DNA of 64,000 bases, from NCBI GenBank assembly GCA_002269645.1, contig NIVC01000096.1:124001-188000 (forward strand), written 5' to 3'. Both the position numbers and the translations under genes were made by a program. Origin of the DNA: Macrostomum lignano (Eukaryota). Under the pieces are notes generated by a model, which searched no databases, was not told the DNA's origin, and saw only the letters and a list, made by a program, of their open reading frames with translations. Of the stretch, positions 1 to 64,000 are shown one piece after another. Within the stretch, counting starts at the first letter, position 1; every line of letters begins with the position of its first letter.

Positions 1-530
1 ACAGTAGCAATGGCTTGCTAGATATCTAAACTTCTGATTGTAAAAGAATACAGCATGCTTAATTAAATACCAACTTACTGACAACTTACAAAGACATTAC
101 TGTAATTCTATTGTCAGGGATTAGAGCCCTTAGAAAAGAACATTCCTTGTGTATAAACAATTATCCTCGCCCTTAGCATCAACCAATATTTATGTACTGA
201 CTTTGCTAAACTTTACAATTGCTGATCTGCAATTTACCGAAACCTGCCAAAACATAAAAACGCCATACAAATAGGTTCTTAAATTTGTAAATGCAGCCAA
301 TTGCATTCATTTTACAAATTATAACAAAATAATGAGCCCTTCAAGGTTGGCCCTCAACACAACAACTCATGGCCAATGTTCGTGCCCTGTGGTGAATTGA
401 AAGACACTGAAGTAAAAGCCACAAATATTTAAAATTCGTCTTTTTGCGTTTTTCATTTGTTAACCCAATCTTGGGATTCAGCCCTGGATCCCAGGATCCT
501 CCGGAATTTGATTTAAGTATTCTTAATAAT

Positions 531-600
531 ATAGTATATTTAAAGCGTCGGACTCACGACTTGAACGTCGGGGGTTCGATTCCGATCTAACGTGAAAAAT
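531..600 (+). mobile_element. tRNA-derived SINE-like head / tRNA pseudogene fragment
   Basis: AGTATATTTAAAGCGTCGGACTCACGACTTGAACGTCGGGGGTTCGATTCCG contains a Pol III B-box (GGTTCGATTCC) and a degenerate D-arm; no complete cloverleaf. Confidence 0.45.
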
Positions 601-2299
601 TTGTGCCCTTAAGCGAGACAATTAACTCTGCATTGCTTCAGTTCACCCAGCAGTAAAATGGGTGCCAGCATTAGCTGGGGTAATTGAGGGTGTGTGTGCT
701 GACCCCCCAGTCCTTGGACTGAACAGCCGTACGCAGCTTTCAGATGCGCCGCGCAATAGCTGCGGCTGAGCTGTCGGTTGCACATCTGGCTCAATTGGGG
801 CAGGTGTACAGGTGTATTCAATTACTGTTTTTACATGTAATATTAAAAAATTTGCAGATTTCTGAGTGATAACAGACAAAAAATCACCCCATGCACTGAC
901 TGTGAGCAGTTCAACTCGGTTAGCGATCGAGGTACCGTACAGATGATCTGCCGAAATCGTGAGAAAAGTTCCATCGCCTGTCCGTCATTGCCTCGGCTCA
1001 ACATAGCTTTTTTAGTCTACTGTACCCCACAGACATATAGGTGTATGGTAAAGAGCTTTAAGCTGTAAAATGTGTGCACGCAGATGTACGAAATGCCAAA
1101 GATATAGCAGACGCTATGCATTTACTAAGCTGTGATTTAGTTTTGTAGTCAGAATTGTACAATTCATGTACTGAAAGAAACTTCTGTTGAGTGAGACAGA
1201 ACTCCCAGTGCCACTATAGACAGGGAGAGATGACGGTATGGCTTCTCAATCTGTTTGAAGCTATGGCTGATCTATTCTTTATCTAGATGTATTTTTAAAT
1301 GTAGATCGACTCTATGGATGATGGAAGAATTGATCTACTGATAAGTAGAAAGTATAGAGTGTGGCATCAGTACCTCTTGCACAGAACTGCGCGTTTAGCA
1401 GAGTAGAGATAAAAACGTAAGCACTAGCCTTCTCGTACAGTTGGTAAGTTTTGATACGCCTGGCATCAAGGTATCGTTAGGCTCATTTAATGGGTCTTAT
1501 CTTGTGAAGCGAGAACACATAGACACTATAGAAAACAATGGGTGGTTTGAGTGGGAGTTAGGGGTTTGGGTTGGCGCTCACGCAGTTTCTCGCAACCACC
1601 AACCCCCTCCCCCTTCCACAAACCATTTGCTACGAGTCTTTTGTCACGCGTTCCCAGGCTGCTGACTGGCCGGGGCCCTCAAGCTCAAACCCTAGCTTCA
1701 TTATGTGCATTGGACATTCAAGTCGAATAGCCTAGAGCTACTCGAGCTTGGATACAGTAGCTTTGGTCGAGACGAGTAGAGGTGGTTGTTTATTTCCGCT
1801 TCGATGTAAGCGCATTTCCAGTGCATGCTTAAAATAACGTTGCTGACGACATTTTGAGGTAGATGCGAATTTTTGAAACAGGTTGAGCTGAGAGTCGCTA
1901 GAGGTGGGGGTAGTTCGGTAGTTTTCGTTATCTTCTTTTCTTCTTTTCTTTTCTTTGCCACTAATATACGATCTCTGTACATCTCGTCTCGTATAATCGC
2001 AGAATTGTGGATGCTACTCGTAATTTCACAAACAAATAGACAGGCTTCAAAAATACAAAGTGGTGACAGAATAACAGTTGCAAGAAATTTTTATAACAAA
2101 CCTGTAAAAAAGGCTTTAAAGATCGATAATTCACCCGTCGACGACTGGTGTTGCGTCGAGATCAACACGGTAAGACAATCCGGGGTTTTACGGTGCAAGT
2201 CATCTTAACGCAAGGCTACATACACGTATTAAACTGCATTTCTAAGTTCTATTTAAGTCCCGCATGATACGAGCGTATTAAGAAATAAAAAAGTAGAAC

Positions 2300-2650
2300 A
2301 AGGGGTGTTCGGGGTTCGGGTACTGGACATACCAGAGCTTATCGAGTGAGATAGGTGGATAAGCGGCGATCAACGAGACACGTAGGCAGAATTTGATGGG
2401 CCGGGAGAGAGTAACTGATACTTGTCAGTGCCCTACTAAGATTGATTCGCGGATGATGAGGCTGCGAGCAAGCAGACACTCGGCAGCGACAGAGAGGTGA
2501 ACACGGGTCTGGAGGCGTACAGATACTTCTGAGACAACTGAGTGAAACAACGGTGGGGTGAGAGCAGTGAGCTGCACGAGTAGGGTAAACCTCACAGGGC
2601 TTGAGTGGGGTTAAGTCACACAAGGTTGGGTGGCGCTAAGCCACACGGCT
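2300..2650 (+). repeat. Dispersed repeat, copy 1 (homologous to about 56675-56910)
   Basis: GGGGTGTTCGGGGTTCGGGTACTGGAC...GCAGAATT.GATGGGC.GGGAG...CTAAGCCACAC recurs with divergence at 56675-56910. The start also resembles the TAGGGGTGTTCGGGG terminus at 57853. Confidence 0.6.
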
Positions 2651-2788
2651 GAATTTTAACCCGAGCTTAAACTTTGAGACATCTCTGTTTGTTCTTCCAC
2701 GGTCCAGGAATTAGGAAAGGTCTTTTGAAAAGCTAGCCTGGTCCAGCGTCATAATATCGAACTGGAAGCTTCTGAGCAGTTTGTCGAC

Positions 2789-3845
2789 AGTAGTATGAGT
2801 TTATGCAACTCTGCCGCACTTGCACTGCGGAGATAGGCGGTAATGTAAAAGGATAGGAGGGCGTAAAAGAGCCAGCTGAGATAGCCAATGGAAATAAGGG
2901 GCGTGGGGTGGGTGTGATTGGCTGGGTGGTGAAACGCTTATGCAACTCTGCCGCACTGGGGGAGGCAGGTAGCAAAGCAAAGCATCGGAAGGTTTTGGAA
3001 TAGCAGAGTAAACAAATTAAAAACAAGGTAGGCATGGCGTGGAAACGTCCACCTCAATTTGTGCCTGGCTCGGCAACTCCTCAGCGTCCCCCACTGTGTT
3101 TATCCTATAGAATGTCTATGCACTATTTGTCAGTGCGGAGTGAAATAGATAAGAGAGAGGCTCTGGTCTTCTTGAGTGTCTGGCTCTGGCGATTCTAATA
3201 AATGGGCAATAAACTTTGTAACGGGTGCGGGGCTTGAGTGGAAAGGGTAGGGTTGGAAGTGGAGGTGAGGTTGGTGAGCTCTAAAACAGTTGTTCAACTC
3301 TGCCGCACTTTCACTGTGCAGGGACAGAGAGGTGAGCTCTAAAACAGTTGTTCAACTCTGCCGCACTTTCACTGTGCAGGGACAGAGAGGTGAGCTCTAA
3401 AACAGTTGTTCAACTCTGCCGCACTTTCACTGTGCAGGGACAGAGAGGTGAGCTCTAAAACAGTTGTTCAACTCTGCCGCACTTTCACTGTGCAGGGACA
3501 GAGAGGTGAGCTCTAAAACAGTTGTTCAACTCTGCCGCACTTTCACTGTGCAGGGACAGAGAGGTGAGCTCTAAAACAGTTGTTCAACTCTGCCGCACTT
3601 TCACTGTGCAGGGACAGAGAGGTGAGCTCTAAAACAGTTGTTCAACTCTGCCGCACTTTCACTGTGCAGGGACAGAGAGGTGAGCTCTAAAACAGTTGTT
3701 CAACTCTGCCGCACTTTCACTGTGCAGGGACAGAGAGGTGAGCTCTAAAACAGTTGTTCAACTCTGCCGCACTTTCACTGTGCAGGGACAGAGAGGTGAG
3801 CTCTAAAACAGTTGTTCAACTCTGCCGCACTTTCACTGTGCAGGG
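2789..3845 (+). repeat. Left terminal inverted repeat of Polinton-1
   Basis: Reverse complement of about 19275-19944: near-identical for the first ~280 bp, more diverged internally. Confidence 0.9.
3276..3845 (+). repeat. 58-bp tandem repeat, about 10 copies, inside the left TIR
   Basis: Unit GAGCTCTAAAACAGTTGTTCAACTCTGCCGCACTTTCACTGTGCAGGGACAGAGAGGT with period 58 (3276, 3334 ... 3798) and no spacers. Confidence 0.95.
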
Positions 3846-4074
3846 CGGAGGGCTAGGGTTTGAAGTGGAGGTGAGGTTGGTGGTTGGGGGGGGGGGTAGG
3901 GATTGGATGGCAGACAGAGCCATACTGTCTGTGCATATATATTTGGGGTAATTGTACATGGTGTACACAGGCAAGCAGTCTCTGTTTTTTAGAGAGAAGA
4001 TATATATACGCGCCTAAAAATTCGAAAGAAGCAAGAACGGAATTTGCGATTGATTTTAATCTCCAAAAAATATA

Positions 4075-5418
4075 ATGAAAGTCAAAAGAAAATCAGCTGT
4101 TAACAGTCTGCCTTTTTTTGAAGCCTGTCTTTCTTGCAACAAATGCGTCCTCGGAGGGCTGAAGCCGGACCGCCACATAGCCTGCAGCACCAGTAAGTGG
4201 AGCGTGTGCTGGCAGTGCAGCTTTTTTAAAAAGAGTAATGGAAGCTTCTCAGCCTCACGACATGACGGGCATCTCCAACTTCCGAGCGGAGACAATGGAT
4301 TGCGTAATATCAAGCGGCTTGTGCTCCAAAAAGCGCACCAGCTTGCTAAGGAGGAGGCAGCTCGCACTCGAGTGCTTAGTCAGGCCATCCGAGGCGTCCT
4401 TGATAGTGACGATGATTTTGTTGTTAATCAGTCGATTTCGTCAAAATGCCCTGCTGGAAGGGGAACTGATGAGATTGCTGGAAAGCAACTAAGAATGAGC
4501 AGCCCATACAGTTTTTTGGAGGAGCCCAGTGATCTTGAAGAGCACGACGACTTCAACCAGCAGCCGCAGCTGCCTGCCGCGGCCAACGAGGAGTTGCCTG
4601 ACGCCGGCCAGCTGCCCGCCGCGGCCAACGAGGAGCTGCCTGACGCCAGCCAGCTGCCCGCCGCGGCCAAGGAGGAGCTGCCTGACGCCAGCCAGCTGCC
4701 CGCCGCGGCCAACGAGGAGCTGCCTGACGCCGGCCAGCTGCCCGCCGCGGCCAACGAGGAGCTGCCTGACGCCGGCCAGCTGCCCGCCGCGGCCAACGAG
4801 GAGCTGCCTGACGCCGGCCAGCTGCCCGCCGCGGCCAACGAGGAGCTGCCTGACGCCGGCCAGCTGCCCGCCGCGGCCAACGAGGAGCTGCCTGACGCCG
4901 GCCAGCTGCCCGCCGCGGCCAACGAGGAGCTGCCTGACGCCGGCCAGCTGCCCGCCGCGGCCAACGAGGAGCTGCCTGACGCCGGCCAGCTGCCCGCCGC
5001 GGCCAACGAGGAGCTGCCTGACGCCGGCCAGCTGCCCGCCGCGGCCAACGAGGAGCTGCCTGACGCCGGCCAGCTGCCCGCCGCGGCCAACGAGGAGCTG
5101 CCTGACGCCGGCCAGCTGCCCGCCGCGGCCAACGAGGAGCTGCCTGACGCCGGCCAGCTGCCCGCCGCGGCCAACGAGGAGCTGCCTGACGCCGGCCAGC
5201 TGCCCGCCGCGGCCAACGAGGAGCTGCCTGACGCCGGCCAGCTGCCCGCCGCGGCCAACGAGGAGCTGCCTGACGCCGGCCAGCTGCCCGCCGCGGCCAA
5301 CGAGGAGCTGCCTGACGTCAGCCAGCTAGATGAAATTCTAGATGACATTGAAAATCTAGAACTACCTCAAGCAGCACCGGTCGTAGCCCCAGTTTTCAAC
5401 CTTTTTTGCCTGCGGTAA
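4075..5418 (+). CDS. Polinton ORF1: Cys/His-rich N-terminal domain plus about 18 copies of the 14-aa repeat ELPDAGQLPAAANE
   Basis: 447-aa ORF. N-terminus CxxCxxC...H..C...W..CW.C...RH.GH is homologous to 30865-31128 of Polinton-2. 42-bp tandem repeat at about 4566-5325. Confidence 0.75.
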   Translation: MKVKRKSAVNSLPFFEACLSCNKCVLGGLKPDRHIACSTSKWSVCWQCSFFKKSNGSFSASRHDGHLQLPSGDNGLRNIKRLVLQKAHQLAKEEAARTRVLSQAIRGVLDSDDDFVVNQSISSKCPAGRGTDEIAGKQLRMSSPYSFLEEPSDLEEHDDFNQQPQLPAAANEELPDAGQLPAAANEELPDASQLPAAAKEELPDASQLPAAANEELPDAGQLPAAANEELPDAGQLPAAANEELPDAGQLPAAANEELPDAGQLPAAANEELPDAGQLPAAANEELPDAGQLPAAANEELPDAGQLPAAANEELPDAGQLPAAANEELPDAGQLPAAANEELPDAGQLPAAANEELPDAGQLPAAANEELPDAGQLPAAANEELPDAGQLPAAANEELPDAGQLPAAANEELPDVSQLDEILDDIENLELPQAAPVVAPVFNLFCLR

Positions 5419-5893
5419 CTGGCAGGGCTATGAAATTCATTTTGACAATCAAAAGCTTACCCTGATAGCATTGTAATTGTAAGTCTAAATACTTTGATGC
5501 AGAAAAATTGAAGTAAAAATATACTGCTAGCATTCGATTTTTACTTCATTATGACTGGATAAGTTGGAATTTCGTTTCTATTTAATCAATTTCAATATTA
5601 GTTTTTCGCATAAATATAATAGTTTGAAAGTTTAATTTGTATCCATACTTTGTATTAGAGATGTATTTGACCATTCAAACTAATTGCAGCTAAGGGAACC
5701 AAATAACAGGCAAAGTGGCAGAGCAGGACTCAAGCGAGTTTTCAGAGTCCGATTGTGACTGCTGGTCAGAATCAGAGAGCGAAGATAATTGGTCTGAATC
5801 AAGTTCTACTCGGAGAGTGATTTCGATGGGCTATCTGAAACCGACACCAACAACACTAAGCAAGATTGTGCTAGTAGCGGTTCCAGTCTGATC

Positions 5894-6603
5894 GACACCG
5901 GCGGCGGCAGTGCAGGAAGCGACACCGGCGGCGGCAGTGCAGGAAGCGACACCGGGGGCAGTGCAGGAAGCGACACCGGCGGCGGCAGTGCAGGAAGCGA
6001 CACCGGCGGTGGTAGTGCAGGAAGCGACACCGGTGGCGGCAGTGCAGGAAGCGACACCGGCGGCGGCAGTGCAGGAAGCGACACCGGGGGCAGTGCAGGA
6101 AGCGACACCGGCGGCGGCAGTGCAGGAAGCGACACCGGCGGCGGCAGTGCAGGAAGCGACACCGGCGGCGGCAGTGCAGGAAGCGACACCGGCGGCGGCA
6201 GTGCAGGAAGCGACACCGGCGGCGGCAGTGCAGGAAGCGACACCGGCGGCGGCAGTGCAGGAAGCGACACCGGCGGCGGCAGTGCAGGAAGCGACACCGG
6301 CGGTGGTAGTGCAGGAAGCGACACCGGTGGCGGCAGTGCAGGAAGCGACACCGGCGGCGGCAGTGCAGGAAGCGACACCGGGGGCAGTGCAGGAAGCGAC
6401 ACCGGCGGCGGCAGTGCAGGAAGCGACACCGGCGGCGGCAGTGCAGGAAGCGACACCGGCGGCGGCAGTGCAGGAAGCGACACCGGCGGCGGCAGTGCAG
6501 GAAGCGACACCGGCGGCGGCAGTGCAGGAAGCGACACCGGCGGCGGCAGTGCAGGAAGCGACACCGGCGGCGGCAGTGCAGGAAGCGACACCGGCGGCGG
6601 CAG
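5894..6603 (+). repeat. 27-bp tandem repeat (about 26 copies), probably coding GGGSAGSDT
   Basis: Unit ACCGGCGGCGGCAGTGCAGGAAGCGAC with some 24-bp variants. The GGGSAGSDT frame continues the upstream acidic stretch SESDFDGLSETDT and runs to a GTGAGT donor at 6654. Confidence 0.8.
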
Positions 6604-6836
6604 TGAACTCAGCTTGATCGAAAACAACGGTGCCAGCAATATTCATCCTTATCGTGAGTCAACAACATTTTTAATTTCAGCCTTAAGTTATTTAATTCCT
6701 GGGTGCATTCGAAGTTTTGTATTTAAAAATCGAGAAATTCGATTTAAGTGTGCTTATTGAGTCTAAATTTCATTATCATGGAATACCATCTTTTGAGTAA
6801 CAGAGAATAAGCAAAGCTGTTAATTTTTTATTTTAG

Positions 6837-9800
6837 ACATTCAGCAAGTAGCAAGTGCGCACAACGAAACCCTGGTGGTGTATCGAATTTCCGTGCCAAG
6901 CGATGCACCATGTGACCCATTTGAACTCGCCCGACGGAGCAGGGAAGCAATACAGCGAATTGTATTCGAGAAGATGGAGAATCCAAATCTTTTAGTTAGA
7001 GCGCAGCTAAAAATGAGCATCCGAATGAACAGAATCCAAGCTGGTGAAGTGGTGAACCAGGAAGAAAGATGGGTAAGCACTCGTTTGCAACCTGTCAATG
7101 ACGCCACTTGCTTTGATGATTGGTGGTTGCGAAGGCATCATTGAGAAGATGAACACAAATGGCAGTGGTTGGGTGATTGTGCGCGTCAACTGCATCGACT
7201 TGAACATTGCGGTTGGTCAAAGACTGCGCTTCTACTCTGGTCATGCAAGCAATTTTGAATTACCTCCTCTGCTGAAGGCAAAAAAAGCCGTCATCAATCC
7301 TCCTAGTACTGGCTCTGATTGTTTTTTGTATGCCTGCCTTGCAGTGCTGCATCACGGTGATGAGAATTTGAGGAAAAACCCTCAAAGGCTTTCTACTTAC
7401 AAGGACTGGTTGAACGATATCAATCTTTCAGGAATTTCCTTACCCGTTGGACTCAACCAGCTAAATCGAATCGAATTACTGAACCCAAGGTTATGTTTTG
7501 TAGTTTTTTCTTGGTCAAGCAGTAACGGTGTCAGTGTGCTGAGGCAGCCACGAGTTGAAGTCGCATGCAGTCGCAAAGTAGTTCTTCTCCTACTATTGAA
7601 CAAATCAGCTAACAAGGATGAAGAGGATAAACACTGGTGCGGAATCGTGAGCCTTGATAGGCTACTAAACAGTAAAAGCGGTCTTTACCACAGAAAGTGG
7701 TGTGAACGCTGCTTGAGCTCTTTCGTAACTGATCAGAAGCTAAGTGAGCACAGAGACCAGTGCTATCGCTCTAATGAGTTTGCTGTCAAGGAACGAGTTC
7801 CTACTGAGAAGCGCAGCGTGCTGTCTTTTCAAAACTACTTCAAAACTATTGAAGCACCGTTCGCTATCTATGCTGATATTGAAGCATTTAATTCTCCGCT
7901 AGGCCCCCACACTCGAGAGGTCATGCATCAGAAGGTTGAGGAAATGGAGGTCAGCGACAATGAGCAAGTCTGCAGCACACGCAGCAGCAGCAGCAGCAGT
8001 CATGTACAAGCAAGACCAGATGAGGGCATGGTAACTGGCAAAACCGTCTTTATTTCCGAGCATCTGCCTGCAGCGGGTGGATTTCTACTCGTTGCTCGTG
8101 AAGGCATGAAGGGACCACCACTCAAGGATCAAGGTCATGTGAAGTTGGACTCCAGTTCAAATCCATTGGAGTGTATGGAAACGTTTCTTCATGAGCTGGA
8201 ACGCGTGGCTCGAGAAGTCTATGACTGGAACAGAAGGCACAGCTACCAAACGGCTGAAGCAGACACTACTGCTAGTCAAATCTTCAGTGAATCCTCCAAC
8301 TGTCATTACTGTGATCGACAGTTTACTGACACTAATGACAAGCACTATGACCATGATCATCTGACTGGAAAATTCAAAGGCGCCGCATGTTCACGGTGTA
8401 ACAAATTAGCGCAACTTCGCCGAAGATTTCTGCCGATTTTCTTCCATAATCTCCGAAATTATGACATGCACCTCCTGTTTTCAACAGCGTTAGGAAATAT
8501 GAAAAACTGGAAGCTGAGTGTCATTCCTCAGACTTCTGAACGCTATATGTCTCTTCGAATAGATTTCCCAATCGCCGAAATCACTCTACCGAAAGGCAAA
8601 AAGAAAACAATTTTCTTCACTCTGCAGTTCCTCGATTCATTCCAGTTTTTAAACGCGGGTCTAGACAAACTGATTCGCAACTTACCTCTCCAGGACAGAA
8701 AATTCACTCAGCAAATGAAAAGCTGCTTTCCAAAGTTAACTAATGAAACATTGTCTATCAAGGGAGTCTTTCCCTATGATTTCGTCAAATCCCCCGCGAA
8801 TTTGGCAGTGACCGAACTTCCGAGCAGAGAAGAGTTTTTCAACTCTCTGACAAAGACAGCTTGCAGTGAGGAGAGCTATGCTCATGCGCGCAAAGCCTGG
8901 AAGCAGATCGAAGCAAAAAAATTTGCACGACTACATGCTTGCCTACCTGCAGCTTGACATCCGTCAACTTGCCGATGTTTTTCAGAACTTTCGCCGTTTG
9001 AGTCTCCATGATGACGGTCTTGACACAGCCCACTACTTTACTACACCAGGTCTATCATTTGATTCCGCACTGAAATCCGCGCCAACACCGCTCCAGTTGC
9101 TCGACGATGCTGAGAAGTACAGACTCTTTGAGCTTGGCATTCGTGGAGGAATGACCTTCACGAACGTTCATCATGTTACTGCCGGACCAGTCACCAGTCA
9201 CCAGTCGTCAGATGGTGCAGATTCATCAAGCGCAGCTTCTAATGCCGAGACAAATTCTTTGCTCCCCGTAGACATGAATAATCTCTACGGGCAAGCGCTG
9301 TCCGAAAAACTACCCGTCAGTGACTTTGAGTGGCTTAGTGAAGAAGAACTGTGTGAATGGACAGAAGAGAAGCTACTTAAATTGGATGACGATGGTCCAG
9401 TTGGCTACCTATTTGAGGTTGATTTGGAATATCCAGATGTAATCCACACGCAGACACAAGATTTGCCATTTGCCCCCGAGAAGGCCGCGCCTAAGCTCGA
9501 AGAGTTTCCGCCATTCATGAAACGTCTTTGGGGCGAATTGAACACTCGCAACGAGCCGTACAAAGGCTGTGTGAAACTTTTACTCACATGTCATGACAAG
9601 GAATCCTACGTCGTACATTTCCGAATTTTGAAGTTCTACTTGCGTCACGGTATGCGACTAAAAAAGATCCGAAGAGCTATTCGATTTTGTCAAGCTGCAA
9701 TTTTCCAAGCCTACATTGACAGAAACAGCAAAAAGCGCTCAGTGGCTACAACGGAATTCGAAAAAGACTATTACAAACTGAAGAATAACTCCCTGTTCGG

Positions 9801-10653
9801 CAAAACGATGGAAAACGTACGGAAGAGGCTCAGTGTTCGAATTTCTAACAACGAGGAGCAGTCCGAAATCTATTCATCGCGTCCGAATCTTAAGGACTTT
9901 ACGATTGTGACTCAAGACTTAGTAGTTTTTCAATTTTTCAAGACATCAGTCACTCTTGACCGCCCAATCTACGTTGGTCAATGTGTTTTAGATGACTCTA
10001 AGCTGGCGATGTACCGATTGTACTATGGAAAGCTAAAGCCAACATTTGAGAATCCTGCTCTCCAACAAGGAGTTTCCCTATGCGGTGGGGACACCGATTC
10101 CTTCTTTCTGTGCTTTAAAAACATCGATGTTCAGAGTGCTGTTCTACCAGAACTCATTCGCCAGCGATTGCTAGATACCTCAAACTTCCCGGCCGACCAT
10201 CAATTCCGATCCGATGATCTAAAAGCCAAGTTAGGCTGCATAAAGGACGAATCTGCAGGCAACCCCCATCGTGAATGGATCCTTTTGAGACCAAAACTAT
10301 ACTCGATGAAGGCCGAGTCTGGAGGGAAGAAGGCAGCCAAAGGTGTTCAGAAGAGTGTGCTGCGGGCAGAAATCACACACGATGACTACATGCAGGCGTT
10401 TGCCAGTTTGAAGGAGCTTCGCGTCTTGACACGCAGAATCGCTAGCCGACGACACAGAGTAGTCACTTTAGAGCAACAGAAGCGTGCCCTGACTGTATGG
10501 GAGGACAAGCGTGCGTGGACTTCCCCAAACCAAAGTCTTCCGTATGGGCACTTTGCTTTAAGAGACCCCTGCCGCCACAGCTGCCGCCGTTACAATCGAG
10601 AAGCACCTCAACTAGCTGCTGATCAGGCTCCCAAGCAAATGAGGATGCAATAA
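6837..10653 (+). CDS. polB: Protein-primed family B DNA polymerase (pPolB) with endonuclease-VII-like Zn insert; two frameshifts (about 7130 and 8915)
   Basis: Exo motifs YADIEAF and FFHNLRNYD; DHDHLTGKFKGAACSRCN insert; KGVFPYDF; GIRGG; DMNNLYG (region A); KLKNNSLFGK (B); GGDTDSF (C). Spread over ORFs 6875-7144, 7098-8957 and 8866-10653. Confidence 0.96.
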
Positions 10654-11007
10654 CATACATTTGACTAGTGCGTACTTTGAATTGAGCATTTGCTCAGCTT
10701 TGCATTTTGGTTTTTGGAACGCAATGTACATTTTGTCCGCATAAATGCTATAGTACTTTTCTTTAACGTGCCATTGCTTTTTCAAAACTTGCTTAACTTT
10801 TATGAGTGTTAGCATTTTCATTTTCTTTCTTTTCCTATGTTCTTTTAATATTAGCATCAATTTTCGCTGTGTTGCAGTTTGCTGACAATTTTTTAGCATC
10901 TTTTGTAGCCAAAAAATAAAACTAGTAAACAAGGCATATTAAAGTTAAATTAAAGTTTTTTTCTTCTAGTTCTTGTCGGAAGATTAAAGACGGGTAATTA
11001 TTGTGCT

Positions 11008-11634
11008 TTATTTTAGTTGCATAAGTGTGTTAACAGAGCGAAACAGGGAAGAACTGTCGGATTTTAGCATACGCAGAGATTTTGCCCCACTTAGAATATA
11101 AGAAGCATTATGAAAAAGCAAGCATTTACAATACTTAAGTTGACAAACTAAAGCTGAAAATGTTTCTGGTTCATACTGGGCTTTGGGCAAAACTTTAACA
11201 AGTTCAGTAAGCGGTAGCGCATTTTGGAGCTTAAAACGTCCATGAGCAGTAATAGTTTTAATTCGAACACAAATAGTTTGATGAGGCAGCAGTTGATCCG
11301 GCACTCTCCGATGCAGCATAGCCATGAAGCGACGGGCAGCCCTTTTGGCGTCTGCGTGGGTCTTGGCGCCACAGATGCTCAGTTGTCCAGTAGGGTAGAG
11401 TAGCAGAGTCACTCTGGGACTCCGCATCCGCTTGATGAGCACCCGGGGCCAGACGGGCCGGTAGATCACATGAGCCATGCTGAGAGCCAGTTCCCGTAGA
11501 GGCAACTGGGCGCCCCTGCCACCATCCAGTCTCAGATCCACTCCGCCAACCAGATTGCTCACTCTTAGGGCTGTAGCTGCAGGTGGACTCATTTTGATCC
11601 TTGACTTCTTCACCAAATCTTCTGCCAACTTCAC
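11008..11634 (-). CDS. TBP: TATA-box-binding protein (TBP)-like protein, intronless and divergent
   Basis: Two TBP repeats: SNLVGGVDL / LIKRMRSPRVTLLLYPTGQLSICGAKTHADAKRAARRF (cf. TBP [38 protein letters not shown]) and YEPETFSAL...LLFHNASYILSGAK (cf. YEPELFPGL...LIFVSGKVVLTGAK). Probable start MSPPA at about 11590. Confidence 0.88.
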   Translation of the reverse strand: MKLAEDLVKKSRIKMSPPAATALRVSNLVGGVDLRLDGGRGAQLPLRELALSMAHVIYRPVWPRVLIKRMRSPRVTLLLYPTGQLSICGAKTHADAKRAARRFMAMLHRRVPDQLLPHQTICVRIKTITAHGRFKLQNALPLTELVKVLPKAQYEPETFSALVCQLKYCKCLLFHNASYILSGAKSLRMLKSDSSSLFRSVNTLMQLK

Positions 11635-12109
11635 TGCCCCTGTGCCACGGACACTGCTCGCTTCTTAAGTTGATGCAGAACTTTGGCTTAAGCCAACTGT
11701 AGTGCAGCAATGAATTTCTCACTGCACAGCCAGTATCTGAATCTTTAATCGAGGGTGCTCCCAAATCTTCTAGGTTATAAACCTGTCTACCAAGCAGCTC
11801 AGTCAGGAAAATAGACTTCCTTTCCCCATTTGTCCATATCGGACCACTGGCAATCCTCAGAATGTCTTCCGCCAGTTCCATGTACGGACGGGTTCCATCA
11901 CTCCACTTAAACTGGTGCAGACTCTTTGATAGCTGTCTGTAGCAAGCTCGCATGTCAGTGGAGACTCTCTCCCATGGATACGGAGGTGCGTACACATGGT
12001 GAGCAATTCGGTAGCTTCCCGCTCTGACTTGAACAACTGCCAACTCTTTCACAACAAATCTTTTGCTTGTGCTGTTGCACGGGAATCCTTGGAAGTCAAT
12101 GTAGTTCAT
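11258..12109 (-). CDS. Polinton-type DEDD/DnaQ-like nuclease-fold protein; the homologous part ends near 11680 and the remainder overlaps the TBP-like gene
   Basis: YIDFQGF...FVVKELAV...HHVYAPPYPW...WSDG..PY...NGERK...VYNLEDLGAPS...CAVRN matches the conserved small Polinton accessory nuclease-like family. Confidence 0.65.
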   Translation of the reverse strand: MNYIDFQGFPCNSTSKRFVVKELAVVQVRAGSYRIAHHVYAPPYPWERVSTDMRACYRQLSKSLHQFKWSDGTRPYMELAEDILRIASGPIWTNGERKSIFLTELLGRQVYNLEDLGAPSIKDSDTGCAVRNSLLHYSWLKPKFCINLRSEQCPWHRGSEVGRRFGEEVKDQNESTCSYSPKSEQSGWRSGSETGWWQGRPVASTGTGSQHGSCDLPARLAPGAHQADAESQSDSATLPYWTTEHLWRQDPRRRQKGCPSLHGYAASESAGSTAASSNYLCSN

Positions 12110-12137
12110 GATGCAGCTTTCCCTCGAAATTTCGGAG

Positions 12138-12829
12138 TCAGTCCACCTTCTTATATACTTTTCTGGCAGGCAGTTTCAGCCAGGCTGTGTTGCTCCCGTA
12201 CCCCTTGACTAGACTCTCCTGTTCTTTCTCCAGTTCACTCCCTCTGCTGTTTGCCATTTTCTTTTTAACTGATTTACCAACAGCGGAAAGCGGAACATTA
12301 AGCTTTTTCTGCTGCAGCAAATCATGAACTCGTTCCACCCAACTGGTTCACGCTCACATGGCGAATCCCTCACTGCGTGCTGAATCAAGTCCAGTATGTT
12401 TGAGGAAGGGATTGACGTGCCTGTGATTTCCACCTCCCCGTTTTCACAAACTCGAATCAGCTCTGGATTGGTGGACAGGATCGTCCATAGACTGCGAGCC
12501 CTGGTTTTGAATTTCTGTGGCACCGACTTGCTGATCTTCTCATCCCAGGTGTTCATCTGTGGTGTCTCTGTTTTCATCAACTTGGCTTCAGTATTGCGTG
12601 CTCCTTCTTTTCCAGCGTGCTTGCGTCTGGCCAGCAAACTTTGCATTGCACTTTGATACATGGTGGTTTTCACATCTTCTGGACAATCTTCGGCATACAA
12701 GATATCATCGCATTTCTTCTGAGCCTGCTTCAAGTTAGCGTCAGTGCTATTCTCATTTGGCTTCAAATTCTGCATCAACATCTCATACTCTGCTTTAGGA
12801 ATCAGAACCATTTCTGAAAATTTGTTCAT
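12138..12829 (-). CDS. Conserved Polinton accessory protein; one frameshift at about 12315
   Basis: MVLIP...DDIL...VPQKFKTRARSL...GEVEITG..IPSSNILDL...PVGWNEF, continuing in ORF 12138-12338 with NVPLSAVG...W. This pattern is typical of the gene downstream of the Polinton ATPase. Confidence 0.65.
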
Positions 12830-13163
12830 TTTGCTTCTTCTTCTTTACCAGCTTAAGCAGAATCGGGAGTATTTTAATGAAGCCAGCCTTCAACAAGTCT
12901 GTCTTTCTTCTTTTGTGAGTAATCTTTCGAATTATCTCTTTTGACTTTGCAAGAACAGCTTTTTCATCGAGCGAAAACGATATATTGTTTTGTAAGAGAT
13001 TATGGCAGGCCTCGACAAGAAAATAACGCACTTCTTTTGGACAATTTTTTATCAACAGCCGCTTGAAGCGCACGGTATATTTAGGTGACGCAAGAACCGC
13101 AAAAATACTTGCATGTGAATCAAGCACTTCCATAGCGATGAAAACAATAGCTGATAAAAACAA
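12795..13163 (-). CDS. Small basic conserved Polinton protein with amphipathic C-terminus
   Basis: LVEACHNLLQNNISFS...K..L.K.KEIIRKI...KAGFIKILPILLKLV resembles the CECALNxLxGN...GGFL family adjacent to Polinton ATPases. Confidence 0.6.
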   Translation of the reverse strand: MFLSAIVFIAMEVLDSHASIFAVLASPKYTVRFKRLLIKNCPKEVRYFLVEACHNLLQNNISFSLDEKAVLAKSKEIIRKITHKRRKTDLLKAGFIKILPILLKLVKKKKQNEQIFRNGSDS

Positions 13164-13174
13164 GCTTCACTTTC

Positions 13175-13855
13175 TTAAGCAAATACAAGATGGGGTCGCT
13201 GGTTGGGCAGAATTCTGGCCCGCACTCGCAGCTCATCGGGAGTTGATGGGTGAAAGTCTAGGAACAGGTAGGCTCCCCTGCCCTGCGCGGTCACGTGCTT
13301 GAACACTGACAGCAGAAAGCCGGGCTTCTCTGTAAAGCACTGCCTGCCCAGTGCTGCAATCTGCAGCTGGTCTCTGGGGTTTTTCAAGATAGCTAAGTAC
13401 ATTACATTCAAGCTCATTGTTCGCGACTCTTTTCCCTTAAAAAATATATTCTGAGTCAGCATCACCAAGAAGCACGGCAAGTGATGTGCGATTCCTGTGA
13501 AAAAATTTCGCATTGAAGCAGAGTTTGAAGTTTCCTCTATTAAGTCATCGAAAACAACCAGGTCATTGGGCCTAAGTGCTGCCTCGATGTTGGTGGGAAA
13601 TCCCTGGCGCAGCTGCACACCTAGGCTGCTCAGTTCTGCATGGCCTGCCTGTGAGATCCCATAGTACCACAGAACTCTGCCAGGCTTCACATCAAACATG
13701 ACGTCTCTGTACTGGATCAGGTGTTTGATGAAGGTTGTTTTTCCTGCATTGGTGGGCCCGCAGACAATCATGCAGCTTCCCTGCCTGAGGCGGATATCGT
13801 GGCAAACTCGCTTTTCTGCCATGTCTAATGCATAAATATTAGAAATCACGCACAT
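13175..13855 (-). CDS. A32/FtsK-HerA DNA packaging ATPase
   Basis: Walker A GPTNAGKT, Walker B LVVFDD, and LTQN...SRTMSLN...KNPRD motifs; intact ORF. Confidence 0.95.
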   Translation of the reverse strand: MCVISNIYALDMAEKRVCHDIRLRQGSCMIVCGPTNAGKTTFIKHLIQYRDVMFDVKPGRVLWYYGISQAGHAELSSLGVQLRQGFPTNIEAALRPNDLVVFDDLIEETSNSASMRNFFTGIAHHLPCFLVMLTQNIFFKGKESRTMSLNVMYLAILKNPRDQLQIAALGRQCFTEKPGFLLSVFKHVTAQGRGAYLFLDFHPSTPDELRVRARILPNQRPHLVFA

Positions 13856-14355
13856 CTTTTTCTTAAGTTGGCTTCAAACCTCTGTAAGATTCTATCATTC
13901 AAATGATTTTTTTCATTAGCATGCAAATGCTTCAAAATCCCCTCAAATGACCGATTGAACAGAAACTTTTGATAAGCAAAATAGATGCAAAACATTCCGC
14001 ATTTATTAGAGTTAGCACATTGAAATCTGTTTATATTGCTTCGGAGCCAAAAGCCAGTTGTTTTAATCTCTCGAAACAAATTATAAACCACAGATAAAAT
14101 TTCAGGTTCCCAGCCGAGGGAGTTGAACAGCTCAATGCAATTTCCTTGTCCAACATAGCACACCACCCAATGACCAAATGAACCATTGTGCTGTAGTAGA
14201 ACAAAAACAAACTTATTTTCAAAGGAAATTGATCGATATTTTCTTTTTAGACTCAAAGGCAAAACATTTTTATAGCGTGAATGTAAAGTAATGATGAGAA
14301 ATTTTCGGCAAGACAAAAATTTTCTGGCGAGATTAAGTAGTTGAATTGCGTCCAT
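13846..14355 (-). CDS. Adenain-like (C5) cysteine maturation protease
   Basis: GHWV, FNSLG and FQC..SNKCGMFCIYF catalytic His/Gln/Cys motifs; intact ORF. Confidence 0.93.
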   Translation of the reverse strand: MDAIQLLNLARKFLSCRKFLIITLHSRYKNVLPLSLKRKYRSISFENKFVFVLLQHNGSFGHWVVCYVGQGNCIELFNSLGWEPEILSVVYNLFREIKTTGFWLRSNINRFQCANSNKCGMFCIYFAYQKFLFNRSFEGILKHLHANEKNHLNDRILQRFEANLRKRCA

Positions 14356-14360
14356 GCCAA

Positions 14361-15632
14361 TTAAGAGGAATAGTCCAGCAAAAGCTCCCGGTGCTTGGTG
14401 ACCTCAATCAACGAGTCATACAGGCACAGAGCGATCAGGGACACCGTTTCGTCCAGAGCCTGTCGGAAGCGAATCTCCAGCCGCAGGTTGCCCTCCTTCT
14501 GTCCGTACCACAGAGCCGCTCCTCTGGTGTGAGATCGAATGCAAACACCGTGTTGTTGTTGGAGAAGAGCTGGTAGGGGATCCACGGGACCGAATTGCTT
14601 GCAGATTGACAGCTTTTCATGTAGTGCAAGTATTCTCTTACAAAGGAATTGTTTTCAGGTGTGAAGGCGCCGTGGCACACGGTCTCTCCACCTTTCTTTA
14701 GAGCCAACCGGCTGAGGTTGAAGCTCTGGAACTGGAACGGACTCGCGTGATGATGACCGTTGAATGCTCGGTGGCTCACGAAGGCCAGCATGATGAACTT
14801 CGGCAATTTTCCATGAGTGAATCCTTCAATGTTTTTAGATTGAATGCCCTGGGGTAGGATGAAGTTCTGCATTTCAGTTCGCTCGATGGGATACAGTGCA
14901 TTTTGGTTTGTCAGCCCCTGCTCGTGAGCCAGGCTGATGTGGGGCACCACTTTGACTCGGCGAAGATGAGAATGCTGTGAGAGATTTCCATGCGATAAGC
15001 CGCGTTGTTTGCATTCGGGGTTCTGATGGCAAAGGCCCCATCGCTGGGGACCAGTTTGATGTGCAAGTGCAGATTGCTTAGCAGAAACACTGGGCACTGG
15101 AAAACATCGCTGAAGAGGGCCCCGCATACTCCATCCATCGGGATTCCCTGTGGCTCTCCGTGTGCTCTTCAGCTGCAGAGTCCGGCTCCAGGAAGCCAGC
15201 TGGGTAAAGTTTTAGTTGCTGGGCATCAGATGAGCTCATTAGTGCTTTGAAGTACGCATGGTAGGGATAGAGCTCTCCACCAGACACCACTCGCTGGTTA
15301 ATGCTCACAATTACATCTGAGAAGGCTGTAGACAGAACAAAGTTTTCTGGGTGCACGTCACTGTCTCTGCGATCGGTGATGATGCCATCTCCATCTCGAA
15401 CATCCTCCCTCAGCAAACCCCCATCCAGTCTCACAAGGCGGCAGCGAATATAAAGAAAAGAATTAAGCAGATCTGTGTATTCATCGGCAGATTGGTGGCA
15501 GTCAAATTCAATGGGGGAGTTTGCAGTAATGGAATTTACTGGGTGAATATCAACATAAGTAGCTTTTTCAATGCAGGTTTGTAAAACGGGCGTTTTAAAT
15601 AAATCAAGTCTGGGATTGAATCCGTAAGCCAT
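14361..15632 (-). CDS. Major capsid protein (double jelly-roll, hexon-like); about 3 frameshifts
   Basis: LDLFKTPVLQTCIE...YVDIHP...PIEF...YTDL; GKLPKFIMLAFV..RAFNG...PFQF; VFAFDLTP; GNLRLEIRF...IEVTKHRELLLDY. Spread over ORFs 15078-15632, 14911-15138, 14435-15127 and 14361-14585. Confidence 0.9.
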
Positions 15633-15634
15633 GT

Positions 15635-16024
15635 CTATGACAGAGAGTCGAGCACGCGTTTCACAGTTTTCTTGCTGACTTTTTGCTTTCGCTTTCCTCC
15701 GCCTGCTCTATTCTTCTTTGCTTTCGTCTTCCTATTCTTAAGCTTTTTCCTACTAGCCTTGCTCGGCTTTCTTCCATTGCACCTCTTATTGGTGCGATCG
15801 CCACCAGTTGCCTTTCGGGTGCGCTTCTTCTTCTTCAATCGTTTCGGACTTGCTTCAGCATTTCTTTTGCGCCTGACATTGCTAAGCGTTGAGGATAATG
15901 ATGTAGCCGCTGGAGGAGGCTGGTATGTCATGATCCCCGGAAAGCTCCCACAGCCATAGAGTGCAGGCTTTTCGTGTGCTGTCCTCACCCCCGAATATTG
16001 CTGGATTAGCTGCTGGTAGTTCAT
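15635..16024 (-). CDS. Lys/Arg-rich putative virion core (DNA-condensing) protein between penton and hexon
   Basis: MNYQQLIQQYSG...GCGSF followed by a K/R-rich tail. Its ATG overlaps the penton stop (ATGA) and its stop lies just before the hexon ATG. Confidence 0.6.
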   Translation of the reverse strand: MNYQQLIQQYSGVRTAHEKPALYGCGSFPGIMTYQPPPAATSLSSTLSNVRRKRNAEASPKRLKKKKRTRKATGGDRTNKRCNGRKPSKASRKKLKNRKTKAKKNRAGGGKRKQKVSKKTVKRVLDSLS

Positions 16025-16836
16025 TGAATGCGTTTCTCCCGAATCTGAACTGTGAGCAGAACAGGCTGTGAGTCTGGGCAATCAGTGGGCAACCATAGAT
16101 GTCCCGCAGCTGAACTCGAATGCTGTGAAGAAGACTGATTCGTTGAATCGGGAAGAATATTGTTTTCTTAAATATTTTTGTTTGATAGTTGCCCCATTCA
16201 ATGCCAGCTTTCATTCCAACTGTTCTCAACAAGGAGCCCCAGTTGCAATTAGTTGACTCAACGACACTGCAGTGTACATTGATTAAGCTGGTGCGCGGAC
16301 AGCCAATGCAATGCTCGGACACGCGGCTCCTGGCTGGATTTTCACAGCCTGGTTTCCAAATCCCAGCCAATGCAGAATTTTGCTGGATGGGAGAAACAGC
16401 TCTGCTCTCGTCGTGTTGTTGTGCACCACAGTTCGTGAGTTGCGGATTTCGAACTTCATACCGAATTCCCTGTTGCCACTACGCCCCATCAGGCCGGACT
16501 CATCAGCCTCCATCTCAGACTCCCTGTCACTCATCGCATCAAAGAACAGCGAATCAGAGTTGGCCAGCAGCTCATTCAGGCGCTCCACCAGCTCCTCCAC
16601 TCTAGCAAAGCGTCCGGGTTGAAGAACCAGGGCCTCATGCTCTCTTCCATCTGAGACAGTGAAGCAGTAAGGCTCGTCAACATTGAACCATGCAGCAGGC
16701 AGATGGATTTCAGCCAGACCTGCCTCATAGTCCACATTTCGATCCAAGTAAATAGGTGAAGGCAGGTAAAAATTAAGTCACTAGGAGTACCTTCAGCATG
16801 CTCACTGTTGATCAAAATAGTTCGCATTATAATCAT
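16021..16836 (-). CDS. Minor capsid protein (penton, single jelly-roll); about 3 frameshifts
   Basis: LPSPIYLDRNVDYEAGLAEIHLPAAWFNV; INVHCSVVE...LLRTV...FFPI...IRVQLRDIYGCP; reconstructed C-terminus VLLTVQIREKRIQ* at 16021. Confidence 0.85.
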
Positions 16837-16864
16837 AAACTACATGATGAGGGATGTGTCAAAG

Positions 16865-17937
16865 CTAAACCTTTCTTAAGTCTTTTTCATCCACCCAGCC
16901 AGTCGAATCGTAGCCGGCCCACTTCACCAGATAGCGAATTTTTCCCTTCCGCTTCTCCGTTTTCAGGATCTTCTCAATCACATACAGCCGCTGTGAGTCC
17001 GGGACAGCTTGCAGCTCGTGCTCATGGAAGAGTCCTCGAATCTCTTCCCCCGCATGTCTTTAATCTTGTACATGTAGGGATAATGTTTTGGGGCTCTGCT
17101 CACCACGGTGTACACTTCCTCACTCCAGCTCGCTTTGTATCCCTTTTTGAATAGCCGTGGAGCATTGGAAATTCTCACTGACTGGTTTTCAGCGAATTTA
17201 GGCTTCCTTAATTTTTCTAGAGTCTCGACTGCTTTTCCGTCGTACAGGTTCATCCACACTTCAGATTCATTCTCTTTGCAGACACTAGTGGGTGCCATTT
17301 TGATGCTTCTGTGATAGGTATTGTTGTAAGATTTTACCAGCTTAGGCAGCACATCAAGCCAGTGCAGTGTGCTCTTGTAGGTGAAGTAGCGCCACATTCT
17401 ACTTTTCAGAGTCCGATTCCATCGCTCAATGACAGCCGCCTTCTGCTCGCTGTTAGTTGGGAAAGCCAGAATTCCTCTGTCAATGCAGTATTGACGGAAA
17501 GTGGAGTTGATAAATTCCTTCCCCTGATCTGTGCGAACTGTGCGTGGCTGGCGCTTTGAACTTCTCAGTATGCTCTCGAAAGCTGACTTCACTTCTGTAG
17601 CAGTTTTATTTTTCAGTGCCTTGGCCCAAGCACACTTTGACAGTACGTCAATACATGTAAGAATATATTTGTAGCCTTTATTATACTTTGCGAATGGAAT
17701 CATTTCTACCAAGTCAAGTTCCCACTGATCATCGATAGCCCGCACTATGATTGGAGCCCTTGGATATCGCCTTCTAGCTGGCTTGTGTAGGGTGTGCACT
17801 GGCTGCTCACTGAGCCACTGTTCTATGCACTTAGTGGATTTGCGATCTCCTCTTCTCCTAACTTCATTCAACAGTTTGGAAGCACTAGAAAAACTAGCCG
17901 GCTGTTGTGGGTCAAAGTAAATTTTTTCCATCCTCAA
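16865..17937 (-). CDS. int: Retroviral-type (rve, DDE) integrase with C-terminal chromodomain; one frameshift at about 17035
   Basis: IYFDPQQPASF; WELDLVEM; IDVLSK; RTDQGKEF; ERWNRTLK. The shifted frame gives LYVIEKILKTEKRKGKIRYLVKWAGYDSTGWVDEKDL* (chromodomain). Confidence 0.95.
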
Positions 17938-18300
17938 ATGAAAAAGAACCAGACGTACGCAGGTATGTTTTTCTTAAGAACAACGATTGGCGTTTTAAAA
18001 GACAGGTTTTATTCCAATATTAAACTCATACAGCGTACACTCATTATATTTTTTTTAAATTAGGGATTGCGAACAGTTGGTGATCGTGAAAAGAAGATTG
18101 CAGGAAATAGTAACACTGAGTAGTGCAAATAAGTATAAATTGCATGCATTTAAGTATAAACTTGGTTTGTTAACACCTGAATAAATAAGACTAAACGGTT
18201 AAGACAATTGTCAAAACTTAACTTAGCTGAATAAAATTAGACAAAGGCAAACCAAACTGAATTATCCTTTGAGTCTCATCAGTCTCATCCAACCTCCAGC

Positions 18301-19032
18301 TCAGTCTTCAAAACGCAGCTTAGACACCTTCATTGTCTCCTGCCTGCGCAGAGGATACGGCAGTTTTCGCTTCCGATTGTTCTCCACCTCAGCGGCATGA
18401 GCCCGGAATCGGTACCACACCGGATCCTGCTGTAGGTCCGTGTCCTCCGCCGGGATGTTCCCAGTCGATGTGCCGGCTCTGGCCAAAGGTGTGGAAGTCA
18501 CAGCCTCGATGTCGGTTGTCAGCTCCGATGGTGAGCCGACCTCCTCCTCGCCTTCAGCAGCCTCAGTCTTGACCGGCAGTATGAGGGTGGCGTCTTCGTC
18601 CTCATCTTCGGATGAGCTCAGCTCGTACTTCGCCCCCGCACCTTGGTAGGGCTCTGATAGCTGCTGGTCTATCCAGTCCGAAGTCTGCCACAGCTTCTGC
18701 CAGAGCCTCGGAGACAGCGGCACGGTGTTGCGCTTCATAAATTCATCACAGCAGTCCTCAGGCAGCCGCTTCAGCCAGATGAGGCCATCCTTGACTTGAA
18801 CAAATTTGTCGAAGCCCAGCTTGATGACCTTGAGCTCGTTGTTCAGAGCCGACTTCACCAGGGAGCGCTTTAACTCCTTTAGCTTCGTCCACTGCTGCAC
18901 ATTCAGGTTGAAGCCAGGAACACCAGGCTTGAGGCTTGCTGTGCTGCCATGTCGGTAAAACTTCCTGATCGCGATGTATTTCTGGCCTTCGAATTCTTGC
19001 ACCTGCACTCTGTAACCTTCACTAATATCCAT
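18301..19032 (-). CDS. PC4/Sub1-like ssDNA-binding / transcriptional coactivator protein with tandem PC4 domains and an acidic tail
   Basis: YRVQVQEFEGQKYIAIRKFY...LKPGVPGFNLNVQQWTKLKE vs human PC4 YVSVRDFKGKVLIDIREYW...[20 protein letters not shown]. Second degenerate copy LGFDKFVQV...VPLSPRLWQKL. Confidence 0.85.
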   Translation of the reverse strand: MDISEGYRVQVQEFEGQKYIAIRKFYRHGSTASLKPGVPGFNLNVQQWTKLKELKRSLVKSALNNELKVIKLGFDKFVQVKDGLIWLKRLPEDCCDEFMKRNTVPLSPRLWQKLWQTSDWIDQQLSEPYQGAGAKYELSSSEDEDEDATLILPVKTEAAEGEEEVGSPSELTTDIEAVTSTPLARAGTSTGNIPAEDTDLQQDPVWYRFRAHAAEVENNRKRKLPYPLRRQETMKVSKLRFED

Positions 19033-19115
19033 AGTTCACACAAAATCACTTCGAAAACTTGTGAAATCGAATTCAAGAAAAAAATAGATTTACCGTTGAA
19101 TTTAAAAATCGGGGG

Positions 19116-19123
19116 CTTATATA
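19116..19123 (-). promoter_or_regulatory. Candidate TATA box of the PC4-like gene
   Basis: Minus-strand GAGGGTATATAAG about 85 bp upstream of the ATG; the same context GAGGGTATAAAAG is conserved in Polinton-2 (45242-45249). Confidence 0.55.
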
Positions 19124-19274
19124 CCCTCAAAGCGGAGTGGGGTGGGTGTCAGAATGAGCACCCACCCCTTTTTTGCTTATTCGGCATCAAGCAGCGGCTG
19201 CTCGTCGGCATCAGCCACACAACCCGTTACAAAGTTTATTGCTCATTTATTAACAATGCCAGTGCGCCTTGAGC

Positions 19275-19944
19275 CCACCTCTCTGTCCCTGCACATTAAA
19301 GTGCGGCAGAGTTGAACAACTGTTTTTTAGAGCTCACCTCTCTGTCCCTGCACAGTGAAAGTGCGGCAGAGTTGAACAACTGTTTTAGAGCTCACCTCTC
19401 TGTCCCTGCACAGTGAAAGTGCGGCAGAGTTGAACAACTGTTTTAGAGCCCACCAACAACCTCACCTCCACTCCAAACCCTACCCTTTCCACTCAAGCCC
19501 CCGCACCCGTTACAAAGTTTATTACCCATTTATTATCAATGCCAGTGCGCCAGAGGCAGACACTCAAGAGCGGAGCCTCTCTCCGCTTAGAGTTGCATAG
19601 GCATTGCTATACAATAAGCACATTGGAGGATGGTGAGGAGTTGCATAGGCCAGGCACAAAATTGAGGTGGACGTTTCCACGCCACGCCTACCTTGCTTTA
19701 ATTTGTTTACTCTGCTATTCCAAAAACCTTCCAATTCTTTGCTTTGCTTTGCTACCTGCCTCCCCCAGTGCGGCAGAGTTGCATAAGCGTTTCACCACCC
19801 GCGCCGCCCAGCCAATCACACCCACCCCACGCCCCTTATTTCCATTGGCTATCTCAGCTGGCTCTTTTACGCCCTCCTATCCTTTTACATTACCGCCTAT
19901 CTCCGCAGTGCAAGTGCGGCAGAGTTGCATAAACTCATACTACT
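19275..19944 (-). repeat. Right TIR of Polinton-1, with 3 copies of the 58-bp repeat
   Basis: Reverse complement of the left end; 58-bp units at about 19277-19449. Confidence 0.9.
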
Positions 19945-20043
19945 GTCGACAGAGATTCCCCAATAGCTTCGTTGCAGTCCAATCAAGCATATTCAAGCCA
20001 GGCACCTGTGTACTGAATGTCTGTCTTTATTCACGGTTGAGCC

Positions 20044-20519
20044 CATAGGCGTAGGAACGTTTCAAAAAGTGGGCGGGCCAGGTTCAGTGACGGATTTAGG
20101 GGGGAGGGCGCATGCCCCGTCGAGTTATATCTTTTATATGGAAAATGCACATTATCATGTACCGTTTATTTTCAGAATCCATCATGTCAGCACTCTTTTA
20201 TAAAGTGCCGCAGGCACTCATTTTAGCGCCACAGGCACTCATCTTGGCGCCGCAGGCACTCATTTTAGCGCCACAGGCACTCATCTTGGCGCCGCAGGCA
20301 CTCATTTTGGCACCGCATGCACTTATTTTGGCGCTGCAGGCGCTCATTTTTGTCGCCTTGCAGCAAAATGCATTCATACAAAGCAGCAAAAACCAAAAAT
20401 AAGTAAAAATAAGTAATGGTAACGGCCAGATACCATTACTGCCCCCCCACTTTTTAAAATGGCCCTACTTAAGTAAAATGGCCCCACTGGCCCCACTGCC
20501 CCCCGTTCCTACGCCTATG
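20044..20519. mobile_element. hAT-type MITE with internal 21-bp repeats
   Basis: TIR CATAGGCGTAGGAAC / GTTCCTACGCCTATG; 8-bp TSD GTTGAGCC on both sides; internal GCGCCGCAGGCACTCATTTTG-type repeats at about 20205-20345. Confidence 0.85.
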
Positions 20520-22776
20520 GTTGAGCCTGTGGTAGTTTCGCTTTCCCGACAAATGTCCTGAGAACATGCAAATTGTGTCGACTGATGGACTTATAGTGCA
20601 ATTTGGTTTTCTTGAGCTATGGCACCCCCAGAAATTCTCACAGAAAGATTCTGTAATGATCTTCCCTTTAGTCTCAGTGTTGACGTCAATGATAGATTTT
20701 GCATATGTTTTTGGAGTTAAACAATGATTCATTTTCACGATTGGCGAAGCGAAGCAAAGCGAAGCCAGTCGTGAAAAATGAATCATTGTCTAACTCCAAA
20801 CCATATGCACAAGCACATTGTCTCATAAATGTATTCTTAGTAGCCTTAAATAATGACGAATTATAATGTTGAATAATGAGCATGCAGCATGACACAATGG
20901 CGAAAGACTCAGTTTAGATAAAAATCGACACGCCCAGCTCAGCCAATACCCCTGTTAATTTCAGTTTATGTTCTAAAAGATTTTTATGAGTTGTGAGCCA
21001 ATTTTAGAATCTTGCCTATTTTTTAAAATTACTAGTAGCCCAAATTTGCGTGGGACAAAGAGATGAAGCTTCAGCAAAACAACCAGACAAAAAATGAAGG
21101 ACAAATATCGGATTCAGATAACAAGTGGATCGATAGTAGGCTCGGATTAGTACGAGCGTATGTTTGAAGCTGACTCATCAGGACACGGTTTCCTAGCGAG
21201 GTCGTCGTCGCCCACATTCCGGAACAACACCTTTTATTCCTTTTAGCGATTTCACCTTCTAGCGATTTCAATTTACTTTTTGACGTATCTTCTGACCTAC
21301 ATAGGGAGGGGTGACCTACATACCTGACCTACTACTGAGGTCTAGGTAGGTACTACTGAGACCCACTAATGACCTACATCGAATTCTTATGTAATAGAAG
21401 TCGAGTTTACGAGAAATTAGTCATAAGTGCAGTACTTCGCAGTTTGACATAACAGCAGTCAGCCCCCCCCCCATTTTTCTGTTATTTTCCCCCAAGTTCG
21501 CCGAACGCGATCCTAACCCTGGATATCCAGGCCCTTTCCCTGATGACTCATCAGTTGACTCATCCCTACGCCCACCCCACTCCTTTTCCCACGTCACCCT
21601 CCCCTTTTTTGTTCCAAATCACTGTACCGAAACCAAATAAACTCCCCTCCCGTAAGCCATTTCTCCCAAGTCATTTGATGTCCCAATTTTCCACATTCTT
21701 TAAGCTGCGCACCCGCCCAAGTTTATTAGCCAATTATGGTACGGCTAGGAAGGCGACGTCACTCAGTTTTTTATTATCGAGGCTGGTCAAGGGCAGTTCA
21801 ATGTCCTGTGCATCACGAGTCACGCGCATGGAACGTGATTTCAGCCTTATATAAACAACTGATTTTTCTCACCATTTGTACTCGTATACTCGTAACTTCT
21901 TTCCGGCATGGTGTTTTCCCACCCCAAACCGGTGGAACCTCCTGGCACCTTTCGCAATCTGGTGCTCAACCGGTCTCCACCTTGAAAGTCACCTGACGCA
22001 GATATATATTCACCCTGGAAGAACTCCCCCTCCCTACTATCATCATCACCTCAGCTACATGATTAAACTGACCCGCGAGATCATTTTTGATCCTCCCTTA
22101 GCCGTTTCGGCAAGTCGTCGCCTACGACAGAGTCAGTTTGACTAATTCAGCTACAACAGCGACGCCCGTGTCTACGCCGCCTTGAACTGCCCGGACCGTC
22201 GCCAGCATCAAGGATTCACCTGTCAGCGTGTCTTAGTTGTCATTCTATTGTCCGGTGCTTTTAACTCATTTGCTTTTATTTTCCAATTTATTATATCATC
22301 ACTTCAATCTCGCAAATAAAAATCTACGAGTAGTTAAGGTAAATGCGTATACAACAATATCAATATAGTGCAGCGAAGTAAACTTTATTTCGATTGCTTT
22401 TAATAACTAGTAAATAATTTCCAGCTAAAGACTGCAGGGGAGAAACTTAGGCTCAAATAATGTAATTTAACATCATTACTGAATGTCTAACTAAAGTACA
22501 AATAGCTAAATAGAGGTGTCAGAGCTGACAAAGTACAAATCAATTGTTTATACTACAGCCTAAACAGTGGCGCAGTCAACTGAGGGGCTGGAGGGCCTGC
22601 TCCCCCCCCCCCCCGAAATCATGCCAATTTTTTGTTGTACAGTGAATTTGTGCTATGGTTTTAAATGTAGCATCTTTGAAAGATTTTTTTAGAGATTTGA
22701 TAGATATGCAGGTCTGTATTGTGCCCAACCACAAAAAAATCCTGCCAGTGCCGCACCTTCTTCCAAATGCAGGTCA

Positions 22777-25700
22777 ATGGCTAAGGAAACTCCAGATGTA
22801 GGACACCGACAATCTACTAAATACTTGTCTTCACCAAGTCCGCCTGAGGGTCGCCTTAGACGTGTTTCTGAACTGCTTTGCGGATGCTTTTCAACCAAGA
22901 ACCAATCACCATCAGAAACAGAAACAAAAATCAAGAAAGAACCACTATACAGGTATAGCCTTTCTGTTTTTGTCTTTCTTTTCCAATTTCTCAAGCCGCT
23001 AATTACGATTCTAAAAGGCAATATTGCTTCTCCTGAAACTTATTGATCTCATTCATTCTGAAAACTGCAAAGCACGACTGCACTACAGTACGTCAATATA
23101 AAGACAAGAAATAAAATTTTGCGGCTCGTTAGCAGTCTTAAGTAGAGAGCAAATAATTTATAAAAATTATTTTTACGAATAACTATTACTTTTCTCAAGC
23201 CCAAAGTAAATACTTAACTTATGGTCTCATAAGGTCTCATAGTCTCTTGGTTCAGATGGGTTACAAGTACATGAAGTTTCATGACATGAAACTTTACGCT
23301 TACATGCTTCACTTAATGTTGATTGTGTAAGTAACACGAAGCCTTAAATATGCTAGCAACAAATTTGAACTGCAGATTCGATGTCAGCTGCGACTATGAA
23401 TCATCACCCTGCGACGGCATTGTAACACCAGATTCCAGCTGTTCCGGCTTATATCTCGGCTATCGAGATTCGATTTCAGACGACTGCAATCAGTTCTATG
23501 TAAAACCTGATATACCTGATGATTTTCCAAGGTGAGTTAGAGAATCCTTAATAGACACCGTAAATTTTGAGTTTTAAAGTTTTGTGCCATCCACGCAGGT
23601 AAGCTGGTGAATTATTAGGTACCAGGTAATTAATAGCTGTTGCAATGGGGCTTTCAGGACAAAATTTAGCATACTCTGTCAATCCCATTAATTCTATCTG
23701 TGTAAATGCTAAAGAAATCGACAAAAAAGTGTCGACTTTTATTTTGAAAATCTTCCAAAATACCCTGCTTGCTCAATCTGCCAATGCACTGCTGCTTTCA
23801 GAAAAAAAATATTTTTTCACCCTCTTAAATATAAACGAATTTCTCAGTGAAGGCCGGTTCGCATTGCCGCTACAAAGGGTGCCTAAAAAGTTTTTGGACT
23901 CGACCCTTTTTGAGCAATGTCAGCGCACCAAACTTTCACATATTTTCAAAGTACTCTCCCCCACTCTGCATGCAGCGAAACCAGGCCTGGAAGCACTGAG
24001 ATCAATTCTCTTTAGGCAACTCTTCTAGCACCCATGAAAGCTTCCTCTTTATCCTGGAATTGAGTTCCACGAGTTTTTTTCTTGTGAACCATTCTGCATT
24101 GACTGTTCTTTGCTCATTAAGTTGCGCAGCCACCAAATGACCAGTCATGGAGAAGAAAGTGGCTGCTTCGTGATCAGCTGCATTTTCGAAGAGGGTCGCC
24201 TTGCGTCACCCACTCACTCGACCGGCGCTTGGACTCAGAATCAAACTGATAAATCCTTGTTTCATCACCCGTGACAATATCATAGAGCCGCTTATATTGA
24301 CCTCGAATTTCTTCTTCACAGCAGCCACATTTTCTGCTGCCACAGCTGAGACAGGTCGACCACTTCGTTCAGTGTTGGACAGGCTGTCCCGGCCCCGTTT
24401 GAAGTCACTGAACCAGCCAAAAACGGAGGATCTCGAGGGTACATGTTAACCAAAGATTGATGCAACCAGCTCAAAGCTTAGCTTTGCAGTGAGGGTTTCG
24501 TTTGAAGTCATAGAAAAGCATCGTTTGTAATCACGCCGCTCAAGTTATCAATATTTCGCGTCAGGCTGAAATTCCTAGGTATGCTGTACTTAGGGTACAG
24601 ACCTATTCTGTATGAGCGCTTCAAAGTAGTTATTAAAATTTCCTCTTTGGCTCATAGCACAGCAAAATATATTGACTTATCTGTACACAAGGACTACTTA
24701 ACAAGGTTAACAAGGTTAAGTAGTCATTGTCTGTACATTTATAACTTTCCGCCTGCATGTTTCACTTCAATTTTTGTGTAAGAAACACAAAGCCTGAATA
24801 CTAGCACCAACTCTTAACTTCAGGATCGAGTCCAAGGTACCAGCACGGGTACGCCACTACGAGTTGATGTCTTCTCTCTCAATTGATACAGAGGAGAGGT
24901 GAGTCAGAGAATCCTCAATACTAAGAGACTGTGTAGGTTTAAGTTTCAAAGTTTTTGTGCCATCTACTGAGGTAATCTGGTGAACTTCTGATCAATTAGT
25001 AGCTGTAGTGACGAGACTTTGAGGACAGAATTTCCACTGCCTCAATCCCATTAATTCCATCTGCGTTTTAGCAAAAGAAATCGGCACAAAGGGGTCGAAT
25101 TCGATCAAGAATCTTCCAAGATTATACTTGTACTTTCACTCGCTGCTTGCTTAATCTAGCATTGAACTGCTCCTTTCAAGACAAATATTCTAATTTTTTC
25201 ACTCTCTAAAACAAATTTACAACAAAAATGTTTCCTGTTGTCTTACCGGTTCCTATCTATAAACAGCACGCGGCTAATTACAAATTCAAGTAATAAGTTG
25301 CGTAAAATTTCGCCTTGTACGAGCGTACATACAAAAGTTCTGGGCCTAAGTAGAATTCAACGCTCCGAATATTAATCAGACACTGAAAACTCATTGGCTT
25401 CAACAGCATAGAGTTTTTGAAATATAATTACTGATTTATGACAGCTATTATAACCTTGCTGAAATCTTAATGCAGCTATTGTGTGGTCGCTTAACTTGAA
25501 AACCATCTTTACTCGGAAATTTCGACTTTCAAGTTGTACTCGTACTAGCGCTAAACAAAGTTCCAGATAGTTTCGAGTCTTGCACACTATCCTTGGGTTC
25601 CTTGCTGTGCAGATAGGGAGTTCTCAAATCCCATTCTCTCGTCAATTCTCTATCAGTTTAGTAGACCTTGATAATTTTGCAATTACTTCATGAATATTGA

Positions 25701-27052
25701 ATTTTAAAAGAATTTTTCTAAAATCAGTCACATCGATACCTTGATATAAAACAAATCGTTTTTACTCGTAGTAAAGTGGATGGTATTATGGAGGCGGTGA
25801 AATAAGTTTTTTGAATGAAGCTAAGTTTGCCGATTTTCGCCACAAAACTGTATCGTATCCTTGAACAATTTTTAAGGTAGATTGCGAAAGGATTACGAGC
25901 TAAAAAAATTCAGTTAAGATTCATTTTAGTTTAATCGTCAAATTAAAGTTGATGAAGTAATTTTATCGATATTTTTTAGCCTTCAGAAAATTAAAAAATT
26001 TTATGTATTTGAACACTTCATATTTTAGAGAACCGCCTCAAACGCAGCGCAGTGCAGCGCAGAAAGAGCACTGCGTTTTATTGTCAGCAGCGCAGATTCA
26101 TCAAGGATCGCAATTTGTTATTATCGATCAAGAAGCAACAACCAACCAAAAAGCAACAACCAACCAAGAAGCAACAACCAACCAAGAAGCAACAACCAAC
26201 CAAGAAGCAACAACCAACCAAGAAGCAACAACCGATCAACAAGCAACAACCGATCAACAAGCAACAACCGATCAACAAGCAACAACCGATCAACAAGCAA
26301 CAACCGATCAACAAGCAACAACCGATCAACAAGCAACAACCGATCAAAAAGCAACAACCGATCAACAAGCAACAACCGATCAAAAAGCAACAACCGATCA
26401 ACAAGCAACAACCGATCAACAAGCACCAACCGATCAACAAGCACCAACCGATCATCAAGCACCAACCGATCAAAAACAGGATCTATTCAACCCATTTTTC
26501 AACACAGAAACGGTGCTCACAGACTTCAAGTACTCACTCTGCAGCATTCGCAACCTGCCAGCTGAACTGACCAGCCACGAGAGCGTCAGGTGCATCTTTG
26601 CTCCATATTTGCTGCCAGAGGCTGCATCAGGGGCCAGTAATTGGAAAAGTGAGCAAAATTCTGTGCTCCAAACTCTTACAGACCATGTAAAATTTAGTAC
26701 AGATGACTGTCAAGAACCTGAAGCGATGAAAAGCGTCCGAAAGCTTCTGGAAGATCTCTCTGAGGACGAATATTGTGAAGAGCTGATGGAATTGGCAATC
26801 AGCATTGCCGATGGCGAGTGGATGCTGGCTGAAGAGACTCTGAGAAGTCTGACTAGAAGTTCCACAGAAATTGTTCGGGGTTGCCTGCGAGACCTGCAAG
26901 AGAACGGAGATCAACCTCGAGACCACTGCCCGGTTGCGGAGGCCTGGTTCTGCTTCATGGTGGCCGTCTGGAGCCGCCTCAGGGCTGCCGGGACCGAGCC
27001 CGAGGACGAGGCTGAGAAGTTCGGGGCCTGCGTTAGCAGGAAAGACAGCTAG
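22777..27052 (+). CDS. Host gene A1 (unknown function), predicted join(22777..22952,23376..23531,24824..24898,26029..27052)
   Basis: All three introns are GT-AG and phase 2, and internal exon lengths are multiples of 3 (156, 75). The terminal exon encodes QxATTD repeats plus a helical domain. A paralogue lies at 55883-61039. Confidence 0.65.
23870..24560 (-). pseudogene. Degraded mariner (Tc1/mariner) transposase relic in an intron of gene A1
   Basis: Minus strand FG.HVPSRSSVFGWFSDFKRGRDSL...RSGRPVSAV..ENV (mariner HTH region) and C-terminal WFRCMQSGGEYFE; stops and internal deletions present. Confidence 0.75.
26130..26475 (+). repeat. 15-bp coding minisatellite (QQATTD-type), about 23 copies
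   Basis: CAAGCAACAACCGAT unit and variants; the same unit occurs at 59480-60485. Confidence 0.9.
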
Positions 27053-27610
27053 ACCTTCTGGTTTGCTCTCAACCTTAAAGTAAACGATAAATTAGTGTTG
27101 TATGTACATTCAAGAGTGAGGAGCATTATTTTCTGTAAAAAAGCTGCAACAAGTGCTCAATATTTTTTAGCAATTATACCACTTGTATATGATTATTAAA
27201 TAGCCAAATACTCATTTGTCAAAATCAACGAACCAGTTATAACCACTTGGCTTTGATGAGTATCCGGCAGCTTAAAGTTTTAAAGCAGAATTTAAAACGC
27301 GTCCGTTGCTGTGGTCATTTCTTTGATTGCTGCTTAATTCCCGATACTTTTTGAGGTCGGAGTATGATAGTCTTGACTCAAGAGATCGAGGTCGATACAA
27401 AAGAATTGGTGAACTTTGATAGTATACCGACATATCCTAGTTAGAGGGCAATTTTTTTCTTATACCCGTAGAACCAGTAGTAACCCACGTGCTCTGGAAG
27501 AATGGCTATAGAAAGGCTAGTTACCTCTGTTAATGGCAGAGTTCAACGTAATCATGGTTTTTCTACTCATAAAATTTCAGAACCGGCTGAGCAACCATAC
27601 AGGTGTTTAA

Positions 27611-29521
27611 ATGAACACAGTGTTGCACACCGTCATCCATACAAAGCGCAGTCAAGATGTTAAACAAATAAATTTTTGCTACAAATGGGGGCCTGACGGA
27701 GAGACCAAGCAGTGCGAACTGATGAAGAAAGAGCTGCGCGGAAGCAGACCAGCTGAGCAAGTATGGTACCTCCGAATTGATGCTAACACCGATGAAAACT
27801 TCAAAAACCTTGCAGTGACGGACAATGGCGAGCTGAAAAAAGCAGACACAGAGGACATACTGACAATGAGTCTGAGGAAAGCCATCGAAGAGAGCTCAGA
27901 CAATCCAGTACAGTTCAACGAAGAGCTCCGCTTTGTGCCTCATTTTGTTGCAGATAAAAAGGCAGAGTTTGTCATTTTCTTGGATCTTTCTCAGAAAAAA
28001 AATGACTTTCGAGTCATACCGATGATACCAGTTTGCCTTATCTTCGAAATTCAAACTCCAAAGTCGGTATCCAGCAAGTTTTATATTGAAGCCAATCATT
28101 CTGAACTGAATGGCAGCAGTTCTTTAGAAAGCAGGAAATTTAAAAAGTCACGTCTGCTCTGTACAGATTGCAAGGCATGCGAAAATGCTAAGCAAGATCA
28201 CGGAGACACTCAGGTCTGGACACTGACTATTGAAAAGTTGCAAATGGTCAATTATAATGGCTTCATGAGACTGCCTACTGGAGAGCCACTGAGTGTTAAA
28301 GTTATGAAAGAGGCTGCGGAAGCTTTCTCAGGCTCATTCAACATCAATCTGCCTGTTGATGGCGGAGTCAACCCAACGCAAACGTACTTGATAAAGCTGG
28401 ACCGTCAAGCTCAACCTCAAGTGTTCAGAATCGCTCATTGTGAGTTGCATTTCAAATGCGAAATAAAAAACGTTGACAGCTTTGACTTGCGAGGAAACTG
28501 TCACGAACTGGGCCCTTGGAAGGAACAAATAAAATGCAAGAAAAATGAAAGTCTAAGGATTTTCGTGGCTGCAGTAGTTGTGGAAATGACCAAAGGATCA
28601 AAGTTTTTGAAGACATTCGATCTGAGAGACTTTCAATTTGAAGCGCTGCTTCACTTCACACCACCTGGAGAGACGTCTTGGCCGAAAACTTATACAATAT
28701 CTCACTTTGAGGTACCGCTGCAGACATTCTCTGTATTTACAGTTGAACTTAAACAATCACGGCTTCAAACCAGGCTCTCAATCGAACCAGTAGTCTCTGA
28801 AGTCACTCACCGGTTGCACAAAATTGCAGGTAGTACGAGCACAAATAATTTAAGATTTCTTGTTCCTAAGTTACACAGACATGGCCAAATCTACAGTGAG
28901 GACGATGATCCGCTAAGAACGCACGACATCTGGGGCGAAGACCTTCCAATGGAGACACGTGATGATCTTCAGCCAGAAGCAAAGAGCGGATTGACCTATC
29001 TGAAGCTGAGGCAGACTCGGCATCAACATGAGAGCCTCTGTGGAAGACGAATCGTTTTGAAGAGGCTTAACAAACAGTATCACCGCTACCAGAACGAAGC
29101 TGTTAGAAAGCTCTTAGACTGGAACGGCAATAAATTTACAAAAGAAAAAAAAGCTGCGCTTGACAAAATCTGCAGAGGTGGCGCATTCGATGGCGAATAC
29201 AAAAACATTTTGCAGACTCTTGCCACAGAAATTTCCGAAGGCCGTTGCAGTGTCGAAAACCACTCGCTGCTGCTGCAGCTGGCCGCTGCCATTGTTCGCG
29301 GCAGAACTGAGGCTCTGATTCTGAGTCCCAGGGCTCAGGCATGGCAGCGAGATAACTGGGAACGGCACATGGTTGCTGCGGAGTCCTGGTTTCGAGTCGT
29401 CTTGGCGCTCTGGAAGATTCGATCCGATGACACACCACCAGACTTTCGCGAGGCAATCAGGAGAGCCGGTGGAAGTCCCGCCTTTCCCGCCTTTTACACT
29501 TGGCCCGAGCATCCAACGTAA
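27611..29521 (+). CDS. Host gene B1, 636-aa protein of unknown function
   Basis: Long open ORF with a paralogue at 61786-64000; a conserved paralogue with open frames implies coding constraint. Acceptor-like TTTCAG at 27580. Confidence 0.8.
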   Translation: MNTVLHTVIHTKRSQDVKQINFCYKWGPDGETKQCELMKKELRGSRPAEQVWYLRIDANTDENFKNLAVTDNGELKKADTEDILTMSLRKAIEESSDNPVQFNEELRFVPHFVADKKAEFVIFLDLSQKKNDFRVIPMIPVCLIFEIQTPKSVSSKFYIEANHSELNGSSSLESRKFKKSRLLCTDCKACENAKQDHGDTQVWTLTIEKLQMVNYNGFMRLPTGEPLSVKVMKEAAEAFSGSFNINLPVDGGVNPTQTYLIKLDRQAQPQVFRIAHCELHFKCEIKNVDSFDLRGNCHELGPWKEQIKCKKNESLRIFVAAVVVEMTKGSKFLKTFDLRDFQFEALLHFTPPGETSWPKTYTISHFEVPLQTFSVFTVELKQSRLQTRLSIEPVVSEVTHRLHKIAGSTSTNNLRFLVPKLHRHGQIYSEDDDPLRTHDIWGEDLPMETRDDLQPEAKSGLTYLKLRQTRHQHESLCGRRIVLKRLNKQYHRYQNEAVRKLLDWNGNKFTKEKKAALDKICRGGAFDGEYKNILQTLATEISEGRCSVENHSLLLQLAAAIVRGRTEALILSPRAQAWQRDNWERHMVAAESWFRVVLALWKIRSDDTPPDFREAIRRAGGSPAFPAFYTWPEHPT

Positions 29522-30864
29522 TTTTCGAATGATATTCGATACGTTTACTGATTGCACTCGGTAGCAATATTGACTTTAGCTATTTTCACTGTCTGTCGCT
29601 AAGCTAAAGTTCTTTCCTATCCCCGTAGTGTATTTTTACGGGAATCGGCCTCCAAAAATTACACCATCTCTGAGTGTAGCGTCCTGATATACTGCTAGCG
29701 GTCCTTGTGTACAACCTATTATATGTTTTACACTGTAGACTATCAAAGTATATTATAATTTTTCCTAGCTGTTAGCAATTCGGTAATTTACAAAAGTTTT
29801 CGGTATACATATTTATGTAAAATGTAACAAAAAGTTACCAATATATCTGAACTATATTTGCCAAAGCAAAGCAGTAGTATGTGTTAGTTCAACTCTGACG
29901 CACTTGCACTGGGAAGATAGGCGGTAATGATAACGGATAGGGCAGTGTGGCGCAGCAGCACAGCGGTGGTATAGGTCTTGCTAGGGGGAGAGATAAGGAA
30001 GGGGTTGTAGGTAATTTGCGGAGGGTTGCACAGGCGCCAACCCTATAATTGGCAAGCGCGTTAATGGCTAGCCTTCACTGAACACTTAGAAAGAAAGGAA
30101 ATGGGGCTTTGGTTATGCAATTCCTATGCACTTGCTTTCAGAGGGGGGGGGGGGTAAATAAGGAATCATCTTCACTTCATCAGAGCACTTCAATTTGTAA
30201 ATATGTTTGAATTTGTTTGTATTCTTGAATCTTGTACATATAGCTCTAAGTACGAGCTCCTAATTTAAATTAGTTTGATTAGCATAAATCTGGGAGAAAA
30301 ATGTTTTAAATTTGAGTCTCCTTGCAATGGAATATTGAATACAATTTTTACGAGCCTGCCTTTGTAGTTAATTAAGTTTAAAACTTGTGTCTAGACTTGA
30401 TATTGCGGGCAAATCTTTATGGCGAATGGAGCAGGGAAGCGTTGCTATCTAGTAATTACCGAGGCTCCGTTTATAACTCGAGGTTAAAATGGCCACCGCC
30501 AGCGTATGATAATTTAATGAAAATAGTGAGTATAGCTATCAGTGTTGTTACTATGAGGAGAAAGGTATGGGACTCCTAAAAAGTTTTAAAATATTGTAAA
30601 AAGAATGTTGTAGATCCTTGAATTGCAGTAACGATACCGCACTAGTAATATTAAGAAATTTTATAAGGTGTGGAGCTGTGCGGGTGTATAAGGGATGGAA
30701 CAGAGTTGAGCAAAAAATAAATATATAACCTACTACCTGATAAAAGCCAAATTTGCAAAGCCTACAAAAGCACCTATAATTCGAAGTTTTGTGCTGCTAT
30801 CAACATAAGTTCAGTAAAAAGGCAAAATAATTAACTAAAAATGGCGACCGAATGACACTATGAA

Positions 30865-31404
30865 GTGTGCTTAGACTGTAAAAAGTGCAAGCAAGGAGGC
30901 CTTGACTCTACTCGCCATGCAGACTGCCACAATTTAACAAAATGGGCTGTCTGTTGGCGGTGTTCAGAAGTCCTTCTTTTCTCGGAAAAAGGAGCAAAAA
31001 AGTCCAAGAGCTCTCGTCATCGAGGACATCAGCTGCTGCCCGGCAATGAAAAAGCAGCCCGTTCATTTCGGCGGTTTGTTAGGGCCGTGGCAAGCCGGCA
31101 TAAGGCTCAGCTGGATGCTGCCAAGTAACGCTCCAACCTGCTAAGCCAGGTAATTAATGGCGTCATTCGCCCGGTAAGTGCAGACAGGGGTGGCAGCACC
31201 AACTCAGATGATGACTTTGAAATAATCCACGGAGAAGCACTGCACAGCCCGGAGGAAGCGGAAAAAGCAGTTGAAGGTATTGCATTTCCTATCCGTCAGG
31301 CGCCGTCAATTAGAGGGAAGGAAATGCTTCAACCTGATAGCCCTATAATTTTTTAAGAAGAAGGCGACGACATCGAGACTGATGGAATCTCAGTTTGCTC
31401 TGCT
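30865..31404 (+). pseudogene. Polinton-2 ORF1 homologue, 5' part (stops; interrupted by the LINE)
   Basis: CLDCKKCKQGGLDSTRHADC..TKWAVCWRC...SRHRGHQLLP vs Polinton-1 CLSCNKCVLGGLKPDRHIAC.TSKWSVCWQC...SRHDGHLQLP; downstream NSDDDF matches DSDDDF. Confidence 0.8.
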
Positions 31405-31450
31405 TCTTCTTTCTTCTTTGATTTCCCGGCACGCCTTTGACGCGGCGGCG

Positions 31451-32956
31451 TCAATATTGGCGGGGGCTCAAGCGCCCCACAGCACGTATAAACGCAATGA
31501 TACGGCCAGTCGGCGCCGATAGTGGGTCCTCGGTGCCGAAGTGTCGGGCTCTGGCGGCGTCACCTCTTGGACAACGGCGGAGGAGGTGGTCAGTCGTGTC
31601 CACAGCGCCGCAGTCTGCACACGTGTCGGTCTCTTGGAGGCCGAGGCGCTGGCGGGTGGAGGCGCAGATGGTGGAGACGCCCGCTCTAAGTTGATTGACC
31701 ACCACCTGCTCGCGTCGGTTGCGGGTGGTGTCGGTGGATGTTGGCTGGTTGACGGGCTCCGCGTCGCGGCGTCGACGGTCGCGGCGGATGGCGGCCCTCG
31801 CGGAGTCTATCGTGATGGCAGCTTCGCTCTGCGGGAGGGTAGCTGACATAGCCGCCGATCTATCGGCCGCTTCGTTGCCGGCAATCTGGCAGTGGCCAGG
31901 AACCCATCCGAAGTATACCTTGGAGAACCTGGCTCTTGCGATGGCGTCCCAGCAGGCATTTTCGGCAGCGTTACGCTGATCGGCCGGGCCGCGAGCCAGT
32001 GCCGACAGGGCGCTGAAGCTGTCTGTGAGGATGGCTATGCTGTTGGCGGCGGCGTGTAGTTCCAGCGAGGCGCGGAGGGCGGTTGCAATAGCGGTCATCT
32101 CTGCTTGGTAGCTACTGCAGTAGGTCCCAGCCGGTGCTAGGTGTTTGGTGGTGGTGCCGTTGTAGTGAATGACGGCTGCTCCACCTCCGTGGGTGCAGCT
32201 TTCGTTGGCGGAGCCGTCCGTCCATGCAGTGATCTCAAGCTCCTGAGCCGCTCTGAGGACCGCGTCGGCCGCTCTGGCGCGTTCTTCTACTGGGGCTTTG
32301 CGGTTGACCGTACTCGCCGTTGTGTCGAAGATGACTTCCGCGCTGATATCGCTTTCCCAGGGGGCGGCGATGGTGATCTGCTCGCGCGTAATTTCATCGA
32401 GCGTCGCTACTACGGGGAGTTCTTGTGCGGCCCTCCTCCAGCATCCGCGGTGTGGCCGTTCGCGGTCGCGGGCTCCTATTCCGCTTCCAGGTTCGCTTTG
32501 TGGGTCATGGCTACGGTTCTTTAGGCGAGGTCTCGTCGTGCGAGCGGCGGTTTCCACAGCCGGGCAATCAGTGGTCTCGTTGCGGGTAGTACTGCAGCAG
32601 CCTGTAATCATGCGCGTGCATATCGACTGCTGTTGTTCGATCATGCGCCGTGTGCTTGGTGCTGCTCCGGTTAGCCATATGCCGCTTCCGTAGTCTGCAC
32701 ACGCTCTGATAGTGGTAATGTAGGCCGAGCGGAGGGTATTTTGGACTGCTCCACTATTGCGGTGGGCAATGGCCATGAGTGCACCTCTACGCCAGGCCAT
32801 GCGGGCCTTTACTTCGGCGCCGTGCTTATTGAAGGTTAACTGGTCGTCAAGGGTCAGGCCCAGGAGTCGAGGGTGCGGGTCGTATTTAAGTTCGGCTCCG
32901 TTAACGTGCAGACTGAGTCGGACTTTGTCGTTGTTCTCTTGCGGCGATAGTGTGAA
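31451..32956 (-). CDS. LINE ORF C-terminal part: RT thumb, RNase H, C-terminal Cys/His knuckle
   Basis: LGLTLDDQLTFNKH; AWTDGS...SSYQAEMTAI...ILTDSFSAL...WVPGHCQIAGNEAAD; CADCGAVDTTDHLLRRCP. Confidence 0.9.
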   Translation of the reverse strand, partial: FTLSPQENNDKVRLSLHVNGAELKYDPHPRLLGLTLDDQLTFNKHGAEVKARMAWRRGALMAIAHRNSGAVQNTLRSAYITTIRACADYGSGIWLTGAAPSTRRMIEQQQSICTRMITGCCSTTRNETTDCPAVETAARTTRPRLKNRSHDPQSEPGSGIGARDRERPHRGCWRRAAQELPVVATLDEITREQITIAAPWESDISAEVIFDTTASTVNRKAPVEERARAADAVLRAAQELEITAWTDGSANESCTHGGGAAVIHYNGTTTKHLAPAGTYCSSYQAEMTAIATALRASLELHAAANSIAILTDSFSALSALARGPADQRNAAENACWDAIARARFSKVYFGWVPGHCQIAGNEAADRSAAMSATLPQSEAAITIDSARAAIRRDRRRRDAEPVNQPTSTDTTRNRREQVVVNQLRAGVSTICASTRQRLGLQETDTCADCGAVDTTDHLLRRCPRGDAARARHFGTEDPLSAPTGRIIAFIRAVGRLSPRQY

Positions 32957-33260
32957 CAGTGGCGGATCTAGAGTTTCATTTTGGGGGGGGGGCGGTCCAA
33001 GTTTGAAGCGCCAACACGAGTGTAAGGGACGCCAATTTTTAAGCCAGGGGGCGCAAAATGCGTGTAGGGGGCGAAAAATCAAGCTTAGGGGCGCAAAAAA
33101 TGCATTTGGGGGCGAAAAATCAAGCTTAGGGGCGCAAAAAAGGCGTTTGGGGGCAAAGAATCAAGTTTAGGGGGCGCAAGTTTAGGTTTTTGGGGGGCGC
33201 AATATATTCGGTCAAGCTATTTTTGGGCCCCCCCCCGCCCCCCCCCTAAATCCGCCCCTG
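32957..33260. mobile_element. hAT-type MITE inserted in the LINE RT
   Basis: TIR CAGTGGCGGATCTA / TAAATCCGCCCCTG; 8-bp TSD AGTGTGAA (32949-32956, 33261-33268); internal GGGGCGCAAAA repeats. Confidence 0.9.
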
Positions 33261-35471
33261 AGTGTGAAGGTCGAATAGATGCATTTCTCGGTGCTGAGGG
33301 TGACCTTCCACCGCTTACACCATTCTACGGCCGCGTCAATAGCTGGTTGTAGGATGCCTGCGCAGTCCGTTAGTTTCCTGCTGGTGGCTAATAGTGAGCT
33401 GTCATCAGCGTATAGGTTGATTTTGCAGTCAGGGCTTGCCCTCTGTATGGTCGCCGGCAAGTCGTTTACGTACGTAGTCTACAGGTTGGGGGCGATGACG
33501 CTTCCTTGTGGTAGGCCCTCCTCGAGGACTCTTTCCCTGCTGATGCCATTTGTTGCCATTTCACCCTGGCGCGGCGGTCTCTGAGGAATTTGTGCACCCA
33601 GAGGATGAATCTAGCTGGTACTGTGAGCTCGTATAGATTGAAAGTCAGTGCGGCACGCCATACCCTGTCATAGGCCTTGCTGAAGTCGAGTAAGCATATG
33701 GCGGAGCGTTTCGCTGGTTGTTCCTCAAAACCATCGAATGTAGATTGGCAGGTGTGGGCGAGGACCTCTTCGGTGCTCCTGCCCTGGCGGAAGCCCGCCT
33801 GCTCTGGGGCAAGTTTGTGTTCTCGCTCAAGGTAAGCGTTAAGTCTTTGTTGGACGAGTTTCTCTCCAACCTTGCAGATGGAACTCGTAAGGGCAATAGA
33901 TCGGTACGAGGACGGTGAGCTTGGCGATTTGTCCTTCTTAAGAATCGGTATAATGGTGGCTCTTCGCCATTCGGTAGGGACTTGGTCACCCTTCCAGACT
34001 CTGTTCAGTAGGTTGAGGATCTGGAGCTCCATGGCTGGGGGGAGCTGTTTCAACATCTCGTTGCTGACCTGGTCTGGGCCGGGGCATTTGCCAGATTTCG
34101 GTCTACGGATTATGTGACGGAGTTCGCCGATAGTGAAGTCTGATTCCGGACCATGGTTGGTGGCGGTAGCTCTGCAGTTGCGAAGGATGCAGTTAGCCTC
34201 TTTGACTACGAGTATAGCCTCGTCGTTGTCTCCCTTGTCTAGCCGGGATTCTTTAGCGTAGATTTGCATGAAGAGGTCGGCCTTATTTTTGTTAGTGATG
34301 GCCACTTTAGTCCTACCAGTGGATGGGTTGGTATAACTAATGGTCGAGCAGGTTGCTTGTGGTTTGGCTTCGCCTCTCATGTTACGGAGGGTCCTGTAGA
34401 GATTGGTGTCCATCTTCATGTTTTTACACGTTTCTGACCAGAATTCTTTTTTTGCGTTGTGAATAGTATTGCGTAGGCACATGCGCGCTTGCGCGAGTTC
34501 CTGTATGTTAGTGGCAGACGCGTCTGTTTCGACATTTTGGCGGGCTTGCTGATTTCTGTGTAGCGCTGTGTCGCAGTCGTCATTCCAGAAGGGCTTCGAG
34601 ATGTTTTGCGCGCCGTTCCGGGCTCCTTTCGGGATTGCGGCTGCGGCGGCTTGCTGTATGGCTTTGCAGATACGTTTGTGTTCTGCTTCGGGGGATTCCG
34701 CCGCGTCCTGGGTTTGAGTTTGTAGGATCTCTTTAAATTGCTGCCAATTCGCCTTCTTGTACGACCACTGCGCTTGTCGTTGTTGTCGTTGGGGGCAGCG
34801 CGCCTGCACGCAGAAGGTGATGGGCAGGTGATCGGAGCCAAGGTCGCTAGCGGTGGACCAGGTTCTGCATGCAACTGCACTCGGTCGGCCGCAGGCCAGG
34901 GTGCAGTCCGGTGCCGATTTGCCGCCAGTCGCTGGATTGAGTCTTGTCGCGGAGTTCCTGGAGTTGCAGATGTTGAGGTTGTTGTTACTCGCCCAGGTTT
35001 CCAGTTCGGCACCTCTGGTGTCTCCGGGCTGGAAGGGGTTCCAGTGGCCGTGGCAATTGAAGTCTCCGCCTATGACGGTGTTGCCCGTAATCGGTATACA
35101 AGAGAGATCCGGTGTCCAGGCTTCACGTTGACGTTGGTTGCTGTGTGGGGCAGCGTAAACGCTGACGATGTTGAGGTCGCCTAGTCATTTGAGGTGGAGA
35201 GTGCACGCTGCTATGTCTAGGGCGGTTTTGGATTGGTCGGGCATGGTGGTGAAGTCGATGTCGTTTCTGACCAGGATGAGGGCGCCTCCCCGACCGACTC
35301 TTTTGGAGCGGCGCTGCAGTAGAGTCGACGGGCTGGTGTTTGGTCTGACCGGTGCTGGTTCATTTGGTGTAGGCTTGGGCAATGTAGGCAGTAGGTTCGT
35401 GGCTTGTGGTGTCGAGCAGCAGCTTCCGATGTATTCATCGTTCCAATCTTTACTGCGCTTAAGGTCGCTAC
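33261..35471 (-). pseudogene. LINE ORF middle: end of PHD, APE C-terminal half and reverse transcriptase (frameshifted)
   Basis: RGGALILVRNDI; DLGSDHLPITF; KCPGPDQV; IIPILKKDK..SSYRSIALTS; EQAGFRQGRST; LDFSKAYDRV; INLYADD. Confidence 0.9.
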
Positions 35472-35802
35472 TGTTGTGTCGCAAATGACTAAGAAAAGTT
35501 CATTCAGTGAGTTTTAGAACGAGGTGAGATAAATTCTTTATTTCAAAGAGCGATAGTCAATAGCTAAATATTATATAGCGATCAGGAGAGAGTGGTGGAA
35601 GGTGACAATATTTAGGGTGGTGGGCAAGGCGCACACAGGTAGACAGTGTACTAGAGAAAATGAGTATGTACTTGCAGAGGAATAAAATAAGTAAGAACAG
35701 AAAATATAAAAAAACAAGTTGCGATGCAAAATAAGTCAGTCAGCTCAAATCCACATAAGTTCATCGAGTCATTCAAATAAGTTAAAGTCAAACGCCGCCT
35801 CA
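35472..35802 (-). repeat. 3' LTR of the Gypsy element (331 bp)
   Basis: Matches 39558-39716 plus 40891-41063 with a few substitutions. Confidence 0.95.
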
Positions 35803-38800
35803 TCTTCCCCTTCGAATCGAGCCGGCGGCACGCCTCTGTTTGCACGCACCGGGTAGCAGGGCTCTGGTTTCTCGGTTGGCTCGCCGATCCCGCCTTGATG
35901 GTCTTGAAGGAGACCGTCCGGCTGATGCTCAACAGGCTGCTCAGTTCGCTGCTGCTCGACAGGCTGGTGCGGGGCGGACTCGTCAGGCTGGTGCTGTGCT
36001 GGCTCAGTCGGCTGCCTCTCGATGATGGGACTCAGCTGGTCAGCGTGAGCTAGTGTGACCTGGCCTCCATGCCGCGCGATCAGTGCCGTATTGGTGCCCT
36101 TCTGGGCAACGAACTCGGCTCGTTTTTGGACCTGCTTGCCGCCGGGCGTGTACCAGACGCTCGCTCCGATTGGCGTCTGCATGGTGATCGGGTTGCGCAG
36201 CTGCCGTCCCATGAGCTGCGCTGGGCTCTGCAGCCGGCCTGCATGCGGTACGCACCTGTAGTTCAGGAGCAGCCTGGACAGGAATGAGTCGTACGATTCC
36301 GACTGCTGGTTCCACGCTGCCGATGCTCTCTTGATGGATTGCACCATCCGCTCCGCCAGGCCGTTTGATTGCGGATGTCGCGGCGGCGTCTTCAGAGCTC
36401 GACAGCCGATCCTCTCTAGCCAGGCGAGGAGATTCGCGTCGTGGAACTCGGCGGCGTTGTCGCTGACGAGCACGTGTGGCACTCCGGTTCTCGCGAAGAC
36501 AGCCTGCAGTACTCGCTTGACGGTTGCCGCGTCTCGGTTCGGCACTCGCACCGCCTCTGGCCAGCCAGACATCGCATCGACCAGAATGAGCAGCAGTCCG
36601 ACCTTCGGCACGTTCGCGTGATCCATGTGCACTCTGTGCCAGGGCTCCTGCTCCTCCGGCCACCGGTGGACAGTCGCTGGGCCACTTGGTCGAAGCCTCG
36701 AGCAGGTTGAGCAGCTGCGGATGAAGGCCTCCACGTCGTTGCAGTAGCCGGGCCACCAGGCGGAGTTCTGAAGACGAGCGCGAGTTGAACCGGATCTTTG
36801 ATGAGTATCGTTGTGCACCAGCCGGAGTGCTTTTTGCCGGAGGACGGCCGGAATCACCACGCGGTCGCCGTAGCAGAGAACTCCGTCCTCCACAGTCAGG
36901 GCGCATCGGGCCGCTTTGAAAGGCTTCTCGGCTGGTGAGCAGTTGGACCATTTGTTAGTGGCGACTCGCTTTATGATGTCCGTCAACAGCCTCTCTCGCT
37001 GGGTTTCTTCCTTGAGCTCCTGCCATGGAATTACGGCTTCTGCCGTCCAGTGGATGACGCTCTCGAGCTGCTAGCCCTGATTATCCGAGCTGTCGTCGTC
37101 GAAGTCCAGCTGTGTTAGCGCGTCGACTTGCGGAATCGACTCGCCCTTGGTGTAGATGATGTCGTAGTCGAATGCCATCAGCTTTATCGCCCACCGAAGC
37201 AGCCTGGCGTTCGCAACCTTGGGCAGCTGGCGCCTCGTGCCAAAAATGAACTCCAGCGGGCGGTGGTCGGTTCTCAGCGTGAAGAGCGATCCCAGCAGGA
37301 ATTGCTTGGCTCGCTCCATGGCCCAGACGATTGCGAGCGCCTCTCTCTCGATGTTGGAGTAGCGAGTCTCAGCGCTGCTCAATCGTCGACTGAAGTACAT
37401 GACCGGGTGTCCGGCCTGAGACAGGACCGCTGCAATTGCCTTCTCGCTGGCGTCGGTAGTGAGCGTGGTCTCCTCGCGCTTGTTGTAAGGCTTGATGACC
37501 GGTCCTCGGCTGAGAATGTCCTTGATCAGTGAGAAAGCGGCTTGCTGAGCAGGACCCCAGTTGAACTCTGCTGCTCGGCCTCGCAGCTGATTTAGCGGCT
37601 CGACGACATCTGAGTAGCTCTTGATGAACCGACCAAAGAAGTTGGGAAGTCCCAGGAAAGACTCGAGTTGCTTCTTGTCCTTGGGAGGCTTCACAGAGCG
37701 AATTTTCTCCACCAGCTCCGGGTCTGGAGTTTTACCTGAGGCGCTGATTCTGTAGCCTAGGAAGGAAATTTCTGTTGCCCTTAGATTCGACTTGTCCAGG
37801 TTGATGGTCATTCCAGCTGACTGCAGAGCTTGCAGCACGCGTTGCACTTTCTGATTGAGCTCGGAGTCGGACTTTGCACCCAGAAGAATGTCATCCTGGT
37901 AGACAATTTTGCTGCTGATGTCCTCCAGGATTGTCTCCATGGCCTTCTGGAAAATCGATGACGCTGACTTCAGACCAGGCATCAGTCTCTTGTACCTGAA
38001 GAGGCCCAGTGGCGTTGAAATAGTGGTCACTTCTCGGCTGTCCTCGTCTAGCTCGATCTGCAGGTAGGCGTCCGAGAGGCCGAGCTTGGCAAAAAGCGTC
38101 ATGCCAGCGACTTCGGAGAATATGGTCTCCATTTCCGGCATCGGGTAGGTGTCGTTGCAGATCTGATGATTCACTCCAGCCTTGAAGTCGGCGCATACTC
38201 GCACTTTTCCATTGGGCTTCAGCACGTTGACAATAGGGGACGCCCACTGGCTGCCTCCGGCAGGGACTGGCTCAATGATGGCTTCAGACTCCATTTGCTG
38301 CAGCTCACGCACCACCAGGTCCCTGAGATGCAGCGGCACTGATCGCGCAGCGCAGTAGAACGGCTTGGCTCCCTCAACGAGTCTGATTTTGGCCTGGAAG
38401 CCTTTGAGACAGCCGAGCTGCTGTATCTCGTTGATGGTGACGGCGTCTTCCTGCAGCTTGATGTTGTCCATGCCGAGCAGCCCGTGCTTCTTTTCCGCAA
38501 CGGTGACGACCAGATCGACTGCCACGAACCTTGAGTCGGTCTCGAGCGACGCAGTGAACTCGCCTAGGCAGGCAATGCTGGAGCCGTCAAACTGCCGCAG
38601 AATTCTCTTGCACTTGCGCAGGGCTGGGCGGCCGAGCTGTCGCCATAGGTTCTTCGGAATGAGGCTGACCTCCGCGCCGGTGTCGACCTGCATTGGCACG
38701 CCGCAGCCATTGATCTTAATTGTCCTTAAAAGGCCAGTCCTTGCTGCGCTGGGGCCTACGGCATACACTTCCGCTTCCTCAGCAGACTCTGTTGTCTCCA

Positions 38801-39557
38801 AGTGAACAGCTCGGGATCTGCAGACAGCCGCAAAGTGATTCTTCTTCAGGCAATTGGTGCACTTTTTGCCGTATGCCGGACAGCTGCCTCTAGGGTGGCT
38901 GGTGCCACAGAATCTGTATTTAGAGATTGCCGATGTCCTTGAAGGTGACGCGCTCTTCTGCTGGCCGGTGAATGCGATGTCCGCAGTCGCGGGAGCGTTG
39001 TAGTCCCTGATCTGCTCCAGGTGCTGTAGGCTCTGCAGAATGCTGTCTAGCAACATGTCGCCTTCTTGCAGCCACTCGAGAATCTGCTTCTTGTGTTCAG
39101 GTGAGACCAGACCATCGATGAGTCGCATGACGATCATGTCATTTTCCTTAGTCTGCTTGCTGCCCAGTGTCTCGAATTCACATAGCAATGCGGCAGCTCT
39201 CAGCCTTCGGAAGTACGCCATGACGCTCTCCCCTGCCTCCTGCCTCAAGTTGAGAAATTTCGTGCGCTCAGCGATGACGAGGCGCTTCTTAGGGCGAATT
39301 GTGCTGTCGACGAGTTTCTTGATGTCGTCAAACGTCATTTCGTCCAACTGTTTGGGCGCTGCCATGAGGGACAGGGTGCGGATTGCTTGGAGTCCCGCCT
39401 TTGATAGAAACAGGTCCGTTTTGTCTCGAGCTTGGTCAGAGTCGGTGAGCTTCTTGATGCGCGCTGCTGCCGATAGCTGTTGCATCCACGCCTCGGCCAT
39501 TTCTGCATTTTCCAAATCGAGCTCCTGGCTCTGTTGTCTGCCTGCTTGAGACGCCAT
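35769..39557 (-). CDS. Gypsy gag-pro-RT-RNase H-integrase polyprotein with one in-frame stop (37071-37073)
   Basis: CCHC knuckles (CTNCLKKNHFAAVC), protease VDTGA, RT VYQDD, RNase H TDAS/YSNIEREALA/TDHRPL, integrase H..C..C, DNAAEF, SNGLAER. ORFs 37071-39557 and 35769-36986 are in the same frame, separated by a TAG. Confidence 0.95.
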
Positions 39558-41063
39558 TGTTGTGTCGCAAATGACTAAGAAAAGTTCATTTTGTGAGTTT
39601 TAGAACGAGGCGAGATAAATTCTTTATTTCAAAGAGCGATAGTCAATAGCAAAATATTATATAGCGATCAGGAGAGAGTGGTGGAAGGTGACAATATTTG
39701 GGGTGGTGGGCAAGGCGGGGTGCTTTCACAAGGTCGAAATTTCACAACGTCGAAAAGCAAATTATTGCACAAGGTCGAAATTTCACAAGGTCGAAATTTC
39801 ACAACATCGAAAACTCTAGCAGAAGACTTAATAATTGTAAGCCTTCGAGGCTTTTCTATATTCTATTGTTGTTTAGTAGGCCTATATATGTTGTAGGTGT
39901 TTTTCTGTTTGTCACTTAGTCTAATTTATCCTAACCAGTCATTGCCAAAGTTATAGGGCTTTTTTCTCTTTTCAAAGTTTTTCTCTTTTCCCCTAAATTT
40001 ATCCTACTTCTGATACCAAATTTTAGGTGCTTTTTACTGCTCTAATTCCAAAATGCTTCCCAACTATATAGCTAAACTTACAGCTTATGTAAACAAACCC
40101 ATCGTCCCAGTAGTCATAAGACACTTAGCAGAGCACTCAGCACTCCTTGACGTTGAACTACGTAAAGAAGAGGTGATCAAAAACTTCTCTGAACCAAAGC
40201 TATTAAAACAAAAAATAATAATATAAACATTGACACAATAAAGACTTTAGTTTTCCACATTGTAAAATTTTGATATTTTCATACTTGAAGCTGCTAAATT
40301 CTCAGTTTTTACATTGTAAAATTTCGATCTTATGAAAGTGGCTGCTATTTGAGTTTTCGACCTTGTGAAATTTCGACCTTATGAAGTCTCTTGCTAAAGT
40401 TTTCGATGTTGTGAAATTTCGACCTTATGAAAGTGGCTGCTTTTCGAGTTTTCGACCTTGTGAAATTTCGACCTTATGAAAGTGGCTGCTTTTCGAGTTT
40501 TCGATGTTGTGAAATTTCGACCTTGTGAAATTTCTACCTTGTGAAAGTGGCTGCTTTTCGAGTTTTCGATGTTGTGAAATTTCGACCTTGTGAAATTTCG
40601 ACCTTATGAAGTCTCTTGCTAAAGTTTTCGATGTTGTGAAATTTCGACCTTATGAAAGTGGCTGCTTTTCGAGTTTTCGACCTTGTGAAATTTCGACCTT
40701 GTGAAATTTTGACCTTATGAAAGTGGCTGCTTTTCGAGTTTTCGATGTTGTGAAATTTCGACCTTATGAAAGTGGCTGCTTTTCGAGTTTTCGATGTTAT
40801 GAAATTTCGACCTTGTGAAATTTCGACCTTATGAAAGAGGGTGCTTTCGACGTTGTGAAATTTCGAGTTTGTGAAACCCCCCGGCAAGGCGCACACAGGT
40901 AGACAGAGTGTACTAGAGAAAATGAGTATGTACTTGCAGAGGAATAAAATAAGTAAGAACAGAAAATATAATAAACAAGTTGCGATGCAAAATAAGTCAG
41001 TCAGCTCAAATCCACATAAGTTCATCGAGTCATTCAAATAAGTTAAAGTCAAACGCCGCCTCA
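39558..41063 (-). repeat. 5' LTR of the Gypsy element, split by a DNA-transposon insertion
   Basis: LTR halves at 39558-39716 and 40883-41063. Confidence 0.9.
39717..40882. mobile_element. Non-autonomous TIR DNA element (GG termini, 8-bp TSD; possibly Merlin-like) with subterminal repeat arrays
   Basis: TSD GGCAAGGC (39709-39716, 40883-40890) is single-copy in the other LTR. Imperfect TIR GGGG..TTTCACAA..TCGAAATTTCACAACGTCGAAA. Many TCGAAATTTCACAAGG motifs, concentrated at 40310-40870. Superfamily is an inference. Confidence 0.85.
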
Positions 41064-41868
41064 GCTACATTTCAGGTGGAGCCAGTTCCAGCACTGTTTG
41101 CAGCGGAGGCTGGTCTGGCGTTTGGTGATGGAATTGTTGCAGGCTGCGCACAGTCAAGTGGCGGTATCGGGATCGGATTGCGAGTTTATGTTTTTATGAT
41201 TTTTGTGGTATCTTTGCCGAGAGGTCCCGGCGTCGCTTCGGTTGTGTTGTTTAGTTGCATCGTGGCCGTGTGGCGGTCAGGTCCGGATTGCGCGTTGTTA
41301 TTTTTTTGGGTTGTATTGTGCTTGTCCGCGCCGATTTGGGCCTTCGCGTCTGGCCATGGCTCGTTGCGCCGGGTGCAGGCTGATCGAGATGACCTGCAAC
41401 CTTTACACCTGAGTCTGTTGCGTTATCGGTGGCGTCTGAGCCTAGGAAAATGTCGATTTTGTTGCTGCCGTCGGCACGGGCTGCTACACTATAGCCGCTC
41501 GGGGCGGTGTAGCTCGTGTCCGGCGTTAGCTTTGACTCTTGCAGAAGGACTGCCGCAGGGCGATGCTTATCCAGCCACCTGGTTAGTTCCGGAGTCCTGG
41601 CTTTAATGCCATTACAGTTGAACTGTAAGATAAGGAGCTCTTCCAGTGGTTTTGCATGTTGCCTGTTGCGACGGTTGCCGTGTCTGCGTCCTTTAGGCGG
41701 GGAGTCGCAGCCGCCCCGGAGGCGGAGGACGCGGTCGAGGTTCCCGCTTTCCCGATGATCGGCTGGGCCGTTGTTGCTGCTGTTCGTACGTGCTGTCCGG
41801 AGAAGGAGGGACACTTCGCCACATGGTGAGTCCATGTGCTCGGGGGCGCTACGAGAAAGCGGTCCCAT
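41064..41868 (-). pseudogene. LINE ORF N-terminus: leader with VLRLRGG, APE N-terminal half, start of PHD finger
   Basis: ATG 8 nt from the element 5' end; LILQFNCNGIKAR..EL...LLQESKL; CAAC...CKQCWNWLHLKCS is cut by the Gypsy insertion. Confidence 0.85.
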
Positions 41869-41876
41869 TGCCCGCC

Positions 41877-42180
41877 GTTTGCTCTGCTGCTGCTGCTGCT
41901 GTTGTTGACGCTCCGGTTGGTGCCACCTCTGTTGTTGACGCCCTGGCTGGTGCCACCTCTGCTGCTGACGCCCTGGCTGGTGCCACCTCTGCTGCTGACG
42001 CCCTGGCTGGTGCCACCTCTGCTGCTGACGCCCTGCCTGTTGCCACCTCTGCTGCTGTTCCAGCTGTTTCTGTTCTCAATGGTCAGGATGAGCTCAACGA
42101 GCTACTAGCGTCAATTGACTTACCAACGATAGCGACGACGAATCATACAGGTGCAATTGATTACTTGATTACAGGTAATA
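41877..42180 (+). pseudogene. Polinton-2 ORF1 3' part with 30-bp repeats (DALAGATSAA)
   Basis: Rejoining across the LINE TSD gives ...ETDGISVCSAAAAAVVDAPV.... Ends QDELNELLASIDLP, cf. Polinton-1 QLDEILDDIENLELP. Confidence 0.75.
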
Positions 42181-43330
42181 ATAATATTAATTACAATAAC
42201 AATGCTAGTAGCTATCTTATTTTGAATCTGGTGTTACCGCCTGTCAGTGGAGCTGGTTATGTCGTGCATGTTGATGCTAATAGAATCACTTTTACTTCAA
42301 TGCAATTTTCTAGCTTCACCTTCTTTCTGAGCAAATTCACGGTGCTATTTCTGAGTTGGTGTGGAGAGGACATTTTTTCCAATATACGAGGTATTGCAGC
42401 GTTTAGACTTGTAGCGTGTAGGCTCGAAGTTGAAGGGTGGGTTGGTAAGTGAAGCATTCATACGCTTTTAGAGTAGAAGAAATTGTTGTGAGGATAAATA
42501 CGAGGCGTACACGTGAAGACTGGATGAAGGTATCTATTATCAGATTTTTTTGCTCTTAATGACTAAATTGTTGCTAAAAAGTTGCTAGTGTATTGTCAAA
42601 GTGGCGATGGTTTGATTTAAAAAAAATAGTGATTTTCAATCAAAATAACCTATAGTATGTTAAAGTATACATAATGCTTCAAAGTTTTGGTAAATACGAG
42701 TATGCATGTACATTTAGTAATAAGTAGACATAAAGGGGTCGTACTATAAAGCTGTCGTAGCGTAAGTTCGATCGTACGTCGGAACTTTTACACTGCGAAG
42801 ATAGGAGCTAAGATCGATCTTATTTTACGATGGCTTTATAGAACGGGACCAAACACTTTAGAATGAACAACAGCTCTTTACTCTCTCCATCCCTGTGCTC
42901 TCTGATCTTACAAAGTAGCTTCTTAAATTCTTAAAATTCTTAAATAATGTTGTATTCAAATAGTTTGCTAATGTTAATTTTTTTATCTTTTCTAATGACT
43001 TTTATAATATAGTTCACATAGGATCTCGTATTATTCAGTAAAAATCTAGACACGTGCGCATCACTGCAAGCAGTTTAACACTCATATTTACTTTACTAAA
43101 TCAATCCTAATCTACCGTCGTTTTTTTTCTCGCCGATGTTGATCAGCACTTTATTCTTAACTGATATAATTTATATAGGCTGCGATTGTAACACCTGTAC
43201 TTTCAGTCTCGTTAAAATATACTTACCTCGTATATATAACATCCCTGTGAACCTAAATTCATCTGGGCACCGCTTGAGTAGGTTCGGCAGCAACAATGTC
43301 TCATACGAGGCAGCTTGCACATTCTGAGCT

Positions 43331-44038
43331 TCAAGCAAGGCTGCCCACGGCAGCAGACACATCGTCATGAAAACGTTGAAGGCTTGAAAGCGAGGTGTCA
43401 CTTAGCATAAGCTCTGACAGCTGATGCATGAGGTCTCTGACTATCAAATCTGGCTTGCCAAACCGATCTCGCAGGATTGTGATTGCAGCCGCGTAATTCG
43501 CACCAGTCACTGCCAGACCCCGAATTCCAGCCTTGGCAGAGTCGGAGAGAGAAGCGAGCAAGTAGTTGAATTTGTCAATATCAGCGAGTGATGAATTTGA
43601 ATCCACAGATGACGAAAACTGATCCCAAAAGGTCTGCCAACCCGTAACTGTCCCATCAAAGGTCGGTAGCTGACACTTAGGTAGCTTCACCTGAGGTTGA
43701 GCGGAGCCTGAAGGCTGTCGATGCGCCACGTTTGAACTTTGGGAATTTTCCAGCAATTTAATGTACTTGCGGCAGCAAAACGAGTAGTCATAGCTCTCAG
43801 CCAACTCAGGTTCTATCTTATCTTCAGAGAGATCTTCCTGAATCACCTCATCTGCACCTTTTAACGCCTCCAGCTTCTCCTTGAGAACCTCTAAGCACGC
43901 CTCAGCATCAGCAACGGCTTCGACATTCCACCAACTAAGCGACAAGAGCTTGTCTGCCTTCGCGATAGTCCGAGTGACAGCTGCTCTAATCAGAGCCCTC
44001 TTCTTGACCTCCGCAGACATAACGACCTCGAGCAGCAA
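43331..44038 (-). mobile_element. BEL/Pao LTR retrotransposon gag fragment (DUF1759-type), 3'-truncated
   Basis: VKLPKCQLPTFDG...WQTFWDQF...IDKFNYL..SL...A...I.GL..TGANY..A..IL.DRFG; upstream PBS-like TGGCGCCCGA at 44558-44567. Confidence 0.85.
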
Positions 44039-44548
44039 CGAGCAGCAACCAACCAGCTAGCAGTGGGAGAGTTCAGAGAGGAGCGCAATAGGACCCACAA
44101 CTAACTTCAGAGCACACCCAAAGCAAGCGAAAATTTTACCGAATTATGAAAATGTAAATAAAAGGGCAGAGTGAAAATCTACGACTACGTGACTGATAGC
44201 AAAAGCAGTGAAACAAAACAACACGCAATGAACAGAAATGATTATAAATGAATGGAAACTCGAACAGCCAACTGAAACAGTCCAAATGAAAACTTAGCTG
44301 GCAAACGAATCGACTTTACCAGGCAGCTGTCCTGTCCGTCCGTCCTGAGTCCTGAATCCGGAGTGAGCACAGAGTCTGAAGCCTTGAGCACGATGAGAAG
44401 CAAAGACGACGACGAAGACGAGCAGACGAATGCAGAGTTAACGAAATTGATACGATGCGAGACGATAAACGAGCCGAACGAAGGGTCACAAGCAGAAGCA
44501 GTGTAGTGAACGAGGTGAATATCGATGGTAGCAGAATAAAACTCTGGT

Positions 44549-45158
44549 TCAATTCAGTCGGGCGCCAAGTAGAAAAATAACTGAAGAAAAAACACTGGCC
44601 AGTGAATACGTTGACAATAACAACTTGAAAAACCAAACGATGAGCAGAGTCTTGTCATTGTTATCGTCATCGACCTCGTAATCAGAAAGATCAGCCACCT
44701 GGTGGTCGGTGTGCGTGCCTGCTTCAGTCTTGACGTCCTCCGCCTCCAGCTCGTACTCGCTGTCTGTTGACGGTGACTTTTCCCTTAACTCGCGGCTGAG
44801 CCAGTCCGCCTTGCTCCACAGCGCTCGCCACAGACGGGGTGGGGTGTCAGTGCGAATGAGTTTCGCCGCAGAAAATCTTCCGTGCAATTCTTCCGAGCCG
44901 CTTCAGCCAGATTGTTCCCCGCCTGACTTCCACGTGCTTGTCGAAGCCAAGTTTGGCGGTGACGCTGTGCCGGTTGATTGCCGAGTGCCCAATTTGGCGC
45001 CTTAGTTGCTTGAGTTTCTCCCACTGGAAAGAGTTCAAGTTGAAGCCTGGGATGCCCGGCTTCAGCTCTCCTTCAGCAGTGTAAAAACGCCGAATTGCGA
45101 TAAATCGGTTGCCCTCGTACTCTTGTACCTGCACTTTGAATCCGTCGCAAAGATCCAT
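44549..45158 (-). pseudogene. Polinton-2 PC4/Sub1-like gene; frameshift at about 44880, truncated tail
   Basis: MDLCDGFKVQVQEYEGNRFIAIRRFY...LKPGIPGFNLNSFQWEKLKQL...KLGFDKHVEV...PRLWRALWSKADW, clearly orthologous to 18301-19032. Confidence 0.85.
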
Positions 45159-45241
45159 TATTTTGGAAATTCAAGCGTCAGTGTTGATTTTCCTGATTTT
45201 TATTGTCCTCTTTCTAATTCAGAATCAGTTCAAAATCGCCC

Positions 45242-45249
45242 CTTTTATA
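45242..45249 (-). promoter_or_regulatory. Candidate TATA box of the Polinton-2 PC4-like gene
   Basis: Minus-strand GAGGGTATAAAAG at an equivalent distance from the ATG as in Polinton-1. Confidence 0.55.
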
Positions 45250-48200
45250 CCCTCGATGGGGGGGTGGGTTACACAGGGGGGTTGAGTTTAACATCAACAT
45301 CAATTAAATCATATTGAAGTGCTTTAATAGATGCGTCAGAGTTGAACTAACACATACTACTCAAAGCTATCTGCATTTGAGCATAAGCTGCTGTATGTGC
45401 CTATAGCTGTGTTGGTGTCATTAATTAGAAATTCTGTCTTGAAATTCTGCTTACTTCAAATATACTACACATACTACTAATAGACACCATCTAGCCGGTA
45501 ATATTCGTGTCAGTCACTGAAGTTCGCTTAAAGGATTCTTTGGCCGCTACCGCAATGCAAGGCGACAGTCAACCCGGCAGCCAGCAGTCATCCCAGCTCC
45601 GCTGACTCCCTGAGCACCCCAGGCGCTCAGACAGGGTGTACATCGGGCCTGACTGTCTCGCTGTCAGGCAGGGTGCACATCTTGCGTGTCGACCTCCACT
45701 GTCACAAGTTAGAGAGTCACCTACTCATGCATTTCTCACTCCAACCTTCAGTCACCTGAATATAATAGTATGAAAGTAATTGTGAGCAGCAAATTCCATC
45801 GATCAGAAACTGAGCAAAGATCAAAAATGCACCGCTCCATCATTTTTATTCAGCCAAACCAAAATAGCAGCTAAATTGGTTGCTGTGTCTGCTTAAACTG
45901 CTTGAAAATACGCTCGTACTATTGATAAATTCTGTTTTTAACTTAGCAGCAGGACAATGGCTAAACAGTATGAATGCGGCTGGCACACAACATGCGGCAT
46001 CTTCAATGAGCCCTAGCAACAGAACTGTTTACATTGGATACGACACTTTTGAATGCACCGAGACGGTTCAATGAGAAAGCGGGAAGTTTTTAAATTGATT
46101 CTAGAGGTGAAAGAGTCCATGGATGAAGGAGTCTGGGGATAAAGGATTATGGGGATAAAGGATTCTGGGTATGAAGGAGACTGTGGTGGAGTCTGGAGAC
46201 TGAAAAAGGAGTCAAGGAATGAAGGTGTTTGGAGATAATGGAGTCTGGCAGATAAAACATGCTGGAGACAAAGGAGTCTGAAGGAGCCGGAGACAAGTGA
46301 TGAAGAAAGCTGAAGATGAAGAAGTCTGGATATGAAGGAGTCTGAGGATGAAGGTGTTGGAGGATGAATGAATTCATCCATTTCTATGTGGAATGAGAGC
46401 AGTGGACCGGGTGAGTCTGTAGCAGTTATTATATTCGTTGTCGTCGTACTTTTCCCTTCGTTGCCCTTCCTATCTACGGCCAAAAAAATGATTGGCCCGG
46501 CCAAAGAAATGAAAAAAGCATTGAACCATAGACAGACACGGCCCAGCCAAGTGGGGAAGAAATATTCTAGAGCGCCATTAACCAAATATATAAAATTGTA
46601 GCAACCAGCTACAAGTGGTAGCAGATCGTGGGCCCGAGCCTCGCACTCTGATATGTGTGGCATCATGCACAATCGGAGCAACACGGCTTGCACAGCCAGC
46701 TGTCAAGCAACAGGCGACATCACCACGCGACCTTGCAGTTCATCTTTCCGTTTTCATGCCACTAGACGCACGTTTTTCCCAATTTTCTTTTGTGGCTTTT
46801 CCTTTGCGGCAAGACTAGTACAACTAGTTCCCCTGTCCTACCCCGCCGACCGATCCCGGACTCGTGATTAACCCGCTTACCGCTGCCGCACGCCCAACGC
46901 CACCACCGGAGCTGACTATACGTACGCTGTCTCCTGACCTGGCTGGCACCCGGCTTCGGCACTGACGCGTCACATCACCCTCTGCCCATCATCTGGCAGG
47001 AGGCCCAGCTTTGTGCATATAAGTTTCCTAGTTGGCCGCAAACTAAGAACCTTACATATGATTAATAGTAACTCAAACGAGGTAGAATATGCTTGGATGT
47101 TATTTACCGATCAACCATATAATTATATTTACTACTGCATTTTCAACGTTTGTATTAATAAGTAAATAAGCAAATAAGCGAGCTACAAGCAGGGAGAATA
47201 AGTCTAAGACACTACGGTATAACTAAGCTACTCAAATACTTCTATTAATCTATTATATATATATATATATAAATTACGCCTATCTACCTGGTCTGAGACC
47301 GATACGCTACTATTCATAAATCTATAGTCATGGCAGTGCTCAGTCTTACCCTCCGGTCACAGGTGTCTGCAGAAGCGGTCGTCGTGATTTACAAACTATT
47401 AAGCAATCCAAAAGTTAATACAAGGCGTGTAAAAAGAGAGTGAAAAGAGAGTGAGAAAAGTAAAGTTTTAGACATTTAACCCCTCGCTTATTTATCGTAA
47501 ATTTCCCCGATGAAGTCCTTGTGAAACTGTCTGCGTTATCATTTCCCACGTCTTCCAGCCACCGCGCAATTCCGGCCGATTCTCACGGTTCCCCTTTCTC
47601 GTGCGATTTCTGAAATGTCTGTTAAAAATGTAATTGAACCCCGCCCCACATAAAGGCATACAACCCCTCTAAAGTGGAAGCAGACTTTTAGGGCGGCCTG
47701 CACTCGCCCTTTGCAATGCCGTCATCAAGCACTTGTGGCTTTTTGTAAGAGTGCAGCTGTCCACAACTGCTACACTCCACCACGCTCTGATAACAATGCA
47801 ATTCCCTAATTTCCTAAATCCTAAGTCCTATTCCTAATAGTTCCTACGATAGTCCCTAAATATCGGTTGATTACCATCCTTATAGTGCAGCGTACACCGC
47901 TCTACCGAAGCCATCATGCATCATGACACGCAATTCACCCAGTAAAGAAGCGCGAACTGATGCAATATTTTGCATCAGTGCAACTGTGTGTTGCAACTGA
48001 TGCAATCACAATATTTAGCACTTTAATTTACAAACTTTAGACCGACTGTTTGAACCTTTATTATTTGCTCCACATTTTATAATCTTGAAAAGCCAACCGC
48101 ACTTGTCATTCCGATTCTAGATGGGGGGAGTATCTTATATCAGATATTATATTCGTTGTCAGCACAGCACTATAGACAGCACAGTACACTGCTAGCCCCG

Positions 48201-48379
48201 AGTTACATGTACGAGTAAGACAATAAATATACTCGCCTCGGGGTGCTATTAACCAAAGCAACCAGCTACGAGTCACACAAGGCTGGGGTGTTGCTAAGAC
48301 ACACAGGGCTAGGGTGCTGCTAAATCCTGATTTTCGGTCAATATTTCGCTGCTCTGAGTGCACACTCGCGTTGTGATGC

Positions 48380-48630
48380 AGGCGAAGGCCGCGGATTCGG
48401 GCCACTCTCGATAGCACTGTTCACCTCCTCATCGACTGCCCGAACTACGAGCTATAATCAACCGGCTCGTAGCCAGGTCTGGAGAGGTGGTTGTATCGGC
48501 ACCGACGACATTTTTAGCCTCATTTGCCGCTACCTTCGCAGTGTGGTGGGCTGCACGGATCCGCCCACTGACGATCCTGGCGGACAGACGGCCCCGCCCC
48601 TTGCCCGCTCAATGTAATCAAATCTACTGT
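48380..48630 (+). mobile_element. 3' fragment of a non-LTR retrotransposon
   Basis: LDSTVHLLIDCP (HLLxxCP C-terminal knuckle) followed by a GC-rich 3' UTR and an AATCAAATC-like tail. Confidence 0.45.
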
Positions 48631-49285
48631 TAAAAGATAAGTGAACAGTAAGAAAAACACGAAGTCAAAAGATAAGTGAAGAAGTATTAAAATATTTTCA
48701 AGTTTCAAGTCATGCTAAAATTTTTAATTATAACATCTTAAGATAGCTTGCTTATACGCTTGTACCTGCGTTGTACAGGAAATTGAGGAATTCACAGGTA
48801 AATGCAAAGACAAGGTAAAAGTATCGATCTTTTAACATCTGTACGTAACATCGCTTCGGCTCTTGCGCGTTTTGCCTGTCTGTTTTAGCGCATCCTGCGA
48901 GCGTATTATACAGAAGCAGTTCGCACCTGCATGCACCTACATTTAATTGCGTCTTTCGCATAGTGCATCCGATAAACAATTAGGGACAGATGGAGTTACC
49001 AATCTTGAGAGTTTCAATATATATACTCGTATATATAGACGTCAAGTAGATTGTGCAATAGGAGAATAACAGCATAGTGCCGTTCCATATCCGGTAGAAT
49101 GATACTGGCATCCAACAAGTGAAGCGGCTCTACATTCGGCAAGCTTTAATATACACGAGCTGCACGAAAGCTGGCAATTTGTAAGCCTAATACTGAGCAT
49201 TTCGTTTGTACTGGTATTGGTCTTATTGAGATTTGTAGCGACCTGCTGTGTTTAGCCCCAATATTTACTTGGTCTAGGGTCTCTC

Positions 49286-49428
49286 CAGAGGCGTAGCCAG
49301 AAATTTTTCACGGGGGGATACAACTGGTGAGACAACAAGGTAGCTTTCATAAAAATCATGCCCCCCACACGGACCCCACAGCACCACGGCGGGGGATATA
49401 TCCCCTTATCTCCCATGCCACGCCACTG
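49286..49428. mobile_element. Short hAT-type MITE
   Basis: TIR CAGAGGCGTAGCC / GCCACGCCACTG; flanks GGTCTCTC / AATCTCTC (6/8 match). Confidence 0.55.
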
Positions 49429-51149
49429 AATCTCTCCCCAGCTTTTCGACAATTAAAAAGCGTACTAAGTACTTGTAAAACATGAAACAGAATTTTTTTA
49501 AATCTACATGTATATGACTAAATATTTTACTAAAATTATGGTTTCTATGGAATATGGAATTCTATGGAATTTTTCTGGTGAATATAGTTAGCATTTTAGT
49601 GCTAAAAAGTTTCTTGCATCAATTTAGCATCAGCATAAAGTTAGTTTGTGAGTGACTCGATCACTGCGGTGTGAATGTGCTGACCATTTTACTGCAACCG
49701 ATCAAGTGTGATACGAGCGTATATTGACGGAGACAATTGTTATCGTAAAGCAGGTGATCCTATATTACGGAAATGCGAGCATAGCCCCTATCCTAAACCG
49801 AAGTTCCAACTCGCGAGACAAAGAGAGTCTTCCCAGTCTCGGAGCTCATCACTTTGCAAAGTTAACTAATGTTTCTGCTATGGACAAAAAATAAAGCAAT
49901 GGTCCAAAAACATCAAATTGCATGCACCTTGCCTGTTTCCATGCATCATGACCAGTCAAAACAATCGAAACTTAAGTACAGACTCGGAATTAGCTTAGGA
50001 AGCTCGGCTGGGGAGCCCCATCTGCCTACAGCCTCACACCTTGCTCTCTGAAAATTCAGTGATCACTTACCGGTGCGGGCTCTTCTTCTTTGTTGTGCAG
50101 GTTCTCCAAGCTCGTTTTTCCAAATCTTCTTCCTCCGGAGTAGTCTTTGAGTTCTAAAATCGGCTGAATATGAGAGCGTAACAATTTAATCCGTCGACGT
50201 CGAAGTATTCCACGAGTTCAGAAATCAATACATCAGAGATGCGCCCTAATAACAAAGTCAGCTCTATAACAATGTCGAGGTCTTCCAGGAAGGGCGTATT
50301 CTTCTAGAAATAACGGAATCGGAGTCGTGTGCCCTATCGGTTGCTCTAGGGTACCAAACTCAATCAAATCAATGATCCTTCAAGAGTATTGGAATCGGTC
50401 AGCAGATCCTATTCAATCCCTTAGGAATAGGGAGGCCTCAAATTCAATAAACTCAGTAAAATCAACTGATCAGTAACGGCTGGCAATAAAACCGCTCTCA
50501 ATAATCAAATAACGAAGACTCGAACAAAGACTTACCGAACGGTATCTACTTCTCTCAGAAATGTAGCCTCGTAGTTCTTGGGTGTTCTCAAGTCCTCTTG
50601 AGGTTGTTCCGAGTCTGAGATTAGCTCGGATTTTTCGCTTGTATTTATAGTCAAATTTTGCGAAATATAAATAGCCGCATAATTTATCTTTTCGGTATAA
50701 ATACTCGTAGTAACATGATTCCTCTTTTGTTATAAATAGTAATATGATTCATAGTTTTCGATAAAAATAGTAACCTGACTCACAGTTTAAATTTTGCTGC
50801 ACGTGTTTGCATTGGTCTACTTACTGTAGCATTTTATGAACAATAATACTCTACAGCTAATTCAACCAAATGCAACCAAACTTGTCCTGCACAATCAAAG
50901 TCCAGCTCAATCCGTCACTCACAGCTCATCAGCAGATGTCAAGCAGCAGAGTCGGATTTAGAATTATAAAATAGAGGGCAGGATTTTAGCCATGAGTGGG
51001 AGCGCCATAATACATTAGCGAAGCGCCATACTGAGAAAACTGAGGGCGGTGAGGACCTTTTTAGGGTAAAGGAAAAGGGGCGCCATCATCGCCAGCCACA
51101 ATGCGCCCCCCGCCCTAAATCCGTCACTTCCAGTACCACTGTTTAGCAA

Positions 51150-53870
51150 CTGAACCATCAGACTTGGCTAGCGTTGTCTATGTATGTTTCAAACCAGATC
51201 AGTCCAGTGCACCGCTAGCATGGTGATAGCAATCTTTACAATAGGAAGTGGCGGGCTGAAATGCGTTTGATAAACAATTGTATGTGATTCTCATCAAGTT
51301 GCAGCTCAGTTGGGAATTGCGCACTCCTGCTGAAGTGCTGTTGCATTTCCGGCCCGCAAAGTCTCTCTCACGCCCAGCGAGTGAGCACAGTTGATTGCAC
51401 CCGGGGCAGCGCTGCACAAATTGAGCGACATTATGCTAGGCTGCATCCCAGGCCAACAACATGTGTAAATCCATCAAGTCTATCTCAATGACAATCATTC
51501 TGACGTCAATAACGGGCGATTCGAAAGTCACTAAGTTGATTGCTTCAAATGTTTTTCTGTCAACTGTGCTTGTCTCGAAGAAAGCGTCAACATGCGGAAT
51601 GCTGCTATAACATGCATACTGTATATGGTAGTCGAACTGCATCAGGTACATCGCCCAGCGGCCGATTCGTGCACATACATATGCTTCTCTCTTTTAGCTA
51701 TTCCACTAATGCCACTAAGTTGTTACAGGGCTAAACTTCTCTCTATTAAATCCCGCAGTTTAGTTACCAAATTTGTACTAGGGTTACTTCTTATTGCTGA
51801 TCTTATTGGTTATTACTTGTCTATTTACTGGTAGCTTATGTACTTTCTGGCTTGAGCGGTTTTTAGGCACTGTCTATCCTATCCCTATACTCCTCTAAAG
51901 ATTTTATTCTCTCAGTCCTGGGCGTTCCCGGAATCAGAGGGTCACAGCTTATTTGCTGGGTATTCTGCCCTGAGGCGGGTTTCTCAGAATCTGAGTCTGG
52001 ATTTCTTTACCCTGTGGTAGGATCTCTGCCTTTCTAAAGGCGATTTCTCAGATTCTAGATCTGGATGTCTCGTTCCTTAATAACGGATTGAATTCTCCCA
52101 GTCTTGGGGTCTCTAATGCTTCTAAATAACTAAGTCAGTAAGTATTGATCAAGCTTCAATTCGAGATACTAGAACAGATTATAAGCCCAAAGCAAGAGGC
52201 GAGTCGGCGAGTTGTTTCTTCTCCTGCTAACAGCTCGTGTATTTATACTCTTTTTCAGCGAGTTTTTAAACAAATAGAATTTCGTAATATTTACGAGATT
52301 TACAATATTACTGATATTATACTCGTTAAAACAAAATGGCCTAATTTCAAATGCGATACTTTCTAGGAAAACGATGCTTAATAATAAAGCCTATTTCACA
52401 TATAATGAAATACCAGAACCAAATAAACACAGAAATGGTTGATGGTCGGTACGGATCGTGAAGTGTCGGTCGTGGAAGCAGTGTTTCAGACGTGCAATCG
52501 CGCAAACTATTGCCAGAGCTTCGCGCTCGATGTTTGAGTAGTTGGCCTCAGCCGAAGACGAGCTGCGTGACACGCATATGACGGGGTGGCCATCTGGCGT
52601 TACCACGGCGGCGAGCATTGTCAGCAGGTGCACACTCATGGTGAAATTTCTCGACCAGGCTATCACCGGGTTGTATGCCTGCAGCAGAGATCTGAAAAGC
52701 CTAAAAACGAGGTGGACTTACTGTAGCTTTTCGATTTTTTAGATTTCGATTTCGATTCTTTGGTAGTCACGTGCTCCTCAATGAGTCGCGTCCGGACGAC
52801 AGAAAGACGCTTTTCTAGGGCCGTCTTGTCTGGTGCGAAAACGAAAATGTCGTCCTGGTAGATCAGCAAACCTTAGAATGGACTCAATTGTTCTTTGAAA
52901 ATGGAAGAGGTGCTTTTCTTGCCCAGTTGCAACCTATTTACTTATTTAGAGCCCACGGGACGTGTTGATAACTGACAGATCTCTAGCTTTTTTGTCTAGC
53001 TTAATCTAACAGTTTGAGGAACGCTGGTCGACTGTGGCAAATGTCTTGGCATTCTGCAGTTTCAAGAACATGGTCTTCACGTGTGGAATCGGATACAAGT
53101 CTGATTTGACCTTTGAGTTGGCAGGAATACACACTCTACATGTAGTCTACACACATCTGTAGTGATCCATTATTTTTCCCACCCCTAGGATGACGCCTAA
53201 TTGGTGAAGACGGGCTAGTTCAGCGTTGATATGGTTTTCCAATATGGTCAATGGAAATGGGCGGGTGCAACAGAATTGTGGTCGAGCACCACAAACGTCG
53301 CAGCTTCGATCGAATGTAAGGGTTTGGTGAGACGAAGTACGGTCGTAGGTTGCGGGCAAAGTCCTTGCGGTCCTCTTCATCAGCACGGGTCGAGAAGCTG
53401 CTGATTTGCAAACAAACCAAAATGGTTCTTCTTTCCGCACTTAGAACAGACAGGTCTTGCCGCAATATCGACAACCTGTGATTTTTCCACTAGTGCTGCC
53501 TCTGTTAGGTCGAAGTGACTGAGTTTAATGGAGGGTCGATCCATTAGATAGGATTGGATTGGGTAGAAAATTTGCAGAAATAGAAAGACTTGATGTGTTC
53601 CTTATTACCAGACCTTCTCGGTAATAAAAGAACACTCACTTCTAGCTCTTTAGCTAGGCAACCCAGTAAATCAAATGAAGGTATTTAACTACCTTGAGTC
53701 CGGATTTGGAGATCTCTTCCGTGCGTCGTTCTCTTCTCGTGTAGTTCTCGCGAGTTTAGACTCTTGCAGTCTTGCTGATCAGCTTCTTGTTCTGTTGCCT
53801 GGTCCGGTGTTCTTCTTTGTTTCGCGCCGGCCGGTATCTGTCGTTCGGACCAATAGGAAGCTTCCAATTA
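51150..53870 (-). pseudogene. Heavily degraded Gypsy pol with an intervening LTR-like segment (about 51721-52400)
   Basis: LIYQDDIFVF (RT); YSNIEREALAIV...TDHQPF (RNase H); LMQFDYHIQY...SIPHVDA; C..CNQ (integrase Zn). Many stops and frameshifts. Confidence 0.75.
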
Positions 53871-55882
53871 ACAATGGGATCCCTGAGCCAAACTGCGGTA
53901 TAAAACAAGCCTACTCCTTCTAGCAGTGCCTTAAAACACTCTAGGCAAAGCTCCGGAAACCACTGATAGACTTCTAAGATCTATCAGGGGCAGTCCTTCT
54001 GGAGGATTTGTTGGCTCCGGGTCCGCTTCGGACCACTTGTATTTATAGTGTTTCGGACCCTCTTGAGGTCACTGGGTGCTCGCTGGGTGCATTTTCTTTA
54101 AATGCCAAAGGTTCAGGTACTGGCGGCTGTCAAGCATGACAGGGCAGAAAGTTGCGCAACTAGTCTACTGTAAACGCGAATGATTGGTTACCGTAGCTGG
54201 TATTTTTTGTGGCATTTGATTGGTTCATCCGGGTGCAATCCCAGTGCAAGTCAAATGATGAATCGCAGGTGGAGTTTGAATTGACAATTGTGGTCATACA
54301 TGATTGGTTGGTTACTAAAAATAGAATGACCGACTTTTCGCTTTTCTGATTGGTTAATAAAAATGTATGTGTGACTCATTGCTTATTTTTATACATGCTA
54401 CTTGCTATATTACTATGTAAGTAGTACGTTGACAATTTTTATGCATTTTTGAGGGAGACTGAATACTCTACAGACTCTCAAAAGTCGCCATCGCCCAGAA
54501 AGCCCCTGAGAAGCAAATGAGGCTTTGCAAATGAAGTTCAGCCTGCGCTTTCGGATCTTTTTTTGACATTTTCCACGAGGACGCCTTGTCACTGATGACT
54601 AATGAGGAGGACAAATCTTTGTAGCTGTCCTCTACGTACGCTTCTGAGTTAAAGCTCCACTGCCCATGCGTGCTCCTGCCAATGACAGTCGCTTCCTGCA
54701 GCTCACCTCTGGTTTTCAATTCGAGAAACCACTACCTTGCGTATGGTGTCTATTTAAACAGCGAACGAACGGAGACGACAACAAAGCGCAATTGGCCGAT
54801 GGTTTGTAGAACACAAAGTGACGAGAACGAGCGGTGGAGCGCTAAAACAAGCAGTAGGCCGCAGAAAAGGCGGGGCAAAACTTATATAGACCACCGTACC
54901 AGAAGTAAAATGGAGGGGGCGAGCCTAACTCTGAGGCCTCTGGTGGCTTATCGGCCCACCAGCCAATGCGAGCGGCCCAGGGTGTGGTGGGGCAAGGAGG
55001 GAGGGATTGGGAAACGAGGGTGGGGTGGGGCAAGCGCACAGATTGGATAGGGGACAGACTTGGTGCAGAAAAAAGGGTTAGGCCAGGGTTGAAGCTTACG
55101 CCTCTCAGCAAACCCTGACACGGGCGCGAGAATGGGATGGGTGGGGCGGCATAAAAACACGTAAACAAAAGGACAACAGAAGGGCGGGCAGACTGAAAGG
55201 GCGCGGCACAACAATATTAAAAGAAGTTGACTTTAAACTATTCATATGAGAAAGACTCTTTATCATTATGATGTAACAGCGTTCAGGCCCTCTTTATGTT
55301 CCCCAAGTTCGTCAAGCGTGATCCTAACACTGGATATCCTATGTGGGGCAGGAAACAATATGGGGCAGCGAAGTTCGTAGCCCGTAGCCGGCTGGGAGCC
55401 CGGTCTCTTTAGGGAAGTTTCCTCGGATGTATGACGTACTTTTACGCAGGTGACTTGTGGCGGGCACGCCTATAGCGTATTCCACACCCTGGAGCTGTTA
55501 GTTAAGTTCAAGGGACCTTGGCAACTCAGTCATAACACAAGCTACAAACTATTAAGTGAGGAAAGTAGGAAATTAATTTCTAAAAGTAAATGTTGAAACT
55601 ATGAATAAATATTTTCATTCAGTCTGAAAACTGAAGCAGAATTGCACTTCTAGTGCACTAATATAAATAGACTGCAGAGGACTGACCAAAGCTAAAATTT
55701 CGGGCTTGTAGCTGCCTTCTTTAGTGAGAGTATTACTTTTAATTTTTTTACGAGTCAACTTGACTCCTCAAGCTCAAAGCAAATACTCAACTCATAGGAA
55801 AAGTTATGAAATGATGAGAGTACTTATAGAGGAAAAAATAAAGCCTAACTACAACTGCAACTGCTTTTTCAAATGCAGGTCA

Positions 55883-58800
55883 ATGGGTAACACAGCTAAC
55901 ACTAAACTCAGACGCCAAAAAACTCCTACAAGACAGTCTTCATCAAGTCGGCATGAGGGCCGCCCTAGACGCGCTACTGCACTGTGTTGCGGACGACGTG
56001 CTTCAGAGCGATCATCAGATTCTAATAATGAATCCGTTGAAGTGGGAGAGTGTGTCAGGTAAGCTGGTGAATTATTGATTTATTAGTAGCTTTTGCTACA
56101 AGGGCTTGCAACAATGGCAGTGACGTCGTCAGCATATCCCACTTTGAAGACGAGGTCAAGTCGGGGGTCTTCCAGAAGAGCGTCCATGACCAGGTTCCAC
56201 AGCGTCGGAGCTAGGACTAAGCCTTGACCAGTCCTTACCAAAATTGTAAACAAGGACCACTAGAAGTTACCTAGAAGTCCACTAGAAATACACGTAAACA
56301 AGCGGGCCTTCAAATAATTTTGCAATATTTACGAGTGTTGCGTCCTGATACAACGGTAACTTCTAGTGGTCCTTGATTGTAAAAGCTTCTTACGCAATCC
56401 CATCCGACCCAGCCCGCCCTGAGGTCCTCCCTTGCAGACTAGATATTTTATCATCTATTTTATATACGCCACAGCACCACAGCACACCACAGCAGAAAAG
56501 GACTACAGAAAGAAGCGCGTTTTAGAAAAAAAATTATGATTAAAAAGAGTTACAAGTTAAATGGCTTTAAAAATCGACAATTCACCTCTGTTTATTGTTA
56601 CAAGATATCATTTTTAAGACTACGAGTATCTAAGCTACACATGATATTTAAAAATCAAACTTTAAAACCGCAGACGGGGTGATCGGGGTTCGGGTACTGG
56701 ACTTCCCAGAGCCTGTCGAATGGAATAGGAGGGTGAGCGGCGATCCCCGAGACGTACAAGCAGAATTGGATGGGCTGGGAGCGTAACTGACACTCGTTAA
56801 GCCCTACGAACAGAGAGCCACTCGGTAGCTACAGAAAGGTGCAGAACACGGGTTTGGAGGAGTACAGATACTTTGAGGGGGGCACTTAGCCCCACTAAGC
56901 CACACAGGGTTAGAGGTATATAAAAAATAAATCCTGGCTGCGTCTTTGAGCCGCATGTATAACTGCGGGTCGATATGTTTTGCCTTTCTTATCGCTTTCT
57001 TGATATTCGTAAAATAATTTCGTTTAGAAAATAAGAACTCTATGTCAATTTTTATATCCTGTACCTAAAAATTATAAAAATGCATTACATAGAATTAACA
57101 ATATAGCTCGTAAAATTAGCATAGAATTCTAATTTTCTGAACGAAAAGCTTTATATGAATATTAATAGCTAGAGCTATAAAAAGGCCCAACATTCGAGCG
57201 TATCAAAAGATGAACATCGAGTCTGCCACCCAGGGGCGTAGCCAGGGGGGGTCATGGGGGTCATAACCCCCCAGCCGGCTGATCCAGGCCAAATGTACAA
57301 TGCATACAGGAGGGCATCCCCCTCCCCCGTCGCAGAGGCCTAGCACCCCCTGCCCCCGGTTGCCGCGCTGTGAGCTATGACTGTGACCCCCCCCCCCAGA
57401 AGGAAATCCTGGCTACGCCACTGCTGCCTCCTATCGAAAGAATAATAACAATTTTAAAGTACAGAAGTGAAAAGTTTCTATCTCCGTAGTGCATTTTTCG
57501 ACGAAAACCAGCCTCCTTAGCATTTTATAAGAAACGTAGTTTCCCGTCCTACTTGAGCAGGCCTTGGGCAGTTTTGCTTCTCCTGAAACTTGTTAGCATT
57601 GCTGCTAAAAGGAGCGCTTCAAAGTAGTCATTTAATTCCTTTTTGGTTCAGAGCGCAGCTAAATATCGACATAAACCTACATTTAAACGTATTACCTAAT
57701 TTTTTACTATGTATAACGAGGCCTGAATGCTAGCATCAACTTTTAACTGCAGATCAGTCGATCAACGGAGACAAATCGATTCAGGCGAAGATTCAGGTTT
57801 TTCGACAATGCATTCTTTAAAGCTTTAAAGTTTTGTGCCATTCACTCCAATATAGGGGTGTTCGGGGTTCGGGGTCAGGTCGGGTTTTGGGGTGGTGTTT
57901 TGGCACCGGGTTCGGGGGCTTCTGGTTTTTTTATATTTTTACGAGTTAAAACGAAAAAAAGCAAAAAATTGAAATTGTTTTGTGAGGCCCGTGTATGATT
58001 CAAAGACCGTTCCAAGGGGCACAGACAGTAGATGTCAATAGAGCCCTTGAAGAAAAGAAGATAATATAATCCTTTTGCAGTGTCTCGACATGATACTACA
58101 GTGTTACTGCTCTAAACTAAATAATAGTCTTAGTGTTACTGAAAAATACGAAAAATAGTGCAATTGTTTTGATTCTGATTGATTATTGATGTTTTTTCGG
58201 GTAGAATTTTGGGGTCGGGTCGGGTCGGGTTTTGGGTCCGGGTCGGGTTCGGGGTTCGGGGTTAGAGATTCGGGTGAAAAAATGGAAACTCGAACACCCC
58301 TACGAGTCCGATAGCTGACGAATTATTGATCAATTGGTGGCTGTTGTGACGGGCCCTTCAAAACACAATTTCCACTTCCCCGTTAAACCTACTAACTCTA
58401 TCTGTATTATTGCCAAAGAAATCGGCAAAAATGTTTGAAAACTGAAGCAGGACTACACTACCGGTATACCAATATAAATAGACTCACAATTAGAGCTAAA
58501 ATGTAGCCTCTTGTAGCTGGCTTCATCAGAGAGAATACTATTTTCAATAGTGATTAGGAGTATGAGTTTTCTCTAGCTCAACGAAAGTATTCAACTCATG
58601 GTCTCAGATGAGTAGAATAGTCTCAATGATTCAGATAGGCTACAAATATGAAGATTTTTAGGAAACTAATATGTATAATATGTATACCAAGCTCTCCGAT
58701 AAGGCCCGTTCAAATTATCGCTAGTAGCTCGTAGTTTCACAAAGTAACACAAAGCCTGAGTCCTAGCACCATTTTTAACTGCAAATTCAAGGAAGAGGAA

Positions 58801-61039
58801 CACTGGGGAATCCGTGAAAGGTATAAGAGGCTCGTCTTTGTCCTTTGTTTTGACCCGAAAGGAGCAGCTCATTGGTAGATTATGCAAGAATCAAGCAAAA
58901 GTATCGTGTTAAAAAGTTTTCGAATTATGTCGACCCCTTTTGCCGATTTCTGTGGCCATAATTCAGATAGAATTAATGGGATTATGGAAGGAAAATTCAG
59001 TGGAAAATTCAGTCCTGAAAGTCCCGTCACAACTATTCTTTCACTCAAGGATATAATTTTTTGAAAAGCCTGTTAATACCTAAATAACTGGCTCAAACAA
59101 CTTTTTACACTTAAAATAGATTTTAAAGAAAAACCCATGCTGTAAAACGCTCGGAATATTCAGCTTAGATGAATATTAGTTTATTAGTACTCAAACTATT
59201 TTTTATTAGAGGCAGGGGGGTTGTGTGCAACCTGGCGCAATTTAAGCGACATAGGCACACAACCGGCGAGAGGCATTACTGCCGATTCCGCCGACTCCCC
59301 TGAGCAGGCATACAAGCGCGCGGATACGTACGCAGGCACACACTCACACAGGAGTGTACAGCGGCCCTAACTTTATTTAGTTTTAATTGGTTAGTAAGTT
59401 AGTAAAACTATAATTTGTATTAATTAGTTAGTAGTCAAACTAACGTTGATAAGATAAATTTTTTTCACTATTTAGGCATCCAAAAGCAACAACGGATCAA
59501 CAAGCAACAACCGATCAACAAGCAACAACGGATCAACAAGCAACAACCGATCAACAAGCAACAACGGATCAACAAGCAACAACCGATCAACAAGCAACAA
59601 CCGATCAACAAGCAACAACGGATCAACAAGCAACAACCGATCAACAAGCAACAACCGATCAACAAGCAACAACCGATCAACAAGCAACAACCGGTCAACA
59701 AGCAACAACCGATCAACAAGCAACAACCGATCAACAAGCAACAACCGATCAACAAGCAACAACCGATCAAAAAGCAACAACCGATCAAGAAGCAACAACC
59801 GATCAACAAGCAACAACCGGTCAACAAGCAACAACCGATCAACAAGCAACAACCGATCAACAAGCAACAACCGATCAACAAGCAACAACCGATCAACAAG
59901 CAACAACCGATCAACAAGCAACAACCGGTCAACAAGCAACAACCGATCAACAAGCAACAACCGATCAACAAGCAACAACCGATCAACAAGCAACAACCGA
60001 TCAAAAAGCAACAACCGATCAAGAAGCAACAACCGATCAACAAGCAACAACCGGTCAACAAGCAACAACCGATCAACAAGCAACAACCGATCAACAAGCA
60101 ACAACCGATCAACAAGCAACAACCGATCAACAAGCAACAACCGATCAACAAGCAACAACCGATCAACAAGCAACAACCGATCAAAAAGCAACAACCGATC
60201 AACAAGCAACAACCGATCAACAAGCAACAACCGATCAACAAGCAACAACCGATCAACAAGCAACAACCGATCAAAAAGCAACAACCGATCAAGAAGCAAC
60301 AACCGATCAACAAGCAACAACCGGTCAACAAGCAACAACCGATCAACAAGCAACAACCGATCAACAAGCAACAACCGATCAACAAGCAACAACCGATCAA
60401 CAAGCAACAACCGATCAACAAGCAACATTTGATCGACAAGCAACAACCGATCAAGAAGCAACAACCGATCAAGAAGCAACAACCGAGCGAGATACTAAAG
60501 TTTCCAATAATCAACAAAATCCTTTATTCGACAAGAACTCGGTGCTCACAGACTTTGCGTACTCTCTTTGCATTCCCAACCTGCCAGTTAGACTGACCAG
60601 CCACCAGAGCGTCAGAGGCATCTACGCTCAGTACTTGATGCCAGATGAGGCAGCGGGGATGACCACTGATTGGGAAGAGAAGAAGCAGTCAGTTCTGCAG
60701 ATGCTGCCCACCAGTCTGCGTGAAGTTTTCACTGAAGAAGAACTCCGTGAAGATGAAAAGCTGTGTGTAACTGAGCTGGCAATCAGCATTGCAGACGGCG
60801 AGTGGCCGTTTGAAGAAGAGGAAGCGAGAAGTTTGCTTCAGAACTCAGCTGAAATCGTTCGCAGTCACCTCCAAGCCCTGCAGCTGAGCGCAGATCAGCC
60901 TCGAGACTGCTGCCCAGTGGCAGAGGCCTGGTTCTGCTTCATGGTGGCCGTGTGGAGCCGCCTCAGGACTGCCGTGACCGAGCCTGAGGACGAGGCTGAG
61001 AAGTTCAAAGCATGTATGGGCAACAGGACTGTGAGTTGA
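55883..61039 (+). CDS. Host gene A2 (paralogue of A1): exon 1 55883-56058, terminal exon 59476-61039, middle exons uncertain
   Basis: Exon 1 has the same length (58 codons + AG) and acceptor context (AAATGCAG|GTCAATGG) as A1. The terminal exon has a phase-2 acceptor, is open through the repeat, and ends in PVAEAWFCFMVAVWSRLR as in A1. Confidence 0.65.
56111..56226 (-). pseudogene. Small non-LTR RT fragment
   Basis: QGLVLAPTLWNLVMDALL...VGYADDVTAIV. Confidence 0.7.
56251..56375. mobile_element. 125-bp MITE with 8-bp TSD (hAT-type)
   Basis: TIR CAAGGACCACTAGAAGTTACC / GGTAACTTCTAGTGGTCCTTG; TSD ATTGTAAA on both sides. Confidence 0.85.
56675..56910 (+). repeat. Dispersed repeat, copy 2 (homologous to about 2300-2650)
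   Basis: Shared GGGGT..TCGGGGTTCGGGTACTGGAC...CTAAGCCACAC. Confidence 0.6.
57231..57423. mobile_element. hAT-type MITE
   Basis: TIR CAGGGGCGTAGCCAGG / CCTGGCTACGCCACTG; TSD CTGCCACC / CTGCCTCC (7/8 match). Confidence 0.8.
57853..58302. mobile_element. TIR element with subterminal (GGGTC/GGGTTC)n motifs, hAT-like
   Basis: TIR TAGGGGTGTTCG / CGAACACCCCTA; no clean TSD. Confidence 0.6.
59480..60485 (+). repeat. 15-bp coding minisatellite (QQATTD-type), about 67 copies
   Basis: CAAGCAACAACCGAT/GGT/GGAT units, in frame with ORF 60542-61039. Confidence 0.92.
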
Positions 61040-61785
61040 TCGAGTCTTCTGGCTTGTTCGTCACGCTCTGGACACGATCATGTTTGAATGTGTGAGGAAC
61101 GAGGTTTTGTTTCGCCCAGATACTGCATCATGATTTCATTTGTCAAGATGCGCACCTTGAACTTTTTAAAATGGGTCCTCTAGGAACGAACGAAACTGGA
61201 CGAAAAATGGGTATTCGTTTTTGTTATTTCAGAAAACCCTACTGCCGAAAATTTCATTCAGTTTTGATGTAAATTCATAAACTTTATAGGCGTATAGTTT
61301 TGTGCTTTTTCTTACTGAGCTTCTTATTTATACCTTTCTTCGGCATACCTTGAAATTTTTATCTATTTAATTACTCCTTATCTATTCAGTAATTACTTAT
61401 TAAAATGATGATTCTGCTGAACCTAAGAAAGGCAAATGTTTTTGTTTTTAACACGAATTTTTCCGAATAATAAATAAAACACCAAAAATTCTATACATAA
61501 ACGCCACTTTGCTGTGCTTCTCTTGCTACATTATTTTCAAAAATTTCGATAGGGAGAACTCACCAAAAAGCAATGCAGTGTGCATTTCACAAACTTCTAA
61601 AATACAGTTTCTCGGTTTGCTATGATTTAGTTTTATTTTTGCAAGCTAGATGAAGAAACATTTAGTAGCACAGCAAAGCTCGATATTTTAGCAGAACAAT
61701 ACTCGTAGCTTTTAGTTTCCTGAATTTTTTGAACCCAAATTCAATTGCTTCTTAATTTAATTTTGAACTTGACTTTTCCTCTCAG

Positions 61786-64000
61786 TTCCAGCAGCAGCAA
61801 CAGCAACAACAGCAACAAATACAGGAGCAGCAACAACAGCAACAAATGCAGGAGCAGCAACAACAGCAACAAATACAGGAGCAGCAACAACAGCAACGAA
61901 TGCAGCAACAGCAACAACAGCAACAAATGCAGCAACAGCAACAAATGCAGGAGCAACAACAACAGCAGAAAATGCAGGAGCAGCAACAAATGCAGGAGCA
62001 GCAACAAATGCAGGAGCAGCAACAAATGCAGGAGCAGCAACAAATGCAGGAGCAGCAACAAATGCAGGAGCAGCAACAAATGCAGGAGCAGCAACAAATG
62101 CAGGAGCAGCAACAACAAAAACAGAAAAAGACGAGTGCAGTTTTGCACATCGTCGTAAAGGGCGGTGAGCGAGCATCGACAGTTCATCTGAGCATTTTCG
62201 ATTCCACGAACGAAACGCACGAACGCACGCACGAACTGGAACAAATGACACTTGAAACAGGTGAGCAAATATGGTACTCCAAACTGAATTCTAAAAGTGA
62301 CAGAAGACTAGAAAATATAGAAGTGACAGAACATGGCGAACTTAAGACAATCGTGGATGGCTCTCGATCAACGATTGATCAACCAAGACAGGTCAATTTC
62401 TCAAGACCAGAAATACTGAAATTCAACCTGAGTGCTATCATTGAAGAGAAATCAATCGACTATCCAATAGAGTTTGACGAAAGGCAACGTTTTGTGCCTC
62501 ACTTTTTCAAGGACAAACGAGCGGAGTTTGTTATTAACTGTGACGACCTGACAAATGGTGATTTCCGAGCTCGAGTCATTCCGATGGCACCGATCTGCCT
62601 TATCTTCGAATTTCAATCCAATTTGGAAAACACCAATAATAATTTTCAACTTAAAATTAAACATAATAACGACAAGATCGAATTCAACAAGTCTCGTAAA
62701 GTTTGCTCAAAATGCATGCAATGCGATGCTGCAAAGCCAGATCACGGAGACGCTCAGGTCTGGACGCTGACGATCGATGATCTGCAGATGGCCAATTATA
62801 GCGACTCCATGAGACTGCCTACCGGAGAGCCACTGAGAGTTAAAGTCGTGAAAGCTCAAGATCAAGAGCCTATGATACCTTTCACAGAGTTTTACAACAT
62901 CAATCTGCCTGTCGATTATGCAAACCCAACGCAAACGTATCTCATCAAAGTGGACCCTCAGGCTCAGCCCAGAGTGTACGCAGTCAATCACATTGAGCTG
63001 CATTTCGAATGCGAGATTCCGGATGTCAAATTCTTTGAGATTCGGGGAAACTGCAGCGAGTTCGGCTTATGGGAAAAGCCTCTCAAATTTGAGCTTAAAA
63101 ACGAATTCGAAAAGCCGTTATGTGTGCCTGTGGCAGTTGTGGAAGATGATGGATCAAAGCTTTTTAAGACGTTTGATCTGAAAGACTTTCGGTTTGAAGC
63201 GCTGCTTTATTCCGATCCACAAGAGGCGCCTTGGCCAAAAGCATGTACAATTCCACGCCTTCTTGTTCCATTGGAGCCGTTCTCCATATTTATCGTTAAA
63301 ATATGTAATCGAAAAAGAAGTAGTTCTCTCATTCTTCAACCCAGACTCTCAATCACACCAGTCGTCGCTGAAGTCAGTCGCAGGTTGCACAAAGTTCATG
63401 AAACAAATTCAAGCATTCTTGTTCCGAAGTTGCAAAGACTTGGTCAAATCTGCAGTGAGGTCGATGCAGATCCGCAAAGAACGCACGAAATCTGGGGCAC
63501 AGACCTTCTAAAGGAGAACAAAGGTCCTTTAAAGCCAGAAGCAAAGAGCGGATTGACATATCTAAAGCTGAGGCAGACTCGGCATCAACACGAGAGCCTC
63601 TGTGGAAGACGAATCGTTTTGAAGAGGCTTAACAAAAAGTATCACTACTATCAGGACAAAGCTGTTGGAAAGCTCTTAAAATGGAACGACCTAAAATTTA
63701 GTGATGAAAGAAAAGATGCGCTGAAAAAGATCTGCAGAGGTGACGCATCCGATAGCGATTACAAAAACACTTTGCAGACTGTTGCAACAGAAATTTACAA
63801 ACGCAGTGACCAGTGCATTGTCACAAAGCACTTGTCGCTGTTAAAGCTGGCCGCTGCCATTGTTCGCGGCAGAACTGAGGCTCTGATCCTGAGTCCCAGG
63901 GCTCAGAAATGGCAGCGAGATAACTGGGAACGGCACATGGTCGCAGCGGAGTGCTGGTTTCGAGTCGTCTTGGCGCTCTGGGAGACTCGACCCGATGATA
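61786..64000 (+). CDS. Host gene B2 (paralogue of B1) with N-terminal polyQ/QMQE tract; runs off the window
   Basis: Manual translation shows one open frame from the acceptor TTTTCCTCTCAG (61785) to 64000, absent from the ORF track because it has no stop. It aligns with B1 throughout (GEQIWY, FVPHF, RLPTGEPL, RGNC.E.G.W, AKSGLTYLKLRQTRHQHESLCGRR, WQRDNWERHMVAAE). Confidence 0.85.

What the first reader, a model, noticed from the sequence alone, without database searches (positions are those of the whole stretch)
11008..11634. A Polinton encodes its own divergent TATA-binding protein
The intronless, intact ORF aligns by eye with both repeats of the TBP saddle. It sits at the end of the virion-gene cluster inside an element bounded by TIRs and a TSD, so it is element cargo rather than a host gene. 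Of the four DNA-intercalating Phe positions, the two in repeat 2 are kept (ETF, LLF), one is Tyr (LLY) and one is altered (PVWP). The second conserved Asn is lost (KTIT vs QNMV). This suggests altered promoter specificity, as in TRF2/TLF, or a decoy role. TBP homologues are established in NCLDV giant viruses but are not a canonical Polinton core gene. Hypothesis: a late-gene specificity factor, or a competitor for host TFIIA/TFIIB/SL1/TFIIIB.
Basis: partly seen in the sequence, partly recalled or inferred. Interest (0 to 1): 0.88.

Follow-up and report, generated by a model that had tools for sequence, protein, structure and literature searches.

The report
Polinton TBP with private promoter word
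A family of virus-like jumping elements in an animal genome carries its own intact, strongly altered TATA-binding protein gene and repeats one TATA-like DNA word in front of most of its integrase and predicted particle genes, so the element likely brings its own switch for turning those genes on with the host's RNA polymerase.

Summary
Confirmed and extended. The ORF (ATG 11592 to 11008, minus strand, 194 aa) is a two-lobe TBP (Pfam 75 bits; model Z 20 to TBP) inside a 17.2-kb Polinton with TIRs and a true 6-bp TSD. It is not a one-off retrocopy: 152 genome matches, two Polinton families 36-38% apart, dN/dS mostly 0.1-0.3, 25% identity to the separate host TBP. Both TFIIB-binding glutamates are invariant, the DNA face is rebuilt, and no element TFIIB was found. 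New here: CTTAAGAA, the top 8-mer of the element, lies before six genes including TBP; family B uses CTATAAGAA; a third family with a more remote TBP-like gene uses TATAAGCAA; a family without detectable TBP lacks these upstream words. The upstream ORF stays open 107-129 codons into TBP in another frame. Best reading (0.65): a late-promoter specificity factor feeding host TFIIB/Pol II. Binding and expression are untested. This scan noted mini-TBP Mavericks with TATA-like words before on other DNA; in print I found only a figure-legend label.

The parts
11008..11592 (-). TBP-like gene, 194 aa, two lobes, no intron
   Evidence: Pfam PF00352 75 bits; fold Z 20; 152 genome matches
11662..11669 (-). 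CTTAAGAA word 77 nt before the TBP ATG (inside the upstream ORF)
   Evidence: 8 of 8 kept in subfamily C130
11007..11012 (-). AATAAA overlapping the TBP stop; the only one on this strand between 14007 and the gene end, so likely a shared 3' end for nested mRNAs
   Evidence: function inferred
11258..12109 (-). 283-aa ORF: conserved N-terminal 165 aa (exonuclease-like by a weak lead only) plus a 111-codon tail overlapping TBP in the -1 frame
12150..12157 (-). canonical-type TATATAAG 48 nt before the 283-aa ORF
   Evidence: TATTTAAG in subfamily C130
13172..13179 (-). CTTAAGAA 46 nt before the 112-aa ORF (12795-13133)
13860..13867 (-). CTTAAGAA 12 nt before the first and 45 nt before the second ATG of the ATPase
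   Evidence: sister copies begin at the second ATG
15735..15742 (-). CTTAAGAA 110 nt before the presumed major capsid gene
   Evidence: only 7 of 8 kept in C130
16165..16174 (-). variant TATTTAAGAA 150 nt before the basic ORF at 16024; family B has CTATAAGAA at what looks like the homologous place
16873..16880 (-). CTTAAGAA 44 nt before the presumed minor capsid gene; also kept in family B
17971..17978 (-). CTTAAGAA 47 nt before the integrase, intergenic
   Evidence: 8 of 8 kept in C130 while flanks match 5 of 30 and 10 of 30
19116..19123 (-). canonical-type TATATAAG 91 nt before the PC4-like gene
18301..19032 (-). PC4-like gene
   Evidence: Pfam PF02229 37 bits, cut-off 25; present in families A and B
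16978..17931 (-). RVE integrase (shorter than in sister copies)
   Evidence: Pfam rve 49.8 bits; 355 aa in C878, C130, C219
14435..16836 (-). presumed minor capsid, basic protein and major capsid genes, in pieces in this copy
   Evidence: the capsid names are recalled from Polinton gene layouts, no Pfam, PHROG or PDB match
13175..14355 (-). adenoviral-type protease and packaging ATPase
   Evidence: Peptidase_C5 E 0.002 and Pox_A32 E 0.026, both under the curated cut-offs
7098..10653 (+). protein-primed PolB, in two ORFs in this copy
   Evidence: DNA_pol_B_2 43 bits in the second ORF; one ORF of 1150-1280 aa in four sister copies
2789..3455 (+). left TIR
19271..19944 (-). right TIR
2783..2788 (+). 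target-site duplication GTCGAC, left
19945..19950 (+). target-site duplication GTCGAC, right

Best explanation
The Polinton encodes an intact, selected TBP whose DNA face is rebuilt and whose TFIIB-binding glutamates are kept, and it repeats the word CTTAAGAA before six of its genes; the protein likely binds this word and would recruit host TFIIB and RNA polymerase II to switch on the integrase and the presumed particle genes. Shown: the fold, the residues, selection, the word and its position, family-specific versions of the word, absence of gene and upstream word in one other Polinton family.
For: Fold and domains. Kept in the element: 152 matches; by my hand count about 94 of the 150 listed rows are near-full-length stop-free family A copies; 17 such rows in family B; 30 of 30 loci checked have Polinton neighbours. 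dN/dS in the TBP frame, 28 family A pairs: N-part 0.09-0.29 in 27 pairs and 0.59 in one near-identical pair; C-part 0.07-0.32 where not saturated. TFIIB glutamates E141/E143: 13 of 13 family A and 5 of 5 family B sequences, D/E in 9 of 9 family C; these are the TFIIB/Brf contacts (PMC7221094). No TFIIB family hit in the element ORFs scanned; only 15 low-copy matches in the genome. CTTAAGAA is the top-ranked 8-mer of the coding block, 6 seen against 0.27 expected, p 5e-7 before correction; 6 of 6 sense sites lie 10-120 nt before a gene start, windows that cover 15% of the block, p 1e-5; four sit at 44-47 nt; 5 of 6 are perfectly kept in a subfamily 70% identical, where 13% of 8-mers are, p 2e-4. 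Over 10 family A elements 52 sense sites against 4 antisense, 51 of 52 within 170 nt before a homologous gene start. Family B has CTATAAGAA, family C TATAAGCAA before the matching genes; the family without a TBP-profile hit has 0 CTTAAGAA in three elements and one of 45 ORFs with any such word upstream. A polar DNA face with a variant box is how KSHV ORF24 works (PMC12529657).
Against: No binding, start-site or expression data. Family B's word differs from a canonical TATA box by one letter and its TBP gene sits behind CTATAAAAG, so host TBP could read it. The protease and the 206-aa gene lack the exact word, the basic-protein site is a variant at 150 nt, and the capsid site at 110 nt is imperfect in C130. 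Three sites are Leu-Arg codons in the preceding gene (3 of 29 Leu-Arg pairs against 0.73 expected in the window), so protein constraint contributes. I first saw the word by eye after a lead from earlier notes; sister subfamilies share ancestry and are not independent; the negative control is one AT-rich lineage, and a very remote TBP could have been missed there. Repeat 2 has been swapped among subfamilies (dS 1-2 or saturated) without a change of word, so gene and word do not co-vary inside family A, although the key residues stay fixed. The lobe-to-base assignments other than the proline are recalled, not tested.
Confidence: 0.65

Rival explanations
1. The word is a TATA variant read by host TBP; the element protein is a decoy or sink that binds host TFIIB or Brf1 and dampens host transcription.
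For: TFIIB glutamates invariant while the DNA face lost one Phe, one Asn and the proline; family B words are near-canonical.
Against: The DNA face is not degenerate: Y66, S72, T113, K156 are fixed across families A and B. The word drifts from TATA only in TBP-carrying families, and the family without TBP has none. A decoy of TFIIB would also starve the element's own promoters.
Confidence: 0.15
2. The word is a late promoter read by a factor of a co-infecting large virus, as for virophages, and the TBP is an accessory.
For: Shared promoter motifs in mavirus-type elements are in print (search listing and abstract starts only); the TAAG core resembles the baculovirus late motif (recalled).
Against: Three families in one host use three versions of the word, each with its own TBP clade; the element has Pol II-type TATA boxes and AATAAA signals. 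No helper virus was looked for.
Confidence: 0.08
3. The protein has left Pol II initiation: it acts with Brf for Pol III, or binds single-stranded or replicating DNA, and the word has another reader.
For: The same glutamate contacts Brf1/Brf2 (PMC7221094); the divergent Giardia TBP prefers single-stranded DNA (PMC12209930, abstract start and passages); the element also carries a PC4-like protein.
Against: The word precedes protein-coding genes with poly(A) signals; three of four aromatic positions are kept (F, F, Y); the basic N-lobe patch that Brf1 also uses is not held in family B.
Confidence: 0.08
4. A recent, neutral retrocopy of host TBP or TRF2 that rides along.
For: Host TBP and TRF2-like cores are themselves intronless; sisterhood with host TRF2 is not rejected (p-AU 0.052).
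Against: 25% and 22% identity; sisterhood with host TBP rejected, p-AU 0.002; families A and B form a supported clade, 98/94; purifying selection and mostly intact copies.
Confidence: 0.01

Closest known systems
Cellular TBP (PF00352; PDB 5fur_A, 7o4i_O, 1mp9_B)
   Same: Two-lobe saddle (Z 20, rmsd about 2 A), N69, V71, L114, F190, F207 and both TFIIB glutamates.
   Different: 25% identity; F116 to Tyr, F99 loop rebuilt, N159 to Thr, proline after F190 lost, V122, V161 and V203 polar or basic; no N-terminal extension; N-lobe stirrup changed.
Beta/gamma-herpesvirus TBP mimic (KSHV ORF24; PMC12529657, passages read)
   Same: Virus-encoded TBP fold with a more polar DNA face, paired with a variant TATA word at late promoters, host Pol II.
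   Different: ORF24 has extra domains, binds Pol II directly, works in a six-protein complex and lacks the TFIIB acids. The Polinton protein is a bare 194-aa core that keeps them. Its function is inferred, not shown.
Giant-virus (NCLDV) TBP-like proteins (PMC7221094, abstract, passages and two parts of the main text read; BFVD matches)
   Same: Viral TBP fold; N-lobe regulatory patch not conserved.
   Different: Those viruses nearly always encode their own TFIIB and keep the first glutamate in about 40%; here no element TFIIB was found and the acids are invariant. Structural matches are looser (TM 0.6-0.7) than to cellular TBP.
TRF2/TBPL1 (PMC4422821, passages read)
   Same: TBP paralogue with changed DNA-contact aromatics and kept TFIIB acids.
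   Different: Host TRF2-like protein is a separate gene, 22% identical, with other substitutions; TRF2 does not bind TATA and no specific DNA word is established for it.
'TBP' label in MELD/adintovirus-like gene maps (Starrett et al. 2021, PMC8502044, Fig. 5 legend; section 3.4 read, figure not visible)
   Same: A TBP-like gene in a midsize dsDNA element with adintovirus-like PolB.
   Different: One legend entry, no analysis; I could not see which virus carries it, and the section concerns non-animal data sets. No promoter word or mechanism is given in what I read.

Membership tests
TBP family (PF00352) | two TBP repeats above the curated cut-off | tested here: met
   75 bits, two stretches; family B 68 bits
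TBP family (PF00352) | saddle fold | tested here: met
   Z 20.1, rmsd 2.0 A, 177 residues
canonical TATA-binding TBP | four intercalating Phe and two Asn | tested here: not met
   two Phe, one Tyr, one rebuilt loop; one Asn
canonical TATA-binding TBP | acidic C-lobe pair for TFIIB/Brf | tested here: met
   E141, E143 in 18 of 18 family A and B sequences
canonical TATA-binding TBP | sequence-specific DNA binding and TFIIB recruitment | not testable with these tools
   needs biochemistry
Polinton/Maverick | long TIRs with AG..CT ends and 6-bp TSD (criterion recalled) | tested here: met
Polinton/Maverick | protein-primed PolB and RVE integrase | tested here: met
   PF03175 43 bits, PF00665 50 bits
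Polinton/Maverick | packaging ATPase and adenoviral-type protease | tested here: inconclusive
   matches under the curated cut-offs
Polinton/Maverick | double jelly-roll major and minor capsid proteins | tested here: inconclusive
   no Pfam, PHROG or PDB sequence match; not folded; names rest on position, size and recall
TRF2/TBPL1 | clade membership with host TRF2 | tested here: inconclusive
   not recovered in the tree, not rejected (p-AU 0.052); 22% identity
giant-virus TBP-TFIIB system | own TFIIB in the same genome | tested here: not met
   no PF00382 hit among the element ORFs scanned; genome matches are low-copy; a very remote TFIIB among the unassigned ORFs is not excluded
herpesvirus ORF24-type TBP mimic | extra Pol II-binding domain and loss of the TFIIB acids | tested here: not met
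   the fold covers residues 5-193 of 194; acids kept

The most novel reading that the evidence does not exclude
Animal Polintons run an early-late gene programme with a one-protein switch: a self-encoded minimal TBP that reads a family-private TATA word (CTTAAGAA, CTATAAGAA, TATAAGCAA), plugs straight into host TFIIB and Pol II, amplifies itself, and is gated by an overlapping reading frame. This would be a third design of viral TBP use, beside giant-virus TBP-TFIIB pairs and the six-protein herpesvirus complex, and a set of naturally orthogonal TBP-promoter pairs living in one genome.
Probability: 0.45. Interest if true: 0.88.

Novelty: new variant of a known kind. Interest (0 to 1): 0.74.

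Why it matters
How integrated animal Polintons turn on their particle genes, and whether they do it on their own or need a helper virus, is open. A self-encoded TBP with a matching promoter word gives a concrete, testable answer and argues for an autonomous virus-like programme. The pairing also offers natural altered-specificity TBPs: several families in one genome, each with its own word, in which residue-to-base rules can be tested with purified protein and short DNA. The nearest named relative comes from Macrostomum lignano, a laboratory flatworm, so transcript mapping and knock-down look feasible.

Tried and rejected
Expression: no RNA holder was listed on record; three guessed-RNA contig sets and one run of unrecorded kind cover the element with similar depth profiles, so they say nothing about expression. 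Binding to host TFIIB: no complex prediction was obtained, so this is open. Context of relatives outside this genome: six scans of viral contigs found nothing; one alignment was too diverse to search; the metagenome scan gave 21 loci, none with a match to the window's other Polinton proteins; the seven I read look like cellular genes or are too short to tell. So whether P0003-P0005, P0010, P0023, P0161 and the short TBPs near them in the tree lie in Polintons is unknown. The tail of the 283-aa ORF as a conserved protein: rejected, its apparent dN/dS is above 1 because it absorbs TBP's silent changes, and the family A-B match ends at residue 163. High conservation of repeat 1 as a pure effect of the overlap: rejected in part, a recombination break near codon 118 explains the step between repeats. 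A start at 11634: not favoured. The TSD as a mere extension of the TIR: rejected. Family C protein: no Pfam hit and weak profile match (probability 17%); only the custom profile (E 5.5e-7), the motifs and the fold search (top five TBPs, Z 8.4-10.8 but rmsd 8-10 A) support it. A primary TBP-DNA structure paper asked for by a recalled id was not held. Literature searches for a prior description; term look-ups with no TBP/TATA hit in PMC11131425 and bioRxiv 2023.08.22.554363, no hit for transcription, TFII or PC4 in PMC11161782, none in the one supplement held for PMC8502044. Subscription papers, Repbase entries, figures and bioRxiv supplements were not visible and may hold a prior mention.

Full report
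1. The observation. The minus-strand frame 11008-11634 is open; the ATG at 11592 gives 194 aa. It matches Pfam TBP with 75 bits over two stretches, only TBPs in the PDB (35 of 35), and its model (pLDDT 94) lies on human, yeast and archaeal TBP with Z 20 and rmsd 2 A over nearly the whole chain, far above the first unrelated row (Z 8.6). The model was built with an alignment that held TBP rows, but the sequence matches stand without it. The gene is the last of a left-pointing cluster in a 17,156-bp element (2789-19944) with about 670-nt TIRs, PolB and RVE integrase above the Pfam cut-offs, and protease and ATPase below them. The flanking GTCGAC is a palindrome; sister copies settle that it is a target-site duplication: 5 of 6 contigs with both ends fetched carry a perfect, each time different, 6-mer. 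In this copy polB, the presumed capsid genes and the integrase are broken or shortened; contigs from four runs disagree with the window at several such places, so some breaks may be assembly errors or private to this copy.

2. It is a standing part of the element. The own genome gives 152 matches (150 of 232 candidates scored, so a lower bound; host TBP itself appears three times, so the assembly may count loci more than once). By hand count about 94 of the 150 listed rows are near-full-length and stop-free members of family A (73-100% identity). All 30 loci fetched with that search have Polinton neighbours. A second family, B, is 36-38% identical, has another gene order (polB-integrase-capsid-...-TBP, PC4 on the other strand) and 17 full-length stop-free rows. 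Host TBP and a host TRF2-like gene are separate and 25% and 22% identical. In a 51-row tree (chosen from 160 rows of a first FastTree run, near-duplicates and most cellular TBPs left out) A and B form one clade, 98/94, with six proteins from other public data. Sisterhood with host TBP is rejected (p-AU 0.002); with host TRF2 it is not (0.052). Long branches limit the deeper placement, so the donor is unknown. In the TBP frame dN/dS is 0.09-0.29 in 27 of 28 family A pairs for residues 6-111 and 0.07-0.32 for the rest where not saturated. The nearest named relative is a Macrostomum lignano protein, 78% identical.

3. Anatomy of the protein (yeast numbers through the host core). Kept in all 18 A and B sequences: N69, V71, L114, E186, E188, F190, F207. 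Changed and then fixed: F116 to Y, K120 to Q (H in one), V122 to S/T, T124 to C, N159 to T, V161 to T (S in one), V203 to K; the proline after F190 is S, T or N; the F99 loop is rebuilt differently in A and B. The two glutamates are the TFIIB/Brf contact, poorly kept in viral TBPs, which mostly come with their own TFIIB (PMC7221094; abstract, passages and parts 2-3 of the text). Here they are invariant and no TFIIB family hit was found in the element ORFs scanned; the 15 genome matches are low-copy and the one I read is an intron-split host gene. The basic N-lobe patch used by TFIIA, TAF1, Brf1 and Mot1 is partly kept in A and lost in B. So the adapter side looks host-compatible, the regulatory side relaxed, and the DNA side rebuilt but under constraint.

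4. The promoter word. Earlier notes of this scan on other genomes (unchecked) led me to look upstream of the genes. CTTAAGAA stood out. It is the top-ranked 8-mer of the coding block (6 against 0.27 expected; also top in C878, 7 against 0.34; in C130 simple repeats fill the top ranks). The six sense sites lie 47, 44, 110, 12 (45 to the second ATG), 46 and 77 nt before integrase, presumed minor capsid, presumed major capsid, ATPase, the 112-aa ORF and TBP; such windows cover 15% of the block (p 1e-5). Five of six are perfectly kept in a subfamily 70% identical (13% of 8-mers are; p 2e-4); at the integrase the word survives between flanks matching 5 of 30 and 10 of 30. Ten family A elements give 52 sense and 4 antisense sites, 51 of 52 near a gene start; these elements are related and not independent. 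The PC4-like gene and the 283-aa ORF have canonical-type TATATAAG instead. Family B has CTATAAGAA at three places, one CTTAAGAA, and CTATAAAAG before its TBP. A third family, C, carries a far more remote TBP-like frame (72 matches; same Y-P, D/E-x-E-x-F and F motifs; top five fold matches TBP but with poor rmsd) and TATAAGCAA before the matching genes. A fourth family, three copies read, has no TBP-profile hit, no CTTAAGAA, and one of 45 ORFs with any such word upstream; it is one AT-rich lineage. Against: the protease and 206-aa genes lack the exact word, three sites coincide with Leu-Arg codons (3 of 29 against 0.73 expected), and family B's word is close to a normal TATA box.

5. Two oddities of the gene itself. 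First, the upstream ORF runs on over the TBP start in the -1 frame and stays open for 107-111 codons in 32 of 32 rows with an intact family A TBP (some rows repeat one locus) and 129 codons in 3 of 4 family B rows, then fills with stops. Given the TBP sequence and the element's codon usage the chance is 0.010 (window) and 0.002 (family B); 0 of 20 stop opportunities are used in the overlap against 8 of 17 after it (the overlap is also richer in G+C). The tail sequence is not conserved and relatives of the domain in the protein atlas are 167-181 aa. So an open frame, not a protein sequence, seems selected; why is unexplained. Second, repeat 2 is exchanged between subfamilies with the polB side: window against L016 has pS 0.02 in repeat 1 and 0.62 in repeat 2, and C878 is 96-99% identical to the window in ATPase, protease, integrase and PC4 but 74% in TBP and about 50% in polB.

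6. Mechanism. Most likely (0.65) the word is the box for the element's TBP, which hands over to host TFIIB and Pol II: canonical boxes for early genes, the word for integrase and particle genes, feedback through the word before TBP in family A, and a shared 3' end at the AATAAA on the TBP stop. The lost proline, which in TBP favours T at the first position (PMC12529657, passage), fits CT in place of TA; the other residue-to-base links are recalled. Binding, start sites, timing and feedback are all inferred. Rivals: decoy with host TBP reading the word (0.15), helper-virus promoter (0.08), Pol III or single-strand role (0.08), neutral retrocopy (0.01).

7. Known relatives and novelty. It works like the herpesvirus late TBP mimic but is not one (no extra domains, acids kept), and it is not a giant-virus TBP-TFIIB pair. 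It belongs to the TBP family but fails the canonical four-Phe, two-Asn test. In print I found only a 'TBP' label in gene-map legends of Starrett et al.; eight searches showed no analysis of a Polinton TBP or its promoter, within a library that lacks most subscription papers. I rate it a new variant of a known kind, interest 0.74.

Noticed in passing
G000 C2285:176242-176856 (L089:8242-8859), C1704, C753, C889, C209, C297: Third Polinton family with a very remote TBP-like frame between a PC4-like gene and a deoxynucleoside kinase gene, plus dUTPase in some copies; word TATAAGCAA. The first TBP strand lies before the first Met, behind a pyrimidine run ending in AG in several copies, so the gene may be spliced; in some copies the TBP frame runs on over the kinase gene.
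   Followed up: partly
G000 C2506, C506, C3469 (L080-L085, L094-L096): AT-rich Polinton family with another gene set, no TBP-profile hit and none of the upstream words; used as control.
   Followed up: partly
window 18301-19032 (-): PC4-like gene behind a canonical TATA box, present in families A and B; a second host-transcription-type protein in the element, or a single-strand DNA-binding protein.
   Followed up: partly
window about 11240 (TBP codon 118): Recombination break inside the TBP gene: repeat 2 and polB vary together among subfamilies whose other genes are nearly identical.
   Followed up: partly
window 29873 (+) and 45361 (-): A second pair of AGTAGT ends similar to the Polinton's bounds a 15.5-kb stretch that holds retroelement ORFs; possibly a gutted or non-autonomous relative.
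   Followed up: no
window 4075-5418 and 5794-6726: 447-aa ORF with a 14-aa acidic repeat (42-nt unit) and a 27-nt array in the left arm of the element; sister copies have ORFs with a similar start and other repeats.
   Followed up: no
window 31451-34482, 35769-39557, 43331-44020: Non-LTR-type RT/RNase H, a Ty3/gypsy-type protease-RT-RNase H-integrase set and a DUF1759 (Pao-type) ORF.
   Followed up: no
window 25983-29521 and 59334-64000: Two related blocks about 34 kb apart with 18-nt tandem arrays and unassigned ORFs of 349 and 636 aa.
   Followed up: no
L031:4709-5365 and L032:4341-5513: Host TBP and host TRF2-like genes are each one uninterrupted ORF and each appear three times in the assembly.
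   Followed up: partly
proteins P0021, P0022, P0034, P0041, P0062, P0096, P0145, P0153, P0066, P0080: Short, divergent 144-193-aa TBPs from public data branch near the Polinton clade with weak support; several share the F-H motif in repeat 2. Their genomic context could not be fetched.
   Followed up: partly
G000 C2285:127807, C491:291315 (L086-L093): A further large class of PolB-like ORFs with no match to the window's capsid, ATPase, integrase or TBP genes nearby.
   Followed up: no
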